A stretch of 64,000 nucleotides of DNA from the NCBI GenBank assembly GCA_020891255.1, contig BQFW01000012.1:1736001-1800000 (forward strand). Direction: 5' to 3'. The notes beneath the pieces were generated by a model that was given only the letters and a program-made list of their open reading frames with translations, did not search any database and was not told the DNA's origin. The DNA is from Entomortierella parvispora E1425. Taxonomy: Eukaryota > Fungi > Mortierellomycota. Below are positions 1 to 64,000 of this stretch, one piece after another (within the stretch, counting starts at the first letter, position 1; every line of letters begins with the position of its first letter). The position numbers and the translations under genes were made by a program.

Positions 1-199
1 TCATCTCCCTGATCATTCTTTCCGCCCTTGTCGAATCTCATTCCTCCTCTCTTATAGTCCATTTATTCACATCGACATTCACGCATGGTTCTTCACTCCT
101 AAGCGCATTCTACCCACTCACTCCCACCCCGTCTGCTCCACAACCCTCGCAATTTTCTCCACCTGCGCCCAATTTATCTCTAATATAGTCATATCATCC

Positions 200-2329
200 A
201 TGCTGTCAGGCACCGAGAGCAAGGCAAACTCTCCTTCTCAACCACACTCGACAATCCTCGGCTCCTCTTCCTCCTCTCTCTCTTCCTCGACTTCAATTAC
301 GTCCCGCCGTCTCTCTTCACCCCGGACGCGTCATCTCCGGCGTGCTCTTCTCAGTCTTGGTGTCCTCCTCTCAACCCCCGCTCAGTTTCGGACAGCAGTC
401 CTAACCGAGGCAGTAACATGTTTAAGCCCGAATCCTGATGACACTGCCAAAGCCGGGCAATCACTGGACTTGAGCTGGACCGTTTCGGACCTGGACACGT
501 ATATGTTCGACAGTCTTACTGCCACTCTTCTCTGCCTGGATGTTGGATCAGACCAATGGAGGGAGATTTCGACCCTGTTCCAGAACCAAGGCCTCCTTTT
601 CAACCTGGGCATGTACTCTTTCAAGCTACCCAACTGTGGCCCCACCGCCGACACGGGGGCAGTCCGGATCACAGCCGAGGGCTTCTCGGGAAGTCTTCAA
701 GAGGATTCGTCTTGTGTTTTCAATATTCAACAAGCCGCAACCTCCTTCCCACCCCTGCAGCCACCAAATCCACCTGTTCCATCCACAGGGGCCACATCAA
801 TAATTTCACCGCAAATTGCTACCGTTCCGCCTAGCTCCCAATCCACTTCTTCTTCAAGCACATCTTTCACGTCCACGCCACAATCGACTGGAGCTTCAGC
901 ACTACCCTCGCCTTCATCCAGCTCAGGCTCCGAATTGGGATCTGGTGAAAGCAGTTCACCTTCTGTTGGGCCTTCCGCTCATCCAACCTTCGTGCCACCG
1001 GTGCCCGCCGGTGGAAATGATGGTGGAAATGGGGAGGGTCACCGTGGAGGCGTGGAAGGTTTAAGCGATGGTAAAGACAAGACCCTTGGCGCTACCTTGG
1101 GATCCATTGGCATGGCAGCATGTCTTGCGGCTGTTGTTGTTTCTCTCCTAGTGATTCGACGCCGTCGAAGACGTCGAATTGAGGGTGGAGAGAACACCTT
1201 GGCTCGATCTATGGGCCTTGGTGGCGCAGAAGGCGGTGTCATGAAGGAGGCCAAGCGCCGGATACGACTTCAGCGTCGCCCCACAGAGGGGTACTTTTTC
1301 CAGATGGAGGACGAAGATGAGGATGCAACAGAGTTTAACGAAAAGGACCATGTGATCATCACCAGCAGGGACATGGAGGCGTCTCGGGAAGGCACAACCT
1401 CGTCAGCAACTAGTAGAGCCGCGACATCAACGACCACCGAGGGCGCGGGGGTTCTGCAAGCTCCACTACAGCCCACGCTTCCTCCAGTTGCGCTGCTGCC
1501 CAATGTCAAGCGCCGCTCATCTGTGCCGTCCGCAGGAATGTCCTCGCACAGCTACACAATGTCAACAATGAGATCTAGTCTTGAGACGTCGTCCGTAGTC
1601 CGTGAATACTGGGCCGCATCTATGGCCGCCAGAGCAGAACGTCGGATGGCAGACGGAATTTCTTCACCTGGAATGTCGGATGGATACGGATATGAAGAAG
1701 GCTCGATCTTTGGAGACCAGAGCCGGGACTCTGACTCACGTATGGCCGACATTTTGAGCCTAAGGACTGCAGGCACAGGAGACAGTTTTAGAGGCACGAT
1801 AGGCACCATGCGCCGCCAACATAGCAGGAACACCTTCAATTCGATCCTCGATGAGTCCTCCTCGATTGGTCACTATCGGTCCTTGACCATGAGTTTCTCC
1901 AGCACTCCTGATAGTATGATGATGTCCGAGGAAGAGTTCCTGGACCACCTACACATACAGCAACTGCACCAGTTCCAGCTTCAACACGAGCAGCAATACC
2001 ATTTTCAATATCCCCAGGAATACGGCTATGAACGCCAGCAGTATCCTCAGTATATCCCACGACCTTCAGGGCACTATCAACCATCACTGAACAGCTATCG
2101 GACTAGCTCTGTACCTTCACTCAACTCTACCAACGACCCTTTCAAGTCCTTTGATTCGAATGCAATTATCGTGGACGTGGACCCATTCTCAGACAGCAGA
2201 GCTGTCTCCCGTGCCTCGGTTCGCTCTGAAGAGGTTGGAAGTGGCAATCGCCTCGAGTTGCCAACAGGCCCATCTGACCGGTCCAACACCGATTTGCTCC
2301 GCTCATTCCCTGACCCGCCTATTCTCTAG
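200..2329 (+). CDS. Type I membrane, receptor/sensor-like protein (Cys-containing extracellular domain, S/T/P stalk, one TM, long cytoplasmic tail); paralog of 40845-43169
   Basis: Intronless 709-aa ORF. It has a hydrophobic segment (ALLSLGVLL), a ~110-aa domain with 4 Cys, an S/T/P-rich stalk, a TM (LGATLGSIGMAACLAAVVVSLLVI) followed by RRRRRRR, and tail motifs shared with the paralog. Confidence 0.8.
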   Translation: MLSGTESKANSPSQPHSTILGSSSSSLSSSTSITSRRLSSPRTRHLRRALLSLGVLLSTPAQFRTAVLTEAVTCLSPNPDDTAKAGQSLDLSWTVSDLDTYMFDSLTATLLCLDVGSDQWREISTLFQNQGLLFNLGMYSFKLPNCGPTADTGAVRITAEGFSGSLQEDSSCVFNIQQAATSFPPLQPPNPPVPSTGATSIISPQIATVPPSSQSTSSSSTSFTSTPQSTGASALPSPSSSSGSELGSGESSSPSVGPSAHPTFVPPVPAGGNDGGNGEGHRGGVEGLSDGKDKTLGATLGSIGMAACLAAVVVSLLVIRRRRRRRIEGGENTLARSMGLGGAEGGVMKEAKRRIRLQRRPTEGYFFQMEDEDEDATEFNEKDHVIITSRDMEASREGTTSSATSRAATSTTTEGAGVLQAPLQPTLPPVALLPNVKRRSSVPSAGMSSHSYTMSTMRSSLETSSVVREYWAASMAARAERRMADGISSPGMSDGYGYEEGSIFGDQSRDSDSRMADILSLRTAGTGDSFRGTIGTMRRQHSRNTFNSILDESSSIGHYRSLTMSFSSTPDSMMMSEEEFLDHLHIQQLHQFQLQHEQQYHFQYPQEYGYERQQYPQYIPRPSGHYQPSLNSYRTSSVPSLNSTNDPFKSFDSNAIIVDVDPFSDSRAVSRASVRSEEVGSGNRLELPTGPSDRSNTDLLRSFPDPPIL

Positions 2330-2418
2330 AGCTATACGCCTTTCGAGGCAACTGCCTCCTTTTCTCTTGCACCTTTCTTGATAGTTTCCTCGTCTTTCCT
2401 TTCCCCCACCCCATATAC

Positions 2419-2448
2419 CAGACAGACAGACAGACAGACAGACAGACA
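2419..2448. repeat. (CAGA)n microsatellite
   Basis: About 7 perfect CAGA copies downstream of the first gene. Confidence 0.9.
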
Positions 2449-2880
2449 TGCACATTTATGAAAGAGAAATAACATGAGTCCTTGTGAACATGTTTCAATT
2501 GTGTATTTGTCTCATTCGCTCTCTATTGAAGTATTGTACCTTTGCATGTGCCCGACAATGTAGCTCAATTTTGCGTGACAATGGTACCTAGATCCTTGAC
2601 TTGTGATGCAGAGGTTAAATATTGAAAGATCTCCCCGCCGTTGACGCGCGCTTCAAAATGTCTCTTCCGTAGCACGGGTGTCCATTGTTTATCAATTGTC
2701 GTTTACTGGCCATTGTATCTCTTGATCACCAGAGTCCTCTGTCCTCAACAGGGAGAATGCCAAGCCATGTAAATCATTGTTTCTCGTAAGGCCACTGGCA
2801 CAATACAGCAGCAAGGGGACTTATAATTCTATTTTGCAAAGCTATAAGCGTGGTATATGTGAAGTCCCTTTCCATTCCTA

Positions 2881-3911
2881 TCATGACGTGTAAAGCCCAT
2901 TTTCTTCGATCAACTTCTTGACTGAGGGTGTGACGCATCGATCGACAAGGGTCCAATTTTGGTCTTTGACGGCGTTTCTAACCACAGTGGAGGACATTTC
3001 TTTGATTTCCATCAAATGACCGATACTCCTGTCCTGGGTGCTGTCTGTGTTGAGGTCTTCGGCCTCTTCTTTGATTACAAGTTGGAGCACTTCCGACTTC
3101 TCAATCTTTATCTCCAGCTCTTCGTTCTCCTCTGTTAGATCGACCAGTGTGACTTTATCGCCATGTCCGCTGGATTGCACAAACTCCATCATTTCATCCC
3201 GTGTGCCATATCCGGGTCTGGAGGAGCAGATAACGTCGCACTGTTCAAAAAACGGGGCCATATCAGCGTGGACGTCCTTGTAGTATTTTGGGTCAAAGAG
3301 TCGTGTCATGGTATCATGACCCATGATCCAGGACAGCTGAATTGTGTTGGGTGGGTAGTGATCCAAGATCGGCTGTGCCTTGTCCATGAATCTTGCGTGG
3401 ATCTAGTGGAGAAAAAAAAAGTGATCAGAGACAGAAGTGAAGAGTTGAACGTAGGCAGAAGGAAGAGGAAGTTTGTTCTTACTATCAAACCAACAGCCAT
3501 GTGTCTGACAGCGGGATCGTTCTTTTCATTTCGAATGGCATCCATGGCCATGGCTTCCATCATTTCAAGTCGTTCGACTGCGCTGGCTCCTGTCTGTCCC
3601 TTGTCGACATTGTTGGTGGCAAGGAGAAGCAAGACAGCATCGCATCCGACTCTGGATGCGGCCTTCAAAAGCTGGTAATGGGCCTTTGTGGGCGGATTGA
3701 ATGAGGAATCCAGTACCGCGATTCGAGTCGGACGCGTGGTCGAGGCGGGTCTGTCGACAGAGAAGGGCCAGGAGGAGTTCGCGGTCAGAGTGGTCTGGAA
3801 GGGCTTGGGTGGTAGACCTTTGGCTTTTGCCAAGGCGAGCTGAAGGAATGGCTTTCGCATGGTTTGATTGGGAGGAATGAAATCAATGTAAGGATGAAAA
3901 GTTTGAGCCAT
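2881..3911 (-). CDS. POF1: Nicotinamide-nucleotide adenylyltransferase-like protein (POF1 / cytidylyltransferase-like fold), 2 exons
   Basis: Motifs IAVLDSSFNPPTKAH, LLLATNNVDK, IMGHDTMTRLFDPKYY and MSSTVVR. A GTAAGA...TAG intron (~3484-3404) joins the two ORF-track pieces as GLI|IHARFMDK. ATG taken at MAQTF (3911). Confidence 0.75.
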
Positions 3912-5218
3912 GCGCTGGGCGGACCGAAATTTCGCGGGGATTCTCAGTCCCTTTTTTGCCACCAGTGCCCACACCGCCTATCAACATGGCTTCTTTTAGC
4001 CAAGCGAGTCCACCTCTCCCCCCTCCGCCGACTCCGATACTGTCTTCCCATTGCTGCTCAGCTCTTGGTCCGCTCCTGCGTTGAGGAACGCGACTTTTTT
4101 TTTTTTTTTTTGGAAACACTGCTGTGCCACTATGAATCTGCGATTGCGGCTGGCGAGGCGCGAGCCACAAAAAGGTCGGGAAGAAACCATTGTCTGCTGA
4201 GTCCGACGATTGACTTGGGCTAAAGTGATCGTGATCTGGTTTCTCTAGGAACCAAGGTAGCTTGTCACACAGCTGTGTCGCTGGGCGGATGGGCAGTCGA
4301 GTGAAAGCAATGAGGTATTGATTCAGAAGTAACCCATTGTCTCGGCGCCAAGAGCACAGTGGCCACAAAGCTCTGCAATCTCTGCTGAGGACACTCGGGG
4401 TAAATCTGTTCATCCTCCTTCTTCTTGCTTTCTCATTACTCCGTATAATCCGTATAGTTGTACTTGCTTTTCTTCGCGTCTTGCACTCGCCTGAAGGACC
4501 CACTGATCTGTCTTGTCGCTTCGTCGCGGAAAGAACACCCTCCAAGGACTGATGGCAGGCCTACACTGTGCAGACATATAGGACAGTTTGGGCCAGAACC
4601 TTGCTCGTACGTGAACAGCCCCCTCCTCCTCTCCTGGAAGATGAGGAGAACTGTGGCAACGCCGCAATCGTTTCAAGAGCAATCACAAGAATCGCGAATC
4701 CAGGTAGCAGTGCGACCAGTGGTTTTCTTTTTTTTTTTGTTTTTTTCACTCCGAAAGTCGCGAGCATCGAGATTCTCGACAGTCGGGCACAACAATAATT
4801 TCGGTAGTGCGATTTTAGCCGCCTGACATGCCTTGGCCTTTGTTGTGCTACTGAACTGTGTTCCAGTTTCACTGAGCGTAGAGTTTGGGCCGGACCTGGA
4901 TTGGGCCTGTCCCCCTGCCCCTGCGGGTTGCCTGGTAAACGAGAAGGGCGCCACGCTTTTACCGGGGGATGGCTAATTTGCGAAAATCATATAAAAGGGC
5001 GCCGACCTCGAGAAAAAAACTTTGAATTCCTCTTTTCCTCTCTACATTCCCTGCCTCTGTGCACCCGCCTTCCCCTCTCCCTCCCTCCCTTCTCTTTTAC
5101 GATTCACGAGCCGGTCTCCACTCATCCTCCTCCTTTCCGCGACTCACTCACTCACTCACTCACTCCATCCTCGTCCTTGAAGTTTCCAGCTCATTCTAAA
5201 AAAAAGGAAGTTATAACT

Positions 5219-6452
5219 ATGGTTGTCCCCACAACGATCGTTGCCACTCTGTTGGCCTCCTTGGCCCTTTTCTCCACCATGGTCGAGGCTCACTCCTGGG
5301 CCGACTGTGTCGACTGGAGATTCAACAACCCTAAGAAGCCAGGTACGACAATCAGTCCTGGGGGACGACCTTCAACTCAATCGCTTTCTTTACGTTGTCT
5401 TTGTTCGTCTCCACGTCCTCTCTCCTCCCCAGACACCACCTCCACTTTTCTCTTTACATGCTTCCTTTGCGACTCATCAGCGTGACAGGTTGGGCCTGTG
5501 TTGATCTTCCCGGGTACTAGGGGTACCTGTCAAGGATGTGTTTGTTTGTCTTTCATTTTGAGGGTGTCTTTTCTTTTCTGCGACCTATATTAGTCGGAAC
5601 TCCTAAAGTTTTATCTTGTTCCTGATTCCGAGATTTCTTTTTTTTTTTGAAGGGGGGGGGGGGGTCGCTGTTGCCGTCGCGCTGTTGTTTTGATGAGAAC
5701 AATCGCCTTCAAGAACTCGACCAGGACCATTTCAGCTAACTTTGACACATTTCTCACAATCTCGTACAGGCTGGTTGGATACAAACGGCAAATGCTTTGG
5801 ATGGGCCCGGCAATATCCCATCAACTCGGGTATCAGTTTCGGTGGTCTGGACAGAGCCTCCCCTAACCGTCATTATCAGCAGGCCGAAGATTTCACTCCT
5901 TGCTCCGATGGCAAGCACGGTAAAGAGCCAGGCGCGGACGAAACCCGTCAGAACCCCATCTCAAAAGCTTATGGAGGTCGCTTCGGAGCTATGACCCGGG
6001 AGGTCCTTCCTGGTGACTCTCTTTGTGTCCGCTGGCCTGCAAAGAACCACGCAGTACCCAGTGAGCGCGATCGTGGTGTCTTTATCAACATGCCCCCAGC
6101 CCCAACCACCAAGGACCCTAACCAAGACCAACTGATGAAGATGACGATTGCAAAATTGCCCTACAAGAACTGCTCGTTCACCGGTAGTAAGGATAGTAAG
6201 GACCGTTCACCATGCGGAGGTTGCTTCAAGGTTCCGGAGGACCGTGTTCCCGGCAACTACTTGATTCAATGGAGATGGGAATTGAACGACCATGAGTGGT
6301 ATACCTCTTGCTGGGATCTGAAAGTCGGTGCTCCTCCTGCACCAGTCGTCCCTCAGCCCTCAGGCGCTGTGGGCCCTGTCCCCACGCAGCCCATTACCTC
6401 TTCATCTCTTGGTGGCTCTACCTCTGTCTTTGCTGATCTCACCGAAGATTAA
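5219..6452 (+). CDS. Secreted protein with His at mature position 1; histidine-brace/LPMO-like candidate, 2 exons
   Basis: Signal peptide MVVPTT...MVEA is followed by HSWADC. Intron 5343-5769 (GTACGA...TACAG) joins KKP-G-WLDT in frame. A second His lies in WPAKNH and the domain ends with QWRWELNDHEWYTSCWD. There are 8 Cys and a P/S/T tail. Confidence 0.75.
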
Positions 6453-6571
6453 GGAGAAGAAGGAAAACTGTCGTCAAGCTCGTTCTTTGGAAGGCTGGTC
6501 CTCGACAATACAAGCACGCGAATAAAAGTACAAAAAAAAAAACTTTTTTATTATCAAAATTGTAGCCTGAT

Positions 6572-9500
6572 TTATAAATATTTGCCTGCCACAGAAGCGG
6601 CTGCATTTGTAGAGTTACCAGGGTTCATAAGTCCCTGGGCATTGGCCGTTGACAGTGAGGAAGGAGTCAGTGAAGGGGAGGCCGAGGTAGGGTTGATGGG
6701 TGCAGAGGAAAAAGTGGCCAATGCGGCTTTGGTCATGGCTGCATCTGTGGAGGCCGCTGTGGAGACATGTGCCGCCGCAGCTGCCGTTGCGGCTGCCGTT
6801 GCAGCAGCAGCACTGGCCACAGCAGCGTTTCGACTCCAGAGCTGCATCTGCTGTTGATGGTGCATTTGAGCCTGCTGCTGATGCCGAAGGGCACTTGGAC
6901 CGTTCCCAGAGGATCCGTTCAAGCCATTGCCTCCAAAGGGTCCTCCCGCACCAGCGCTGATACCTCCTCCAACGCCCCCGGCATTGCCTTTCCCAAGAGA
7001 AAACGCAGGGTTGTTGACAACAGCCATCGCTGGCAACGTGTTAATTGGTCCAGGAGGTGGTCCAGAAGCTTCCCGGGTGTTGTTCCAAAACTTTGGCCAC
7101 TCTACAACCAGACCTGGGAACCGCAGCATCATCATCTGGGCCATTCCGGGCGAGATCCATTCCTCGTGGTGTCCAGCAACTACACTGGCGTTCATAACGC
7201 CACCGACACTCAGACTAAAGACACTGAAGTCTCCCATGTCGCCCAATCCGCCGCTGCTGCTCATGCCTCCACTAGCATTGGATCCCAAACCGATGCCAGG
7301 AACGCCTCCAGGTTGGCTTTGACTTGCAAGAGCTCCATTGACAGCGTAGCTCATTCTAGTTTTGATACCATACGCGTGGCACTGTGCCAGCCAATCCACG
7401 TATTCATTCAAAACTGCAGCATGCTCAGGGAGTGACCGTCCAGCGTAAGTGTTGAGGTGCTCGGGGTATCGTTGTGGAACCTGGACATATCTCATCTGAT
7501 TCGTCAGCTGAGGACTGGAATAAGACCGGCCACTGCCTCCGTTGCGGTAGAATTCAGAGTGCCCATCATTGTTCATCATCTGAGTCAAGGTCGATGAAGA
7601 GGTCGAAGACTGACTCGCGAGAGAATAAGTGGAGCCACCAATGTTTTCACCGCTGCGATCCAGACTGACAGTACTACCAGCGTAGAATGAACTTCCGGAG
7701 CTAGATCCCAATGAGGACTTGCTGCTCCCACTGTTAAACATCCATCGCAAGAGGCTACCAGGTCCAGTGATAGGTATAGATCCAGCACTGGCTCGCTTGC
7801 TTGAACTGGGGACATTTCCTCCCATCAAGTTTCCGAGGATAGGATCATACATGGACGAAGACTCAATGTCCGAGAGTGAGTGACGTTGCTGCTGGTGGGG
7901 AACCTGTGGTAATTCCGGGCTAGAGGCACTCTCTGACCGACTCAGTCGTCTGAATTTTCGCGAAATCAAGCTGGATCGACTGATCGACTTTTTGGCCCGA
8001 TCCTTCTCTTTGAGGTTGGTATCGGATTCCGTCAGTTTCTGGTGTGCAAGATAGATTTGCTGAGCTTGGAGTTGGTACAAGGACCGACTCATCGCCAGGC
8101 TCTCGTCTTCTTGGACTCCCTCGGAGTAGGATGAGCGCTGCCTTGGAGAAGAGCCGCCGGAAGAGGATCCACCGGCTTGAGATAGCGAGGGCATATTGAT
8201 TTCCAATCCTGGAGAAGACGGAGTTGATTCTGGGGGTGTAGACACTGAATCCTTGTCGCTCGCCCGCTGTGACATGATCTCTGTCAGCTCTCCTGCGTAT
8301 TGGCGCTTGACCATGTCAATCCTGCTCTCCATGACTTCAAAGATATTCCTACAATAAAGATTTAAAAAAAAGTGTCGCGACGACGTTAATTCACAGGCTC
8401 GAGGAAGTGGCCATGCCTCTCATCAGGTCAGATAGTTCTACTTTTGTATTTACCTGACGATAGCACTCAAGGACTGCTCCACAGGGGATCCCCTTGGGAG
8501 CGCGGGAAGATCTTTTGACTTTCTCTTCTCAGTACTTGATGTTTCACTCGTTGCCATCATACCGCCACGTCTACTACCGCTCACAGAACTCGCCTGTTCT
8601 TGAGAAGCGCTCGAAGAAGCTGGCGGGGCCCAAGATTTCCATCCTGGAAGGATTCCGACGCCTCCTCCAATCCTGGCCACTCTCCACACAAGACATCTCA
8701 TGTAATAGAGTCGAACATTGCGAGCCCAGTGGAGAAAGCACTTTTCAAAGACAATGGGAGAGAGCAATGTGTCGAGTGTCAGTTGCTCCAGCGTTTGGAC
8801 TGTTCCGGTCAAGAGCGAGAAATTTTGGTAGATAAAGGAAATGGTCCGCATGAGCGTCACTGTGTGGTCGGACGAAGTCAGGAGAAGATCGAGCGTCGAC
8901 AGAATAAATTGAATGTGGATCGGTAGATAGACTGCAGTGGGTCCTGCATTGAGGGGGGCCGTGGAGAGCTCGCTGTCATAGAGGCGAATCGTTTCTCTAG
9001 AACGTTATAGAAGGGAAATGAGTCTCGCGTAAGTAAACTGCCCGGCACCATCGCATGAACTATGCGATCGCTTGGTCTGAGAACCCACCGTGATTCTAGC
9101 TCGACAATAAGCATGTCCAAGAAATCCAGCAAACAGAACACGCTCTCCACATCGTAGACGCTTGTCCGCGTAACGACTGCCTTGATCCAAATATCCAGCA
9201 TCGCTCCGTAAATGTTGCCATGGTCTTCCATAATGGCCACAATCGTCTCTACAAATCTCCTTGATGCCATATCCAACACTTTTGGCTTCCCCGTCGCAGC
9301 TGCTCCGCCATCCTTTGCGGCCACCCCATCCGCTGCATTAGGAAGTTTTACCGAAGGTGGGGCTGCTGTCCCTGGGAACTCTCCAGTCGCAACTGAAGCC
9401 ATGGCCCTATCTCTCTCAGCTGCTCCATTGTTGCCGTTTGCATTTGGCTCGAATTGCACAATAGTCGTTACGGGATGGATCTCTCGATGGACCAACCCCT

Positions 9501-12500
9501 CAATTTTCGTCAGAAAGAAAGCAGACAGATACAAGTATCCCGGAGATCCAGCATACACCTTTGGTGTAATAGCAGATGTAGCCCAGCCTCCTGCTTGAAT
9601 TCTACGGAGAGGTGCATCCAGATACTGAGCGAGGCAGTGATGGTAGTGCCGATAGAACGCGAAAAATAGCTCGCTATCGTCACTCTGCCACCTTCTGACC
9701 CAGTTGCCAAACATCTCCATCGGTGGTGGCGCCTCTCCTGAAGACATCCTCCGCTTTTGCTTCTCAAACTCTCTCCACCACGACCCTGTGCCGATAAAAC
9801 ATATTGGTGCAAGATGCTCCGGAAAGAAGGTCATGATCTGAGGCATTCCACAATTTTCTCTGTTGGACATAATGAATAATGAAAAATTAGAGAAGCTTCC
9901 TTTTTTCCCTCTCGGATAGGACTGCACAGGTTTTTTCAACAATAGCCTCACTTACCCAGTCAAATCCATTGCTTTGGCCATGCGGCTGATGTAGGATCGA
10001 CTGGCTGGGAGAGCATGGAGCAATCCGAAGGCGACTCCAGGAAGCTTGAAGAAACATAACGCCAGGATTTTTGCACAAAACGTAATCACGTTTGAGTAAA
10101 CGCCCTTCTGATTCAGTCTCTCGATGGCATACTGCAGCGATTGTGTGAGCGTCCGTCGGTATTGATGGAACGAAGACCAGAACGCGCCAGAATCCGTGAA
10201 TGGATACCCAGCGCCTAAAGTCGTACTAGAAGAGACTGAGGTTGTTGACGATGTGTGCTCTGTCACTGAACCATTCCCTGAACCGTCCATAAACGTCCTA
10301 ACAGTCGATGGCGTCGTTGGCTTCGAGATTAGATCCTCGACGCGATCTATAGAGATGGGCTCAGAATTCGTCAGCATCCAGTCCGCGCAGAAGGTAGATA
10401 GCAAGATCTTAATTTGAGCACGTACCAAACTCATCAAACTCCTTCCTAAAATTGCCCAAGTAAAGTCCTGGCATGTTAGCAAGCTGGTTTACCCGCATCT
10501 CATCTCAAATCCTGCAGCCCGTTATGACATTACCTTGTCATGAGGGCGATGATGCACTCAAAGTAATGGCATCGATCGGTGTAGAGAGCATCTGGCAGTG
10601 CAACCAAGAGTGTTGTCCACCTGGAGTGCAAAATAGTTTTTTTGCAAGTTAGAATACACAAAGCAAAGGCCATTCCGATCGCCTCAATGTCACCTGTCGA
10701 GTATGTTGCTTTGTTGATTTTTTGCATGTTGCTTTTCCCAGTGCTGTCATCCAACTGAGCCTGATGCGCTGATGCAGTCTGCATAGCCCTGTCCCCCTGG
10801 TTTACTGCTCTTCCTGACTCCCTGGACTCCTTTTTTTCCTGCTATCCCTTGTTGTCAATAGCCAGCTTGCTTAATATCTCGTCTCTTTTTTTGATCCTGC
10901 TCTTCTGTTCGTCTTTCTTTTTTCACCCATAGATTGTTTTTTAAAGACATTTTGCTCCCGCCCTAGTTCATGTGATATAATTCGCTCATACCATTGCATG
11001 ATAAGATTCCGTCCAGTCTTGAGCGACGCCTCCGAGAGTGAGTCTATTCCGTTTAAAAACAGATGGGGTAGATGATGCCAAAAAGTTAGATTGGTGAGAT
11101 ATAGCGCAATAAAGGACAGCACTTTGCACACAGCAATCAGGGTTCTCCGGACTGCAAGGGCCTGCTTCTTTTGTTGTTATTGCTAAAGGACCCGTCTCCT
11201 TTGTCCCCAAGGTTCCCTTCGCCTCCTTTTTTTGTCTCATGGTGGGGACAGTGGAGGGGTGTCAAATTCTCATGGTTCATCAACTCCTGCTTTGACGCCG
11301 TGGAAGTCAATGCACCGTAAGAAGATCATCAGTCCCGGTCCAGTCCCAGTCCAGTTCCACATTCTGCCCATTTTTCTTTTTTTTGTGCAATTTTCTTTTG
11401 TCGTACCTAAACTTGGCAGATCCTTTCGAAGCCAAGGCAAGAGATTGGTCTTGAGGACTTCGATTCGATACCGATCCTTTTGGTGAAATCTAAAGTGTTA
11501 GAACATGAAAATCACGGATGAACAAAAATAGGGTTATGGAGTGAAGCAAGCAGAGAGATCGATGCACAACAAGAGCGTCATTGTGTTTGTCCATGGTGAT
11601 CCGTCACGCATCGCATCGCCTTTGCCTCTTTTTTTCCTTGAATAAGCGGCAGTCTGTCCGGCGATGCACAAGACGCTCAGAGCAATAGGGGATCTGCATT
11701 CGTCTTCACAACCTCCCTGCCCCCTTCCTGCCTCCCTTATCTCTCCTATTTTGACCAGGGGCGAGCTTGTGTCTGTGACTGATCGGAAACTGTGCCACGA
11801 TCTTTTTTTTTGGGGGGGGGGGGGAGCTTACCTTGCCAAGGATCGCTCCAACACCTTGTATTCCTGCTGCCCCGTCTGCCCGATCCAGTTGCGCAAGAGT
11901 CTGTTTTTCACGGACGATCGCATGTCCGTGCTGGCCGACTTTGAGTGTGAGCTGGCTTTGGTGACAAAGGGTGGGGAGGAAGATCGGGAATAAGGTGGGA
12001 TGATGATGGACGTGGGTGGGAGATCACTGCAGGACTGTCTTCGTGCCATGTTCAAGCTAAGCTCAGGGAGAATGATGGTCCGGGTAGGGGTTCGCAGTAG
12101 CGGAGGGATCGTTGAAGCCAATGGTGGTACAGGAGTACCAGAGGAGATGGAGGGAAGAGGTGGAGGAGGAGGTGTTTCCGGTTCAGAGCCAAGAAACGAA
12201 GAACGACTCTCTGTGGGCGGTGCTGGCTGCGAGGAGTGACGGCAGGCAATGGGGAATCGGGCTGTCGGCGTCGTCGGTGTCGTGGAGAGTGGGATGGATG
12301 AACAAGACTGAGCGATTGTGGTATCAATAGAGAGACCTTGTCCCGCTGATTGATCTGCTCTGGATGAAGCACCCGCGGTGTGGTTCTCAATGCCTTTTGG
12401 AGTATTAGAAAGAGACGATGACCATGAATAGGATTGTGAGGATGGTGTGGACAAAGGCGAGGAAGGGGAAGTCAGCACTGGAGAAGGAAGAACGTCCAAA

Positions 12501-14219
12501 TCGTCGAATGAAAGGAGAGAAGACGCAAACGCTTCAGAGAACGAGAGTGAAATAGAGAGTGAGGGTGAGTGGAGAAGATCAAGTGAAGGCCGTCTAGAGG
12601 TGTCGACTGGTAATGGGGTGGGTGTCAAGACCGAGAGTGCGGTGGGTGGGGCGCACGAAGTGGTTGTTGGAGAGGAGGTCAAAGACAAAGAGGGAGTAGA
12701 GGAGGAGGACAATGAGGAGAGTGGGGAGGAAGAAGGAGAGGAAGAAGAGTGCAGTGAGGCCAGAGCCGAGCCAGAGGACGAGGACGAGGAGGACGAGGAG
12801 GAAGAGGATGGAGAGGGAAAGGGAAAGGGAGAAGAGGACGAAGCGTAGGGAATCGTGGCCGGAATGATCGCGGGCATTGTGGGTGTAGGCGGGCTGATGG
12901 CTTGTGCCTCTCTGTCTCTGTCGTGTGCTGTTGTTGCCTCTGTGGACGTGTCAGTGGTCGTGGCCGTGGTTGCAGCGACACTGTCTGTGCTGCCAATGAT
13001 GCCAATGCTGCCAATGCTGCCAATATTTTCAGTCCCGTCAGTGCTCTTGGTGTCTGGGGAACTCACGCCAGCGCAAGGCAGAGGAGACAAGGAGCTAACT
13101 TGGAGTAAGAGCGAGCCGACCAACGGGGAAGGGGGAGAGCTCGAAGAAGACGGAGACAGATCGACCTCTGCAATGGTGAGGCTATCAATAACGATCGTTG
13201 CGACTGCTGTTGTAGTTGCTGCAGCTGTGGTTGTTGTCAAGGATGTGCTCAGTGGTGTTGATAATGGCAATGGTGGTGGCGATATTGCCGATGCTAACAC
13301 AGGTGCACTTATTTGTGGCAATGCTCTGTTGACCTGCGGCTGTTCTAGGTCCGGTGTATGACCTGGCACGCTCGTGGTGATCGCCTCTGGTGTTTCCTCG
13401 ATCTTTTCCTGGTGGTGGCTGTCTTTGGTGGTGGTGATAGCGGTGGTCGTGCTCGTGGTCGTGTGTCCAGTGTTGGGCTCAGTATCGATGGGTATAGTTG
13501 TGAAAGGTTCTGATCCGTTGCCTATGCTGACAGCGCTAGAGTGAATGTGGTCAAGATGTTCACAGGTCACGGAGTGATCTTGAGATTGAGGATTTTGGAT
13601 GGAAGGTGAGGAAGAAAGAGGAGAACAAGAAGAAAGACAAGAAGGGGACGACACAGACGTGCAGCAGTGGACTGAAGATGTCGTCTGCACCCTGGACAAG
13701 AAAGAGGAGGACGTGGACGACGACAGTAATGCAAAGGGGTGCGAGAGAAGGGCCTTTGCTCCGGTGCTCCGATGGTCGTTACTGCAGTGATTTTGCACGC
13801 AAGTGACTGGCGGTGGCAACAGCGGAAGAGCCAAGGGACTCGTTCGGAAACTATGGTCCTGGGAAGACAACAGAGGAACAAAGAACAATCAGAAACGGGG
13901 ATGCCGCAACACGGGTGAGAGCAAAGAACAAAGGCAAGACACCCCCGTACACACATTCAGTATGAAAACGATGGAACATGGGTGAGTATTTGGGGGTGAT
14001 ATCGAATAATAGGATGGGGATAAGCTGGGTCCAGCATGGAGTCAACCAAACAAGGGTGAGGCATTGAGGAAAGGAGCAGAAGGGGAAGGGGTCGAGGAGG
14101 GAGGCCCAGGAAGGGGAAGGAGACATGTAAGGTATCTGAATCTTTTTAGGTATTGCACCTGCACACGCCATGAAGAGCTGCATTGGGCCTCGGCTTCAGG
14201 ATCAAGATCGCCATCTCTT

Positions 14220-14253
<34 letters not shown>

Positions 14254-15102
14254 TCTCTATCTCTTTCTTTCTTTCCCATTTTTTTTTCTCTACTTTTTTC
14301 CCCTTTCTAAACCACTCTGCGTCTGCTCTCTCCTGTTGCATCTCTTGCCATTTGCGCAATGTCGCTGCTTTTTCAGCTAACCAGGTGTATGGCATTCTCT
14401 GGGCACACCAATAGGCCCCGCTGCCAGCAATGCTAGCGGCAATCACCTTTGCCTCCTTGGCACCCACAATAACAAGCATTCTCGTCACACCTGCACACAC
14501 ATTCAGGTAACCCCCTTTAATGCCCCACGTTCGCGAGATTTTGCTCAGATCCTGTCGACATCTCCTCTTTGCGCCCCGTTCCTTACCTCTTCATGGCTCA
14601 GCTGCAAAAGACTTGTCCCTTGATATTCGAGTTTGGATGGATAGACTACCTCACTGGCACAACGTCCCTGCCCTCTATTCATTGGGGGTGAAGGTAAAAC
14701 ACTCTCCTGGCCTTTCTCCTCCACAGAATTCCCAAAGGCAGGGTCCTGCTTCTTCTCTGGCCTGAAATGATCAGCGCCTTTGCATTCTGATCCCGACTCG
14801 GACAAAGAGGAAGAACAATGAGAGCAGAGGCAACCGATGGGAGCAATTGAAGCTGTTGGCGGTGGTGAAGGTGGAGGTGCGGTCAGACCATCGGACAGAG
14901 CTGGTGGCGATGGTGTCACCAAGCACGAGAGCCTCGGTTGGACGCTAGGTGCTGCAAGGACTTCGATGCTGTGGATACTGCAGGCTGTTCCTGACACACG
15001 GGAAGAGGAACAGGAGCCATTGTTGGATTGGACTGCATGAATGGCCGATTCTTCCACGCGTGAGACATTTCGCGATGGTGCCTGTTCCTGTCCCAGAGTC
15101 AT
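6572..15102 (-). CDS. Very large multi-exon DUF1765-like protein with long disordered N- and C-termini
   Basis: ATG at 15102. Exon 15102-14587 splices (GTAAGG...CCCAG) in phase 0 to 13858-~11832, then to a short exon RFHQKDRYRIEVLKTNLLPWLRK. Further exons carry FCAKILALCFFKLPGV, LLDFLD and FLHWARNVRLYYMRCLVWR, which I recognise as DUF1765-type. The last exon is 8332-6572. Internal exon boundaries are not all resolved. Confidence 0.65.
14221..14264. repeat. (CT)n microsatellite, interrupted
   Basis: CT run with two AT interruptions, inside the first intron of the DUF1765-like gene. Confidence 0.85.
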
Positions 15103-15569
15103 TTGTTCTCCGGGTGGATGAATGGATGCAGTCTACGGTAAGGATAAGGAAGAACGGAAGAAGGGGAATGAGAATGCATAGCTAGTGGGATGAAGCAAAG
15201 AGCGTGACCATGCATTCATCCCTCTCATTCATCCTCTGTCTGAGTCAAGGTTCAGGACGGGAATAGTCTCAAGCGATCAGCTTCGAAGGAGGAAGGGTCC
15301 GCAAGGTTTCAGGCGGCAAAGTGAACATTTTCCCTCTATCCCATCCTACCTCATTTTGCCTACCTCATTTTGGTCCTGTTTTTTCTCTTCGTCGTATCGT
15401 AGCCATTGCACGACACTGCGGTAATAACAACCACCAGAGACAATGTGCAGTATGGTGCCCATGCAAGGCTCAATAATTTCGACGAAAACATTTTATTTTC
15501 TGAGCCAAGCTCTATGATACATTAAAAAGCGTGTGTTCTCTTTCACTCTTTCTCTCTCAGCAATCAATC

Positions 15570-18500
15570 TTACATGATCGCACAGAGACACCCTGCCTCG
15601 CTCTCTGCCCTCACGCGCGCCTCATGACCACCGTACACTTCTTCAATTTTCAACTTGGATGGCTCCAGGGGCTCATGCCCGATCCTGCCAACCGCTCGAC
15701 CACTGGCTGACTTTGTCGACTCGGCGCTCTGCATTCTTCGCAATGACAGCGACGAAGGATTACTGAGACTGGTCAAGCTACTACCGTTGTTGTTCCCTTG
15801 CCCTGGCGACAGTCCTGCTGCCGCGGCAGAAGCTCCCTTCAAGGGCTTGATTTGAACGGAATGCACCGCTCCAGGACGCATGTCCGAGTGCCTATAGTAC
15901 AATGTCTGACGCTCCTTCACATACCGCCAGTCTCCATCGCTGACCAATATCTCTAGACCAGTCTCGTCGTAATGGTATGATGGTACAAAGATCTCTGTCT
16001 CAAATGCAATCATGGCATCCTCTGGTGGATGTCCTACCCAGGAACCGTTCATTTCCGGCCTTAAGTAAGGTCCGACCCTTAGCGAATGAACTGTCGAGTC
16101 AGACGAGGTCGACTCCGGCCTCTCTGACTCTGGCTCCGAGATCTGGAAGGTCGGTACGGATGTCTGGACGTAGTTGCAGAACCGGAACGTGAACTGAAGC
16201 GTCGATAGATGAAACTCGGTCAGAATAGGTTCTCCGGCTACTTTGGCGGCATATGGGCGCTAATGAAATAGAAATAGAAATTGCTTTGAGCATGATGCAA
16301 TTATACAGAAATCACTAATATACTCTAGCTTCAGCAGACATGGGAAATAAAGACCAAGGCATCATACCACAACAGCATCCAAAGCTCGCCCTCCAATGTG
16401 CGCTGGACTATTTCGGCCGTCGTCAGAGTCCTCGTTTTCGAATCGGAAATAAGATCGATCGAACGGAGAATCGTCCATCACAGTCTCATCTTCTACCTCC
16501 TGCTCATCTGAAGACCGATAACCATCGTCGTTTTCCTCCTTGGTTTCATCAACGTAAGGCTGGTCGTTGACTTCAATTAGAATCTCGCTCATTCCTGTGG
16601 TGTCGATTTGCCCCGGCTGTCGGATATAGAGCTTCTCGGAGACATCACCACTCGCTGTGGCGGCCCGCTTCATTACCTCGCGAGCAAAGCTTGGCGACTG
16701 TTGTCGTAGAGTCATTCGTGCTTCGGAACAAGGTGAGCCAGAACGATAGGACTCGGGTGTGCCCTGAGGAGAGTCCAATGAAAAGATTGAAAAGTCCTCC
16801 CCGTTCCAATGGTCTCCATGGGTATTGTCGTTCGTGGCGTTGTAGTTCCACAGTCTAGTTGAGCGGTGCAAGATATCAATGAATTAGTACAATATCCAAG
16901 TCAGTCCTGACCAATGCACCCGATTGACTCAAAAAGAAGTATACTCACGTAAAGCTCAGTAGATTTGCCTCAAGGGATCCCAGGACTGCGTCCAAGAATT
17001 TGGAATGATGACCATAGTCTCCGCTCATGAATGCCTGGCGTTGATTGATGTCCATAGGAATACCGCATTCACCGATCAAACAGGGCTTATTGCCCACATT
17101 CTGCAGCCCTGTGTTCAAAATGTTGGCGATCTGTCCTTTGTAATTTTTCCTTGCGCCTTTGATTCCAAAATAAGTGGCTGAGAACACGTTCTTGCCCTAG
17201 ATGTTGCACGGCTGAAGTTAAGATTACGGTCACTGTTTTCAACTGCCAAACAAAAATCCGACGACTAGCTGTACCTTGCTCAGACCCTGCACATCATGGG
17301 TGATACGTCCATCAAAAGCCTTGTTGAACAGGGAATGCAGATCATACCAGTGAGGCGCATAGACGATATTTTCATGATGGTCCTCTTCTTGCCAGACCGG
17401 CGCCGGCTCATTGGGTACAGGTTCCACAAAGACAAAGGCGGATGGGATGACACTTTGGATCGCTCTTGAATACTTGCCGACAAAATCCAAGTAGAATCTC
17501 TCAAAGTCAATTTTTTCTCCTGTGATGGGATGCTTCGTAAAGTAATCCGGCTTGTCCACCTGAGGCTTTCCTGACTTCGCGTTCACACTCCAGACACCAT
17601 GCTGTTTCCATAGACACTCTCCATCGATCCATGCAGAGTCCCGCTCTGTGTTGATCATCCTTGTTCTTTGCTTTTTTGTGGGAAAAGGCCATGATTTGAC
17701 CCAAACGTCGATGGGTAGGGTCATGCCGTCACCCAGACCAAAGCTCTCGAGTGCCGATGGAAAGTCGCCAAAAACCAGGTTCGAGTTGAAATCGTACTTT
17801 CTGAGGTTTTCGAGTCCGATGTATCCAGGACTACAAAAAAAAAGTTTGTACCGATGACCTTTGTGAGTTTCAAGGATACTTTTATACCGCTCTCATTCAT
17901 GAATTCATGATTCGGCTGCAGGACTTACTGAGGCTCGTTCATGACCTCAAACCCAATGACCGCGTCCAAGTGGCTCAGCCGCCTGTAGAGTATGAAAAGA
18001 ATCGAAGTGTGTTAACTCAATAAAATCAATATAGCACTAGAAATCTCTCTCGTCAACTGTGAATACCTAGCCAAGTGTTGGTAACAGTTGAGGTATCGGC
18101 TCTGAAGGAATTGTTGGATAGGCTCGCCTTGATACATCTTATTTGGTGCAAATGTATCTCCGGCCCAGAATAGTGTGAACATGGTGCTCGCGGCGAGCTT
18201 GGTATAATTGGTGGGCCACACCATGGGTGGTGAATCGCCTGGGAACTGGTTCGTGTTGTGGACATAAGCTGCACCTGTCGTCTTGAATTTTGTCAGATCC
18301 AGTCCTGCGGCCTCAAAAGTCCACCCTGGAGCACCTGAGCCTCCGGAGAATCTGGACCAGCAGTCTTGATGAGGATCGATGAAGCATTTAATTCCATAGG
18401 TCGGCATGAGCTCGATCAGCTCGATTAAAGACTCGATGAACTTTTCGTCGTATATACCACTAGAGCAACGGACAAAGGAACAAGGTCAGGCCGCCTGATT

Positions 18501-19583
18501 GCCTCTAACTCCTCGGTGTGTTTCTCCCCCCGTCCCCTCCTTATTTTAAGATTGTCCTGCCCCTGCCCTATCAGCCACTCGTGTCGTCTCGTCTCGTCTC
18601 GCCAATGGTGCACCACTGATAATCCGCCCATCCGCAGAGCACGAACGTACAAGAAAACAAATGCTCTCGAAAATTAAACACGATCTCGCCAGATTGATTG
18701 TGTTGCAAATAAACAAACCCGTTCCTTGTCAAAAAAAAAACGTGGGAGATCAGAGAAACATCCGACAATGGTTACCCCTTCCCATTTGAAAAGAAGGGAC
18801 ATGATGATCCAAATTAACGCACAGCAGAAAGGCAGGAGGACAGTTGGTGGGAGAAGAAGGGGTCAAGAAAGGGATTCATCCAGTCCTTTGGATTGTGGCG
18901 AGGGATTTAAAGCCAAGAGCAAAGGTTCCGAAAAGTGTGTCCAGAAGCGACGACACATCTGCCAGAAGCATCCATTCACTGGACAACAACAACTGTATGA
19001 TAGCCTCAACTTACGGTCCACTGTGCTCCAAGGCCTCCCAAGGAACCAAGAGTCTCACGAATGTCAGCCCCCAGCGCTTCAGTCGAGAAAAATGCTCATC
19101 AGCCTGATCACGAGGGAAAGGTCTTCCGAGGAAGCAAACATCGCGATGGTTAAAGAAGCCTTCGCTGAGATGTGAGCTACCGTTGGGGGTTGTCGGCAGT
19201 TTGGAGTTGCCGCAGAGATTCACGCCACGGAGCATCAGCGTCCTGTTCTGCGCATCTCGAAACCAGCGACCATTCGAGGTGATCCGCCCACCAGAGTACC
19301 AGTCATGGGCTTTTCCTGCTGGTCGAAGGGTCGTCCCTGCTCCCGGTCGGCGCTTCTCCTTGCGCTGTCGAGTGGTGCTGCCATTTTTAGGCGCCTCGGA
19401 ATCACTCCCGACCGAAGACGCGTAGGAGGAAAGGGACGAGAAAGACTGTGTGTGCGTCAGCTGGTGCGCTCTAGGGTGTGGAAGCTGCTGCTGCTCTTGG
19501 TTGTGGTGAGGCCGGAAGGACATGGCAGGCATGGCCACAGGCTGCTGGTCCGTGAGGACGTTCGCGGTGGGACTGCTCGACAT
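15570..19583 (-). CDS. EGH1: GH5 glycoside hydrolase, EGH1/EGCrP-like (steryl-beta-glucosidase / endoglycoceramidase-related), multi-exon
   Basis: Motifs RTLMLRGVNL, GRPFP, LVPWEALEH, IDPHQDCWSRFSGGSGAPGW, acid/base GFEVMNEP (~17930-17960), YAPHWYD and nucleophile LIGECGIP. C-terminal FETEIFVPSYHY. Confidence 0.85.
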
Positions 19584-20219
19584 TCTCGAGCTTTGGCGTG
19601 CCTGTTCTTTATCTGGTTTGGTGGCAATGAATCAAAATTGAGACCGCGAGGAACTTTACGAGAAAGGAGGAGAAAGAGTGGTTGCGTAAGGGTGAGAATG
19701 AGGTCAAGAAGTTCCAGAGAAAGGGAAAAGAGCGATGGAGCGATGGAACGAAGGAAGGGAAGGACGAAAGAAGGAATGAGGGGACGAAATGAAAGCAGCC
19801 GGGGGATGGGATTGCCAAAGCAGCTTAAAGTTTGGGTGAAATAATAATGGGACGAGAGGCGAATCTTTTTATACACTGCAGTGCCCGCCCTTTGACAAGA
19901 GAGCAAAGCCCAGGAACTAGGCTCGAGCATTGGCTGTGGCCTGGTCGCTCTGTCGGCTGTTCGCTGCCGAGCGCAGGAACATCCGTCTCTTGATGCCCTT
20001 TTGGCACCTATCTGCTCAGGCTCTGCCTCTTTGTACCTTCACGTTGGATGATAATGCAAAGCTTGTCTTTGTTTGTCAGTCTGTCTCTGGGGTCCCATGT
20101 CTGGGTCATTGGCAGTACCTGTGCTGTCTCTGCAAATGCAACTATCTGCCCCTCTGTCTCTGTCTGCTATTTATCCTTCCCCCCCTTGTCCCTTGCGGCT
20201 CCCTCACTCCTTCGCCCCC

Positions 20220-21811
20220 TCACTCCCACCGCACACGAGCTAAACGTCGCCGTCTAACAACTTCGATCGTTGCGATCACAATCAGCGCTAGGCCACCGAA
20301 GCAACCTGTTGGGATCATCAGCCTCATATTCTTGTAAAAGGGCACAAATGGACGAACAGATGCCCCCCCTCCGCTATTGTCGTCCTGATCGTTGTATCCT
20401 CCATTCAATCCAGGAGTATTATACGGTCCGGAATGGATTTTGGTCGGCCCATATCCTGCTGGTGGCCAGCTGGTCAGTGTTGAATTGCCAGAGTAATCTA
20501 ATGATAACAAACGTAAGTCAGTATCAATGGCAATCCCAACAACCCCTTGCGGTCAGAACGAGGATGATTTTTTTTTTTTTTGAACTTACAGCATTGAATG
20601 TCCACATAGTCCACTTGAAGCTGGTAAGTTTGATCATGTTTGGACCAGTCTGTCGGTGTCCCTGCCCAGGCTGCTGTACCATTCGACCCCTGGCCTCCAT
20701 CCCATATTCCAAACTGGATCCTGGCAGGCGACTGTGGAAACTGTTTTGCTCCTGGGACGCCTACAACATCTTTTGTCTCATTCTTGAACACACTGCGGAT
20801 AACCCGGTCATCCACTTTCCACAAGATGTAATCGGGCATCCACTCGATCTCATAGTTGTGAAAATCCTGGGCCGTATTCGTATCCAAGGCAGACCGACCG
20901 GTGTTGCTGTAGTCGACTTGATCAGGGGGCATGGAAGGGGGTGTTCGAAAGTAAAAATTTGTTTGCGCCTCAGAGGCGTTTCTGCCCACAATCTCAAAAT
21001 CAATCTCATCCCCTGGATCTTCGTTCCGGACGATGAAGGCTGAAACGACGCCGGGAGAACTTGATCCCATCTTGATTCGAGCCTGAACTCTGCCATACTG
21101 CATGAACCTCGTAGTCGACACTGCAGAACCAAGTCCCTGTGGACGACCAAACGAGTTTGGAACAGAATCCAGCCTCATATCAATCTTGAGAATCGAGTCT
21201 TCGACCTTGACGCTTTGTGGGTTGTAATCCACGGCTACAGGTCATCGGGCCATGGTGTCAATCAATACATTGTCATGAATACAAGTCTGCCCAAAACTTG
21301 ACTGTCAACACATCTTGCGTGATGACTTACTGAAATCATACTCGTACGGATTGCCATTGAACGCTTGACTGGTCGCGAGGCGAGGCTGATTAAAGTCCTC
21401 GTGTAGATTGGTGCAGAAGGCCTGCGGAAAGCAGCTCGATTCTTTCCAAGAGTTCATGGGTTCACAGCCTGTGGAACAATAGCGAGGGTCATCTGTGTTC
21501 ATCGATACAAGAAACAATGAGCTGCTGACAACTTGTCATTAACCCCACTCGACCATCATCACTCTGTAATCGATCTGTGTCGGTTTACCTGAACAATACC
21601 CATTCAGACAGCACGGGGTTTCTTCAGGACAAGTACCACCTCCTGGGTGAAATTTACAAGATTTTGCTGCGTTCAGACTTGGTGCGGTTATGACTGTGCC
21701 TGTAGATCCTAGATTGACCGATGCTGTCAACGAAGAAGAGGAGGCCGAGCTTTGACCCTGTACCAGCCATATAATCAGCAGCAAAGGAATAAATGTTCGT
21801 GGGCGCTTCAT
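20220..21811 (-). CDS. GH16 Crh/Utr2-like chitin transglycosylase with N-terminal Cys-rich chitin-binding-like module and C-terminal TM, multi-exon
   Basis: Signal peptide MKRPRTFIPLLLIIWLV; module CPEETPCCLNGYCS; motifs FMQYGRVQARIK, GVVSAFI, DEIDFE, FHNYEIEW and FGIWDGG. C-terminal hydrophobic helix followed by RRRR. Confidence 0.85.
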
Positions 21812-22260
21812 TTGAAGAAAAAAAAAAAGGTGGGCGAGAAGAAGGGAAGGAATAACTATGACACAAAGTGTGGAGAGTGGCCGTCGATTATATAAGGGGA
21901 ACACCGCCTGTCGTGTGTATCATTAACGCGACAATGTTGCTCGGTAGGAAAGGGCTTATTCTGTCCTGTTCGTTGTTTATATCTGGCTGGAGCTGGTTGT
22001 CTACGGGACACATGAAAGGGTCCAGTCGCCATACTGGAACAAAACAAACGGGGGACCAGCGTGAAATCGAATCCATAATCATTCTCCAGACGTCGCACCA
22101 GGGAATAGGATTCAGTCAATAAATGTTGGGACTTCATCGCGGACGAATGTCAATAGAAACGGATCACCACGATTAGCACCTGGGTTTCCTTCTATATGAC
22201 ATACAAAACGCGGGTTCTATCGTATCAGTTTATAGCTTTTTTTTGTAAAGAAATGGTGCA

Positions 22261-23661
22261 CTAAACAAGGAGTTGTGGTGCGTAGTCTGCTGCAATTCCA
22301 CCAAAGATCAAGGCACCAGTCCACTTGTTGCTCGCAAACTTGCTCCAGCAGTCGGCGGGGTTTTCATAGTTGACGGTTTTCAGCTGCCAAGCCAAGTGGG
22401 CTGCAGCTCCTCCTACAGAGAGAGCATAGAAAAGTGGGCCTTGGTCGTTCATGTAACCTGCAAGTGCCAACATGGAGATCATTCCAGTAGAGAAGGCTGC
22501 CAAGAACTCTGGCGTGTGCTCACCAAAACGCAGGGCTGTTGACTTGACGCCAATTTTGACATCGTCCTTCTTGTCTTGATGTGCGTAAATGGTATCGTAG
22601 ACGAGTGTCCAGCACACGCCTGAGGCATACAAGGGCAGTGCTACAGGCCAATTAGTGACCCCAAGCATGGCTGATGATCCTAGAAGGGCGCCCCAGTTGA
22701 AAGCCAAGCCGAGGACAACTTGAGGCCAGTAGGTGACGCGCTTCATGGCTGGGTACGTGGCGACGAGCGAGAGGGACGAGGCTCCAAGGAGAATGCTATT
22801 GGGAACACGGCGATTCAATGATCTGGTCAACATCGATCCAAGGACAAAAGTTGAGCTCCCTTGCAACTATGGCAGTGAATCTTACCTATACATGTTGAGT
22901 TGCGTAAGGACAGCGAGACCAGCTCCAAGTTGGAGACCAAGGAAGGCCACAGCTTGTGCAGGTGTGATTGCTCCTGATGCCAAGGGCCGGACCTTGGTTC
23001 TCTCGACCATTTTGTCAATATTACGATCCCAAAGATCATTGATCGTGCAACCAGCCCCTCGCATGATGATAGCTCCGGTCCCAAACAGTCCTATTGTGTA
23101 TAACGTGCTTGTCCAAGGGAGATGCGCGCTGTATGAGGCCATAGTGATTCCCCAGGCTGATCACAGAACAGTTCATGAAAACCGTCAGATATAATGTTTA
23201 GTCAATTGTGCGTACCCTTTGTTTCCAAGCTTACCACAGGGCCAAAACAAGAGCCAGGTGCCGATGGGCTTGTCGATTCGGGTCAAATAGAGATATGGTT
23301 GGATCGACTTCGGCATGCGATCCAGCCAGGTACCAGGGGCCACTAATTGAGCTTTAGCGGGTTGCGTAGAGGCATCGTCTTCCTGAGGTGCGGCTTTAGA
23401 TGTATATTGATGAGCTTGGGGTCCTAGGCGCGTCAAAACTGGCCTTGAGTTCAAGACCAAGTTCTTTGTCCTGAAGATCCCGTATGCTCGAAGAGTCAAA
23501 GGCGTGGAAAGTGAATGTGTAGAAGGATTGATTGCGGTTCCGAATCGGACCCGGCAGGCAGTAAACACTGATCTATGGTGCATGACTGTGCTGACTAAAT
23601 GTTTGGAGCGCACATTACTGGTGACATTGAGCCAGAGCGAAGGATGTGTTCCTGCCAACAT
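22261..23661 (-). CDS. COQ2: 4-hydroxybenzoate polyprenyltransferase (UbiA family), mitochondrial, multi-exon
   Basis: Motifs [52 protein letters not shown] and [13 protein letters not shown]. The start Met (MLAGTH) is inferred. Confidence 0.92.
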
Positions 23662-23766
23662 CTGTGGATCGAATGAGAATATGAGAATGTTCAACTCGGG
23701 AACCGCTTTTTTTTTTCTTTTTTGCGGAACTTTTTAAGGGAAATATATTTCCTGAATAAATAAATA

Positions 23767-25771
23767 TCACGTGGAACCAAATCCAACTTTTCTCTTGCTA
23801 AGATGTTTTGAAACGTGCGAGCCACCCTGCCTCTTTAACTGCTTCTTGCCCTCCTGAGGCGTCTTGGGTGGTTGTTGATTCCCTGAAATTCCTGGTTTTG
23901 ATTCAATCTCGACTGTCCTTGAAACTACCAGCTGCATCAGTTGTGGCGGAAGCGGTGTTACTCGCTGAGAGTCAAGACTATTCAACATATTGGCAAACTC
24001 GCTGAGGAGGCCTTTGCTGTCATTATTAATGAAAGTAACAGCCCAAGCCATCCCACCAAGCCTGGGACCTCTGCGTATAAGCGCGGAGGCTTTAGCTGCC
24101 ACCTTTGGATTTGCTCGCCCAACTCGATGAACGTATTCCTGAATTGAGGGCGCCATATCAAAGTTGATTACCATGGCTACATTGAGGTTTAGACCTCTAG
24201 CCAAAAGTCCTGTAGCCACAATAACCTGCGCGGACCCATCCACGATTGATTTTATGGCGCTTGACCTCTCTTCTTGAGATTTTTCTCCATGGATCGAAAC
24301 TGCAGTGACTCCTGGACACTTTGTGCCAATCGCGTTCGCCAAAAGGTCTGCCCCTACGCGAGACTCGACGAAAATCATCACCGGAGGGCGGAAATAGCTC
24401 GGATCGTTCAACAATGAGAAGAGCTGCTTTTTTTTGGCCTCGTTTTCTACCCATAACACTGTTTGTTTGATTTGAGACGAAGGCGAGAAAACGTTTGCGA
24501 TCCTGACAGTTGGTCGCCCATCATCGCTTGACTTCACATTGGATGAGCTGCTAGGAGTTCCCACTCGCATCCTGAATGGCTTTTGCAGGTATTGGTCGAT
24601 AAGCTGCTGGATTTGCTTTGATATTGTGGCGGAACACATGATAGTCTGGCGTCCGTTTGGCGGCTCCGGTAAAACATCGAGAATCCTCTTGACTTGCTTT
24701 GAAAATCCAAGACTAAACATCATATCGACCTCGTCCAGGACTAAGCAGAACACGTTCGAAAACTCGATCTCTGGATGTCGTGAAAAAATGTCCACTAATC
24801 GCCCAGGAGTAGCCACCACCACTTGGATGTTTTGCTTCAGTCGATAAACTTGACTCGACATAGCTTGGCCTCCAGTCAAAAGAGCTGTCCTCATATTTGG
24901 CAATCCTGCGACCACCATCTTGATGGTGTCTTCTATTTGTATGGCTAACTCTCGAGTTGGAGTCAGGATGATGGCAAAAGGTCCTTGCATGGCTCCTGCG
25001 GGGGACTGTGATAGACCATAGACGTGCATCAATGTCGGGACCAAGAAACCTGCTGTCTTTCCTGATCCAGTCTCTGCAGAAACAAGTATGTCTGATCCTC
25101 TTAGAGCAATGGGCATCATTTGCATCTGAACAGGCCGTGGTTGTTTGTATCCGCTCTCAGCGAGATTGATCATCATCTGAGAAGGCAGGTTACAGTCCTC
25201 GAACGTCGAGATAGGCTTTGGAATGTTTTTTCCTTGCACATCGATCTGGTGAGTCTTTCGAAATTCCCGAGCACCTTGCAAAGTCATTCCTGTTGTCCTT
25301 GAAGTTTCCCGATATCCAGTGATAGTGCCTATTGTTCTGGACCCTGCTTGCGGGGGCAATATGGAAAGCTCTGATATACCCACTACTCCAGCACTGGGCA
25401 TTTGTGGAACAGTAAGCTCATTAACAGGTCCCATCACTGGCCCTAAAGCATATGAAGCATCGCACTCCTCAGTAGAATCTAACCTAGAACACGAAAAATG
25501 GTTATTCATTGATATCGAAGGCAAGAGCTCGCTGTCATTTCTGAGTAACTCACGTAGAAGTCGAAATTCTGTCCACAACAAGCCCCGGTTTGACATCCGA
25601 GACATTGCTTGCTGGTGGTTGTAATGACGCCCATGAAGTGAACAGCAGCTTTGATACTGGCTCTGGAGGTGCGCGCGGGACTGGAGGTTGGGCCTGTGCT
25701 TCTGCAAGGGATGGCAAGGTGCGTGCGCGTGCGCCGCGGGAGCGAGGGCTAATGGTCCTGGGGACAAACAT
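23767..25771 (-). CDS. DDX59: DEAD-box RNA helicase, DDX59-like, 2 exons
   Basis: The N-terminus MFVPRT resembles the DDX59 start MFVPRS. Intron GTGAGT...TCTAG (~25552-25485). Motifs AETGSGKT, PTRELA, TPGRL, DEVD, SAT and HRVGR. Confidence 0.75.
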
Positions 25772-26165
25772 GGATGTGGACGCTGATCATTGCGACCGCG
25801 ATCGCGAAGGACAAAAGAATGGAGACGGACAACGTGGAAGGGAGGAAGACAGGGGCAGAAGGGCTCGATGTTGCCAACAATGCGCGAATGTGGCTTGCAT
25901 GCAAGAAGATCATGCCCCGCTTCTCCGCTTAAGATGGGAGCAAGGGGGAGGGGACAAGGCGTTTGACAGTAAGAAGAGAGGGCATGCATCGCATTGAAGG
26001 TGTCATCCACCTCTTTCTTTCCTTCCATCGCTCTCGCCACATTCTCGTTGCTCACTCTTTCCTTCCCACTCCTTCCTTCTCACTCTCTCTCACTGTCACC
26101 CTCTATCGACCTTGTCAGCCTCACCAACCTTGTTGTCGTATCCTAAGTCTGCACTTGGACAACCA

Positions 26166-28351
26166 ATGGACCCCACACCCGATGGTGGTGCCAAAGCTAA
26201 CATCCTTCAAAGCAATCCCATGTTTGCGACCACAAACAACAACGCGAACACGAATGCGGCCAACAATGGCCCTAGCAGTGTAAACGGCGGTCAAGGTGCC
26301 ACAGCAAGCGGAAGTACCAACGCGGGCGGCGCCAGCAACGCAGCCGTCCAGCCCCACGCGCCTCCCACAACAGAGTCGTACAGCCCGTGGGACATGCCTC
26401 CTATTGTCCAGCCTGCTTCCAGCGCGTCAGGACCTGCCACAGATCAACGACTCGGCACCGGACTCAAGGGCTTCTCCTCTAACCTCAACTCGACTTGGCC
26501 CCACTTTCGATCAAAACCTCACCCAACCATCTCTGTCCCCATCACGCCGACAACACTCTCGAGGTCTTTTTTTGATATGGGTGCACCTTCCACCCCGCCT
26601 CGGAGCTCCACTTTTTCAACTGGGGATGACTCTGATAATGCCATGTGCACACCAACATTTGGATCCAATCAGACCGGTTCACGCAGAAATAGTGCAGTGA
26701 GTGTCATGGCTCTAGATACCCCTCCTCCTCTCTCGTTGATGGACCTCGAGTCGTCGTCTTCTCACTCTGGCTCCGGTTTTGGATCCTCTACAGGAATGAG
26801 TTCTGGAGGAATCGGATCTCTAGCACGACATGGTGATCACTACTATGGAAGCAATGGACACGGATACCCATTTCCACTCTTTGGAATGCGCCACGACACT
26901 GCTCACCCTTTCTCTCGAAGGAGCTCCAGAACCAATAGCTTCTCCATGGAGTCGCGTCATGCTCGAAAGGCATCGGAGGATACCAACATGAGCGATGGTG
27001 GGAACAACTCCGGGAGCGAGCAGCGCGGCAGGAGACATTCCCCGGCAGTTACTCCCTATGACAGAAACGCTGGCCGCGCGACCCTCTTGGTTAGTGCAAA
27101 ACGCCTCTGGCGCTCAGGGCTAGTCTAAGGCCTAGGATGACCAGATACTGATGCCGATACTCTGTGGGACCAATTGCGACTTTTAGCCAAAGCCAAAGGG
27201 ACTCTTGAAGGTCTTTTCGCAGCTTGAGGTGAGAACGAGAACTCTGCGAATGAGCGTTAGAACGCTACTTGCCGATCTTGATATTTACTACCTATTTATT
27301 TGCGATTTATGATAGGAAGAGGCTCATCATAATCGTCATGAATATGACCACGAACGGGAGACGACACAAGTACGCAAAGGGGCGGGGGATAATAAGGACA
27401 TCACTTCCATGGATACAACCGGGGTCAGTTGGCCCATAGCGCATCCTCAACTATTGAAAATAAGCTTCAATAATGCTGAAACTAACAGTATGCTCTTTAA
27501 CAGGCAGCTGCAACGCGTCAAGAACCTCCTCCACTACATGAATTAGGCATCACCAGGAGACCGTCAACATCATCACGACTGAATCCTGATCAGGAGCTGG
27601 TTGTAAGATGAACCGTGTTTATGCGAGTAATGCACAGTGTCATGATTCGACAAATTTATTGATTTTTTTATAGGCCTTTCAACAGCAACAGGAGGAATAC
27701 GATAAGATATACAGACTCTATTCGTCTCAGCACCCACTGCAAGCGAACCTGCCAGTCCCTGAGCCGGCCACTACTGCCGACTCCTCTGTGCCCAGTGCGT
27801 TTGCTAGTCATGGATCTCAACTACTGTCGTCTTTACCGTCATCCCCACTTTTAACAGCAACAGTCGTCAGATCAAAGAGGAAACCGTCAACATGTGAGGA
27901 TAGATTCGATCCCTATCATAGCAGTCATCTCAAGCGGAGGGCAGTCTCACCTTCTATCGGACCCATCACCAGAAGTCGACAGAGCCCATCCAGCTCACCA
28001 GCTCGAGGGCACCTCTCGGGCCAGTCGCGATCTAGAATATCTGCTCTTCCTTCACCGTCAGGGTCGGGTACGTTCTTCCGACATGGACTAGGACAAGGTC
28101 ACGCGAGTCTTGTCGGAGGACTCTCAGACTCCTCCAACACCACTGTTCATGGTGGTCCGCTCTCACTAACACACCCACATCTAAGTGCGGTGAGTGCGGG
28201 GCCTCAGGAGGACGACCATTCTGTAGGATCTACAAACGGAGCAAACCGTGAACCTGTTGGGAATCAGCCGCTCTTAAATCTACAGCATACCTCCCGATCA
28301 TTTTCGGAACTTTCCTTGGGACTTTCAAAAGACCATCCCCAGCAACAATAA
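26166..28351 (+). CDS. Conserved-looking fungal Ser/Pro-rich disordered protein, multi-exon
   Basis: A long first exon from MDPTPDGG ends at a GTTAGT donor. A short exon reads PKPKGLLKVFSQLE. The last exon has RFDPY...LKRRAVSP and stops at 28351. Middle exons are not fully resolved. Confidence 0.6.
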
Positions 28352-28567
28352 AAACAGTTGTGACAAGCAAGATACCCAACCAAGTTGACAATCATTCTTC
28401 TACGGCTATTCTGGGTTGACAAATAATAGACCCTCATTTCTGCACCTAAGTCGGTGCACATAACAACGTTGGCACAAAAGCGGAGTGAACATGCTGCGAA
28501 CTGACCAAGTGCGGTGCAGTGTAACAAAAAGAAAAAAAAGACTGCGTCGATGCCAAAACAAAAGATT

Positions 28568-28639
28568 GGGCCGAACCGGGAATTGAACCCGGGACCTCTC
28601 GCACCCTAAGCGAGAATTATACCACTAAACCATCCGGCC
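28568..28639 (-). tRNA. tRNA-Pro(AGG), copy 1
   Basis: 72-nt cloverleaf: acceptor stem GGCCGGA/TTCGGCC, anticodon arm CTCGC-TTAGGGT-GCGAG, T arm CCGGG-TTCAATT-CCCGG. A T-run terminator follows. Confidence 0.97.
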
Positions 28640-28700
28640 AATTATCCTGTTGGAGACGATCGAGTCGGGACATTCATGATCCGGGAAAGTCCGAACACAC

Positions 28701-28725
28701 CACGTGATATTTGAATGGTCACGTG
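28701..28725. promoter_or_regulatory. Pair of RTCACGTG (E-box/CDEI-like) sites centred between divergent tRNA genes
   Basis: CACGTG at 28701 and 28720, each ~60 bp from the nearer tRNA 5' end. The same arrangement recurs at 30961/30977. Confidence 0.5.
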
Positions 28726-28784
28726 AGTATATTGAAGTGCAGGATTGTGGGTGATCTGAATCCACCCTTAACATCAATCAGCTT

Positions 28785-28856
28785 GGCCGGATGGTTTAGT
28801 GGTATAATTCTCGCTTAGGGTGCGAGAGGTCCCGGGTTCAATTCCCGGTTCGGCCC
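28785..28856 (+). tRNA. tRNA-Pro(AGG), copy 2
   Basis: Identical 72-nt sequence followed by AATCTTTTTT (Pol III terminator). Confidence 0.97.
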
Positions 28857-28928
28857 AATCTTTTTTGTTTTCCTGGATTTTCAATTTTGCCTTCACCAGA
28901 CTCCTCCCTGCTGAGGATTCTTCTTTTT

Positions 28929-29605
28929 CGAAGAATCTAACTGGTCGTTGGTTAGTTTTCCGCCGACCATGGGGGACTTTCCTTTTTGGGCGTCCTATCC
29001 GTCGACCTTGACATCTCGTATCCGCCGACCATTACCACCAACCTTCTTGTCTCTCATCCACCGACCGCTCTCTAATCCACCGACCTGACCATTGCCATAT
29101 CCGCCGACTTGTCTTCATCTTATCTGCCGACGACCCCTTCCTTAGTCCTCAACCTAACCAAAGTACTTTGTTCATGTCAACCAAAAAAAAAAAAATCTAG
29201 ATCGGTGTCTTTCTCACCAACCGCTGTCCTTTCGAGCAGCCGGTCACCCACGGCAGAAGTTTCAATGACTCAGTTGGCCAAGCTACAAGGTAGATATGGC
29301 TAGACACATTGGTATAGGATCCACAGTATCTACTTCTCACAAGTTTTGGAGAGAGAATTTACTTCGCAACTTTTGATAAGTTTGAACCCTCCCAAAAAAA
29401 TTTCACAACTCGGCGGTTACGGAAGTGTCGGTGGTCAAGAAACGGAGTGGTCGGCGGATGAGGGACAAGAAGGTCGGCGGATTAGAGAGGGGTCGGTGGT
29501 TAATGGTCGGCGGATACGAGATGTCAAGGTTGACGGATAAGACGCCCAAGAAGGAAAGTCCCCCCATGATCGGTGGAACGACCATGTCGTTGGTTAGATT
29601 TTTTA
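28929..29605. mobile_element. Non-autonomous foldback/MITE-like element, possibly Mutator-type
   Basis: About 28960-29040 is the reverse complement of ~29498-29580 with few mismatches. Each arm has ~8 copies of TCCRCCGACC. The candidate 9-bp TSD CTTCTTTTT lies at 28920-28928 and 29606-29614. No credible ORF. Confidence 0.65.
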
Positions 29606-29814
29606 CTTCTTTTTTACACCAGGGCCACGAGGGACCTTTGATAACAAAAAAAAATATGTTCGGTCCTCAATTTAATGAGATACAGCGTGCTTGACCCATA
29701 TATCCAAGGTTACTTGGTGTGGGCTGGAGCTTTCTCTAACCACCATGGTAATATCACCTCCCTCAATCATCTTGCCCCTTTATCAATTGGTGCAATGCTG
29801 AAAACTACTCTATC

Positions 29815-30099
29815 TCAAAAGGCGTTGGGAAGGTGAAACGGGCGCTCCTCTGGCGCCGTCGCGAGCAGCCTGTACAAGCTATCCAGCGCAGCGTAGAGAC
29901 CTCCGCCCTTGTCGACAGTCTTCCGAGAGCGTGCAGCAAGGTTGTCGAGAAGCGTGCTTGTCCTCTTGTTTATTTCCTGAAGTTCGGCCAACCAGCAACA
30001 CATTCGCTTCGCTTTTTTGAGGTCGTGTTGAGTAAAGTTACAGCTTTCAGGTGGGATTTTTTTTCTTGTTGAGGACTTCGTCTTCCTCCCCCTCCTCAT
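29815..30099 (-). other. Small orphan ORF (94 aa, MRRGRKTK...), coding status uncertain
   Basis: ATG-initiated ORF with a basic N-terminus and a helical-looking body. No recognisable motif. Confidence 0.2.
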
Positions 30100-30512
30100 A
30101 TTAACTGTCGTGGTTGACACCGTTAGGGTCAAGACCAAAGCCTTCACCTGCTTGCTACAGGTATTACATGGTGCCTTTTGAGTATATAGCAGGAGAGAAA
30201 AAAAAATGTAAAAAATCCAGTTAACTTTTGAGAAGTCAAGTAGGTCAAAACTCAAAACTCTACCCTCTCTTAAAATTAAAGTGATTTTCTATATATATCA
30301 CGTGAGTGCGCCAGCACGAGCGCGGAAGTCTCCGCGCGTGAGGAGCTGAAAGCCCGAGTTGAGCCCGGGAGCTGATTGTTGCCCTCATTCATTGCAAGAT
30401 GTCCTTTGGGGAGTTTGTGCGTGAGTGAGTGAAGAGTAATATCAGGAGAGAAAAAAGACCATTGACCATGTTGGCCTTCCTCCACCACGACTATCTTCCT
30501 CCTCTGCCGCTC

Positions 30513-30660
30513 CACTCTTTCCTCGATCCAAGATCTACCGGCTCCACAGAACGGGGGAGTGTATCTCCCCCCGCCAGTCTTTGGCTACGGTCAACTATAT
30601 GTCCCCTGCGATCCTGATCGAGAATGGGCACATCAATATTCTCTACGGGAGACGTACATA
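30513..30660 (+). pseudogene. Probable degenerate Helitron/PIF1-family helicase C-terminal fragment
   Basis: Translates GGVYLPPPVFGYGQLYV, close to the Helitron helicase motif VG(I/L)YLPxPVFSHGQLYVALSR. Frameshifted traces of KSxGST precede it. Confidence 0.4.
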
Positions 30661-30825
30661 GTAGAACAAAAAAAACAATTATCCTCTCTGTCTTTCCATG
30701 GCAGAAGAATGCCACGGGTAAACACGCTAGTTCTGGTTAAAAGCACCTCTTCAAAAAGGATCCTCGGGGTCCAAGGCATGAGGAATCGGACAAGCCAAAA
30801 TGAGAATCCAGGAAAACAAAAGATT

Positions 30826-30897
30826 GGGCCGAACCGGGAATTGAACCCGGGACCTCTCGCACCCTAAGCGAGAATTATACCACTAAACCATCCGGCC
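30826..30897 (-). tRNA. tRNA-Pro(AGG), copy 3
   Basis: Identical 72-nt cloverleaf. Confidence 0.97.
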
Positions 30898-30960
30898 AAT
30901 TGACTTCTTGGAAGCAGATTATTTGAAACATTCATGATCCGGTGATTCAATATAACTCTG

Positions 30961-30982
30961 CACGTGATTTGGTATTCACGTG
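30961..30982. promoter_or_regulatory. Second pair of RTCACGTG sites centred between divergent tRNA genes
   Basis: CACGTG at 30961 and 30977, 63-64 bp from each tRNA 5' end. Confidence 0.5.
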
Positions 30983-31044
30983 ATCGAATGTTAGTAACGT
31001 CGGATCATGAATGTTTCAAATAATCTGCTTCCAAGAAGTCAATT

Positions 31045-31116
31045 GGCCGGATGGTTTAGTGGTATAATTCTCGCTTAGGGTGCGAGAGGTCCCGGGTTCA
31101 ATTCCCGGTTCGGCCC
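31045..31116 (+). tRNA. tRNA-Pro(AGG), copy 4
   Basis: Identical 72-nt cloverleaf followed by AATCTTTT. Confidence 0.97.
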
Positions 31117-31177
31117 AATCTTTTGTTTTCCTGGATGGCTTGTCCGATTCCTCATGCCTTGGTCCTTTTTTTTTTTT

Positions 31178-31227
31178 GGGTTTATCTATTTGACAACCCA
31201 GGTTGTTCGTTTTACCTGACAACCCAC
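31178..31227. repeat. Left terminal inverted repeat of the MULE
   Basis: GGGTTTATCTATTTGACAACCCAGGTTGTTCGTTTTACCTGACAACCCAC. Confidence 0.92.
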
Positions 31228-31315
31228 TCTATATTTGGTTAGTCTCGTTTTTTATTCGGCAACCCACCTGTCATTCCTCAATTGACAACCCAGGTTGCCA
31301 AACAAACGTTTATTT

Positions 31316-34300
31316 TTATGAGTGCTGTCTAGAATTGTGACCTTCCCCGCTGCACACTCCACACTTCGTTGATTTTTTTTTTGTCTCCATGCTACTCTTT
31401 ATCCGAGAAGTCCTCGGTCTGCCCTTCGTCTTTGTATAGTGAGGATCCTTCATACCTTCTTCGCCTGCCCCCCTCACAATGACACGGTTTAGGCCATCTT
31501 TAACTGTTTCGAATACTTCTGGATTGGAGTTCACGGTGTCCATGATATTCTTCATCAGGCCAGATATCTCTCCAATGCGGCGTTTTTTGGAAAGGTTGCG
31601 TTTATCAACCCCCGACAGGGATGGCACTGAGGGGAAAACCTTCATGATATCGCTCATGAAAGAAGAAGCAGGCTCTCCCTCTGCACTCCCCACCTGAGCG
31701 ACCGTCTTCTGCGTTTTTGCGCTCAAAAACGCCCCTGAGAGATCAAGATCTGTTAGGTCCTGCAGTTCTTCTTTAAACCACCGCATCGGAATAAGCCTGA
31801 CATGATACTTGCATCTGTCACTAACTTGCATCAGATGGAAATAGTGTCGACATACAAATCCGCTGTTTTGGAGGAGGAGGCAAGTACAAATGTACGAGCC
31901 ATCAGCCAGTAAAAGTATGTGCTGAAGTGACTTTCGCTCCGTGTCCAAGCGGAACGTCACGTCGAAGATTTGTACAATTCGATCAGAACCAACGATTGTC
32001 TGGATGGACTGGAGAGAGCTCATTTCGCGATCGTCTTTTGACGATCTCTCAATCTAAGGACAAAGAGAAGAATAACGGCTTAGTACCTCTATCTGGTCTT
32101 AGGATTGCGCTTGGGTATTGGAATGATGTACAAGTACTTACTTCCTCGAAATCACCTCCTTCGATTGATCGTGGAGCACAGGCGTCTATACCTGTGTGTG
32201 GATTGGACTGATACAAAACAGAGCGCGACATCTCTAACTTCATCTGACTTTTTGCTGCGATGCCAAGATAGCGATTGTTTGCATCGATAACATCGGCAAA
32301 CATTTGCTGAACAAACGTCGACGTTGCGGGATCAACCGTTGTATCCGTCTTGTAGAGAATATACTTTGAAGTCTGGGCTTCATTTGATAGCTTCTTTTCA
32401 ATTGCCTCGAACAGTGCTGGAAGGGACGTCTTGCCATTGACGGCCCTTTTGATGGCCGCATTCATACTCTCCACACGCTGAGTCGACTGCATTCCGGCGG
32501 TAAATCTTGTCCCAACCCAAGGCCAAGCCCAGTGCTCGCGCTTCTCGCTTATCCTTTTCAGGTAACCCTCAATCTTTGGCTTATCAACACCAAAGACCGC
32601 AACATGCTCTGACCATCTACGCTCAAAATCGGAGGCCGTAAGCGCGTTTCGGGTTGTCCAAAAAGCTGATATAAAATCATTCCAGTCTTTGCCTAGCGCT
32701 CCGTGGAGGTTTTTGTTCAGGTTTTGTCGCAGATGCCAGATACAGTTCAAGACGGTGGTCTTGCTTATAGTTGTGGCACAAGCGGCCTCCATAGCGGGAT
32801 CTTCGTCGACGAAAATGATATGAGGATATACGTTGTCGCTTGCCGCCAACAGTTGCTCTAGAATCCACTCATAGTCCTCCACTGATTCCCCCAGAAACCA
32901 ATGAACACCCTACCAAACGACTCTTTCCTGCATTGTCGATAATGACTATAACATTAAGAGGCATGCCGAAACGGTTCGTCTTGTAAGTGTTATCGCTGAT
33001 GACAACATCGCGGTAGCGTCGGTAGAGGTATCTTTGAGAAGGGCTCATCCAGAACATCCTTCTGAGCCGGCCATTTTCATCCAGATCGGTAGCAAAGAAC
33101 CAGTCTTTATCGTTGCGCGTTTTATCCTGTAGAATCTTGTGGAGCTCTGCAGCCTCGGAGCCACCGATGTGAGCACTGTTTTTTGCTTTCTGGATGGCAT
33201 TTGCGACTGTCCGAAGATCGAACGCTTTGTCTGGCCATTCATGTTGAAGCATGTAAACAATAAACTTGGGATCACATTTGCCTGCATGGGTGGTAATAAG
33301 CTGGAGCATTTCGGCACTGAGTCGTTTATCACGCTGGTTGGACTCCAGGATGTCGCATTTCTTGAGTTCGTGGCAGTGGTCTGTGACAAGGGAAGTAATA
33401 CGCCAACGTGGAAACAACTCCCTTGGAGACCGAACAACGATTTGGCATGGGCAGCACTCGCGGCTGGAGGTGCAATTGCGGTGCTTATCTGGGTCAACAT
33501 TCTTTTGCGGAACATGTTTTCCAGCCTTCTTGCAACCAAAAATTACTATTCATCGGCAAACCATACTTGTGTCAAAAAGAATTGATCCATAGAGAAAAAA
33601 AAACAACCTGCAGATTTTAAGTACCTACCTCGGGGACTTTGGCCATTCATCCTCTTGAGTCTGGACTGCATCCTTCTCAGGAAAAATCCTTGCTTGCGAG
33701 CCCATGCGTGGAGTTTTTCTTCTAGTTCTTCAAGAGTTTCATGCAACTGGCCGATATAAGGTGTCCACGGCAGGCTGTCACCCTCTTCAGCACTGTTGCC
33801 TGTGATGGCTATGGCGGCAGCCGCTACCTCTGCCCTGGCCCCACATGAAGAGGGTCCGTCAGCTGCAAGAGCATCACTTGTAATGGTTACGGCGGCGGCC
33901 GCTGCCTCTGCCCTGGCCCCACATGAAGAGGGTCCGACATTTAAGAAAGCATCACTTGTAATGGTCTCTCTAGAATAGCCGCATCGGCTACAGCTGTAGT
34001 GACCCCATCTTCGGTAGGTATCTCTTCATTGACTGCGACTTTTACAATGGCGTTGTCTGTGATGATTGAGTCAGTTGTAACTATGTCCGGATCATTTGCC
34101 GACACAATATCGAGATCAGCCACCCTTGCCACCCCTTGGCCTCGAGAAGCATGTGCTGCATGTTCGATCTAGATGAATTGAGTATTAATCTACGGTGGTC
34201 GGACAACGGGGGATTTGTGTCATACGTTACAAACAAGCAAAGATTCACCTTGTTGTAGCCGGTGGCCAGCTTCAAAAGCCTCAATCGATGATGTGCAGAT

Positions 34301-35395
34301 CGTTCGTGAGTCCAGAGTTCTATTTCAGGATTCATTCTCCTCTCGACAGCATTGATGGAGTTGACAGCGCACGATCCACTGCTAGCTGGTTGCCGTGGGA
34401 CATCGAGATGCTCGATGTGGCTGCTCCAACGATCTATATCAAGCCCACAGCATCTTATCCATTGTCGTATCGCTTGACAGGCCTCACGAGGTGTGGGATA
34501 AGAGAGGGAATCCCCAAATGAGATCTGACATTTAACGAAATCGACCTCGATCGCACCCCAATGAGATGGCATATAAACAATCGAGAATGCCTTTTCAACT
34601 CGCCCGCTTCGGAGCTCGTCCCTTTTCCATTCCAGGTATAGATTCTTTCGCCAGTTGTTGAGTTGAGTAGGTGTGATCAAAAGGTATCGATTGCTTGCCC
34701 CATACGACTCGGCAAAGAGCTGCAACACCGTGCGCACGACCTCGTCATTAATGAAGCACTCCTTCATGAGACAAAACGCGTTTCCAATGGCCAATGGCGC
34801 CTCAGAAGTTGGCTGAAACTCCCAATGGATGATGCCTGAGGTATTGGAAATTAGGTCGCGGATCCAATCGGCAAAGTTGCGATCCGAGACGGCATCGATC
34901 CAGTTAAACATCTCCATCGCTTGAATGATGAAAGTGTGCGTCTGCACCGCGCCGAGTAAGATTTTGACCGAGGCATGCGAGAAATCTCCAACGCCATGGA
35001 TGCGAATGCCCCACGCCTTTTGAGACACTGACGCACCAACTATAAATAAACATATTGTAACTGTGCTGGTCAGGAGTTTTGCCAATTGACACCTAAACGA
35101 AAAAGAGCAGCCGATGTTTTCTCTTATTGAACCTACGCAGCATTTCGTTGGCCTTCATAACAACATCTTGCGAAGGTAGCGTTTTGAGAATTGCAACTCT
35201 GGCTTCGAATATTCTCTCTTTGGGCGGTGGCAGCTCATATATGACCTCGACCTCGGTACAAGTTTTAGTAATCGGAAGGGGGATTTTCAGCAGTGCCTTG
35301 CCAGTTTGTAGCCTTTGCCAGTATTGGCTGTACATCACTTTCGATTCTTTCGACGTCCCTGGGTCGTCCACAAGATGATTAACAGCTGACGACAT
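31316..35395 (-). pseudogene. Ulp1(C48) protease-FAR1-MULE-SWIM-zinc knuckle fusion transposase, 5 exons, two frameshifts in this copy
   Basis: Exons 35395-35137, 35039-34249, 34168-33629, 33545-32142 and 32053-31316 have GT-AG introns. Their phases are all consistent once a 2-nt AG insertion (~33965-33972) and a 1-nt G insertion (32888-32892) are removed, giving ~1,242 aa. Protease motifs are INDEVV, HW, GDSL and QPASSGSC. The FAR1-like region reads C..CPC..HCH. The catalytic core is ISDNTY, FVDEDPAM, CIWH and RVESMN. SWIM is CTC...CRH and the knuckle is CGVCSGEGH. Confidence 0.85.
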
Positions 35396-35648
35396 CCTAT
35401 ATTTTTTTTAAATGCCAAAATAGACTGTATCAGCAAAACGCTCCAAAGAACTTCAGTAGGTACGAGACAGACAACAAACCCCGTACAGAGAAGTATGGCT
35501 CGGCTGAGGTTATAAGATTCTTGTGAATCTTCGTCGGTGCCTACTGCCGTAGCTTTATATCAGAAGTTCCAACGTTTCATTGTCTCCGCTTCGAGTAGAG
35601 TAACTCAAAACCCCGAACACTATTTGCAGTCTATGTGTATATACCATA

Positions 35649-38600
35649 TATGTACCATAGTCGGCCAAAAAAAAAAAAAGATCCATTTTGCCTTCTGTAT
35701 GCATGCAATTGACAGGCATCCTCTAAGTCATGGAGGGTGATAGTCCAGTGAGCTCTGACCTTGTCCGGTCCGGAAGACTGGAGCGGGTATCAGCCGTGTT
35801 TCTTTCCTCTGGTATTGATCTACCCCCGGTCAACCCTCAGTCAAAAAAAAAAAAAAAAAACCTCTGCATGCAAGAGTAGACCATTCCTAATTGGGACTTC
35901 TGGCGACTCGCAAGGACTCGCAAGACGGTATGTGTACCATGGTCGGCCAAAAGAAAAAAAAAAGTGCATTTTGCCTTCTGTATGCATGCAATTGACAGAC
36001 ATCCCCTAGGTCATAGAGGGTGATAGTCCAGTGGGCTCTGACCTTGTCCGGTCCGGAAGACTGGAGCGGGTATCAGCTGTGTTTCTTTCCTCTTGTATTG
36101 ATCTACCCCCGGTCAACCCTCGGTCAAATAAAAAAAAATCCTCTGCATGCAAGAGTAGACCATTCCTAATTGGGACTTCTGGCGACTCGCAAGGACTCGC
36201 AAGACGGTACGTGTACCATGATCGGCCAAAAGAAAAAAAAAAGTGCATTTTGCCTTCTGTATGCATGCAATTGACAGACATCCCCTAGGTCATAGAGGGT
36301 GATAGTCCAGTGGGCTCTGACCTTGTCCGGTCCGGAAGACTGGAGCGGGTATCAGCTGTGTTTCTTTCCTCTTGTATTGATCTACCCCCGGTCAACCCTC
36401 GGTCAAATAAAAAAAAAAAAGCCTTTGCATGCAACAGTAGACCATTCCTAATTGGGACTTCTGGCGACTCGCAAGGACTCGCAAGACGGTATGTGTACCA
36501 TGGTCGGCCAAAAGAAAAAAAAAAGTGCATTTTGCCTTCTGTATGCATGCAATTGACAGGCATCCTCTAAGTCATGGAGGGTGATAGTCCAGTGAGCTCT
36601 GACCTTGTCCGGTCCGGAAGACTGGAGCGGGTATCAGCCGTGTTTTCTTTCCTCTGGTATTGATCTACCCCCGGTCAACCCTCAGTCAAAAAAAAAAAAA
36701 AAAAACCTCTGCATGCAAGAGTAGACCATTCCTAATTGGGACTTCTGGCGACTCGCAAGGACTCGCAAGACGGTATGTGTACCATGATCGGCCAAAAGAA
36801 AAAAAAAAGTGCATTTTGCCTTCTGTATGCATGCAATTGACAGGCATCCCCTAGGTCATAGAGGATGATAGTCCAGTGAGCTCTGACCTTGTCCGGTCCG
36901 GAAGACTGGAGCGGGTATCAGCTGTGTTTCTTTCCTCTTGTATTGATCTACCCCCGGTCAACCCTCGGTCAAATAAAAAAAAATCCTCTGCATGCAAGAG
37001 TAGACCATTCCTAATTGGGACTTCTGGCGACTCGCAAGGACTCGCAAGACGGTACGTGTACCATGATCGGCCAAAAGAAAAAAAAAAGTGCATTTTGCCT
37101 TCTGTATGCATGCAATTGACAGACATCCCCTAGGTCATAGAGGGTGATAGTCCAGTGGGCTCTGACCTTGTCCGGTCCGGAAGACTGGAGCGGGTATCAG
37201 CCGTGTTTTCTTTCCTCTGGTATTGATCTACCCCCGGTCAACCCTCAGTCAAAAAAAAAAAAAAAAAACCTCTGCATGCAAGAGTAGACCATTCCTAATT
37301 GGGACTTCTGGCGACTCGCAAGGACTCGCAAGACGGTATGTGTACCATGATCGGCCAAAAGAAAAAAAAAAGTGCATTTTGCCTTCTGTATGCATGCAAT
37401 TGACAGGCATCCCCTAGGTCATAGAGGATGATAGTCCAGTGAGCTCTGACCTTGTCCGGTCCGGAAGACTGGAGCGGGTATCAGCTGTGTTTCTTTCCTC
37501 TTGTATTGATCTACCCCCGGTCAACCCTCGGTCAAATAAAAAAAAAAAGCCTTTGCATGCAACAGTAGACCATTCCTAATTGGGACTTCTGGCGACTCGC
37601 AAGGACTCGCAAGACGGTATGTGTACCATGGTCGGCCAAAAGAAAAAAAAAAGTGCATTTTGCCTTCTGTATGCATGCAATTGACAGGCATCCTCTAAGT
37701 CATGGAGGGTGATAGTCCAGTGAGCTCTGACCTTGTCCGGTCCGGAAGACTGGAGCGGGTATCAGCCGTGTTTCTTTCCTCTGGTATTGATCTACCCCCG
37801 GTCAACCCTCAGTCAAAAAAAAAAAAAAAAAAACCTCTGCATGCAAGAGTAGACCATTCCTAATTGGGACTTCTGGCGACTCGCAAGGACTCGCAAGACG
37901 GTATGTGTACCATGATCGGCCAAAAGAAAAAAAAAAGTGCATTTTGCCTTCTGTATGCATGCAATTGGCAGACATCCCCTAGGTCATAGAGGATGATAGT
38001 CCAGTGAGCTCTGACCTTGTCCGGTCCGGAAGACTGGAGCGGGTATCAGCTGTGTTTCTTTCCTCTTGTATTGATCTACCCCCGGTCAACCCTCGGTCAA
38101 ATAAAAAAAAATCCTCTGCATGCAAGAGTAGACCATTCCTAATTGGGACTTCTGGCGACTCGCAAGGACTCGCAAGACGGTACGTGTACCATGATCGGCC
38201 AAAAGAAAAAAAAAAGTGCATTTTGCCTTCTGTATGCATGCAATTGACAGACATCCCCTAGGTCATAGAGGGTGACAGTCCAGTGGGCTCTGACCTTGTC
38301 CGGTCCGGAAGACTGGAGCGGGTATCAGCTGTGTTTCTTTCCTCTTGTATTGATCTACCCCCGGTCAACCCTCGGTCAAATAAAAAAAAAAATCCTTTGC
38401 ATGCAACAGTAGACCATTCCTAATTGGGACTTCTGGCGACTCGCAAGGACTCGCAAGACGGTACGTGTACCATGGTCGGCCAAAAGAAAAAAAAAGATAC
38501 ATTTTGCCTTCTGTATGCATGCAATTGACAGACATCCCCTCGGTCATAGAGGATGATAGTCCAGTGGGCTCTGACCTTGTCTGGATCAGAAGACTGGAGC

Positions 38601-38833
38601 GGGTATCAGCTGTGTTTCTTTCCTCTTGTATTGATCTACCCCCGGTCAACCCTCGGTCAAATAAAAAAAAAGCCTTTGCATGCAACAGTAGACCATTCCT
38701 AATTGGGACTTCTGGCGACTCGCAAGGACTCGCAAGACGGTACGTGTACCATGGTCGGCCAAAAGAAAAAAAGATACATTTTGCCCTCTGTATGCATGCC
38801 ATTGACAGACATCCCCTAGGTCATAGAGGATGA
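35649..38833. repeat. Tandem array of 11 full and 1 partial units of 279-284 bp inside the MULE
   Basis: Units start (GTGTACCAT) at ~35649, 35932, 36211, 36493, 36777, 37056, 37340, 37621, 37905, 38184, 38465 and 38744. They differ mainly in poly-A length and in roughly a dozen substitutions. Confidence 0.97.
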
Positions 38834-38991
38834 TGGTCCGACATGTTCTTCTGGTTCGAAACAAAGGGACTGACTCGACTGACTCGTACATCCAGGCTTC
38901 TTGTGTCAGCAACTCCCACATGTATAAATATGTGTACTTGCGGCATCCAGTTCTGTATCTTGTCCTCCTCATCGTTCTCACCTCTTCCAAC

Positions 38992-39843
38992 ATGCCTCGT
39001 GGTGCTTGCACTTACGGCTATTGCGCGCTAGGTCTCCTCCCCCCTGCCGAACCCAAGACCAAAAATCAGAAGAACCATGTTGCAGGGTATCACGTCGACA
39101 ACCCCATCAAGTTCATGTGCGGGTACACTGATCGACAAGTCACCTTTAGTCGAATTCCCACAAAACACATGGATTTCGTCTGCTACTGTGGCCTGACGTT
39201 CACCCTTAACTCTTCGATCCATCGCCATTACCATTACTGTGCCGTTGCCAGGGACGCCGCCCTAAATGCAATCGCACATCCACCTCCTCCTGGTGCAGGT
39301 GGTGCAGGCGATGGCAATGGCGTTATTGTTGCGCCGGCGCCTCCTTCAACGGCCCTGGTGGTAGCGGAGCGCAGCGTCGGGAGCATTCTGGAGGAAAAGT
39401 TGATTGAGCAACATCAAGCCTTCCTGGAGACGTTCACAGGACAGAGCGCGAAGCTCGTCGAGAGCATGACCCAGTCTCAGTTGTCGTTTCTGAACACCTT
39501 CACCGCTTCGTATGCTGAACAAGCTGTGGCACATCAGCGCAGCATCGCTGAACATAACCGCTTGGCCTTAGAGGAGCAGCGCACGGCCCTCGAGGAGCAG
39601 CGAGCTGCCATTGAGATGCAGCGAGCAGCTGTTGAGGAACAGAGAGTGTTCTACAATCGCCATCAAAACAATCAAGCAGAGATAATGGCCGAGCAGAAGC
39701 TTACAAGGGACGAGGTTAGAAACCTCATGTCACTCAAGCGCGATCGATCTTTCACGTTGGAAGTCAGCGAGCGAGCACTCAAAGGCCTTCAGAGTGACCC
39801 ATCTTACATGGTCAGCCCCTGCCAGGACGACGAGGACATGTGA
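38992..39843 (+). CDS. MULE cargo gene: two atypical zinc-finger-like motifs plus coiled coil (283 aa)
   Basis: Intact ATG-TGA ORF. Motifs CTYGYC-x17-HVAGYH and CYCGLTFTLNSSIHRHYHYC, a Pro/Gly linker, and LEEQR heptad repeats. Confidence 0.75.
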   Translation: MPRGACTYGYCALGLLPPAEPKTKNQKNHVAGYHVDNPIKFMCGYTDRQVTFSRIPTKHMDFVCYCGLTFTLNSSIHRHYHYCAVARDAALNAIAHPPPPGAGGAGDGNGVIVAPAPPSTALVVAERSVGSILEEKLIEQHQAFLETFTGQSAKLVESMTQSQLSFLNTFTASYAEQAVAHQRSIAEHNRLALEEQRTALEEQRAAIEMQRAAVEEQRVFYNRHQNNQAEIMAEQKLTRDEVRNLMSLKRDRSFTLEVSERALKGLQSDPSYMVSPCQDDEDM

Positions 39844-40091
39844 AAGACAGATAGTGCGCAATCCCACGTCGACGAAGTGTAACAGGTTATGTTCGCAATT
39901 ATTCAATAAAAATATTCTTGCGAAATATCTTCTGATGCTATGGCGGACGAGGTGGACTTTTTTTTTTTTTACATATTATTTGCTATGTCGAGACAGTGAA
40001 GCGAAGTGCGAGAACAAACTACTAACAATGAAGCCCGAATCCCCGCGCAACAAATGCCACGACTCATCGCTGTTTAATAAAGAATAAAATG

Positions 40092-40748
40092 TTACAAAAG
40101 TGTCGATATATGAACCTGGCCACGCACACCAGCCAGTAAGCGCTGGTCTGCCAGCTTAAGGTCATCTTGGGCATCTGGGCAACGGCCTTGGTGGTGGCCG
40201 GAGTGAGGTTTACCGCATTGGCAGGTGTCTGGTGGTAAGATCGTAGCAAATGCATTGTTCCAAGGTTGGCCTCGCTGTGCTTGCTTCTTCATCTTGGAGC
40301 GGATGCCTTGAGTCTTCTCCCAGGCAATAGTAACCTCGCCGCGTGTCTTCCGGATACGTGCAAGAGTATCCCTATCCTGACGACGGATAAGTTGATGAGC
40401 AACTGCGACCACGACCGAGTGAGGGCCTTTAATAATTGGAGTCCAGGCCTTGATCGAAGCGCAGTGTAACACTCCTTGGTAGGCAGTGACGACCGACTGA
40501 GCCGATGCCAACGGGGCTGGTGCCAACGGGCTGGTGATCTGTCCCCTCACAGGAGGACAGGTCGTTGGCGAGTCATGGAAGGCAGAGTACAATGATGTCC
40601 ACAAAGCCGTGTCCGATGGCTGGTACCATGGAGGCGGTTTCGGGCGGCAACTTCGGGTTTGCGGGCTTGTTGCGAACGAGGTGGAGCTCACTATCTGACA
40701 ACCCAGGTTTCCATGCAATTTTCCAAAGTGTGACTGGTGGGTTGTCAA
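40092..40748 (-). other. Open frame near the right end of the MULE; possible second cargo gene (no in-frame ATG until late)
   Basis: 218-codon open frame with a basic helix (RRQDRDTLARIRKTRGEV) and CQCGKPHSGHHQGRC. Start unresolved. Confidence 0.3.
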
Positions 40749-40786
40749 ACAAAACGAACAACCTGGGTTGTCAAATAGATAAATCC
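40737..40786. repeat. Right terminal inverted repeat of the MULE
   Basis: Reverse complement is GGATTTATCTATTTGACAACCCAGGTTGTTCGTTTTGTTTGACAACCCAC. Confidence 0.92.
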
Positions 40787-40844
40787 TTTTTTTTTTTTTT
40801 TTTGAGACTTTCTGAGCACTTCCAGCGTGCTCGAGAAAGGATTT

Positions 40845-43169
40845 TTATTTTTTTGAGTCGTGCGATTCTATAGAAGTGGGAGAGGACGGGGGGTCTGGGA
40901 ACGAACGCAGGAGCACCGAATTCGATCGATTTTGTTTAGTTTCGATAGCCAAACTTTTGTGGGCTGTCACGGGTGGTGGAGGAGGAAGTGGGGGAGGGAC
41001 GTAGGCAGTTGAAATAGCATCAGTACTGGAAGCCAGACCAGTGTCGATCGGTTCCTGAGCAGGGTCTGCAAACGGATCTCGTTCCAATTCTGGATCCATC
41101 ATAATAACCTCGTTGGAATCAAATGTTTGAAAAGGGTCGTTTGTGGACGTTAGAGAGGGAACGGAACTTGTGCGCCGATCGTCGCTGGTCATGGTGATCG
41201 AAGTTTCGGTCCGCGATGGTACTGCAAGATTATGCTCGCTGTAGTAACGTGTATAGTATTCGAGTTGACGTTGCTCATGCCTCAGGGCCTTGATACTCAG
41301 GTGCTCCAAAAACTCTGAATTCACTCGGGTGGGGAACCCAAGGGCCTGTTGATGTGCCTCATCTGTCATATTGCTGTTACTGTCGTCGAAAAAGTTGGAA
41401 GAAGGGGTAGAGCTATCAAAGGTTGTAAAACTCCGGAGTCGACTTTGCAAACCAGTCGAGATGGATCGATTCACGTAACTCTGGATCGAGTTCACGGTGC
41501 TGCGAAACGGGTTTCGCACCCAGCCCTTGTAGGCCGCGTCTAGATCCTCGCTCTCCTCCCCCTCTTCAATAGAGTCGTGATGTCGTTCTGCTCTTGATGA
41601 GGAAGAAGTGTCATCAAACCCAAGGATAACTGCCTTGTGCGACTGAGAAGAGGGCGATGGTGGGGGGAGTGCAGAGCGCTCTGCCCTTGCAGCCATGGCC
41701 GCCACCCAGTAATCGCGAACGACCGAGGACACCTCTTCATCACCACTGGCTTGTGCTGAGGACGAGATCGAGAGCACGTCTGAGGTGGAGGATGGTGTCA
41801 GCACCGAGGATGATGATGATCGTTTCCATTCACCAGATGACGGCAGATGAGCAAGGGGCGGGTATGAAAGGATGGACGACTGTCGCCATGCACCAAGATC
41901 AAGCTCAGAGATATCGTCCAAAAGCGAAGAAGACTTGGCAACAGTGGGCACCATCGGCACTGCACCAACGGCCCGAACCATAATCAAATCGGGGAGATCC
42001 TTTTGATTTTGGGCAATGACGGACTTGACTTGATGGGGTTTTTCTGTGGAAGGGTAATCGTCTTCATAATAATCGTCGTCGCGCATCATGTGGAAATGGT
42101 CGTTTTCATCCTTTAGAGAACCCTTGAGGCCGCGTCCCTGAAGGCGCAGACGCTTCTTAAGACCAAGACCATCTGCTCCGTCGCGGGGATGGTGATGTCG
42201 GGCCCTGCGTCTTCTCAGGACAAGGAACGAGGCCACAGCCGCGATAATAGCAAATCCACAGATGCTACCAAGCGTGGCTCCGATGGTGGTCGCACGGTTT
42301 GATTTGACTGTTGTACCACTCGAGCCTTGAGTGGAGGGGTCATCAGGCAATGGAGGCAATGGAGGCAGATTTAAAGGTCGACCGCCATACCCGCCACCAC
42401 TACCGCTTCCTGTAGGGGTTGTCCCGATGGGTGCGTTTGTTGGGAGAGAGCTTGACGAGCCTGTGGCCACAGGAAGGACTGTGCTCGAAGTCACAGCGCT
42501 TGGGAGAGTGGTAAGCGATGATTTTGGGGGATTGGTTGCCTGCACTGGGTTGGTTGTAGGGTGAGGAGGAGTGGACGATGTTACCACTGGTGGTGGAGGG
42601 GAAGGAGGAGGGGTGGTCACCACCACAGCTTTTGGATCCATCATAAAGTAACAGGCGCCGTTTTGAGTGTTTGTGCCTCTTTGCCCCCGAGCTACGATTC
42701 GAATCGCGACATCTTTGGCGAGCTCACCACAGTTGGGGACATTAAACTGATACTGGCCCTGGGTTGAGATGAGACCTCTGTTGGAAAATAAGGTGGATAT
42801 AGTGCGCCATATGCCGCCTTTCGGTCCATCAATGTCCATGCAATAGAGCGTTGCAGTTATACTGTCATAGGTCGAGAGGTCGGCACTTGAAGCTTGCCAG
42901 GTCAACAGAGATGTTTGACCGGGCTGAACTTCGGTGTTATAGTTGGGGTACGTGCACTGAAATGCTTCGGAAACTGTGGAGAAAAAGGATTGGAAGAGAA
43001 CAAAGCAAGCAACGGACAGAGAGAGCGGAGAGGGTTTGTGCAGGTATCGCCGTGGTTGTTGTGAGAGCTGTGATGAGGGCGAAAAGTCGAGTGAGGTTGA
43101 TGAGGAAGAGGAGGGGACTTCGACTGTAGATCGTAATGATCGGGGCGCGGAGGATCTGAAAAATGTCAT
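40845..43169 (-). CDS. Type I membrane, receptor/sensor-like protein (774 aa); paralog of 200-2329
   Basis: The likely ATG is MTFFRSS (43169). It has the same extracellular domain (TATLYC...WRTISTLFSNRGL...PNCG), a stalk, a TM (IGATLGSICGFAIIAAVASFLVL) followed by RRRR, and shared tail motifs. Confidence 0.8.
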   Translation of the reverse strand: MTFFRSSAPRSLRSTVEVPSSSSSTSLDFSPSSQLSQQPRRYLHKPSPLSLSVACFVLFQSFFSTVSEAFQCTYPNYNTEVQPGQTSLLTWQASSADLSTYDSITATLYCMDIDGPKGGIWRTISTLFSNRGLISTQGQYQFNVPNCGELAKDVAIRIVARGQRGTNTQNGACYFMMDPKAVVVTTPPPSPPPPVVTSSTPPHPTTNPVQATNPPKSSLTTLPSAVTSSTVLPVATGSSSSLPTNAPIGTTPTGSGSGGGYGGRPLNLPPLPPLPDDPSTQGSSGTTVKSNRATTIGATLGSICGFAIIAAVASFLVLRRRRARHHHPRDGADGLGLKKRLRLQGRGLKGSLKDENDHFHMMRDDDYYEDDYPSTEKPHQVKSVIAQNQKDLPDLIMVRAVGAVPMVPTVAKSSSLLDDISELDLGAWRQSSILSYPPLAHLPSSGEWKRSSSSSVLTPSSTSDVLSISSSAQASGDEEVSSVVRDYWVAAMAARAERSALPPPSPSSQSHKAVILGFDDTSSSSRAERHHDSIEEGEESEDLDAAYKGWVRNPFRSTVNSIQSYVNRSISTGLQSRLRSFTTFDSSTPSSNFFDDSNSNMTDEAHQQALGFPTRVNSEFLEHLSIKALRHEQRQLEYYTRYYSEHNLAVPSRTETSITMTSDDRRTSSVPSLTSTNDPFQTFDSNEVIMMDPELERDPFADPAQEPIDTGLASSTDAISTAYVPPPLPPPPPVTAHKSLAIETKQNRSNSVLLRSFPDPPSSPTSIESHDSKK

Positions 43170-45077
43170 TGTGATCTTCCGGAAGAGGCGAGGAGGTGAA
43201 GAGAGAAAGAGAAATGAGGAAAAGTAAGGAAGGGGAGCTTGAATAGACAGAGGTGGCAATCCCAAGGACAGAGGGGAATAGACCGAACGAAGAGGCAAAG
43301 GGCACAAGAAGAAGAAAGAGGTTGATATAAAGAACAGGGAAGGGAAGGAAAAGAAGGAAAGAGAGAGGATGGCGCAGGCCTGAGGAAAGACATTCTTCCG
43401 AGGACTTGAGAAAATGGTGGTGTGCAGATTGCATTCAGAAAGCGGGAACGGGGACGGTGGGACCTGCAGTAGCCCAAATGGGGGTCGGCTGTCAGAGAGG
43501 GTTTCGATATCAAACATCTGAGCTCTTTGCAAGGCTTCTGGAGATTGCCCGTAGCAAGTAAACATGCCCGGGGGTTGTTTGCACTTTTTGCAGTGTTGTG
43601 GAGTGAAAAGTGACCAAAAACAGGCCAGAACGCGAGATGGCCGCGAGTGATTGGGAACGGTCCATTTTTTTCAGATCTCTTATCAAGGCCGCACAAGAGC
43701 CACTGTGCAACGCGAGAATTGCCGACAAAAAATCGACAGAGTAGCATTTCCCACAACCCCCCAAGCACTTTACACGGAGGGCGTAAAGCAAGCCGGAGTC
43801 ACTCGATCTATAGTAGCTAGCCCTACTCAAAGATGAAGAATGGGCACAGAATAGGGAAGAGCAGAGCAGCCAAAGAGCTGAAGAAGAAGGGCATGGGCCA
43901 CGTATCTTTCGGGAAACCTCCACCACACGGACAAGGGTGCCTTTCATTTCCTTTTTTTATTTTTTTTTGATCGATCAAATCTCATCTTCACTACTGCCAG
44001 ATACTCACAAGTTGACCAGACAGTCTTGTCATTCTGTTGAGTTGTCGAGTCTGGAGGGCACGGCAAATAGGCCTCCATGCAGGCCGCGGGTGTGTGTCAG
44101 AGTGCGCCCAGCTGTTTAAAACAGCGAACACAACCAGACATTTCGGCAACAGTGCGGCGAAGAACTGCAGCGGAGGTTGCCCTTGCACAGCAATTGAGTA
44201 CCCTGCGCCCTTCCCGTGCCCCCAAACTGTACCCTCATGCCCCCTGGCACCCTATACCCTCATGCCCCCCTGCCCCCCTGCCCCTCCTTACCCCCCTGCC
44301 CCACCTCAATGCATCATGTCTCGCATCCACTTTGGACCGTGGGCCAGGGAGTTGGTACATGGTGTGTTCCCAGCAGCTTTCGGCCTTTTTTACATGAGCG
44401 TGTTTCGGGTGAATACCTTGTAGCGAGTACTGTACGTGTTACATGTCACGGTGAAAGCTACCAAGATACCGAGTACTTTTTGTATGTATCGCAGACCCGT
44501 GCGTCGCTGCTTTCAGACCGGGGACTTGATCGTATTCGCATCTCAGTGCTCCCCAAGTTGGCTCACTCATTGCCGATTCGAGGAATATGGTCAAAGACGA
44601 AAGAAAAAATGCTCTTTTGTTCGATTAATTGTCGGAAGAAGACAAGGACGTCAGAGCTTTCCCTTCATTCTTTTTCTTCTTTTCCGATGGGGGCTGAGAT
44701 CCGCATGGGCCAGACTGCTTAGACAAGGGGCCTCATAAGTGGTTTACAAATGCCCCATTAGCAACAAATTGAAAAGGGAGTCTACATTCCAACGAATCTC
44801 AGCAAAAAAAAAAAGAGCATCAGATTTTTTTTTCTTTTTTTTAATTTGCGAAGTGGGTTCATTTGCAGGGAGCATCGAGTGTGGTCCACGCATTGCCTGG
44901 TGATGAGACACACGGGCCCTCGTAGACAATATGTTGATGGATATATTACGCGGTTTTATTATACAGGTGTGATTGAGCGGGGCGTTGTAGTTCAAGAAAA
45001 AAAAAGATGGTATGGAGAAGTGGCCGGGGCAATGACTGGGGCTATGACTGGAGCCAAGTGCATGAGCTTTTTTTCGT

Positions 45078-46151
45078 TTACTTGCCCTTGGTCTTGGACT
45101 CGTAGTCGAGCCAGCTCCCAGAGTAGTTGCGAACACCGTTGTATCCGAGAGACTTCGCCAACTCGAAGGCCATCCCAGAGCGGCGGCCACTCCGGCAGTA
45201 AAGAACGATCTCATCATTCTTGGCGGGCTTGTGGAAGCCTATGATGGAAATGACAAAATATATAGTTGATTAGTTTCAAGTCCAGAAGGAAGCTAGGGTG
45301 CTAGAGTATGTGTCGTGTGTCGTAGGTCGGTTTTTGGTTTTCAATGTCATCTAGTCCCAGTCTCCGCTCGCTCTGAGTCACAGACAGAGCTGCCACGCTC
45401 CTCCGACACCCACAAGAGAAGGGGTCTCTACTCCACAAAAACGGCATTTCCTTTTTTGAACATCCTGGTCTCCCAAGGAAACTGTAAACCAAAGTCCAGC
45501 CACCTTTTTCATCCACCGGGTCGCCACTTGAAATCAAAAAAAACAGTGCAAACGATGACTCTTTCCCCACGACTTCGAGTTACTGTCCAACGACTCTGCA
45601 ATGGTCAGCCCCAGGGGTGCATTTCATTCTCCTGTGGCTGTATTTGTTGCTGGTTGTGCCTTCAATCCCGTAGATCCTTGTCCTACATTCCTGCACAGTT
45701 CCCGAATTGAATGAAAAAATGCCTGATAGAGAGTGTAACTCACCAAAGCGATCCTCGAATTCCTTGTCGGGCAATGAGAGTGCCTCTTGGATATTAGCGA
45801 GAGGAATGTGGTGCGAGGTAGGGATAACGCCTTGGGCAACCTCTCCAGCTTCACGGACATCAATCAAAACAACATTCTATGGTAATAGAAGACGCCGATC
45901 CGAAAAGGTGAGTATACGGCTATCTTGTGGTGCCAGATATATCTCTAATGGGGCTACTATGAGCTCTCTTTTACCTTGTCTTTGTTGCGAACGAGGGTAT
46001 CAATCTCCTCAAAAGTGACAATCTCGGACTTGGGGTTGCTTGCTCTTGAAGAGAATTGGGCTTGACGAATGGCTGCCATTGAGCGAGGCGCAAACTGACG
46101 CGAGGTCTGCACGTAAAGGGCAGGGATGGTGAGGGATGAGAATGAAGGCAT
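45078..46151 (-). CDS. Single-domain rhodanese / thiosulfate sulfurtransferase (RDL-like), probably mitochondrial, 3 exons
   Basis: Exon 2 reads NVVLIDVREAGEVAQGVIPTSHHIPL. After a ~500-bp intron, exon 3 reads FHKPAKNDEIVLYCRSGRRS...GYNGVRNYSGSWLDY, with the stop at 45080-45078. Confidence 0.85.
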
Positions 46152-46522
46152 CGTGTTGGAATGTGGTGTTTTAACAGATGGAATGGGAAAGGCGTGATGT
46201 ATGTTGATGAAGACGTTATTGTGGGTTTTTTCTTTCTCTCTTTTCTTTTTTTTTTGAGGGGAAGAACCACGGCCTATTTATCAGGTTCTTTACGCTGTGA
46301 CAGCACCGATTGCGCCATCCCTTGTCGCAGTCACCCACGCATCTGGTTCGCGCTCCGCCCTTCTCTTGCGTTCTGCAGCACATCTTTCGCGAGCGCTTCC
46401 GTCTTCGCTGACACCACCCGAGCAAGTGTGGGAAATGAGTCCAGTAGAGTGTGGCGAGTGAGCCCTGCTTTATTACGTAGATTTTGTAGGACAGCACGCG
46501 ACCTGACACATTCTTCATCTCT

Positions 46523-48471
46523 CTAGTTGATTAGTTGCTCGCTAAAAGAAGAGTATACGATTGCTGAAAACGCCTGAAGCTCCTTGACCATCGCCAGACT
46601 CTCGACATACTCGTTGGGAACGCCATTGATAATAAGGTGGACCTGTCTTGCCACCAAGGGCAACAGCGAGGCGAGAGGGACAGCTCGGTCAATGTCATCC
46701 TCGTCCTCAATCTCCTCAATAGTGGCTCGGCTGTTGTGCGATTCAGAGAGCAAGAAGGGATTGAAGGTGGGCTGAAGAGCAAGGTTGAAGCGAGCAAAGG
46801 TCGTAGTCAAGGTCGAGTGGAGTACGGTAGTGAAATCTTCGCTGTCAATGAAATCGCGTGTCTCGTCCAGCAAGTTGCGAAGTACTGGGTCCACAATCAA
46901 GTCAAACTCGTCCACACCACCAGCGCGGAGTACCTCACGTTCATCGGAGGCATCATCTGGGAGCATATACTCACGCATGCTATATATTCGGTGAAAGTAG
47001 AACGACAAGATCGACAAACGTTAGAAACAACATTTTGAATTTTTTTTCTTGCGTTTTCCGGATTTCACGTACTTTGTAGGGACTTGAACGCCGTTGACCT
47101 CGGTGTATTCGAGACGCTCCCGGATCTCGCCAATGATCTCTGAAAAGTCCTTGGCGGTCAATGTCTTTTTCAATGAGATGCTATGGAGATAAGCGACACC
47201 AAACAGTCAGTTTCAAGAGTAGACATGGGTCACTTTAAACAATACAAGACATACAAAATGAGGGACTCACCTGCCAACAACGTCCTCAACAACCTCGCGG
47301 ACCTTGTCACTCCAGCGACGCCAACCTTCGTGCAACAGCCAATAGCTAAAAGTCAGATACTTCTTTTCAGTCTGAAAGTCGAGTTGTCCACTGGTGGCGG
47401 ACATCGAGCCTTTGGTCGAAGGACCTTCGACCCTGCAAGAGGCATCGGTCGTGTTGGACATGGCGACGACCGAGGAAACATAGGTGAATCGACCAAGCAA
47501 GTTGAGTTGGACTTGCGTCAATAATGTCAGGAACGTGAGCGAGTACAGAGCGGTGACTGTTCGTGTGAAGCTCATGATCTTGAGCTCATTCCAGAGCTCA
47601 AGCTTCGTGCGCCTGTCGATCGCCGCGGCGGCTGCCACCTCTGCCTCGTTCTTGGCAGCGGCCGCAACAGCAGCGTGCATTGCGCTCTGATCGTCCTTTG
47701 CCTCTGTCGACTCTTCTGGCTTTGTTCCACTGACCTCCTTGTTGTCTTCCTGAGCACTTTCAGAGGTAGCCTCGGTCTCGGTCGCTTTTTGAGCTGCCCC
47801 TGATGATTCTCTGGTTTCTGCTCCTTCCTCAGTCGAAGCCTCTGTGCTGGTAGTTGTCTCTTCGGCTGACTCTTTGGTCGATGGGTCCTCGGTAGACTCC
47901 TTAGCGGTTTGATCTGCTGCGTCTGTGGACTCTTTTTCCTCGCCTTCTTCAGAAGATGCTGGTTTCGGTGGCAAGATCATGGAGCTATCGGGGGTAGGAA
48001 GGGGTGTTGCGCGTTGGGATCGAGTTTGCTGCAACTTGGCTGTGATCAGTTCCACATTGAGCTCGTGCAAGAGCTGGTCGCCCAGAGTGGGAAGGAGCGA
48101 CAGCACCGTAAAGACACAATCCTGCTGGTTCTGTTCGAACCGACGCTTCATGCTATCAGGAACAAAATGAAAGGCGATTGAAATTTTAAGTAACGTCGTT
48201 TCGGCTGGGAGAATGTTTTCTGTTCTGGCATGGGCAGTGGTCCATCCATCAACACCGGAAATGAGCAGGGTAATAGGGTCGCCACAGTGGAAATGCATGC
48301 ATGAAGGCCTTACTTCTCCTTGGCAGTGCGTTCAGACGCCGATTTTTCCTGAAACTCGAAGAGCTTGCTCTTTGCGTATTTGCCCATCATGTAGATGCCG
48401 CCGGAGATGCCGGCGGTGATGACCAGCGCGCGCCGGTGTCTGTTGGCGAATCCTTGAACGGTGGATATCAT
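46523..48471 (-). CDS. PEX3: Peroxin-3, multi-exon
   Basis: N-terminus NRHRRALVITAGISGGIYMMGKY; motifs KRRFEQNQQDC, KLELWNELKIMSFTR, LLTQVQLNLLGR and LLDETRDFIDS. Confidence 0.92.
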
Positions 48472-48922
48472 TGGCGAGAGGAAGAAGGTCGTGTGGGGGC
48501 GTGAGAGAAGGGTGAAAAGAAGAGAGGAGAGAAGACAGACGAGGACAAAGACGGCGAGAAGGAGGACAAAGAGACACACAAAGAGGAACAAGGCACCCTT
48601 TCGTTCGTTCTTCGTTCTTTGCAGCGGTTCGCTCGTTTGGTCGGTCGATCCGCATGTGGAGACGAGCCAAGAAGATGACACGTGACAATATGCTGCCCCC
48701 TCCAATTGACGGTGTGCAGTTACATGGGTGCCACTAATGGGGTCTGGATGCCCCTTTTCTTCATTCCCATGCATGCAACCGTCCTCTCTCCTCTCTTCCT
48801 TATCATTCTCCACATCCGACTATCTTTCCATCTCATTCTGAAATTCACTTGTACAAACACGCCTTCACATTTCACTCAGTTTACTTCACTTACGCATTCT
48901 CTCATTTACCTAAAGAAATAAC

Positions 48923-51606
48923 ATGGTACCGCCATTCGCCGTGTCGTTACAGCAACGTTTGCTCTACCGTTCCACACACGTCCGCTCATGCTCCAGCTCT
49001 CTATATCACGTATCCTAGGCAAGCAGACACGGCCAAAAGAAGGTTAAAGAAGAGGCCCCCGAGCTGGTTAAAGCCCGGGAGGAACGAGAATCCGCTATCT
49101 TGAAAGACTACCTTGGGCTGAAGGAGACCTTGAAGGAAGTTGTAAGTCATCTCTATTCTTTCCCACAGTATCCATTCGGATGAAATTGATGCCTTCTATC
49201 GCGTCGCTCTGTATTTTGACCCAGCTTTTCTTTTTCAATGTTCAGATCGACTCTCAGAAGCGAGATAATGACGCGCTCAAGGTCACCACTGCTCTGCTTC
49301 GCAAGAGTCCCGATTATTATACTGTCTGGAACGTGCGCCGGACAATCCTCAAGGAAGGATTTCTTGACAGCGCGTAAGTGCTGATTCTACCGTCTTCTAA
49401 ATGTCAATACCTGCAAAGCCTTTGTCAGGGAGCCTGACCGTATTCTCTCTGATCTCTAGCGACGACGACACTGCCAATCAAATCTACACCAACGAGCTGG
49501 ACTTTGTTCAGGAAAACTTGAAGTTGAACCCAAAGTCGTACTGGATGTGGAACCACCGTCGGTGGTGTCTCGAGCACATGAGCCAGCCTAGATGGGATCG
49601 CGAACTGGGCATGGTGAACAAGTTCTTGGAGATCGATTCTCGCAACTGTAAGAAGGGATGGAGTGGGGGTGACTCTGACCAATGATGTCATGTTGATTTC
49701 TTGTCTTGTTGTGTGGGAAGCCTCCGATGATATCTTAACTGACAACTTTTTTGTTCGTATCTTTCTAGTCCACGGCTGGGATTACAGAAGATATATCATT
49801 CGGCAACTGGACTTGGTGGACAAGGAGGCGTCAGACAACGTGCTGGACCGTGCCCAGGCTGAATTCGACTTTACCACCAGCAAAATCCACAAAAACTTTT
49901 CTAATTACTCGGCCTGGCACAACCGGAGCACGCTGCTAGGCAAGCTCGCAGAGGCAATGACTGAAGAGGAGAAGCAGTCTATTGTCGACAATGAGTTTGA
50001 CTTGGTCAAGAATGCCATCTATACCGACCCTGAGGATCAAAGTGCATGGCTCTACGACTTGTGGCTAATTGGAAGAGGTAAGGGAACATTTCCATTCCCA
50101 GGGAATTCAAAAATGACAAACTACATGGCAGTAGAACTGATCATCTTGGTGTTCCATACGTAGAACAAAAGAGCATCTCGGTATTGGGCGCTTCAGTCAT
50201 TTCGTTCCATCCGCTGGAAATTGTGGTGGCATTCGATCAGACAGTCAAGCTCAGGAACGCTTTTACGGTTTCAACCAGGCTTGAGCATGTAGCTGTTCCT
50301 CTTGAAGGAGAATGGAAGGCAACCGGTTCAGATGCATCCCTGGGGAGTGTCTGGATTTTCCAACAGGCTCCTGGTGCCGTCTATGGCCCGACAGTCGAGG
50401 TCCTGTTTTTTACCGAGGATGTGTGCGCTGTTCGAGCTGGATCAACACTTCAGTCCGCTGTTTGCTTTGAGCTGGAGACACTGAACCAGGACCTCAATGA
50501 AATTTCTGGACAGCTGACTCGACTTGTTGTTGGCAAAAACCTGATGTTTGATGTCACCAAGCGTATTGGACCAGTTGCGGGACCAGATGGAACGATCGAG
50601 ACTCAACCTTCAAGTTCAAAACACCTTGTTACGTCGCTAACATCATCCGAGTCGCTCGAGGGCCGTGTAGAGTTGTTGCAGCGCGAAATTGCTTCTGTCC
50701 GCGAACTGATTGAGATTGAGCCAGATTGTAAATGGCCGATCCAGATTCTATCAACACTGTTGTCCGAGCTGCGAGAGACGGTCAGCATCCACTCTATGCA
50801 AGCAAAGGAGATTGACGATGAGTGTATCGAACTCCAAGAAAAGCTGATCTCCATTGATCCCCTTCGTCAAGAGAGATACGAAGATAGACGTGAGTATTTC
50901 TTTGCTTACAAGAATACCTACCTTGTTCAAGATGAGAAACTAACTCCAGTTTTTCTTCTTTTTAGGCACACAACTTGTCTTTGATCGGGAGACGTTGAGT
51001 ATTATCAAAGATTCGAAGCGGTTCCCCGAAATCGAGTTTGCTCCAGAACAGCCTCGAGGGCTGGATCTGACCATGCGAGGATTGACCCATATCCCCACCT
51101 CATCCTATTTCATCCACCTTCACAGTCTGAACCTTGACTCGAATGCAATCAAGTCTACTCGGTTCCTCCGCAACCTGCTGAATGTTCGTCGCGTGAACCT
51201 TTCCAACAATCTGATTGAACGGCTTGAGGGTGTTCAGCATGCGCCCAGTCTCGAGTTCTTGAACCTGGAGAACAATATGATTGCCAAGTGGGAGGACGTA
51301 GTCGCAGGATTTGTGTTTTGGCGCGAGGGCAAGCTGGCACGCACTGGTTGTTCGGTCAAGGTTCTTCTAGGCTTGAACCCTGTGATCGAGAACGAAGGTG
51401 GTGAGAATGTGCTCGAGCAACGGTGGGAAGACGTTGGCGAAGTCGGGATCGAGATCCAATGGAAGTCGAACGAGTTGTTGCTCGCAGAACAAGAGGAGTT
51501 GGAGCAACAGCTTCAGGGTGCCAAGGATGACGGTGGGGAGCAAGGATCGTTCAAGATGGACGGAAGTCGCCGGGTCAGCACCACGGTCGTCGAATTCGCG
51601 TCATAA
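48923..51606 (+). CDS. BET4: Rab geranylgeranyltransferase alpha subunit with Ig-like insert and C-terminal LRRs, multi-exon
   Basis: The ATG exon splices to ASRHGQKKVK. PPTA repeats include PDYYTVWNVRR, NPKSYWMWNHR, HGWDYRR, NFSNYSAWHNRS and TDPEDQSAWLY. LRRs include LNLDSNAI, VNLSNNLI and LNLENNMI. Confidence 0.9.
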
Positions 51607-51813
51607 AGCTTCCATGCTTCTTGCCATTAAAATGTCATGTTTTTATGAGTACTGCAGTTTGTTTTTGCAAGACAATGGTGCTTTTCATTTATAAATTCTG
51701 ACTATGTTTGATATCATGTACAATTATTAATATTATCAGGCCGTGTTTCTATCGACCCCTCACTCTAAGTCTTTCCTGAAATCTCCTCTTCTACCCTCCT
51801 TTTTCTCCCTTAT

Positions 51814-54800
51814 TTACTTGCGTTCCTTGAGACGCAAGCTGACAAAGCCCCAGAAGAGGGCGACAAACAAGACGTTGAAGACAATGAGAATGATCATGTT
51901 CTTCCAGAAGCCGCCCAGGTCGAAACCAAACAACTTTTGCAAGATCAAAGATCCAGGCACGTTAAAGGCAACTCCCTGAATGTTATCAATCAACTTGGAA
52001 GTCGCCACCTCGTTGACGGCCAAGGCCTCAAAACCGTACTTGAACATGGACAGATATTGGATCCAGGTCAAAGCTGCAGGAATGTTGCCAGAGTTGATCA
52101 TGAATCCTCCAAACAACATCATGAACAACATTACAATCGAGGATGCCAAGGAGGCGACACCGGAGGTTCGGACTGCGGCAGCGATCACAAGACAGAACAG
52201 AGCTGTGGCCATGTTGAAGAGAACCAGGATGAGCAGGAACTTGAAGAAGGTCACCACCACGGGCGAGAGACCAATCATGAAGTAAGAGATGCAGCCCATG
52301 AGGATCGAGGGCACGATGCGGAGAGGGATCAAATCAAAGAGCAAAGTCGAGATGATGAAGGGCATGGGAGGATAGTAGCCGTTGGAGCGCTCCTTGATGA
52401 ACAATGTACGAGTGTCCGTGAAGGCGCCCAGGGCAGAGATACTGCTGAAACCCAATAGTGCGAGCATGAAGAAGAGAGAACCGGCACGATTCTGGAAACC
52501 GGCCAGGTTCATAGGCACATGGAAGTAAAGACCACCGATAAATACTCCCAGGACAATCGAAACGGCCAAATGGAGAACCAACAGGGACTTGTCGCGGATC
52601 AGGGTCTGGAAGTTACGCTTCATGATAACATGGAGCTGTGTCAAGAACGAAGTTGGGTAGACAGTCTTCTGCTTCTTGTCAGGAGTAGCCTCTGAGAGTG
52701 AAACGGTGGAAGAGCCCGAGGAGCCCATGTCGTCCATGCGAATCGAGGTCTCCAGAGATCGGTCATCAGAGGTGCGGGTAATTTCACTGGCATTCGCATT
52801 GGCGCCGCGACGGGAAACGATGTGTCCAGAGACGTGAGTCTGATGGCCCGAGGTCACTCCGGTTTTCTCCTCTTCAGTGCCTTCAAAGCTCCTGGCCTTG
52901 GCCACCAATTCCTGGTCCATAGCAATATCCAATAGGTAATCGGCAATGTTGTAGTTGTTGGGGCAGACAAGGCCACGGCGTTGGAAATAGTCGGCGGCAG
53001 AGTCGGTAGGTCCAAAGTACAGAGCGGATCCCTTGCTGACAACCAAAGTCTGATCAAACATGTAGAAGATATCGGAGCGAGGTTGATGAATGGTCAAAAT
53101 GATGGTTGTGGTCTTGCTGGCGGCGAGATTGCAAAGCTGCTGGACAACCATGTGAGCACTGTAAGAATCCAACCCCGATGTGGGCTCGTCCAAGATGAGG
53201 ATAGGTGGTCGGGTGATCAACTCGAGAGCAATAGACACACGGCGCTTCTCTCCTCCAGAGATACCGCGTGTAGTAACGTTTCCGATGCGGCGATCCTTGC
53301 AGTGCGTCAATCCCAAAATCTCGATGACTTCAGCCACGCGTTCGTGCACGCGATAGATAGGCATGGCCTCTGGGAGACGGAGCATGGCAGAGAATAAAAC
53401 AGCCTCATAGACAGTTTGGGTAGGAGGAAGCGTGTCTTCTTGATCCACAAATCCAACAGCGCGACGGATCTCGCTCTCGTGCACTTGCTTTCCATTCAGC
53501 AGGATGTGACCCGTAACCTTGCCGTCCTTGCGCTTTCCAGCCAGGATATCCACCAAAGTCGATTTGCCTGCTCCTGAAGGTCCCATGACGGCCAAAACGC
53601 CACCAGCAGGGGCCGCACCAGAGATGCCCTTGAGAATTTGCAATCCATCCTTGTTCAGAGTGTAGCCCACATTTCGGAATTCAAGCGAAGCTGCTTCCGC
53701 GTTCAAAGTGTAAGGTGTCCGACTGAGGATAAGCTGATTCCTTTTGGCAACTGAGCATGCAATGATCAAGAAGAGGATCAGCGCTCCAATGATGGCAAGA
53801 CAGACAATAATTCCTGTAGCCATTTTGTTCGTGACAGTCGACACCGAAGAGTTTTCTTCAGAGGGGAATACACACTCGCCCATATCACAGTCTTCCATCT
53901 GGAGACCCTGGGGGAAGAATCCAGCAAGATCGTTAATGAAGAATTGGCAGTTGGTGCTGTTGTGTGGACAGGTCAACGAAAAGGGGCCTTTCAGTGCATC
54001 AATGGTGTTTCCAAGGTTGACTGGAGGGCCAGGGATGCCTCCACACATCACGGTTGGGTTGATACATGTGCAATTCAGCACAGGGCAATCCCACTTTGTC
54101 TGAACCACGCCATTCTGTTGAGTGGTGGCAACAGTACAGTTGGGGATCGAGCAATAGAACTGCTCCGACTGCCCGAGCCACAATTGTGCCTCCACAGTCT
54201 TATTGATATAGTCAAGGTCAACCGTCAACGTGTAGTTTCCGGGGAAGAAGGATTCCAGCAGCTCGGCCTTGACAGCGCAGGACATGAAGGACTCGTAAAA
54301 GACCTCTGGTTGTTTGTTGCAGACCATTTCTTCATTTCCCAAGACGGACGTGCGCGATGGGGGCTTTGACTGACATCCTGCATTGGTCTCACAGGCTAAA
54401 GGATGATAAAAGTAGTACACGTTAGTCGTTTGCGCAATTCTCAACGACATTCCAGAGAAAAGAAGCGCGTACTGTTGCAGTTGAATCCTCCAAATCCTGC
54501 ATCACAGGCGTTGGCACAAGAGCCACCGGGTGCAACCGCTGGTCGCTGAGAGGGATCTGTCAGGGGGGAACCGCAGGACAGCTCACTGCAGTCAGGACCT
54601 CCGAAACCGGGTCTGCAATTGCAGACCTTGTTTACACAAGATCCGCTGTTCTGGCATCCCTATTTAGGTAGAGTTTCAAGCAAGCGTGCCAGTTTAGACA
54701 GACCTGAAACCAATGGCCAATGGGCGCAATGCCCTCTGTACATTCTGTAGCGTACCTTGAGTGAGCAATCGAACGCGGGAACACATGTTGGTGGTGGTGT

Positions 54801-54962
54801 TGATGTAGATGTAGGAGCAGCTGCTACCGTGGTGGAGGAGGGAACACCAAAGGTAGGGGTGCCTGTAGCGCTGCCCGTGGATTGTGCTGAAACGACTGAG
54901 GCCAACGTCGCCACCAGGCCCAGCGTTGCCAGGACAGGCAGACGTGTAAGCTGGAGCCGCAT
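51814..54962 (-). CDS. ADP1: ABCG half-transporter with N-terminal EGF-like ectodomain (ADP1-like)
   Basis: Signal peptide MRLQLTRLPV; Cys-rich EGF-like segment (CNCRPGFGGPDC); Walker A GPSGAGKST; signature ISGGEKRR; LDEPTSGLD; IHQP; ABC2 membrane domain. Confidence 0.9.
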
Positions 54963-56755
54963 GACGTTAATGAAGGCTTATGGACTGAAGGGCTCGAGCC
55001 AGGGCCAAGGTGTAGAGATGAGCGAAAGGGGGAGGAGATGGAGTCAGGGAGAGGAGGAAGAATGCAATGGCAGGCACGGAGGGGTAATGCGATGAAGCGA
55101 AGCGAAGGGGAGGGGATTCCGAAGAAGAGAAACGAGATGAGTCTGAAGAAGAAGAGAAGAGAGAAGAGACGGGGACAGTTTATCGTCTTTGTCTTTTGTC
55201 AGCTCACTCACCCAGAAGAAGGCCCCCGATACAGTATGCAAGAGAGCCGCGCACATGTGGGTAGTTGAAGAGACAACGGAGTTGCTACTGCACAAAGTGT
55301 CGTGCAAGAGAGAGCTGGAGGAATGTGAACGGGCGAAAAGCATAGGGAGTAGAGTTTAAGCAATGGTCAGCAAGTGCAGCTCGAAAAGAGCACTCGGCCG
55401 CTTTTTCGTCGAATTACTGCTGTGGATAGTGTGTTGTTTATTGCCTTGTCGTCTGGTTGTGGTGCCGGGGTGTCAATTGCACGAGAACAGGTCCTTCCTT
55501 GCTTACGCGCCTACTCGCTTAACCCTGCTAGCGCGCTTGCCATATCATTCGCTTGGGGCGGCTCGATCAGGCTGGAGGAAGAAGGGAGAGGAAGATCAAT
55601 TGTCTATCCCGACCCTGAATTCGATGACAAGTGAAGGACAACAAAAAAAAAAAGGAACGGACTCAAACTTCCCCCCACATCGAATTATTATGAAGCCGAT
55701 TGCGGAGCTTCCTTACAAACAGCTTCACGGGCCATTGACCCTTCAGGTCATGTTCCATGAGAAAAAGAAGCATCTCCTCACCACAGAGCACTTGTCGCTT
55801 GAACCTTTGTCGTTGTTGACTATCAGGCCTCGCTCACGTCCTAGAGTGAACTATCAATGTACCCCTCAGTAACTAATTCGCATGCTGGGTTTTTGTCGAT
55901 TGATCCGTGAGTAAGCTGATGGGATTGATCTATGTTCGGACCGATTGGCATGTGAGTAGCTTTGGCACGAACCATCCACGGGCCAAGGCCCTTTTCCCTT
56001 TTTTGCAGGATGAATACGACCCGGACGTGGAGCGGGTGTTCATTCCAAGCTTCCTACTCAAACCGCAACAGCAGACAAACCACTGATCGGCCTCACACGG
56101 TTGTTGTGAACGTTTTTGTTTGCCTCTAATTGCTCACGGTTACACGCGCAAGGTTAGAGGGAGAAAAGAGCAACGGCCAGATCGATCTCTAGCACTCTAT
56201 TGGTTGCAGACAAGGTGGGATGATTCTCAGTGCTAGTGTCTGTTTGCTCAGCTGAAGAGGGTGAACTGTTGGTGGTGTTGTTGTTCACAGCAAGGTTGCA
56301 GCAGCGCTAGGCCGAACGAGAGTGTCTTCAGGGATCAAGCAGGGCAAGACGGACAAGATTTGTTCGGCTGCGGTCGGACCCAGCTTGTCGTGTTGGACAG
56401 GAGAGGACGGGAGCTGACAGAAGGTGGTTTAAATACAGCACATCAACTGACGACGGGGAAGAAACCTGTTTAGAGTGGGAGGGCAGGACAGAGCGAGGGA
56501 CAGACCCAAGGCAAAATGATGACAAGCGCAAAATGGAAAGATGAATGAGAGCAACGGTGAAATGAAAAACACGCCTCAGTGATTTCAGGCACGTACAGCG
56601 AGCAGACACGTACAGGGCCGACGCGCGTTTGCCACCAACCCAATGCCTCGGCGCAGCACTTGCACCGCCGGCCCCTTCCTCGCCCATTGGGATGAGATGA
56701 GTGAGATGAGATGAGAAAAGAGATGAGAAGGGGACAGCATCATCTCTCTTCTCGG

Positions 56756-56800
56756 TTCAGTTCAGTTCAGTTCAGTTCAGTTCAGTTCAGTTCAGTTCAG
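56756..56800. repeat. (TTCAG)9 microsatellite
   Basis: Nine perfect pentanucleotide copies upstream of the NAM8-like gene. Confidence 0.95.
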
Positions 56801-57360
56801 CTCAGCAACATACAGTGGTCCCTTCACCCACGCTTCACCCACACACTTCCACTCCCTCGCTGCTCCCTTGCCCGCACTCGCACTGTGGGCTATCTGAGTG
56901 TGTGCACGCTATCTGCCCTGTCCCCACTCCTATTCCGCTGTGCGCCTGCCCTGCGTGTCCTCTTGTCCCCCCTCATCCGTGGTCATCTCTTCACTTTGCT
57001 CCTTTCCTTCCTTCCTTCCTTGCTTCCTTCCTTCCTTCCTTTCTCTCCCCCTTAGTCCCTGTCCTCCTTCCTTCCTTCCTTTTCCTTTGCCTTTTGCTTC
57101 CATCTGTCTTGATTTCTCATCTGCAACTCTGTCTGCCTAGTCCACCTCGCCATCATCCGTTTGCATTGATTCATTCGTTCATTTCATTTCATTTCATTCT
57201 TTCTTTAGTGCACCACATTACTTCATTCATTCGTAACCACCCTCCCCTCTGCTTCCTTTTTTCGACCTGTTCTTGTCTCCATTCTTTATTCTCTCTATAT
57301 CTCTTCAACCCCCGATATTTCTCTCCTTCTCTCATCTTTCTTCTTTTCAACCTTACCACC

Positions 57361-57399
57361 ATGGCCTTCTACGACCAGCTTTCTGTTCAGCAGCAACAA

Positions 57400-57434
<35 letters not shown>

Positions 57435-59459
57435 ACACCACCACTTACATCAGCTGCAGCAGCAACAACTCCATCAACAACAACATCAGCTCCATCAGCT
57501 TCAGCAGCCAACCTTCGGAAATGCCGACATGCGCACGTCTTTGTGGTATGTAACAGCACCCCCGATTTTTGTTTGAATGGCTCCATCTTGCATCTTGCAA
57601 TATCAACTCTGGAGTGTTCGTCCTAACCTTGAGCCTGCATCAACATACCCTTCTTTTTAAACGTTGGCAGGATGGGAGAATTAGACCCTTGGATGGATGA
57701 AAACTGGATTCGTGGCGCATGGTATGGTGTTGGCGAACAGGTTTCGGTCAAACTGATTCGCGACAAGTTCACAGGGCAAGTGTTTTTCAATAGTCTCGCA
57801 TTTCCTTGTTCATTGCTTTGGTTTTTCTGTGATGAGACTAACTTGCCGTCCTTTCCTCCTCTAGAACCAGTGCTGGTTATTGCTTTGTCGAACTAGTAAG
57901 CCCTGCGGCCGCTACCAAAGCTATCAACACTCTGAATGGCATGGTTATCCCAGGTTCGAACAAAGTCTTCAAGCTCAACTGGGCTACAGGAGGCGGCATG
58001 GCATCTGCCTCGTATGTGACCCCTGTTTCTTTGTGTCGTGCCTTGTGCAATGGCTGTGCCTCCGGGTAAACCGAGTCCAACATGGTCTAACCTCGCAACC
58101 CCTTTCTTCCGATAGTGGCCCTGGTACTGGACAGGAGTTCTCAGTGTTTGTAGGCGATCTTTCTCCAGAAGTGACAGAGTTCATGTTGGCGGTATGCGCT
58201 GGCTGTCTTGTAGGGTTCATTCTTGGAGTTGTGTTTTCTGTTCTCGATGCTGACGATTTTTTTTTGATATCCCTAACCATCTAGTCAAAGTTCCAGGAGA
58301 GATACATGTCCTGCAGATCTGCAAAAATTATGACAGACGCCACGACAGGAGTTTCACGAGGTTTGTTTCGAGGTTCAACATCCAGGATCTTTCCGTTGAC
58401 ACCGCAGCTCATATAAATTCTCCTTCTATCAATTAGGCTATGGATTTGTTCGTTTCGGCGACGAAAGCGAGCAGATTCGTGCGCTTCATGAGATGCAAGG
58501 CGTGTTTTGTGGCAGTCGCCCTATCCGAATCTCTATGGCAACACCTAAAAACAAGATGCCTCCAGGCGGAATGGTTGGCGCAGGAGCAGCAGCAGGCAGC
58601 GTCGGTCCTATCGGAAGCATGGGTGGGATGGGTGGGATGGGTGGCATGGGCTCAAACATGAACATGGGAATGTCTCCTACAGGTTACGGCTTCAACCCCC
58701 CATTGCAGTCAAGCAGCCCCCAACATGGCGCTAACCAGTACAACGACCCAAACAACACTACGGTCTTTGTTGGAGGGCTTTCTGGAGTGAGCCACGAGGA
58801 TGAACTCAGGAATGCTTTTGCATCTTTTGGTGAAATTACATACGTGAAGATCCCTCCAGGCAAAGGCTGTGGGTTCGTACAGTTTGTTCACCGTCAGAGC
58901 GCAGAGATGGCCATTAATCAAATGAATGGCTATCAAATCGGTATGTTCAGCGATATGGCATGCAGTCCAAGGCAAAGCATAATTTGTTTTAATAACATCA
59001 TCTACTTCATAACCACAGGTAATTCTCGAGTCCGCCTTTCTTGGGGTCGCGCTCAAAGCGAGAACAAACAACCACCAATGTCACCACACGGCCCATCTGT
59101 GATCGGCACTCCTGGATTTCGGTATGTCAGGGCAACTTTGGTGCAGATGAGCCTCTTCTAAAAATTGCTGTGTAGGACTAAAATGTTCTTTGTTCTTTTT
59201 GCATAGTTCACCCATCCAGAACCAATTTTCATCCATGCCACATAGCCGGGCCTCGGCGTCTTTTGGCTCATACCCTGGAATCATGGCCGGCACACCGCCT
59301 ATGCAAAACTTAATGCAAGCTCCTCCTCCTCACCGTGACAATCTCGATAGACTTCAGGGTGATCACCAGCATCGCGCTTACAACGACCGAAATGAGACCA
59401 TGATGGACCGCATGGACGACAGCGTTGGCTGGCGTGGTTCCGGCGCAATTTACGCCTAA
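57361..59459 (+). CDS. NAM8: Three-RRM RNA-binding protein, NAM8/NGR1 family, with N-terminal polyQ, multi-exon
   Basis: Motifs SLW|MGELDPWMDE, AGYCFV, FKLNWA, SVFVGDLSPEV, GFVRF, RPIRISMATPK, DPNNTTVFVGGL, KIPPGKGCGFVQF and RVRLSWGR. Confidence 0.85.
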
Positions 59460-60411
59460 TTGTCTTGCACCTGGCAACATTGCAAATCCAACATTCAGGA
59501 CAATGGAGGCAGTGGTCATTGCTGCAAGGATCCTTGTATTTTCTTCCTTCCCTTTCTCTCCCTTTCATTCCTTGTCTCTTACTTTTACATTCTTAATCTT
59601 TTTGCTATGTCTCCTTTTATGTCTCCATCTTTGTTCTCCATTGTTTGTACGTGGTTGTTCCCAAAAGCTACAGGTCATGTTTCCAGCTGCTGCTCTTCCA
59701 CTCATGAATCATCTCCTGTTTGGCGAGCAACACTTCCTGCCACCTCTCTCCCTTTCTTCTTTCGTCTCAAAGAACGCTCCCTGCGGTGCCAGTCCTGTTT
59801 TTGCATTTGTCCCCATTGAATTTTGCTATCCTGCACTGTTTCTGTCTTTTTTTTTCTTTTAACTCTTTTCGGTTTTGCTCTCCTTTGGGAACCATCACAC
59901 CCCAGTCCTTTGGTTTTCGTTATTTGAAGTCTTGTGACGGTCGATGAAGTATCCCCTTGTTCTCTCTCTGTCTTGTCCTTTTACTTTAGTTTATACCACT
60001 TGCTCTCTCTTTCTCTCTCTCTTTTTTTTCTCATTGTTATTTTTATTCACTCCGCTGTAATTATCGATTTTTTCCACTCTTTTTGCAATCCAGTTTGCAG
60101 ATCCCATTCTTGTCATGCCCACATTCAATTCAAAGTTCATAAAATAGCTAAATACAATTCAATCGTCTTCCCCCCCCCCCCGTTTTTATTTTGTGCTCAC
60201 TAAAGAAGCATTCGCTGGCTCCGCGCCCAAAAAAAAAAAAAAAAGAATCGAAAGTCGAAAGAAAGGCGCACACTCAATCTGGTTTTAATGGAAAGCGACA
60301 ATGTTTATTCTTTTTGATGATACATGGTTTTCAGTTATTTACAAGGTTGTGAGGTTGTGAGTGAGTGCGTGGGAGTCTGTGCGAAAGAGTGATAGGATGA
60401 AAAAGGTGGGT

Positions 60412-61999
60412 CTATTCAAACGAGGGTGGGGGCGACGTGATCTGACGAGCGGTCATTGACGACGAGGAAGAGGAAGAGAAACCTGCCTTTTGGTTCATGC
60501 TCTTCTCCCTTCTCGAAGTCGGCACGTCAGGATGGCCCTGGTGAGCCTTCCGATAGTGCCTCCAGATGGCGTCGTTCCTGATAAAGATCAATCCGCAGAT
60601 CTTGCACGTATAGGGTTTATCCTTTGTGTGGATGCGCTGGTGCCTCGAGAGATCGTAGGGTCTCAAGAAGGATTTCGAACACTGATCGCAAGGGTGGTTC
60701 CGCTCCAACGAGTGGGTCTTGAGATGAGCATTCAAGTTGTACTGGCGGAGGAAGCGTTTCTGACACTGGCTGCACTTGAAAAGACGCTCTTCCTCTTCTG
60801 CATTGTTTTCTTCATTGGGGTCGGCCTGCATGCTGCTGCTGTTATGACCCGTGGGAGAACCGCTGGCGGTAGGAAGGCCGCCGAGGGGGTGCAGGGGGTG
60901 GTGCTGTTGGTGTCCATAGTTGTGCTGCTGTTGTTCATCATGGCTGTAGGCACTACGCGAGTAGGGATCCGCCGTATTCGCCAACGTTTGGACTATTCCG
61001 CCATCGTGATGACCAGACATGCTTCCACCTCCAACCCGCACACGGAAAGGCGACTCTGGGTTGGATCTTGGACTTGAGGTAGTCATGCTTGCCAGGGATT
61101 GAATCAGACCTTGATGATGGTGGGATTGCTGCTGCTGTTGGGAGGGATGGTGATGGTGGTGTTGCTGATGATGGTGCGAGTAGTAATGGTGCGAGGCATG
61201 GTCGGGCGAGTGATGATGGTGCGGGTGGTGACCGATGGCAGCACCGGGGCTGTGGGGACTCAGCGGAGGCGTCGACGCCTGATACGGATCGGCAGCTAGT
61301 TGGAGTCGGACCTCATCATCGTCCGTGCCCGTGAAGCTCTCGCTGTCTTCACCGCCATCTTGCTGGTGATAACGATGCGAGGCCGAGGCTGCGGCGGAAG
61401 GAGGCGTCGGAGAAGAAAGACCTGAAAGAGGACGCGGTGGAGAGGTGAACAGGTGTAGGGGGTTCACGCAGCCGCGTACGACAGGTTGCATGCTTATATC
61501 CTCTGGCGCCACGAACAAGTCCTTACCCCCATAGTCGACCATGCCCCAGGAGAGAGGTGCGAGGGGCCCGTGAGAGGGGATCTCCAACGGTCCTCCGGTC
61601 GTTCCAGTTGCGGCTTGGTGATGAAATGTGGGCGTCGTTTGTTGTGGTTGTTGGTGTTGAAATTGAACCTGAGACTGTGGGGAGTGAGGCAGCGTGTTGT
61701 TGTACGATACAGGGGAAGACTGCTGTGCCTGAAATTGATGTGGGGACAATGGCGAATTTTCAGCTCGGTAAGATGGTGGCAAAGGATCGGCGTGATGGGG
61801 GTGTCCCTGGTTCTGGAGAAAGGGGTGATTCGATTGGAGTTCAACAAATTGTTCGATGAGCTGTGGTTGGTGTTGGTGTGGATGATGATAGCCGTGTTGT
61901 TGCTGCGCCTGCGTTGGGTGTGAAGGTAAGAGCGCCGAAGGCTGAAGGGGAGAATTGTCAAGCGAAGGCTGTCGCGACAACCAGGCGAGATCCTCACGG

Positions 62000-62037
<38 letters not shown>

Positions 62038-62088
62038 TGTTAGAGACTGTGCTTGTTGCGGAGGCTGTGCAAAGGGCTGGGTGTACAT
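60412..62088 (-). CDS. C2H2 zinc-finger transcription factor (3 fingers) with Q/H-rich N-terminus
   Basis: FKCSQCQKRFLRQYNLNAHLKTH, HPCDQCSKSFLRPYDLSRHQRIH-TKDKPY and CKICGLIFIRNDAIWRHYRKAH. The likely ATG is MYTQPF (62088). Confidence 0.88.
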
Positions 62089-64000
62089 GGTTGCGTTTGT
62101 AGCAGAGAGAGGCAGTGATGAACGGAAAAAAAAACAACACGGTTTGATACAAAAAAAAAGAGGGCGCGTTTTGGGTATCAAGCAAGGAACTTGTCAACGA
62201 GGGCGAAATGAGAAGAGGCAAGGGGGAAAAGAAAGAGTGGGAAGGAAAGATGGGGGAGGAAAACAAGCGGAAAAGGTCAGCGTTATAAAGGGCGCGGGTT
62301 GTCCGGTGGCACTCTCCGAGGAGGTTCCTATGTAAAGACGAAAAGTAGCGCTACTCTTTGCAAAGAGAAAGGAAATCGTGCTAGACAGGGGGATAGAGTA
62401 GCAGCACTGACAGAGAAAAGAGGCACGCTCAATACACCGCTCGTGCATGTCGGCGGTGATGTTTGTGCCCGTCTCTGCTGTCGCTCACTTTTTCTTTCGC
62501 TCATTCTCGTCACTCCCCACTTGCCCACGAAGGTTTAGCAGTCCACCAATGATCTGCAGTGGCCATGAAGTGGGACTCAAAACGGCCATGGTGGGAGAAA
62601 GAGAAGATAAACCAGCTGCCTTTTCCGTGGAGGAACTGCAAATCTCACATTCAACACTGCACGCGCTCTCAGATTTTTGTGTGTATGTTTGTGTGTGTTG
62701 TCTGTGTGTGTCGTGGGTTGTGACTCTAGTTTAATTGACTACATCCAATTGACTACTGAGTACTCGAGAACGGAGGCCACATCCGTGATTTTGATTTTGA
62801 TTCTCGCCGCCAAGCCGTCCCCAATCAAAGAGGCGTTGGAATGAGCGAACATTCATCGCTAATTCGGTACTTCTGAAAACAGTACAGTATTGTACAGTAC
62901 GTCTTTTATTCTGTCCGTCAGAAAAACCCAAGCTGTGGCGTTGCAGGGGCGAGGGCAGGTCCTCAACACCAGAATATCTAATCGGCGAACACCCAAGTAT
63001 TCCAATGAATATCAACGAGGTGTCGAAAGCCGACGAATCTTGTTGGTGCCACACACGCCTCCTCTCCACCCCTTTCAATTCTTTCTGTGTTTCCTTCCAA
63101 GACCAGTGCGCCCGAGGGTCATTTAGGCCCTGCGTTCATTTCCCTCTCTTCTTGTTTGGATAGCTCACAAAAATTGTCATTTTTACATTTGGGCTTTTGC
63201 GACCTTTTTTTCTATGTTTCTGGATCTGTGCTGGCGATGGGACTGTAACCATGTCGGGATCGCGATCCGGTGGTGTTGTTGAGCCATCTTTGAACGTAAA
63301 CTACTGTACACAAGAAACAAAAAGAAACTCAATGCCTGTCAAACACATATTCTCATCGGCGGTGCATCGCAATTATTTTTTTGTTTCTTGTAATGCACGC
63401 ACGACTAACAGGACCTTTTGGGGGGATCGTGCCTGATAGGTAATTAATCAATATTCCACCCCGCATTTCAGTTGCCTGCACATGTACGTCGACCAGTGAT
63501 CCACCCCCGCCTACCCCAAGTCCCTCTAATTTTTTGTTTTTCTTTTTCACCGATGAGCAAAATAAACACCCTCCACTGATGCACGACATTCCATGGTCGG
63601 ACAGAAAACGAACAAAAAAAAATCCTCCTCTGTGTAAATAACGAAAACGTGCCATCCCCAAAGGGCGTAAATAAAGAAGCACCACTGTACCGCCGAATGA
63701 GATGGTGATGAGCAATTGAATGGAAAAGGGGGTACCTTCTTCTCTTCTCCTCTGGAACCGACCAACTGTGAAATGCATGAAATGGCTCCCAGAGAATGTG
63801 TTTGTGGATTGACTTTATCACGTTCTCAATTCTCAGCAGATTTTCTTTATTTTTTCAAATGTTTCTAAAACCTTCAAAGTCGACCAGTGCGGCAAGGTTT
63901 GAGAGTCCGGGTTACCAGAGTAGGGACTTTGGAGCCGTGGTGCCTGCTGCTGGTGAGAGACCTGCTCTATAGAAATGTAGCCAGCAGCAGCTGATGGCCA

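What the first reader, a model, noticed from the sequence alone, without database searches (positions are those of the whole stretch)
5219..6452. Secreted His1 protein with the hallmarks of an unclassified LPMO / histidine-brace copper enzyme
After the predicted signal cleavage (VEA|HSWADC) the first mature residue is His. A second His lies in WPAKNH about 110 residues later. The domain ends in YLIQWRW-x4-EWYTSCWDLKV, resembling the terminal beta-strands (QWxW...E.Y/F..C.D) that carry the axial Tyr/Phe in the AA10/AA11/AA15 LPMO families. The HSWxDC / WPAKNH signature does not match the AA families I can recall. It could be a new copper-dependent chitin- or glucan-oxidising family in an early-diverging fungus.
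Basis: partly seen in the sequence, partly recalled or inferred. Interest (0 to 1): 0.75.

Follow-up and report, generated by a model that had tools for sequence, protein, structure and literature searches.

The report
Secreted LPMO-like copper protein, unclassified family
This soil-fungus gene encodes a secreted protein with the fold and conserved copper-holding residues of the enzymes that cut chitin and cellulose by oxidation, and its large eukaryotic family met none of the described enzyme families I could test and has no published study that I could find.

Summary
Window 5219-6452 (+) is a two-exon gene of Entomortierella parvispora (EMPS_08912). It has a 24-residue signal peptide ending VEA, directly followed by His.

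Three motifs are conserved across about 500 clusters of relatives: HSWxxC at the mature N-terminus, WPAKNH (His111) and ExY (Glu193, Tyr195).

An AlphaFold2 model (pLDDT 86.6) matches only LPMOs at the top of the list: AA10 Z 11.6, AA13 and AA15 10.5, AA11 9.5. Model residue 1 aligns to their His1. Sequence profiles align His111 to the second brace histidine of an AA10. They align Glu193 and Tyr195 to the Glu and axial Tyr of AA11.

No curated family model reaches its threshold (AA9, LPMO_10, DUF7492). A profile-profile comparison shows the family is a sister of Pfam DUF7492 (99.1%).

Some relatives carry a GH5 cellulase domain, CBM1 or a chitin-binding module. That fits a carbohydrate-active catalytic module.

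The family is not confined to fungi. It also occurs in Basidiobolus, dictyostelids, other amoebae and marine protists.

Copper binding, activity and substrate are untested. Public automatic names already call some members LPMO or chitin-binding type-4.

This scan had already flagged probable paralogues of this family, and a DUF7492 gene, on other DNA of the same genome.

The parts
4990..4997 (+). TATAAAAG, a TATA-like box about 220 nt upstream of the ATG (inferred promoter element)
   Evidence: Read directly from the sequence. Function not tested.
5219..5342 (+). Exon 1: start codon, signal peptide, the first 17 mature residues and the first base of the Gly18 codon
   Evidence: This is the first in-frame ATG. 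Orthologues such as P0003 have the same hydrophobic N-terminus.
5219..5290 (+). Signal peptide of 24 codons, ending V-E-A
   Evidence: Hydrophobic core with Kyte-Doolittle hydropathy 2.4. The (-3,-1) rule is kept across the family. The GenBank model starts at the second ATG (5279) and so lacks the signal peptide.
5291..5293 (+). His1 codon, the proposed N-terminal histidine of the copper histidine brace
   Evidence: Invariant in alignments A1 and A4. Model residue 1 aligns to residue 1 (His) of solved LPMOs.
5343..5769 (+). Intron (GT..AG, 427 nt, phase 1)
   Evidence: The junction reproduces ..KKPGWLDTNGKC.., which is collinear with orthologues and identical to public record P0001. A paralogue on contig 1 shows the same split. 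No RNA evidence was obtained.
5770..6452 (+). Exon 2, including the stop codon (6450-6452)
   Evidence: It is 100% identical over its full length to P0001, EMPS_08912.
6048..6050 (+). His111 codon within WPAKNH, the proposed second histidine of the brace
   Evidence: Kept in 217 of 218 sequences and invariant in A4. It aligns to His107 of TtAA10A (PMC6767633) and to the GH histidine of DUF7492.
6294..6302 (+). Glu193-Trp194-Tyr195: proposed second-sphere Glu and axial Tyr
   Evidence: Aligns to Glu139-x-Tyr141 of AfAA11B and the matching AoAA11 residues (PMC12186267). Also aligns to Glu193-x-Phe195 of TtAA10A. Tyr is kept in 214 of 218 sequences. The position two residues before it is Glu in 164, Asp in 13 and Gln in 11 of 218.
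5291..6326 (+). LPMO-fold domain, mature residues 1-203 (interrupted by the intron). It holds eight cysteines.
   Evidence: AF2 model with pLDDT 86.6. VIA-align and Foldseek hits cover residues 1 to about 206. Cys103 and Cys169 are lost together, as are Cys152 and Cys166, which suggests two disulfide pairs.
6327..6407 (+). Pro/Ser-rich linker predicted with low confidence
   Evidence: pLDDT falls to 77, then 58, from residue 211 on. Poorly conserved.
6408..6449 (+). Conserved 14-residue C-terminal tail, LGGSTSVFADLTED. Function unknown.
   Evidence: The motif xGxSTSxFAxLAED recurs at the C-terminus of one Mortierellaceae subclade. It has no hydrophobic end, so it is not a GPI signal.
6521..6526 (+). 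AATAAA, a likely polyadenylation signal
   Evidence: Read directly from the sequence. Inferred.

Best explanation
The gene encodes a secreted protein of about 244 mature residues. Removal of the signal peptide exposes His1.

Proposed mechanism: the amino group and side chain of His1, together with the side chain of His111, hold one copper ion (a histidine brace). The brace sits on a beta-sandwich of the LPMO type. Tyr195 lies under the copper and Glu193 lies in the second sphere.

By analogy with LPMOs, reduced copper would activate H2O2 or O2 and oxidise a C-H bond next to a glycosidic bond. The target would be an insoluble or cell-wall polysaccharide, probably chitin or chitosan, or a beta-glucan.

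Shown here: the gene model, the family-wide conservation of the four residues, the fold, the homology to DUF7492, and the fusion of relatives to carbohydrate modules.

Inferred: the exact cleavage site, copper binding, catalysis and substrate.

The protein belongs to a large eukaryotic family. That family reaches the threshold of no curated LPMO family model that I could test.
For: Gene and signal peptide.

Conservation: H1, C6, C26, C62, H111, C166, W185, W187, Y195 and C198 are invariant across a diverse alignment of 53 sequences. The counts over 218 sequences are.

Fold: the AF2 model has pLDDT 86.6 and pTM 0.81. The 23 best VIA-align hits are all LPMO or LPMO-like chains and all start at model residue 1 or 2. 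They include AA10 4oy7 (Z 11.6), AA13 (10.5), AA15 (10.5), AA11 (9.5) and AA9 (8.9). The top Foldseek hit is an AA10 at E 7e-6.

Residue equivalence: a profile search of the PDB aligns ExY to the Glu and axial Tyr of AA11 (E 8e-5). It aligns His111 to His107 and Tyr195 to Phe195 of TtAA10A (E 0.012). The residue roles are confirmed in PMC12186267 and PMC6767633.

Carbohydrate context: among 74 long relatives, 2 carry GH5, 2 carry CBM1 and 1 carries a chitin-binding module.

Catalytic signature: a second-sphere Glu or Gln is described as important for H2O2 handling in active LPMOs (PMC12186267).

Family size: at least 7 paralogues in this genome and 495 clusters at 50% identity in public data.
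Against: There is no biochemical evidence for any family member, and I found no paper on the family.

A histidine brace does not by itself predict polysaccharide oxidation. X325/Bim1 and some AA16 proteins have the brace but lack that activity (PMC13353379; PMC12186267).

The geometry of His1, His111 and Tyr195 in the model could not be measured.

The alignment to the AA10 is marginal (E 0.012).

This protein itself has no CBM. Many relatives are membrane-anchored, some with WW domains, which would also fit a sensing or copper-handling role.

Confidence: 0.62

Rival explanations
1. It is a histidine-brace copper protein with the LPMO fold, but it does not cleave polysaccharides. Instead it would serve copper acquisition or storage, H2O2 production, or redox or cell-wall sensing at the cell surface, like X325/Bim1 or some AA16 proteins.
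For: LPMO-like proteins with an intact brace but no polysaccharide activity are documented (PMC13353379; PMC12186267). Many relatives end in a hydrophobic segment. Six of 74 long relatives carry a WW domain. In the one case checked, P0183, it lies after that segment, which looks receptor-like. LaX325 is among the structural hits (Z 8.1). This protein has no CBM.
Against: The BIM1-like Pfam domain does not match at E up to 1. There is no GPI-type hydrophobic C-terminus. The axial Tyr and second-sphere Glu typical of active LPMOs are conserved. Structural scores are higher for catalytic families than for X325 or AA16. Relatives are fused to GH5, CBM1 and a chitin-binding module.
Confidence: 0.25
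2. It is a very divergent member of an existing CAZy family (AA10, AA15 or AA11), so there is no new family.
For: UniRef names several members 'Chitin-binding type-4 domain-containing protein' or 'Lytic polysaccharide monooxygenase'. The best structural match is an AA10. The only significant sequence matches to solved chains are AA11 (E 8e-5) and, marginally, one AA10. The Tyr plus Glu pair is the arrangement that PMC12186267 calls unique to AA11.
Against: PF03067 (LPMO_10) gives nothing for this protein and only 1 of 27 relatives, at E 0.011. A whole-genome scan with PF03067 finds a different locus only. AA9 hits are below threshold. The AA11 match covers only about 37 C-terminal residues. 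Structural Z scores of 9.5-11.6 are nearly equal across AA10, AA13, AA15 and AA11, with 10-17% identity. The clear sequence relative is DUF7492.
Confidence: 0.1
3. It is a secreted or cell-wall structural beta-sandwich protein without a metal site, and the conserved His, His and Tyr serve folding only.
For: Many fibronectin- or Ig-like domains appear lower in the structural list (Z 5-6). The protein is rich in disulfides.
Against: His is invariant at exactly the first mature position. The second His and Tyr are also invariant, and they align to the copper ligands of solved LPMOs. All of the top 23 structural hits are LPMO or LPMO-like chains.
Confidence: 0.03

Closest known systems
Pfam DUF7492 (PF24320), an uncharacterised fungal family of secreted HSWLDC-type proteins
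   Same: The profile-profile match has 99.1% probability and E 6e-19 over 187 columns. His1 (AHSWxDC), the second His (WPAKNH against WQxxGH) and the ExY-[ST]-[ST]-C motif are all in register. The same genome has DUF7492 genes of its own.
   Different: The window protein scores only 9.8-11.6 bits against a cut-off of 27, and only over the C-terminal motif. It carries extra loops, including the RHYQQ and GADETRQNPISKAYGG regions. DUF7492 itself has no known function.
AA10 LPMOs (e.g. ScLPMO10C 4OY7, TtAA10A 6RW7)
   Same: This is the best structural match: Z 11.6, 158 residues, rmsd 3.3, His1 on His1. A marginal sequence alignment (E 0.012) puts His111 on His107 and Glu193/Tyr195 on Glu193/Phe195. 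The N-terminal H-S-W resembles the H-G-aromatic start common in AA10 (the AA10 motif is from my own knowledge).
   Different: Identity is 10-17%. There is no PF03067 match. The axial residue is Tyr rather than the usual Phe. The position two residues before the second His is Lys, not the usual Ala or Gly. The disulfide pattern differs.
AA11 LPMOs (AoAA11 4MAH, AfAA11B 9EXJ, AfAA11A 7P3U), chitin-active fungal enzymes
   Same: These are the only solved chains hit at a significant sequence E-value (8e-5 to 4e-4). The match is on the strand pair GxYxxxWxW...ExYxxC. They share the axial Tyr plus second-sphere Glu pair, which PMC12186267 calls unique to AA11. Structural Z is 9.4-9.5.
   Different: The match covers only about 37 residues. 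The rest of the domain shows no detectable sequence similarity. AA11 is smaller (about 140-150 aligned residues) and has its second His at position 60-61.
AA15 and AA13 LPMOs (TdAA15A 5MSZ, AoAA13 4OPB)
   Same: Same fold, with Z 10.5 each and His1 aligned to His1. AA15 is the other eukaryotic, non-Dikarya LPMO family.
   Different: There is no sequence match at E up to 10. The arthropod and rotifer LPMO clusters in the Atlas list carry PF03067, and this family does not.
X325 / Bim1-like copper-binding proteins
   Same: LPMO-like fold with a histidine brace and a cell-surface location (Z 8.1).
   Different: There is no BIM1-like Pfam match and no GPI signal. Per the review, X325 proteins have an additional Asp ligand to Cu(II) and a GPI anchor (PMC13353379). 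Here the canonical Tyr and Glu are conserved.

Membership tests
LPMO (functional class: histidine-brace copper polysaccharide oxidases) | Secretion signal whose cleavage leaves His as residue 1 | tested here: met
   The presequence obeys the (-3,-1) rule in this protein and in 208 of 212 relatives, and His is always the next residue. SignalP and protein N-terminal sequencing were not available.
LPMO (functional class) | Second conserved histidine that completes the brace | tested here: met
   His111 is kept in 217 of 218 sequences. It aligns to His107 of TtAA10A and to the DUF7492 histidine.
LPMO (functional class) | Axial Tyr or Phe on a C-terminal strand, with a Glu or Gln two residues before it | tested here: met
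   Tyr195 is kept in 214 of 218 sequences. The position two residues before it is Glu in 164 and Gln in 11 of 218. Both residues align to Glu139/Tyr141 of AfAA11B and to Glu193/Phe195 of TtAA10A.
LPMO (functional class) | Immunoglobulin- or fibronectin-like beta-sandwich fold of solved LPMOs | tested here: met
   AF2 model with pLDDT 86.6. The top 23 VIA-align hits are all LPMO or LPMO-like chains, Z 7.4-11.6. Foldseek probability is 1.00 for AA10.
LPMO (functional class) | His1, the second His and Tyr converge on one site in three dimensions | not testable with these tools
Convergence is inferred only from the residue-level sequence alignments and from residue 1 aligning to residue 1.
LPMO (functional class) | Copper binding and oxidative cleavage of a polysaccharide | not testable with these tools
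   This needs expression, ICP or EPR, and product analysis.
AA10 / AA15 (Pfam LPMO_10, PF03067) | Match to the family HMM above its gathering score | tested here: not met
   No match for the window protein at E up to 1. Only 1 of 27 relatives matches, at E 0.011. A genome-wide PF03067 scan hits only another locus.
AA9 (Pfam PF03443) | Match to the family HMM above its gathering score | tested here: not met
   No match for the window protein. Six of 27 relatives give weak hits, best E 2.6e-4.
AA11 | Sequence similarity over the catalytic domain to founding members (4MAH, 7P3U, 9EXJ) | tested here: not met
   Only a local match of about 37 residues at the C-terminal motif, E 8e-5 to 4e-4.
AA13, AA14, AA15, AA16, AA17 (founding structures in the PDB) | Detectable sequence similarity to a solved member | tested here: not met
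   Family profiles A1 and A4 searched against all PDB sequences at E up to 10 hit none of them. The similarity is structural only, Z 7.4-10.5. The CAZy/dbCAN HMMs themselves were not available.
Pfam DUF7492 (PF24320) | Match above the gathering score of 27 bits | tested here: not met
   Scores are 9.8-11.6 bits for this protein. Homology at superfamily level is nonetheless clear (hhalign 99.1%).
X325 / BIM1-like (PF20238) | HMM match and a GPI-anchor signal | tested here: not met
   No PF20238 match. The C-terminus is acidic, not hydrophobic.

The most novel reading that the evidence does not exclude
This family, together with DUF7492, could be a new and ancient eukaryotic LPMO family that would merit its own CAZy AA number. 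It would combine an AA10-like scaffold with the Tyr/Glu copper environment so far described only for AA11. Its members act on cell-wall polysaccharides, as suggested by the GH5, CBM1 and chitin-binding fusions. Some lineages may have turned the domain into the ectodomain of membrane receptors with cytoplasmic WW domains.
Probability: 0.4. Interest if true: 0.75.

Novelty: new variant of a known kind. Interest (0 to 1): 0.6.

Why it matters
Each new LPMO family has brought new substrates, new copper chemistry and new biology. Examples are starch for AA13, xylan for AA14, insect moulting for AA15 and pectin with oomycete virulence for AA17.

This family is large: 495 clusters at 50% identity. 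It is expanded in Mortierellaceae, with at least 7 genes in this genome. It also spans fungi, amoebae and marine protists, lineages whose oxidative carbohydrate biology has had little study.

Its Tyr plus Glu copper site offers a second, independent scaffold for studying an arrangement thought to be unique to AA11.

The gene is short and has a single intron, so it is easy to express. The claim can therefore be tested directly.

Tried and rejected
- The joined 268-residue product was not built or typed. Exons were searched separately by reference. The mature protein was analysed through the public record P0001:5-248, which is the same product starting from the second ATG.
- NCBIfam: no family matched. 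A language-model lead to the bacterial 'SCE4755 family polysaccharide monooxygenase-like' group (score 0.88) was not borne out. Only 1 of 53 members matched, at E 0.12.
- AA18 was considered. Two 2026 papers mention it; one lists it among the LPMO families and cites Santos et al. 2025. I take that work to be the metagenomic cellulose oxidase CelOCE described in PMC13353379, which has a different kind of protein architecture (my own inference). Nothing in the sequence or fold searches points there.
- Genomic neighbours gave no functional context. The ORFs at 200-2329, 6572-8332, 8878-9951 and 11828-13888 have no informative Pfam match.
- Literature searches for Mortierella or Mortierellomycota with LPMO, DUF7492, Dictyostelium, new LPMO families, and AlphaFold-based mining found no description of this family.
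- Measuring the His-His-Tyr geometry was not possible, because model coordinates are not exposed.

Full report
**The gene**

Window 5219-6452 (+) holds a two-exon gene. Exon 1 runs from 5219 to 5342. It starts at the first in-frame ATG and encodes 41 codons plus one base. A GT..AG intron of 427 nt follows (5343-5769). Exon 2 (5770-6452) ends in TAA.

Exon 2 is 100% identical to the public protein EMPS_08912 of Entomortierella parvispora, stored as P0001. So the window comes from that Mortierellaceae soil fungus.

The public model uses the same splice junction but starts at the second ATG (5279, 'MVEAHSW..'). It therefore lacks the signal peptide. Orthologues such as P0003 carry a full hydrophobic N-terminus that is collinear with the product of the 5219 ATG.

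Exons were searched by reference. The mature protein was handled as P0001:5-248.

A TATA-like box (4990-4997) and an AATAAA (6521-6526) flank the gene. Their roles are inferred.

**Checking the observation**

- VEA, then HSWADC, with the His codon at 5291-5293.
- WPAKNH, with His at mature position 111 (6048-6050).
- YLIQWRW-ELNDH-EWYTSCWDLKV. The spacer is five residues, not four.

The pattern is not chance. Of 257 relatives that begin with Met, 212 have the H[ST][WFY]xxC histidine directly after a presequence of 12-44 residues (median 23). These presequences have a strong hydrophobic core. Position -1 is A, S or G in 208 of the 212, and position -3 is V, A, T, I or S.

Over 218 domain sequences, His111 is kept in 217 and Tyr195 in 214. 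The residue two positions before the Tyr is Glu in 164, Asp in 13 and Gln in 11. His1 is 218 of 218 only by construction, because the set was selected on the N-terminal motif.

In a deliberately diverse alignment of 53 sequences with 24-78% identity to the window protein, the only invariant columns are H1, C6, C26, C62, H111, C166, W185, W187, Y195 and C198.

Cys103 and Cys169 are lost together, and so are Cys152 and Cys166. This suggests two of the four disulfides.

**Fold**

An AlphaFold2 model of the mature protein, built on a 61-sequence alignment, has mean pLDDT 86.6 and pTM 0.81. Confidence falls after about residue 210, where the Pro-rich linker and the tail lie.

An exhaustive structural comparison against 48,161 PDB representatives puts 23 LPMO or LPMO-like chains on top:

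| Family and entry | Z |
|---|---|
| AA10 ScLPMO10C (4OY7) | 11.6 (158 residues, rmsd 3.3) |
| AA13 (4OPB) | 10.5 |
| AA15 (5MSZ) | 10.5 |
| Further AA10s | 9.0-10.2 |
| AA11 | 9.4-9.5 |
| AA9 | 8.1-8.9 |
| X325 | 8.1 |
| AA16 | 7.5 |
| AA14 | 7.4 |

Unrelated Ig- or FnIII-like domains follow only at Z 5-6. In all of these rows but one (LaX325, which starts at residue 2), model residue 1 is aligned to the chain's N-terminal His.

Foldseek agrees: AA10 at E 7e-6 with probability 1.00. No single family stands out, and identities are 8-17%.

**Residue equivalence**

I used sequence profiles against all PDB chains instead.

The diverse family profile hits the three AA11 structures at E 8e-5 to 4e-4. 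The match lies on the motif GxYxxxWxW..ExYxxC (weaker). By position, Glu193 and Tyr195 fall on Glu139 and Tyr141 of AfAA11B. PMC12186267 names Glu139 as the second-sphere glutamate next to the axial tyrosine. It says this Tyr plus Glu combination is unique to AA11.

The same profile aligns residues 39-186 to TtAA10A (6RW7) at a marginal E of 0.012. His111 falls on His107, and Glu193/Tyr195 fall on Glu193/Phe195. PMC6767633 confirms that His1 and His107 form the brace and that Phe195 is axial.

So all four active-site positions have counterparts in solved, active LPMOs.

**Family placement**

No curated model reaches its threshold.
- Pfam gives only DUF7492 at 9.8-11.6 bits, against a cut-off of 27.
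- Among 27 relatives, AA9 (6 members, best E 2.6e-4) and LPMO_10 (1 member, E 0.011) appear only weakly.
- A six-frame scan of the whole genome with LPMO_10 finds one other locus and none of this family.
- NCBIfam finds nothing.
- The family profiles hit no solved AA13, AA14, AA15, AA16 or AA17 chain at E up to 10.

The one clear relative is Pfam DUF7492. The same genome has genuine DUF7492 genes that start ..A|HSWLDC... A profile-profile comparison of the two families gives 99.1% probability and E 6e-19. His1, the second His and the ExY motif are all in register. DUF7492 itself is only weakly similar to AA11. I found no paper that mentions it.

The window protein thus belongs to an unnamed sister family of DUF7492, within an 'HSWxxC' superfamily of LPMO-fold proteins.

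**Distribution and architecture**

An exhaustive HMM search of 1.84 billion representatives finds 495 clusters at E up to 1e-3, of which 242 are at E up to 1e-10. Most full-length members carry the three motifs.

Named members come from these groups:
- many Mortierellaceae
- Basidiobolus
- the dictyostelids Acytostelium and Cavenderia
- the amoeba Paradermamoeba
- MMETSP marine protists
- Tara Oceans and other metagenomes

The E. parvispora genome has at least seven paralogues. These include two tandem pairs and one copy with the same exon split.

Among 74 long relatives:
- two have a C-terminal GH5 cellulase domain (E 4e-45 and 5.5e-50)
- two have a CBM1
- one has a chitin-binding module
- six have a WW domain

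Many also end in a hydrophobic, membrane-anchor-like segment. Fusion to glycoside hydrolases and CBMs is the classical signature of a carbohydrate-active catalytic module.

**Mechanism and its rivals**

The best-supported reading is a secreted mono-copper histidine-brace protein that oxidises a polysaccharide, as LPMOs do. The conserved Glu and Tyr argue for catalysis rather than mere copper binding. The CBM and GH5 fusions argue for carbohydrate substrates, possibly different ones in different clades.

For this CBM-less Mortierella protein, the substrate is a guess. The fungus's own chitin or chitosan wall, or environmental chitin or beta-glucan, are the candidates.

The main rival is a non-catalytic LPMO-like copper protein for copper handling, H2O2 production or sensing. 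It cannot be excluded, because such proteins exist and many relatives look like membrane receptors.

A divergent AA10, AA11 or AA15 member is unlikely on the HMM tests. It could only be settled with CAZy's own models.

**Novelty**

Automatic annotation already calls some members 'Chitin-binding type-4 domain-containing protein' or 'Lytic polysaccharide monooxygenase'. The LPMO likeness is therefore not a new idea.

I found no experimental or descriptive paper on the family.

Earlier notes of this scan describe what are, by matching lengths and coordinates, probably paralogues of this gene (s1-173329, s1-190132, s1-192339). Another note describes a DUF7492 gene (s1-176350). They reach the same conclusion.

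**What could not be done**

SignalP, dbCAN, the model geometry and all biochemistry are also untested.

Noticed in passing
window 5219-5281: The public gene model (EMPS_08912, 248 aa) starts at the second ATG (5279). It therefore lacks the signal peptide that orthologues have. The first in-frame ATG at 5219 restores it, giving 268 aa.
   Followed up: yes
window 6408-6449: A 14-residue C-terminal tail (LGGSTSVFADLTED) follows a Pro-rich linker. It is conserved as xGxSTSxFAxLAED at the very end of one Mortierellaceae subclade and is absent from the short, basic-tailed subclade. It is not a GPI signal, and its function is unknown.
   Followed up: partly
P0183 and five other relatives; hydrophobic segments listed: Some family members look like type I membrane proteins. 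They have an LPMO-like ectodomain, a hydrophobic segment and then a WW domain (P0183: segment near residue 393, WW at 506-536). This suggests a receptor-like use of the domain.
   Followed up: partly
P0218 (578 aa) and P0244 (641 aa), from metagenome contigs: In these proteins the His1 domain is fused through a Pro-rich linker to a GH5 cellulase domain. P0200 and P0265 carry CBM1. P0233 carries a chitin-binding (hevein-type) module.
   Followed up: yes
G000 C2:1361956-1366043 and C14:459640-464820: There are two tandem pairs of paralogues of this gene in the same genome. Further single copies lie at C12:13101-13817 and C1:1051324-1052470, and the C1 copy has the same exon split.
   Followed up: partly
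G000 C3:445650-446240 (L001) and C2:2991120-2991716 (L003): These are genuine DUF7492 genes with a ..A|HSWLDC.. start, a WQxxGH second histidine and an EEYSTC motif. They are sisters of the family studied here.
   Followed up: yes
G000 C2:3480049-3480336 (-): This is the only match in the genome to the classical LPMO_10 (AA10/AA15) Pfam model, at 26.2 bits. I did not examine it further.
   Followed up: no
window 5637-5665: Inside the intron, a run of T is followed by a run of about 14 G (..tttttttttttgaagggggggggggggtc..). This homopolymer tract could trouble assembly or polymerases.
   Followed up: no
window 6572-8332 (-): A convergent neighbour encodes a 586-residue, low-complexity Ser/Gly/Ala/Gln-rich protein with no Pfam match. 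Its stop codon lies about 120 nt from the stop of the LPMO-like gene, so the two 3' ends must nearly abut.
   Followed up: partly

Follow-up and report, generated by a model that had tools for sequence, protein, structure and literature searches.

The element and its ends

The window analyzed here, a 64-kb stretch (64,000 nucleotides) of the Entomortierella parvispora genome, contains at positions 31178-40786 a complete Mutator-like element (MULE) of 9,609 bp. The features of the element and of its immediate flanks are the following:

31169-31177: left target-site duplication, 9-bp poly-T, TTTTTTTTT
31178-31227 (+): left TIR, 50 nt, homologous to a TIR of Linnemannia elongata (L001:3430-3477)
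31316-33746 (-): transposase coding region, with Pfam matches MULE and ZSWIM1-3_RNaseH-like, and FAR1 (weak) on the proteins of the copies L002 and L003
31316-32023 (-): SWIM motif (CxC...CxH) and C-terminal CCHC knuckle
32052-33548 (-): MULE/RNaseH-like DDE core, then an intron of about 85 nt
33627-33746 (-): start of the FAR1/WRKY-type DNA-binding domain, then an intron
33801-33965 (-): tandem duplication of 78 bp (2.1 copies), within the linker that joins the Ulp1-like frame to the transposase frame
34249-35395 (-): Ulp1/C48-like cysteine-protease ORF, assigned by family profile and conserved catalytic residues
34249-35040 (-): Ulp1-like catalytic-type domain
about 34369-34371 and 34390-34392 (-): Cys224 and Gln217 of the Ulp1-like domain
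about 34510-34512 and 34561-34563 (-): Asp177 and His160 of the Ulp1-like domain
35096-35395 (-): N-terminal part of the Ulp1-like ORF
35647-38839 (+): tandem array (TRF: period about 279-284 bp, 11.4 copies, 94% matches, score 5606)
about 38923-38932: TGTATAAATA near the zinc-finger gene
38992-39843 (+): accessory zinc-finger/coiled-coil gene, intact, 283 aa
about 39905-39910: AATAAA near the zinc-finger gene
39957-40675 (-): 5'-truncated retro-insertion with poly(A) tail and flanking 10-bp direct repeat
40737-40786 (-): right TIR, 50 nt
40787-40795: right target-site duplication, 9 bp, TTTTTTTTT

The two 50-nt TIRs are 92% complementary, and a 32-nt TIR probe found two matches in the window (0 expected), which are the two element ends. 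The GACAACCCA motif occurs twice in the left TIR, once more in subterminal sequence at 31284, and again at 40697 near the right end. The terminal motifs GACAACCC and CAACCCRGGTTG are conserved and common to elements of different genera. The left target-site duplication lies inside a poly-T run just after a tRNA-Pro(AGG) gene (31045-31116). Two further E. parvispora copies, L002 and L003, match the element at 99.8% over exactly the same span and carry their own 9-bp duplications on both sides (TTTTTCCTT and TTTTTTTTT, respectively); the target-site duplication of the L. elongata element L001 is TAATTTTGC. Outside the array no substitutions were found among the three E. parvispora copies, and the differences there are single-base indels. 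The TIR-bounded element proposed by the sequence-only reading is thus confirmed by its TIRs, its 9-bp duplication and two more copies with identical boundaries. It is almost certainly an active MULE, autonomous and very recently active, of a lineage so far found in Mortierellaceae only. Each copy has one frame break or more, at homopolymers or single-base duplications, and these are plausibly Nanopore homopolymer errors of the assembly (PMC8759367).

A further open frame had also been counted among the genes of the element. This ORF, 40092-40748(-), has its first ~24 codons in element and TIR sequence and the remainder in the retro-insertion, the poly(A) tail of which appears as T13 on the + strand (39958-39970). 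On either side of the insertion stands a copy of the 10-bp direct repeat ACGAGGTGGA (39947-39956 and 40676-40685), and the L. elongata element, with 365 bp from the zinc-finger stop to the TIR, lacks the insertion. The ORF was therefore rejected as a cargo gene: it represents part of a retroelement-like insertion with poly(A) and a 10-bp duplication of its own, and as a fourth ORF it is dead.

Transposase and Ulp1-like domain

Pfam MULE and ZSWIM1-3 RNaseH-like matches were obtained with the window ORFs 32869-33417(-) and 32049-32882(-), and the annotated proteins of L002 and L003 gave FAR1 (weak), ZSWIM and MULE matches. The transposase frame of the window copy is broken by an extra C at 32888, within a C run, and is restored by the majority consensus. 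Before the FAR1 domain, L001 has an in-frame ATG and the window does not. Compared with L001, the transposase shows 62-65% amino-acid identity, with dN/dS of 0.14-0.15 and dS of 1.78-1.84. The order of FAR1-type domain, MULE DDE core, SWIM motif and CCHC knuckle is that of the FAR1/hop-like transposases of fungi and plants; no difference from these was seen, and the transposase is an ordinary member of the group.

The Ulp1-like ORF lies upstream of the transposase on the same strand, and the two reading frames meet near 33967. The window protein gave no match to Pfam C48. A profile built from 32 family members, 18 of which match Peptidase_C48, does match yeast Ulp1 (1euv, E=6.9e-13) and SENP1/2/3/5. 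The residues HW...GDS...Q...SGSC are near-invariant in the family, and the His-Asp-Cys triad is intact in the window copy. An extra A at 35100 is seen in the window copy only. Between the window and L001 the dN/dS is 0.18 (dS 1.55), and in more distant relatives C48, FAR1 and MULE domains are fused into one protein. The leftward Ulp1-transposase coding region described earlier from the sequence, for one protein or two, is supported by the Pfam MULE match, the family profile and the intact triad.

The same pairing of MULE transposase and Ulp1/C48 domain in one element is known from KAONASHI/KI-MULEs of Arabidopsis, CUMULE of melon and MuDR-type elements of rice, maize, hydra and lancelet (PMC2836005). 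The present elements differ from these in belonging to a Mortierellaceae lineage, in the position of the protease domain, which precedes the transposase as a fusion or in tandem, and in a window protein that is too divergent to match Pfam C48 by itself. A survey of fungal DNA transposons used C48 as an accessory-domain filter, and the family at hand is not described there (PMC5751038). During expression or transposition the Ulp1-like domain may serve as a deSUMOylase, or as a related isopeptidase, with chromatin or repair factors as its substrates.

Zinc-finger gene and tandem array

The zinc-finger gene, which is divergent from the Ulp1-transposase strand, was found intact, in agreement with the sequence-only reading. 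In the N-terminal 95 residues of its product C6, C11, H29, H34 and C43 are conserved, together with the C2HC-type pattern C64-x-C66-x3-F-x5-[LI]-x2-H79-x3-C83, and this Cys/His pattern is invariant across the family. A variable linker, a helix (residues 122-252) and a conserved C-terminal SFTLEV...DP.Y motif follow. The long helix (130 residues) is predicted with pLDDT above 90; AlphaFold models of the N-terminal domain are unreliable (pLDDT 42). Pfam zf-C2H2 was matched by 2 of 11 family members (E=0.012), PDB profile matches were weak (E=0.1-3), and the putative finger assignment is based on the residue pattern.

Twelve relatives of the gene were found, all in Mortierellaceae or in metagenome/read-assembly contigs, and the homology search returned no plant homologue. 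At all seven places with readable context (L001, L002, L003, L004, L009, L010 and L011) the gene adjoins element parts; the places span Entomortierella, Linnemannia, Dissophora and one read assembly, and L001, L002 and L003 have homologous TIRs. The deletion derivatives examined, L004 and L009, both retain zinc-finger coding sequence, which in L004 is an intact 320-aa ORF. Between the window and L001 the dN/dS of the gene is 0.19 at a dS of 1.84, which matches the dS of the transposase and of the Ulp1-like ORF. In Linnemannia pairs the dN/dS is 0.17-0.24 for the finger, 0.18-0.34 for the coiled coil and 0.65-0.84 for the linker. These comparisons indicate that the finger domain is under purifying, not diversifying, selection, that the gene has accompanied the element from the separation of the Entomortierella and Linnemannia lineages onward, and that it is a selected, long-standing element component.

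The large array of repeats reported for the divergent promoter region is present: 3.2 kb long, it fills the divergent intergenic region with 11 full units and a partial twelfth of about 281 bp (range 277-284 bp). The units fall into three subtypes, partly recurring as a three-unit pattern, and each has two TGCATGCAA sites, one GACTCGCAAG doublet and two same-strand A-tracts of at least 9 nt. Unit order is identical in the window, L002 and L003, and outside arrays the unit was found neither in the window nor in the fetched loci. An independent, unrelated array occupies this intergenic position in L. elongata, with 101 bp x8.4 in L001 and 108 bp x2.2 in L004, and about half of its unit (53 bp) occurs once in L011. 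L001 contains a second repeat, 197 bp x3.3, between transposase coding blocks, and in a more distant lineage a Lobosporangium locus shows a short repeat, 107 bp x2.9, between divergent genes. No recurrent motif common to the window and L. elongata arrays was found, and no array is present in L011 and L010, both of which carry the zinc-finger gene. The idea that the array accompanies the family therefore holds in part, for position in L. elongata, and fails for L011 and L010. In the window, part of the bidirectional promoter region has been amplified, recently and in this lineage specifically, to give the array, which travels with the element and is not a conserved family component.

Possible roles of the accessory gene and the array

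Taken as a package, the element probably combines an accessory gene on which selection acts at the level of the element, an array that is facultative, and a fourth ORF that is junk. Among other explanations, a helper role is rather doubtful: like MURB of MuDR or MutB of Yarrowia Mutyl, the zinc-finger protein would assist transposition or serve the transposase as a cofactor, at the termini or in integration, and slippage in replication, or unequal exchange, would have left the array in non-coding DNA as a selectively neutral by-product. MULEs with extra helper or DNA-binding ORFs are known (PMC6446971), terminal motifs and finger domain are both shared between genera, and the array, missing in some members, has units of different length and sequence in different lineages. 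However, arrays that were amplified independently at one intergenic position, in two lineages or more, suggest something beyond drift, and in at least three transpositions the array was transported without change. Mutyl of Yarrowia lipolytica (mutA, mutB) and MuDR of maize (mudrA, mudrB) also have 9-10-bp target-site duplications and a second ORF, for which a DNA-binding role has been reported in the case of mutB (PMC6446971), whereas the present element also has a Ulp1-like domain and a 3.2-kb array. The zinc-finger protein is set beside MutB and MURB by description, not by sequence.

An unlikely reading is convergent counter-defence of the VANDAL/VANC type, in which the zinc-finger protein would bind array motifs and remove or block silencing marks and Ulp1 would strip SUMO-dependent heterochromatin factors. 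Consistent with it are a three-part architecture conserved in the lineage, purifying selection on the zinc-finger gene, the independent origin of arrays at one shared non-coding position in the elements of E. parvispora and of L. elongata, the second repeat of L001, and the deletion derivatives, which keep the zinc-finger coding sequence and, in L004, a 2.2-unit array. In this reading the three copies free of substitutions outside the array would mean that the family is escaping control at present. Against it, the zinc-finger family has no homology beyond Mortierellaceae and the metagenome/read-assembly contigs, the arrays are unrelated and without a common motif, in contrast to a conserved finger domain (omega 0.17-0.24), and L011 and L010 have the gene without an array. 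The literature read, PMC2836005 included, contained no demonstrated SUMO role for transposon Ulp1 domains.

VANDAL21 (Hiun; VANA, VANB, VANC) likewise combines a MULE transposase with two further coding functions, one of them lineage-restricted, and formation and turnover of tandem repeats take place in its non-coding regions (PMC5735166), as they do for the arrays here. In contrast, the zinc-finger protein has no sequence relationship to any plant protein found, 50-bp TIRs are clear and kept where VANDAL TIRs are degenerate (PMC10398659), and a 281-bp unit replaces the dense run of 8-9-bp motifs of VANDAL21. Moreover, the array is missing from some family members. The sequence-only reading had taken a Ulp1-like VANB as established, and this was not confirmed: 'Ulp1' and 'protease' are absent from the text of PMC5735166 and PMC10398659, and a 2019 MULE survey called vanB function unknown (PMC6446971).

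Pack-MULE-type capture, with zinc-finger gene and array as recently captured host sequence functionless for the element, is very improbable and largely refuted: MULEs are known to pick up host fragments (PMC6446971) and this one did take in the retro-insertion, but between genera the gene and the transposase have equal dS, every homologue of readable context lies next to element parts, dN/dS values fall well short of 1, and the repeat unit was not found outside arrays in the sequences examined.

For the favored package of selected accessory gene and facultative array, the following scheme can be considered. The transposase would bind GACAACCC(A/G)GGTTG motifs at the termini and cut and paste the element into T-rich 9-mers. 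Somewhat short of an even chance, we tentatively suggest that the zinc-finger protein oligomerizes via its long helix and binds non-coding DNA of the element as an element-specific regulator, which would activate the bidirectional promoter or keep it open. Array expansion would multiply whatever sites lie in the promoter region, and its 22 same-strand poly(dA) tracts would disfavor nucleosomes. For this Mortierellaceae lineage, the plant-like anti-silencing reading may serve as a reasonable analogy.

Ends, copies and surroundings of the element

The Mutator-like element (MULE; 9,609 bp) lies at 31178-40786 between terminal inverted repeats (TIRs) of 50 nt, at 31178-31227 and 40737-40786, which are 92% complementary. 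A 32-nt TIR probe matched twice in the 64 kb, at the two ends of the element, with no match expected by chance, and all six occurrences of the GACAACCCA motif in the window (0.67 expected) are found within 110 bp of these ends. The element is flanked on either side by the 9-bp target-site duplication TTTTTTTTT. Two further full-length copies were identified in E. parvispora (L002:2347-11958 and L003:2349-11958), which share 99.8% identity with the window copy across exactly 31178-40786 and have unrelated flanks. The TIRs, the duplication and the shared extent of the copies show that the boundaries proposed in the sequence-only reading were accurate. The target-site duplication is TTTTTCCTT in L002 and TTTTTTTTT in L003. 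A full 8.0-kb element of L. elongata (L001) has TIRs at 3430-3477 and 11406-11453 that are homologous to those in the window, and the 9-bp duplication TAATTTTGC. Duplications of 9 bp were thus observed at four independent insertions (window, L002, L003, L001), and the targets were T-rich 9-mers in three of the four. TIRs, a target-site duplication of about 9 bp, a MULE DDE domain and several copies with the same ends place the element in the Mutator superfamily. Terminal GACAACCC(A/G)GGTTG motifs are conserved between genera, GACAACCC motifs being present in the TIR and in the subterminal DNA. Two TIR-pattern scans of metagenome contigs gave no matches, and no RIP-like AT bias was found in the base composition.

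Outside the tandem array the three E. parvispora copies do not differ by a single substitution; all small differences are 1-bp indels in homopolymers or single-base duplications. Frame breaks in the window copy come from one additional C at 32888, to which comparison of the copies located the MULE-domain frameshift, and one additional A at 35100; in L002 and L003 they come from an additional T at 33713 and an additional G at 39378. Because E1425 was assembled from Nanopore reads, with polishing by Nanopolish and Pilon (PMC8759367), and the indels are confined to homopolymers and single-base duplications, the frame breaks most likely stem from assembly errors left in a repeat with several copies. 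The annotated genes of the family appear truncated by such residual Nanopore homopolymer errors: it is owing to the extra G at 39378 in the zinc-finger gene that protein P0002 (EMPS_08981) is annotated at 192 aa only, and no gene is annotated over the Ulp1-like ORF in L002 or L003. The family transposed very recently and probably remains active.

Left of the element, identical tRNA-Pro(AGG) genes form two inverted pairs, at 28555-28869 and 30768-31165, 2.26 kb apart:

28568-28639, minus strand, tRNA-Pro(AGG), pair 1
28785-28856, plus strand, tRNA-Pro(AGG), pair 1
30826-30897, minus strand, tRNA-Pro(AGG), pair 2
31045-31116, plus strand, tRNA-Pro(AGG), pair 2

An Rfam search returned these four tRNAs and nothing else. 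Pair 2 lies within a near-perfect palindrome of about 400 bp, whose arms (30806-30941 and 31001-31136) show 100% complementarity. The insertion target of the window element is the poly-T run directly 3' of the right-hand tRNA-Pro gene, of which 12 T remain. Immediately to the right of the element a 906-aa ORF (40845-43565, minus strand) has no Pfam match at E<0.001. In the neighborhood of the full L. elongata element, an unrelated 732-bp element with 48-nt perfect-type TIRs (L001:11525-12256) is located just past the right TIR, and a short element of about 417 bp (L001:13817-14233) 2.4 kb downstream. The 37-46-nt ends of the latter resemble the TIR and subterminal sequence of the family, and it may be a MITE-like non-autonomous derivative.

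Transposase, Ulp1-like domain and a retroposed segment

Pfam searches placed MULE and ZSWIM1-3 RNaseH-like domains within 32049-33417 of the minus strand (PF10551, E=5.8e-7 and 1.8e-5 for the two halves of the window transposase; PF21056, E=6.5e-8), and the annotated L002 and L003 proteins match FAR1 (weakly), ZSWIM and MULE. A majority consensus of the three copies recovered an open frame of 499 codons across the MULE core. The transposase begins with a DNA-binding region of FAR1/WRKY type, followed by the MULE DDE core, a SWIM motif and a terminal CCHC knuckle, the SWIM pattern (CTC...CRH) and the knuckle having been read straight from the translation.

The Ulp1-like ORF is situated upstream of the transposase on the same strand. 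It starts at 35395, the 'Ulp1' of the sequence-only reading having been placed at 34249-35040. On its own, the window protein has no Pfam C48 match, and in the PDB it matches yeast Ulp1 (1euv) only at E=1.7. An exhaustive phmmer search yielded 156 representative clusters of relatives. A profile of 32 family members matched 1euv at E=6.9e-13 and SENP1 at 1e-11, with matches also to SENP2/3/5, and 18 of the 32 members matched Peptidase_C48 (PF02902). H160, W161, D177 and C224 (the HW, GDS and SGSC positions) are near-invariant and align with the HW, D and C of Ulp1, and a conserved Gln aligns with the Gln at the oxyanion position of Ulp1. The spacing, 17 from H to D and 47 from D to C by our own count, resembles that of Ulp1. 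Taking into account the profile matches, the C48 matches and the near-invariant catalytic positions, the Ulp1/C48 assignment made in the sequence-only reading is sound, even if the window protein alone has no Pfam match.

Named relatives of the Ulp1-like protein come from Dissophora, Lobosporangium, Gryganskiella, Linnemannia, Mortierella and Entomortierella, and for some of the more distant ones the annotation gives one C48-FAR1-MULE protein (1180-1446 aa). Ulp1 and transposase may be one gene or two: the window copy lacks an in-frame ATG from the Ulp1 ORF to the FAR1 domain, and one base in L003 joins both frames; the L. elongata transposase frame begins at its own ATG. The Ala/Gly-rich linker before the FAR1 domain contains a 78-bp in-frame tandem duplication (33801-33965; 2.1 copies, 86% matches), and the equivalent linker of L001 (6802-7092) an acidic 15-bp repeat present 19 times (EISEVEIS...). 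Between the blocks coding for the MULE core and SWIM, L001:4389-5021 holds a tandem repeat of 197 bp x 3.3 with long poly-T runs, in the place of which there is only a short intron of about 85 nt in the window. This repeat could be a nested insertion or a further non-coding amplification.

Two more distant loci were compared. L013:10001-16311 (BQFW01000003) represents a divergent second family in E. parvispora, whose Ulp1 domain is 24% identical by tblastn. Its annotation shows one C48-FAR1-MULE protein of 1320 aa ('zinc finger SWIM domain-containing protein 3'), which has a paralogue of 1500 aa; neither the zinc-finger gene nor an array was found nearby. At the Lobosporangium transversale locus (L012:7467-11170) the product of the gene divergent from the Ulp1-like gene is 410 aa long and is itself weakly similar to the Ulp1-like domain (21% over 119 aa, E=6e-6). 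A TIR search at L012 gave poly-T/poly-A pairs only, and defined no element boundaries.

The sequence-only reading had listed a further open frame within the element. This ORF (40092-40748, minus strand) has relatives at 57-79% identity, among them the E. parvispora protein P0166 (EMPS_06752), which reaches 86 residues further N-terminally. Similarity begins about 24 codons into the ORF, its first codons being element and TIR sequence. The segment 39957-40675 has an A13 tail on the minus strand (39958-39970), and the 10-bp direct repeat ACGAGGTGGA, found just twice in the window (0.1 expected), borders it on either side. The poly(A) tail, the flanking repeat and the 5' truncation mark the segment as a 5'-truncated retroposed insertion, and the frame was rejected as a cargo gene. 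The insertion is older than the last transposition burst since all three copies carry it, and it accounts for the observation that only 365 bp separate the zinc-finger gene stop from the TIR in the L. elongata element. P0165-P0167 have no Pfam match, including any to a reverse-transcriptase/endonuclease domain; the parent sequence could be the 3' end of a LINE or a retrocopied gene. In L. gamsii a weak tblastn match to the ORF (L010:231-485; 29% over 85 aa, E=6e-6) was noted to the left of a Ulp1 N-terminal fragment, which suggests that sequences of this kind are dispersed in Mortierellaceae genomes.

The zinc-finger/coiled-coil gene and the tandem array

The plus-strand accessory gene (38992-39843) encodes an intact protein of 283 aa at 38992-39840. 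One annotated relative is an E. parvispora protein that is identical but truncated, and more distant ones occur in Linnemannia elongata. Single-sequence and profile searches of 5.8 billion proteins retrieved 12 relatives, all from Mortierellaceae or from metagenome/read-assembly contigs, and no VANC homologue; Pfam has no family for the protein.

In the N-terminal 95 residues there are conserved Cys/His positions. In the pattern C64-x-C66-x3-F70-x5-[LI]76-x2-H79-x3-C83, the residues C64, C66, F70, H79 and C83 are invariant in eight sequences; this is the spacing of a classical beta-beta-alpha finger that ends in Cys (C2HC), fitting C-x(1-4)-C-x3-F-x5-L-x2-H-x3-(H/C). Matches to known domains were weak: zf-C2H2 (PF00096) was matched by 2 of 11 members at E=0.012, and PDB profile matches to the fingers of ZBTB38, SALL4 and MP42 had E=0.1-3. 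The AlphaFold model of the N-terminal domain is unreliable (pLDDT <50 in the full-length protein, 42 for the first 100 residues alone). The sole reliable part of the full-length model is one long helix at residues 122-252 (pLDDT >90), a prediction consistent with an oligomerising coiled coil. The intact gene, the C2HC pattern and the long helix agree with the zinc-finger/coiled-coil description of the sequence-only reading, but the domain matches are weak.

Wherever the context is readable, the gene adjoins parts of the element in constant relative position and orientation. The read assembly L011 has the transposase, Ulp1 and zinc-finger genes, and in the internally deleted or truncated loci of L. 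gamsii (L010), Dissophora ornata (L009) and a second L. elongata strain (L004) the zinc-finger coding sequence is kept. Between the window element and L001, dN/dS (Nei-Gojobori) is 0.19 for the zinc-finger gene, 0.18 for Ulp1 and 0.14-0.15 for the transposase, with saturated but similar dS values of 1.84, 1.55 and 1.78-1.84, respectively. The similar dS and the low dN/dS show that the zinc-finger gene has travelled with the element since the lineages of the window element and L001 split, and that it is under purifying selection; neutral evolution of the cargo, which would have counted against the sequence-only reading, does not fit these values. With element-associated contexts wherever these are readable and a dS equal to that of the transposase, recent capture of a host gene (Pack-MULE cargo) was rejected. 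In the Linnemannia pairs omega was 0.17-0.24 for the N-terminal domain and 0.18-0.34 for the coiled coil, the linker being nearly neutral (0.65-0.84), and nothing pointed to diversifying selection on the part that putatively binds DNA.

The tandem array in the divergent region was delimited by Tandem Repeats Finder at 35647-38839 (period about 279 bp, 11.4 copies, 94% matches, score 5606). Split on an anchor, it gives 11 complete units (277-284 bp) and part of a twelfth, which continues into unique promoter sequence. The units fall into three subtypes, partly recurring as a three-unit pattern, and a unit-by-unit signature comparison showed the same unit order in the window, L002 and L003; the unit-sized indels between copies in a MAFFT alignment were dismissed as alignment artefacts on the strength of this comparison. 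The array is an integral, stably transmitted part of the E. parvispora element. Each 281-bp unit carries two TGCATGCAA sites, and 26 of the 29 TGCATGCAA matches on both strands of the window (0.9 expected) are in the array. The unit also carries a GACTCGCAAG doublet and a pair of A-tracts (9 nt or longer), always on the same strand; the array totals 22 of them, and the left part of the element has two A- or T-tracts of such length. CpG observed/expected is 0.65 in the array compared with 0.78-0.91 in the other regions measured. The unit was not found elsewhere in the window or in the fetched loci.

At the corresponding position in L001, directly upstream of the zinc-finger gene, lies an unrelated array of 101-bp units x 8.4, and L004 has 2.2 units of the L001 type. 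No array was found in L011 or L010; about half of the L001 unit (53 bp) occurs once in L011. At L012, with its different divergent neighbor gene, there is an intergenic repeat of 107 bp x 2.9. The window and L. elongata arrays have no motif in common beyond chance, and blastn-short between the intergenic regions found only a 13-bp chance match. In the loci compared, the array is seen not to be conserved across the family, and since the two arrays lack a common recurrent motif, they are recent, independent local amplifications of the divergent promoter region. Of the parts whose co-occurrence the sequence-only reading proposed to check, the zinc-finger gene is beside element parts wherever the context is readable; the array is present as described, in units of about 281 bp in the divergent region, yet missing in some members. 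Recurrence of arrays at one position hints at selection, and is equally compatible with a slippage-prone non-coding region.

Possible function and relation to known transposons

The element is a cut-and-paste MULE with intact-looking machinery, a conserved accessory gene under selection and a facultative promoter array. The transposase would recognise the terminal GACAACCC(A/G)GGTTG motifs and insert into T-rich 9-mers. The zinc-finger protein would be an oligomeric DNA-binding factor acting on the element itself. Our preferred reading, put forward tentatively, is that it regulates the bidirectional promoter of the element or keeps it open. A serious rival, which we consider unlikely, is that the protein would act as a helper of transposition at the termini, where motifs are conserved.

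A VANC-like anti-silencing factor, as in the Arabidopsis VANDAL elements, would be a special case of the promoter-regulator reading, and is less probable again. The recurrence of arrays parallels the published behavior of VANC target regions (PMC5735166). However, VANDALs have degenerated TIRs (PMC10398659), whereas the TIRs of the window element are clear, and a VANC-type third protein, of which the window element has no homologue; because of these two differences it is not a VANDAL. In VANDALs the target motifs are amplified as fast-evolving tandem repeats in non-coding DNA; arrays occur in the family of the window element and in L. elongata, L011 and L010 lack one, and the more distant Lobosporangium locus has a short repeat. 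The most elaborate version holds that an early-diverging fungus has a convergent, element-encoded and sequence-specific anti-silencing system parallel to VANC-VANDAL and unrelated to it in sequence, in which an oligomerising C2HC-finger protein binds sites multiplied by the array within the bidirectional promoter and keeps the family active while the Ulp1 domain deSUMOylates; this we regard as improbable.

Ulp1-bearing MULEs have been reported from plants, hydra and lancelet (PMC2836005). A survey of fungal DNA transposons used C48 as a filter for accessory domains (PMC5751038), and additional MULE ORFs such as mudrB, mutB, vanB and vanC are on record (PMC6446971). We found no published description of this Mortierellaceae lineage, its zinc-finger/coiled-coil gene or its arrays.

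Active DNA transposons with intact accessory genes have rarely been characterised in Mortierellomycota. This family lends itself to direct study of transposition, regulation and epigenetic state, since its ends are clear, its three copies show no substitution beyond the array, and both Nanopore reads (DRA010776) and RNA-seq data (DRA013164) are public. The zinc-finger/coiled-coil gene is conserved, has no described function and so far comes only from this transposon lineage. The association of Ulp1 with transposases recurs across kingdoms, and a fungal system could make its role testable. If the analogy with VANC is true, sequence-specific anti-silencing with tandem-repeat targets would have evolved more than once.

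Follow-up and report, generated by a model that had tools for sequence, protein, structure and literature searches.

The 64-kb window analysed here (contig BQFW01000012.1 of Entomortierella parvispora E1425, positions 1,736,001-1,800,000; the whole stretch of DNA) carries a Mutator-like element (MULE) in which a Ulp1/SENP-type protease and a FAR1/MULE transposase are encoded one behind the other on the minus strand. The locus raises the question of whether the two are made as one protein, as two independent products, or as a mixture whose ratio is set by splicing. A first-pass annotation had suggested the mixture, with a protease fused to the N-terminus of the transposase and two splice acceptors that could switch between protease-only and fusion products. 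We examine below the element and its gene, the two enzymatic parts, and then the readings by which they could be joined or separated.

The element and its five-exon gene

The gene (31316-35395, minus strand) sits within a 9.6-kb MULE, 31178-40786, bounded by terminal inverted repeats (TIRs) as expected for this superfamily, which were recovered by an inverted-repeat search of the window:

left TIR, 31178-31227: 50 nt, 92% complementary to the right arm
right TIR, 40737-40786: 50 nt, 92% complementary to the left arm

An 8-11-bp target-site duplication is a hallmark of MULEs. T runs are present at both flanks of the element, and a poly-T duplication would be compatible with them but cannot be delimited there. 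No further copies of the MULE were found within the 64-kb window. Two DNA datasets of one sample contain the locus, runs carrying the same species label match 0.00 of the locus words, and in other strains (X3, X9 and X4; 85% likeness) only TIR-like pieces of the element were matched. A search for RNA runs with the locus came back empty, and no splice joints showed up when X1, X3, X9 and X4 were compared with it. In all probability, this is an autonomous MULE with a five-exon gene, whose parts are as follows (all on the minus strand; ^ marks a splice site):

exon 1, 35137-35395: ATG at 35395, 86 codons plus one base, donor TGC^GTAGGT
intron 1, 35040-35136: 97 nt in the window, 96 nt in the X1 short-read contigs
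exon 2, 34249-35039: Ulp1/SENP-type (MEROPS C48, clan CE) protease domain
intron 2, 34169-34248: 80 nt, phase 0
proximal AG of intron 2 and the 21-nt segment ATTAATACTCAATTCATCTAG, 34169-34191, with the AG at 34191-34190: INTQFI-stop if used
distal acceptor of intron 2, AG 34170-34169 within TAG 34171-34169: exon 3 would start at 34168
exon 3, 33629-34168: acidic/Ala-rich linker with a 78-bp duplication, N-terminal third of FAR1
two 78-bp (26-aa) tandem copies in the linker, 33810-33965: copies start at 33965 and 33887
intron 3, 33546-33628: GTAGGT...GAATAG, phase 1, divides the FAR1 domain
exon 4, 32142-33545: remaining FAR1, then the MULE/RNase-H-like transposase core
intron 4, 32054-32141: GTAAGT...CTAAG...CCTTAG, 88 nt
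exon 5, 31316-32053: SWIM-like CxC...CxH (CTCLLLQNSGFVCRH), C-terminal CCHC-like knuckle, stop TAA 31318-31316

We infer splicing of all four introns from the sequence and its relatives. The N-terminal segment encoded by exon 1 is conserved, since residues ~17-98 of P0001, P0005, P0006, P0008 and P0011 align with it (27-60% identity, tblastn), and intron 1 is missing from some relatives (L001, L004). The position of intron 3 after ...PRG recurs in P0004, P0009, L001 and L002, and exon 5 aligns with P0140 and P0121 in their C-terminal parts and with L002, L003 and L009.

In the letters of the window, this gene is interrupted twice. The frame entered from the distal acceptor of intron 2 runs for 75 codons until TAA 33943-33941, whereas the duplication and FAR1 are read in a different one. 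A further frameshift, in a G5 run near 32888, breaks the MULE domain. We compared the window with X1, the Logan contigs assembled from short reads of the same sample. Over 31184-35600, the X1 contigs display 0 substitutions and four single-base indels (-1 at 32888, +1 at 33594 in intron 3, +1 at 33967 and -1 at 35100 in intron 1), all of them length differences (T5>T4, G>GG, T9>T10, G5>G4). At 35100, X1 has one T fewer, inside intron 1. Contig 8 carries an extra base at 33967, the window being short of one base between 33968 and 33967, and thereby links both frames of exon 3; contig 6 has one base fewer at 32888, where the window holds an extra G in the run. These two of the four indels remove both coding frameshifts and leave a clean five-exon ORF of 1,243 aa, and a separate X1 contig spans both 78-bp copies. 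Note that the distal acceptor had been annotated as reading through to a fusion of ~1,242 aa: its use of the AG of the TAG codon stands, the read-through fails in the window letters as given, and the X1-corrected ORF restores it at nearly the same length.

Both coding frameshifts are most likely one-base assembly errors, judging from this comparison. It is extremely unlikely that they are real and the copy a pseudogene in which the adjacency of protease and transposase reflects the usual two-gene layout with two independent products. The window itself does display the exon 3 stop and the MULE frameshift, but four single-base length indels with no substitution over 4.4 kb bear the signature of consensus error and not of decay, the transposase has no start codon under any reading, and single fused ORFs are present elsewhere. 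The X1 contigs may also be the collapsed consensus of several near-identical copies, with the copy in the window truly frameshifted, in which case the family would still encode the fusion. The MULE family is very young: the X1 contigs show no variant letters across the region. An extra GT-AG intron joining the linker frames of the window would have only implausible acceptors (GAGAG^ACC with a 283-nt intron, and similar), and was dropped because the X1 reads show a one-base difference instead; the acceptor at 34157-34156 (CATGCAG^CAC) is a dead end after 24 codons.

The protease domain and the transposase part

The Ulp1/SENP-type domain comprises 263 aa with an intact His-Asp-Gln-Cys set, on the minus strand:

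His, 34563-34561: H246 of the fusion
Asp, 34512-34510: D263 of the fusion
Gln, 34392-34390: Q303 of the fusion
Cys, 34371-34369: C310 of the fusion

We retrieved 157 homologues of this domain. In domain numbering, H159, D176, Q216 and C223 are each at least 90% conserved among 30 homologues and align to the catalytic residues of SENP1. A profile built from the domain alignment matches SENP1 (4.5e-12) and Ulp1 (5e-11) in the PDB, followed by SENP2, SENP3 and SENP5 (1e-7 to 1e-9). The AlphaFold2 model of the domain (pLDDT 93.8, pTM 0.88) reaches TM values of 0.70-0.74 to SENP1, SENP2 and Ulp1 in a Foldseek search of the PDB, where the top matches, at least 30, are all SENP, Ulp1 or NEDP1 (TMt up to 0.76) and where poxvirus I7L is also listed. 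The Pfam scan of 34249-35037 (minus strand) returned no family at E<=1, Peptidase_C48 (PF02902) included, because the domain is too divergent for a single-sequence scan; the homologue P0140 matches PF02902 at 3.2e-6. The C48 assignment of the window domain is thus one that profile, predicted fold and transitive evidence support, and we consider the domain to be probably an active cysteine protease. It has the fold of Ulp1, SENP1 and SENP2 and the same His-Asp-Cys triad and oxyanion Gln at similar spacing: 17 residues from H to D and 7 from Q to C, as compared to 17 and 6 in Ulp1 (1EUV). It differs from them in that its identity to the solved structures is only 11-15% and in that the window protein has an extra conserved N-terminal segment of ~90 aa and would be joined to a transposase. 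A search for homologous proteins with the protease exon found no near-identical sequence; its only matches were four relatives with 48-60% identity.

For the transposase part, Pfam matches in exon 4 are FAR1 (profile positions 33-89, E 3.4e-5), ZSWIM1-3_RNaseH-like (1e-7) and MULE (1e-6 and 1.8e-5, one on each side of the window frameshift); PF10551 and PF21056 are matched on both sides of it, and the relative L009 matches PF10551 at 1.3e-22. The FAR1 match falls under the gathering score because intron 3 splits the domain: positions 33-89 start exactly where exon 4 does, and the first third of FAR1 should therefore lie in exon 3. A SWIM-like CxC...CxH is visible in the exon 5 translation, Pfam SWIM itself being not matched. 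The first-pass annotation was right in that FAR1 has no ATG of its own and that its frame is shut upstream by a TGA (~34025-34023). Exon 3 contains no Met ahead of RRMQ, and the equivalent exon of Lobosporangium (L002) lacks any Met. The acidic/Ala-rich linker with its 78-bp (26-aa) duplication is likewise as annotated, with 68 of the 78 positions identical between the copies by our own count and, in TRF, a period of 78 with 2.1 copies and 86% matches over 33801-33965.

One protein or several

We hold with high confidence that splicing places the protease, in frame, ahead of the transposase to give one protein of ~1,243 aa. This part of the earlier annotation is borne out by the read-supported ORF and by the layout of relatives. 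The collinear order Ulp1-linker-FAR1-MULE recurs in relatives, Mortierellaceae elements among them, and some of these relatives have it as a single uninterrupted ORF. One ORF runs from Ulp1 via the linker to FAR1 in P0009 and P0024, and the gene models P0004 (Dissophora), P0015 (Gryganskiella), P0005 (Mortierella sp.) and P0154 (Podila) also pass from Ulp1 via the linker to FAR1. Among more distant relatives, fungal or metagenomic, P0140 (1,180 aa) and P0121 (1,446 aa) are uninterrupted Ulp1+FAR1+MULE ORFs collinear with the window; P0144, another of the relatives, is from Tilletia.

Many relatives are recorded as proteins of ~360-390 aa that end shortly after the protease domain. We rejected these as evidence of stand-alone proteases: their tails start with Val (GTx) directly after ...TGY/FSK and are mutually unrelated, and we read them, from the sequences, as read-through of the intron 2 donor by intron-blind gene callers. 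A real protease-only product behind these records is possible. The 557-aa gene model of L001 (Mortierella sp. GBA30) was also set aside as stand-alone evidence, because this copy has decayed and contains a stop as well as frameshifts.

In the mechanism that we propose, removal of intron 2 at the conserved distal acceptor 34170-34169 would bring protease and transposase into one frame. Residues ~1-350 would form the conserved N-terminal segment and the probably active protease domain (H246, D263, Q303, C310), residues ~351-480 the low-complexity linker with the 26-aa duplication, and the remainder the FAR1-type DNA-binding domain, the MULE DDE/RNase-H core and the SWIM-like and CCHC-like zinc motifs. 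The proximal AG 34191-34190 would be a site private to this lineage, probably a minor or a cryptic one, whose use would place a stop ~2.9 kb and two introns ahead of the normal 3' end, so that the transcript is expected to be an NMD substrate and not a stable protease-only message. As a guess, the protease might strip SUMO, or a modifier like it, off the transposase; chromatin or repair factors at the site of transposition would be alternative substrates.

The claim that fared worst is the switch itself, in which both acceptors would be used in a regulated way to make either a 356-aa protease or the fusion, akin to the ratio control of P-element IVS3. The letters agree with what had been described: a phase-0 donor at 34248, acceptors at 34190 and 34169, 21 nt apart, a 356-aa product ending INTQFI-stop in the translation, and a distal acceptor that reuses the AG of the same TAG stop. 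A pyrimidine-rich stretch precedes the proximal AG, and candidate branch motifs are available to both acceptors (TATGAC ~30 nt before the proximal AG; TTAAT 16 nt or CCGAC 30 nt before the distal AG), the CCGAC being 9 nt ahead of the proximal AG and the TTAAT within the 21-nt segment. The donor (AAG^GTGAAT at 34249^34248) is weak, and weak donors often accompany alternative splicing outcomes. Conservation of the acceptors, set beforehand as a check, came out for one of them only. Intron 2 keeps its position after ...TGY/FSK in L002, L005, L006, L007, L009 and L011, and the letters around the distal acceptor are TAG^ATCGA in L005, L006 and L007 and CAG^ATTGAT in L009, but the proximal AG is missing from these 6 relatives with a readable intron, 0 of which carry an AG in the last 30 nt of intron 2. 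In the sequences compared, the proximal AG is private to the window's element family. Judged from proteins, the domains of the P0015/P0024 lineage appear joined without an intron there, and no switch seems possible in it. Early stops with downstream introns render mRNAs unstable under the NMD rules, a fate to be expected for a message with ~2.9 kb and two introns beyond its stop. Nor is the arrangement statistically unusual: by a rough estimate, an extra AG in an 80-nt intron is within chance, and the in-frame TAG arrangement is a coincidence of ~1 in 6 to 1 in 10. We thus regard the switch as quite unlikely; if true, it would be a fungal case of splicing-controlled transposase dosage, which is currently unsupported. 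The likeness to Drosophila P-element IVS3 is one of idea only, namely splicing upstream of the catalytic part leading to a truncated product; here the truncated product would be a predicted enzyme domain and not a DNA-binding repressor, and the proximal acceptor is not conserved.

Other routes to separate products were weighed against the same data. Intron retention is the commonest mode of alternative splicing in fungi, and a protease-only product could arise from retention of intron 2, in place of the tandem acceptor. The unspliced reading stops in the window (405 aa, ending ...MIRT-stop) and after 10-45 codons in L002, L005, L006, L007, L009 and L011, the retention form is precisely what the gene model XP_021886043.1 (389 aa) of Lobosporangium represents, and donors with a weak +5 A are found in the window, L005 and L006, and by eye in L003. 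However, chance alone gives stops in an unspliced intron, L003 has none, such that read-through there still yields the fusion, gene models and intron-blind ORF calls are no proof of a protein, and the NMD argument holds likewise; we consider this reading unlikely. It is very improbable that the fusion is a self-processing polyprotein whose CE-clan protease cuts the linker in cis, freeing protease and transposase. Viral CE-clan proteases (adenain, poxvirus I7) do process polyproteins, the domain is predicted to share the clan CE fold with I7L in its Foldseek list, and a long, variable, low-complexity linker would be an accessible substrate, but we saw no Gly-Gly or comparable motif in the window linker, the linkers of relatives are unrelated in sequence with no common motif by eye, and the case is one of analogy. 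We also find it quite doubtful that the family-private proximal AG has lately evolved into a dosage valve, through which some transcripts would splice to 34189 and meet the TAG after six codons. Were this so, these transcripts would be degraded, capping transposase output, or the free 356-aa protease would act in trans for all copies, and the choice of branch point would set the protease:transposase ratio.

Relation to known Ulp1-bearing transposons

To our knowledge, Ulp1-type domains recur in unrelated DNA transposons (MULE, CACTA, Ginger1), with a function shown for none. Their presence in transposons is already known, and the N-terminal spliced MULE fusion is a variant of this kind. In the window's MULE family, the joining of protease to transposase would be obligatory. 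The host group of this MULE includes culturable fungi. A young family, an intact read-supported ORF, obligatory joining of protease and transposase and a culturable host group would together make a good system for testing whether transposition needs deSUMOylation or self-processing.

With the plant Ulp1 MULEs (Arabidopsis KI-MULEs/VANDAL, melon CUMULE, rice, grapevine), the window element shares its place in the Mutator superfamily, its C48 domain, the presence of an accessory gene and an array of internal repeats (PMC13317346, PMC2528002, PMC2836005); it differs from them by its mortierellomycete host and its clear 50-nt TIRs. In KI-MULEs, the Ulp1 domain has a gene of its own, KIU, out of the three that the element carries (PMC13317346), and for these the remark in the first-pass annotation that the plant Ulp1-like protein is a separate gene is correct. 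The window element, in contrast, would splice the protease in frame onto the transposase N-terminus. For fungi, the survey of Muszewska et al. (2017) counts the C48 protease among the recognised accessory domains of cut-and-paste DNA transposons and lists MULEs in Mortierella (PMC5751038); its passages searched here do not describe an N-terminal spliced fusion, its intron structure or the window's family.

The physical joining of a cut-and-paste transposase to a Ulp1-type domain is shared with Ginger1, whose transposases are fused to Ulp1, a fusion also reported in some Mutator transposases (PMC2836005). The DDE of Ginger1 is Gypsy-integrase-like, whereas that of the window is a MULE one, of a different superfamily; the protease (Ulp1 or OTU) is C-terminal in Ginger1 and Ulp1-type and N-terminal in the window gene, and the hosts of Ginger1 are animals.

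Gene structure and correction of the reading frame

Read on the minus strand, the gene has the following features in the window:

35395-35137, minus strand: exon 1, 86 codons, ATG at 35395, ending TGC/GTAGGT (35137/35136)
between 35137 and 35039, minus strand: intron 1, 97 nt
35039-34249, minus strand: exon 2, 263 aa, ending AAG/GTGAAT in phase 0
34191-34190, minus strand: AG of the proximal acceptor of intron 2, the first past the donor
34170-34169, minus strand: AG of the distal acceptor, exon start at 34168
34168-33629, minus strand: exon 3
33965 and 33887 (copy starts), minus strand: 78-bp tandem duplication, 68/78 identical (TRF period 78, 86% matches)
33545-32142, minus strand: exon 4
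32053-31316, minus strand: exon 5

The phase-0 donor and its two acceptors are present as the first-pass annotation had read them: the proximal site leads to INTQFI-stop and a 356-aa product, and the distal site takes its AG from the TAG that ends this reading. The linker duplication is likewise real, and the FAR1 frame is closed by a TGA at its upstream end, with no Met ahead of the FAR1 domain. The ~1,242-aa fusion ascribed to the distal acceptor is not encoded by the window letters, in which the frame from 34168 runs for 75 codons to a TAA (33943-33941) and differs from the frame of FAR1 and the duplication, whereas it is recovered, at 1,243 aa, with read-corrected bases. An extra intron bridging the two linker frames was considered and rejected, none being credible. 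A G5 run near 32888 also splits the MULE domain, with Pfam MULE positions 1-38 in one frame and 43-99 in the other.

The only sample holding the locus, X1, from which the window itself derives, provides short-read Logan contigs spanning 31184-35600. Over 4.4 kb, these show no substitution relative to the window and exactly four single-base indels:

32888: one base fewer in X1 (G5 to G4)
33594: one base more in X1 (T run, intron 3)
33967: one base more in X1 (coding strand GAGAGA to GAGGAGA)
35100: one base fewer in X1 (T run, intron 1)

The missing base at 32888 removes the frameshift in MULE, the added base at 33967 brings both linker frames into one, and the five exons with all four differences give a clean CDS of 3,732 nt (1,243 codons plus stop). 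Single-base length indels without any substitution argue for assembly consensus errors and not for decay, and both coding frameshifts are thus most likely single-base assembly errors. If near-identical copies abound, the X1 contig could be a collapsed consensus and the indels possibly real in the window copy; the fusion would be encoded by the family whether or not this copy carries them. Given the four indels, the assembly seems to hold ORF-breaking errors, and frameshifts in other genes of this genome may likewise be artefacts.

A divergent C48 domain joined to the transposase

Exon 2 retrieved 157 homologues (E≤1e-3) from 1.84 billion cluster representatives, the named ones from Mortierellomycota (Dissophora, Gryganskiella, Lobosporangium, Linnemannia, Haplosporangium, Podila and Mortierella sp.). 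Four residues are at least 90% conserved in a 30-sequence alignment:

34563-61, minus strand: catalytic His, domain His159, fusion H246
34512-10, minus strand: catalytic Asp, domain Asp176, fusion D263
34392-90, minus strand: Gln of the catalytic set, domain Gln216, fusion Q303
34371-69, minus strand: catalytic Cys, domain Cys223, fusion C310

Searched against the PDB, the alignment profile matched SENP1 (4.5e-12), yeast Ulp1 (5e-11), SENP2, SENP3 and SENP5, and the catalytic residues line up. The AlphaFold2 model of the domain is confident (pLDDT 93.8), and every top Foldseek match is a structure of SENP, Ulp1 or NEDP1 (target-normalised TM 0.70-0.74 for SENP1, SENP2 and Ulp1, up to 0.76 for SENP5). 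Pfam PF02902 gave no match on the exon 2 sequence itself, even at E≤1. Alignment and model together indicate that exon 2 is a divergent yet complete C48 domain of predicted catalytic activity.

The claim that this Ulp1 domain is fused N-terminal to the transposase is borne out by the split of FAR1, by domain order in relatives and by uninterrupted ORFs of more distant proteins. The FAR1 profile has 90 positions, and the first residue of exon 4 matches number 33 (E 3.4e-5), so that the initial third of the DNA-binding domain must come from the 3' end of exon 3; that exon runs on from the linker without any Met, and its Lobosporangium transversale equivalent (L002 9202-9626) likewise lacks Met altogether. 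The close relatives L002, L003, L007 and L009 share the domain order on one strand. Two proteins from metagenome contigs (P0009, P0024), taken to be ORF calls blind to introns, are single ORFs in which a long linker connects the protease to the N-terminal half of FAR1, and the gene models P0004, P0015, P0005 and P0154 join protease and FAR1 likewise. Among distant proteins, which are collinear with the window exons at 27-35% identity, P0140 is an uninterrupted ORF of 1,180 aa (1183-4725 on its contig) with Pfam Peptidase_C48, FAR1 and MULE, P0144 comes from Tilletia controversa, and P0121 is a GC-rich, uninterrupted Ulp1-FAR1-MULE ORF of 1,446 aa. The latter lies on three ~4.64-kb Logan contigs with near-identical ends (L012, SRR5754732; L013, SRR5754728; L014, SRR5754726), one of which runs directly into Illumina adapter; this points to a molecule with a defined end, perhaps a transcript, and the three are possibly full-length transcripts of the fused gene.

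Many database entries of 360-390 aa appear to be protease-only and stop just past a conserved ...TGY/FSK motif. Their tails begin with Val (GTx) and are mutually unrelated, as expected of read-through into intron 2, and so these sequences would be no argument against the fusion, a real and conserved arrangement that appears intact.

The protease-FAR1 linker is hypervariable, from ~130 aa in the window to >360 aa (P0004; L009, 1480-2571), and in nearly every lineage it has internal tandem repeats of its own, acidic or Ser/Thr/Pro-rich (P0004, P0009, P0010, P0011, P0154). The 26-aa duplication of the window is one case of this general tendency.

Intron 2 and the tandem acceptors

Intron 2 is readable in six relatives. 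In each, the donor is in phase 0 and follows ...TGY/FSK (in L002, ...TAYST); only one acceptor stands out, given here with the start of exon 3:

L005: TAG/ATCGAAC
L006: TAG/ATCGAAT
L007: TAG/ATCGAC
L009: CAG/ATTGAT
L011: TAG/CCTAGC
L002: TAG/CTTTCT

The distal acceptor and the first codons of exon 3 (Ile-Glu/Ile-Asp) are thus conserved. In none of the six do the final 30 nt of intron 2 contain an AG, where the window has one at -23, and the proximal AG is therefore private to the window's family.

The first-pass annotation had proposed that both acceptors are used, as a switch between a protease-only protein and the fusion. Proximal-site use is physically possible in view of the candidate branch points, an upstream TATGAC for the proximal site and a TTAAT within the 21-nt segment for the distal one. 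The comparison does not support such a switch, however, the proximal AG being absent from every relative. The proximal site would leave an intron of 59 nt, against 80 nt via the distal site, 84-96 nt for the gene's other introns and 80-109 nt for intron 2 of relatives. Its AG lies just 9 nt past a CCGAC motif aligning with the CTAAC/CTGAC branch sites of L005 and L006, a branch-to-AG spacing usually too short for use. Transcripts with a stop upstream of introns are unstable under established NMD rules; with ~2.9 kb and two introns still downstream of the proximal-site stop, an unstable transcript is predicted instead of a protease-only mRNA. Proteins of the P0015/P0024 lineage have both domains joined, and no Val of the donor-like kind follows the conserved motif, so the fusion appears to exist, apparently intronless there, where no splice switch is possible. 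Retention of intron 2, which would give a short product of 405 aa, is as plausible as the proximal-acceptor route. No RNA run turned up for the locus among the sequencing runs searched, and until RNA shows otherwise we regard the tandem arrangement as a probable unconserved coincidence.

In the metagenomic locus L003 (1794-1960), four ~21-nt tandem units, each ending CA(C/A)AG, lie past the intron-2 donor; they would be in-frame tandem acceptors 21 nt apart, all stop-free, and differ in this from the window version.

Relation to known elements, possible role and insertion site

Ulp1 domains are known in Mutator elements of Arabidopsis, maize, rice, melon, hydra and lancelet (PMC2836005) and in grapevine MULEs and CACTA elements (PMC2528002). 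In Arabidopsis KI-MULEs, the domain sits in a separate gene, KIU (PMC13317346), whereas here it is in frame with the transposase; Ginger1 transposases carry it at the C-terminal end (PMC2836005), in contrast to the N-terminal position here. A survey of fungal cut-and-paste transposons counts C48 among the recognised accessory domains and includes MULEs of Mortierella (PMC5751038), and a MULE survey across eukaryotes nowhere mentions Ulp1 (PMC6446971). In the literature searched, no account of a mortierellomycete MULE with a spliced Ulp1-transposase fusion of this N-terminal type came up.

Constitutive distal-acceptor splicing would yield a protease-transposase of ~140 kDa (about 110 Da per residue). 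Speculatively, the protease may be carried along with the transposase to DNA targets and there take SUMO or a related modifier off the transposase, chromatin or repair factors; Bao et al. raised the idea of such a role for Ulp1/OTU domains of Ginger1 and Mutator elements (PMC2836005). As a minor alternative, the protease might cleave the linker in cis.

The element and its surroundings are:

31178-31227 and 40737-40786: TIRs of the 9.6-kb MULE holding the gene on its minus strand, 50 nt each, 92% complementary
31045-31116, plus strand: tRNA-Pro(AGG) gene adjoining the element
28568-28639, 28785-28856 and 30826-30897: further tRNA-Pro genes

The four tRNA-Pro genes are arranged as two pairs, each head-to-head, with 61 nt between the 3' end of tRNA-Pro(AGG) and the element start. 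T runs on both flanks suggest insertion within the poly-T terminator stretch behind this gene.

Internal words of the element are absent from X3, X4 and X9, runs of other samples with the same species label. These contain TIR-like pieces (window 31176-31227) 85-90% alike, some with very high word depth, and a 670-nt X1 contig has the TIR in common with the element and diverges beyond it. Such TIR-only matches suggest that autonomous copies are strain-polymorphic and accompanied by TIR-sharing derivatives.
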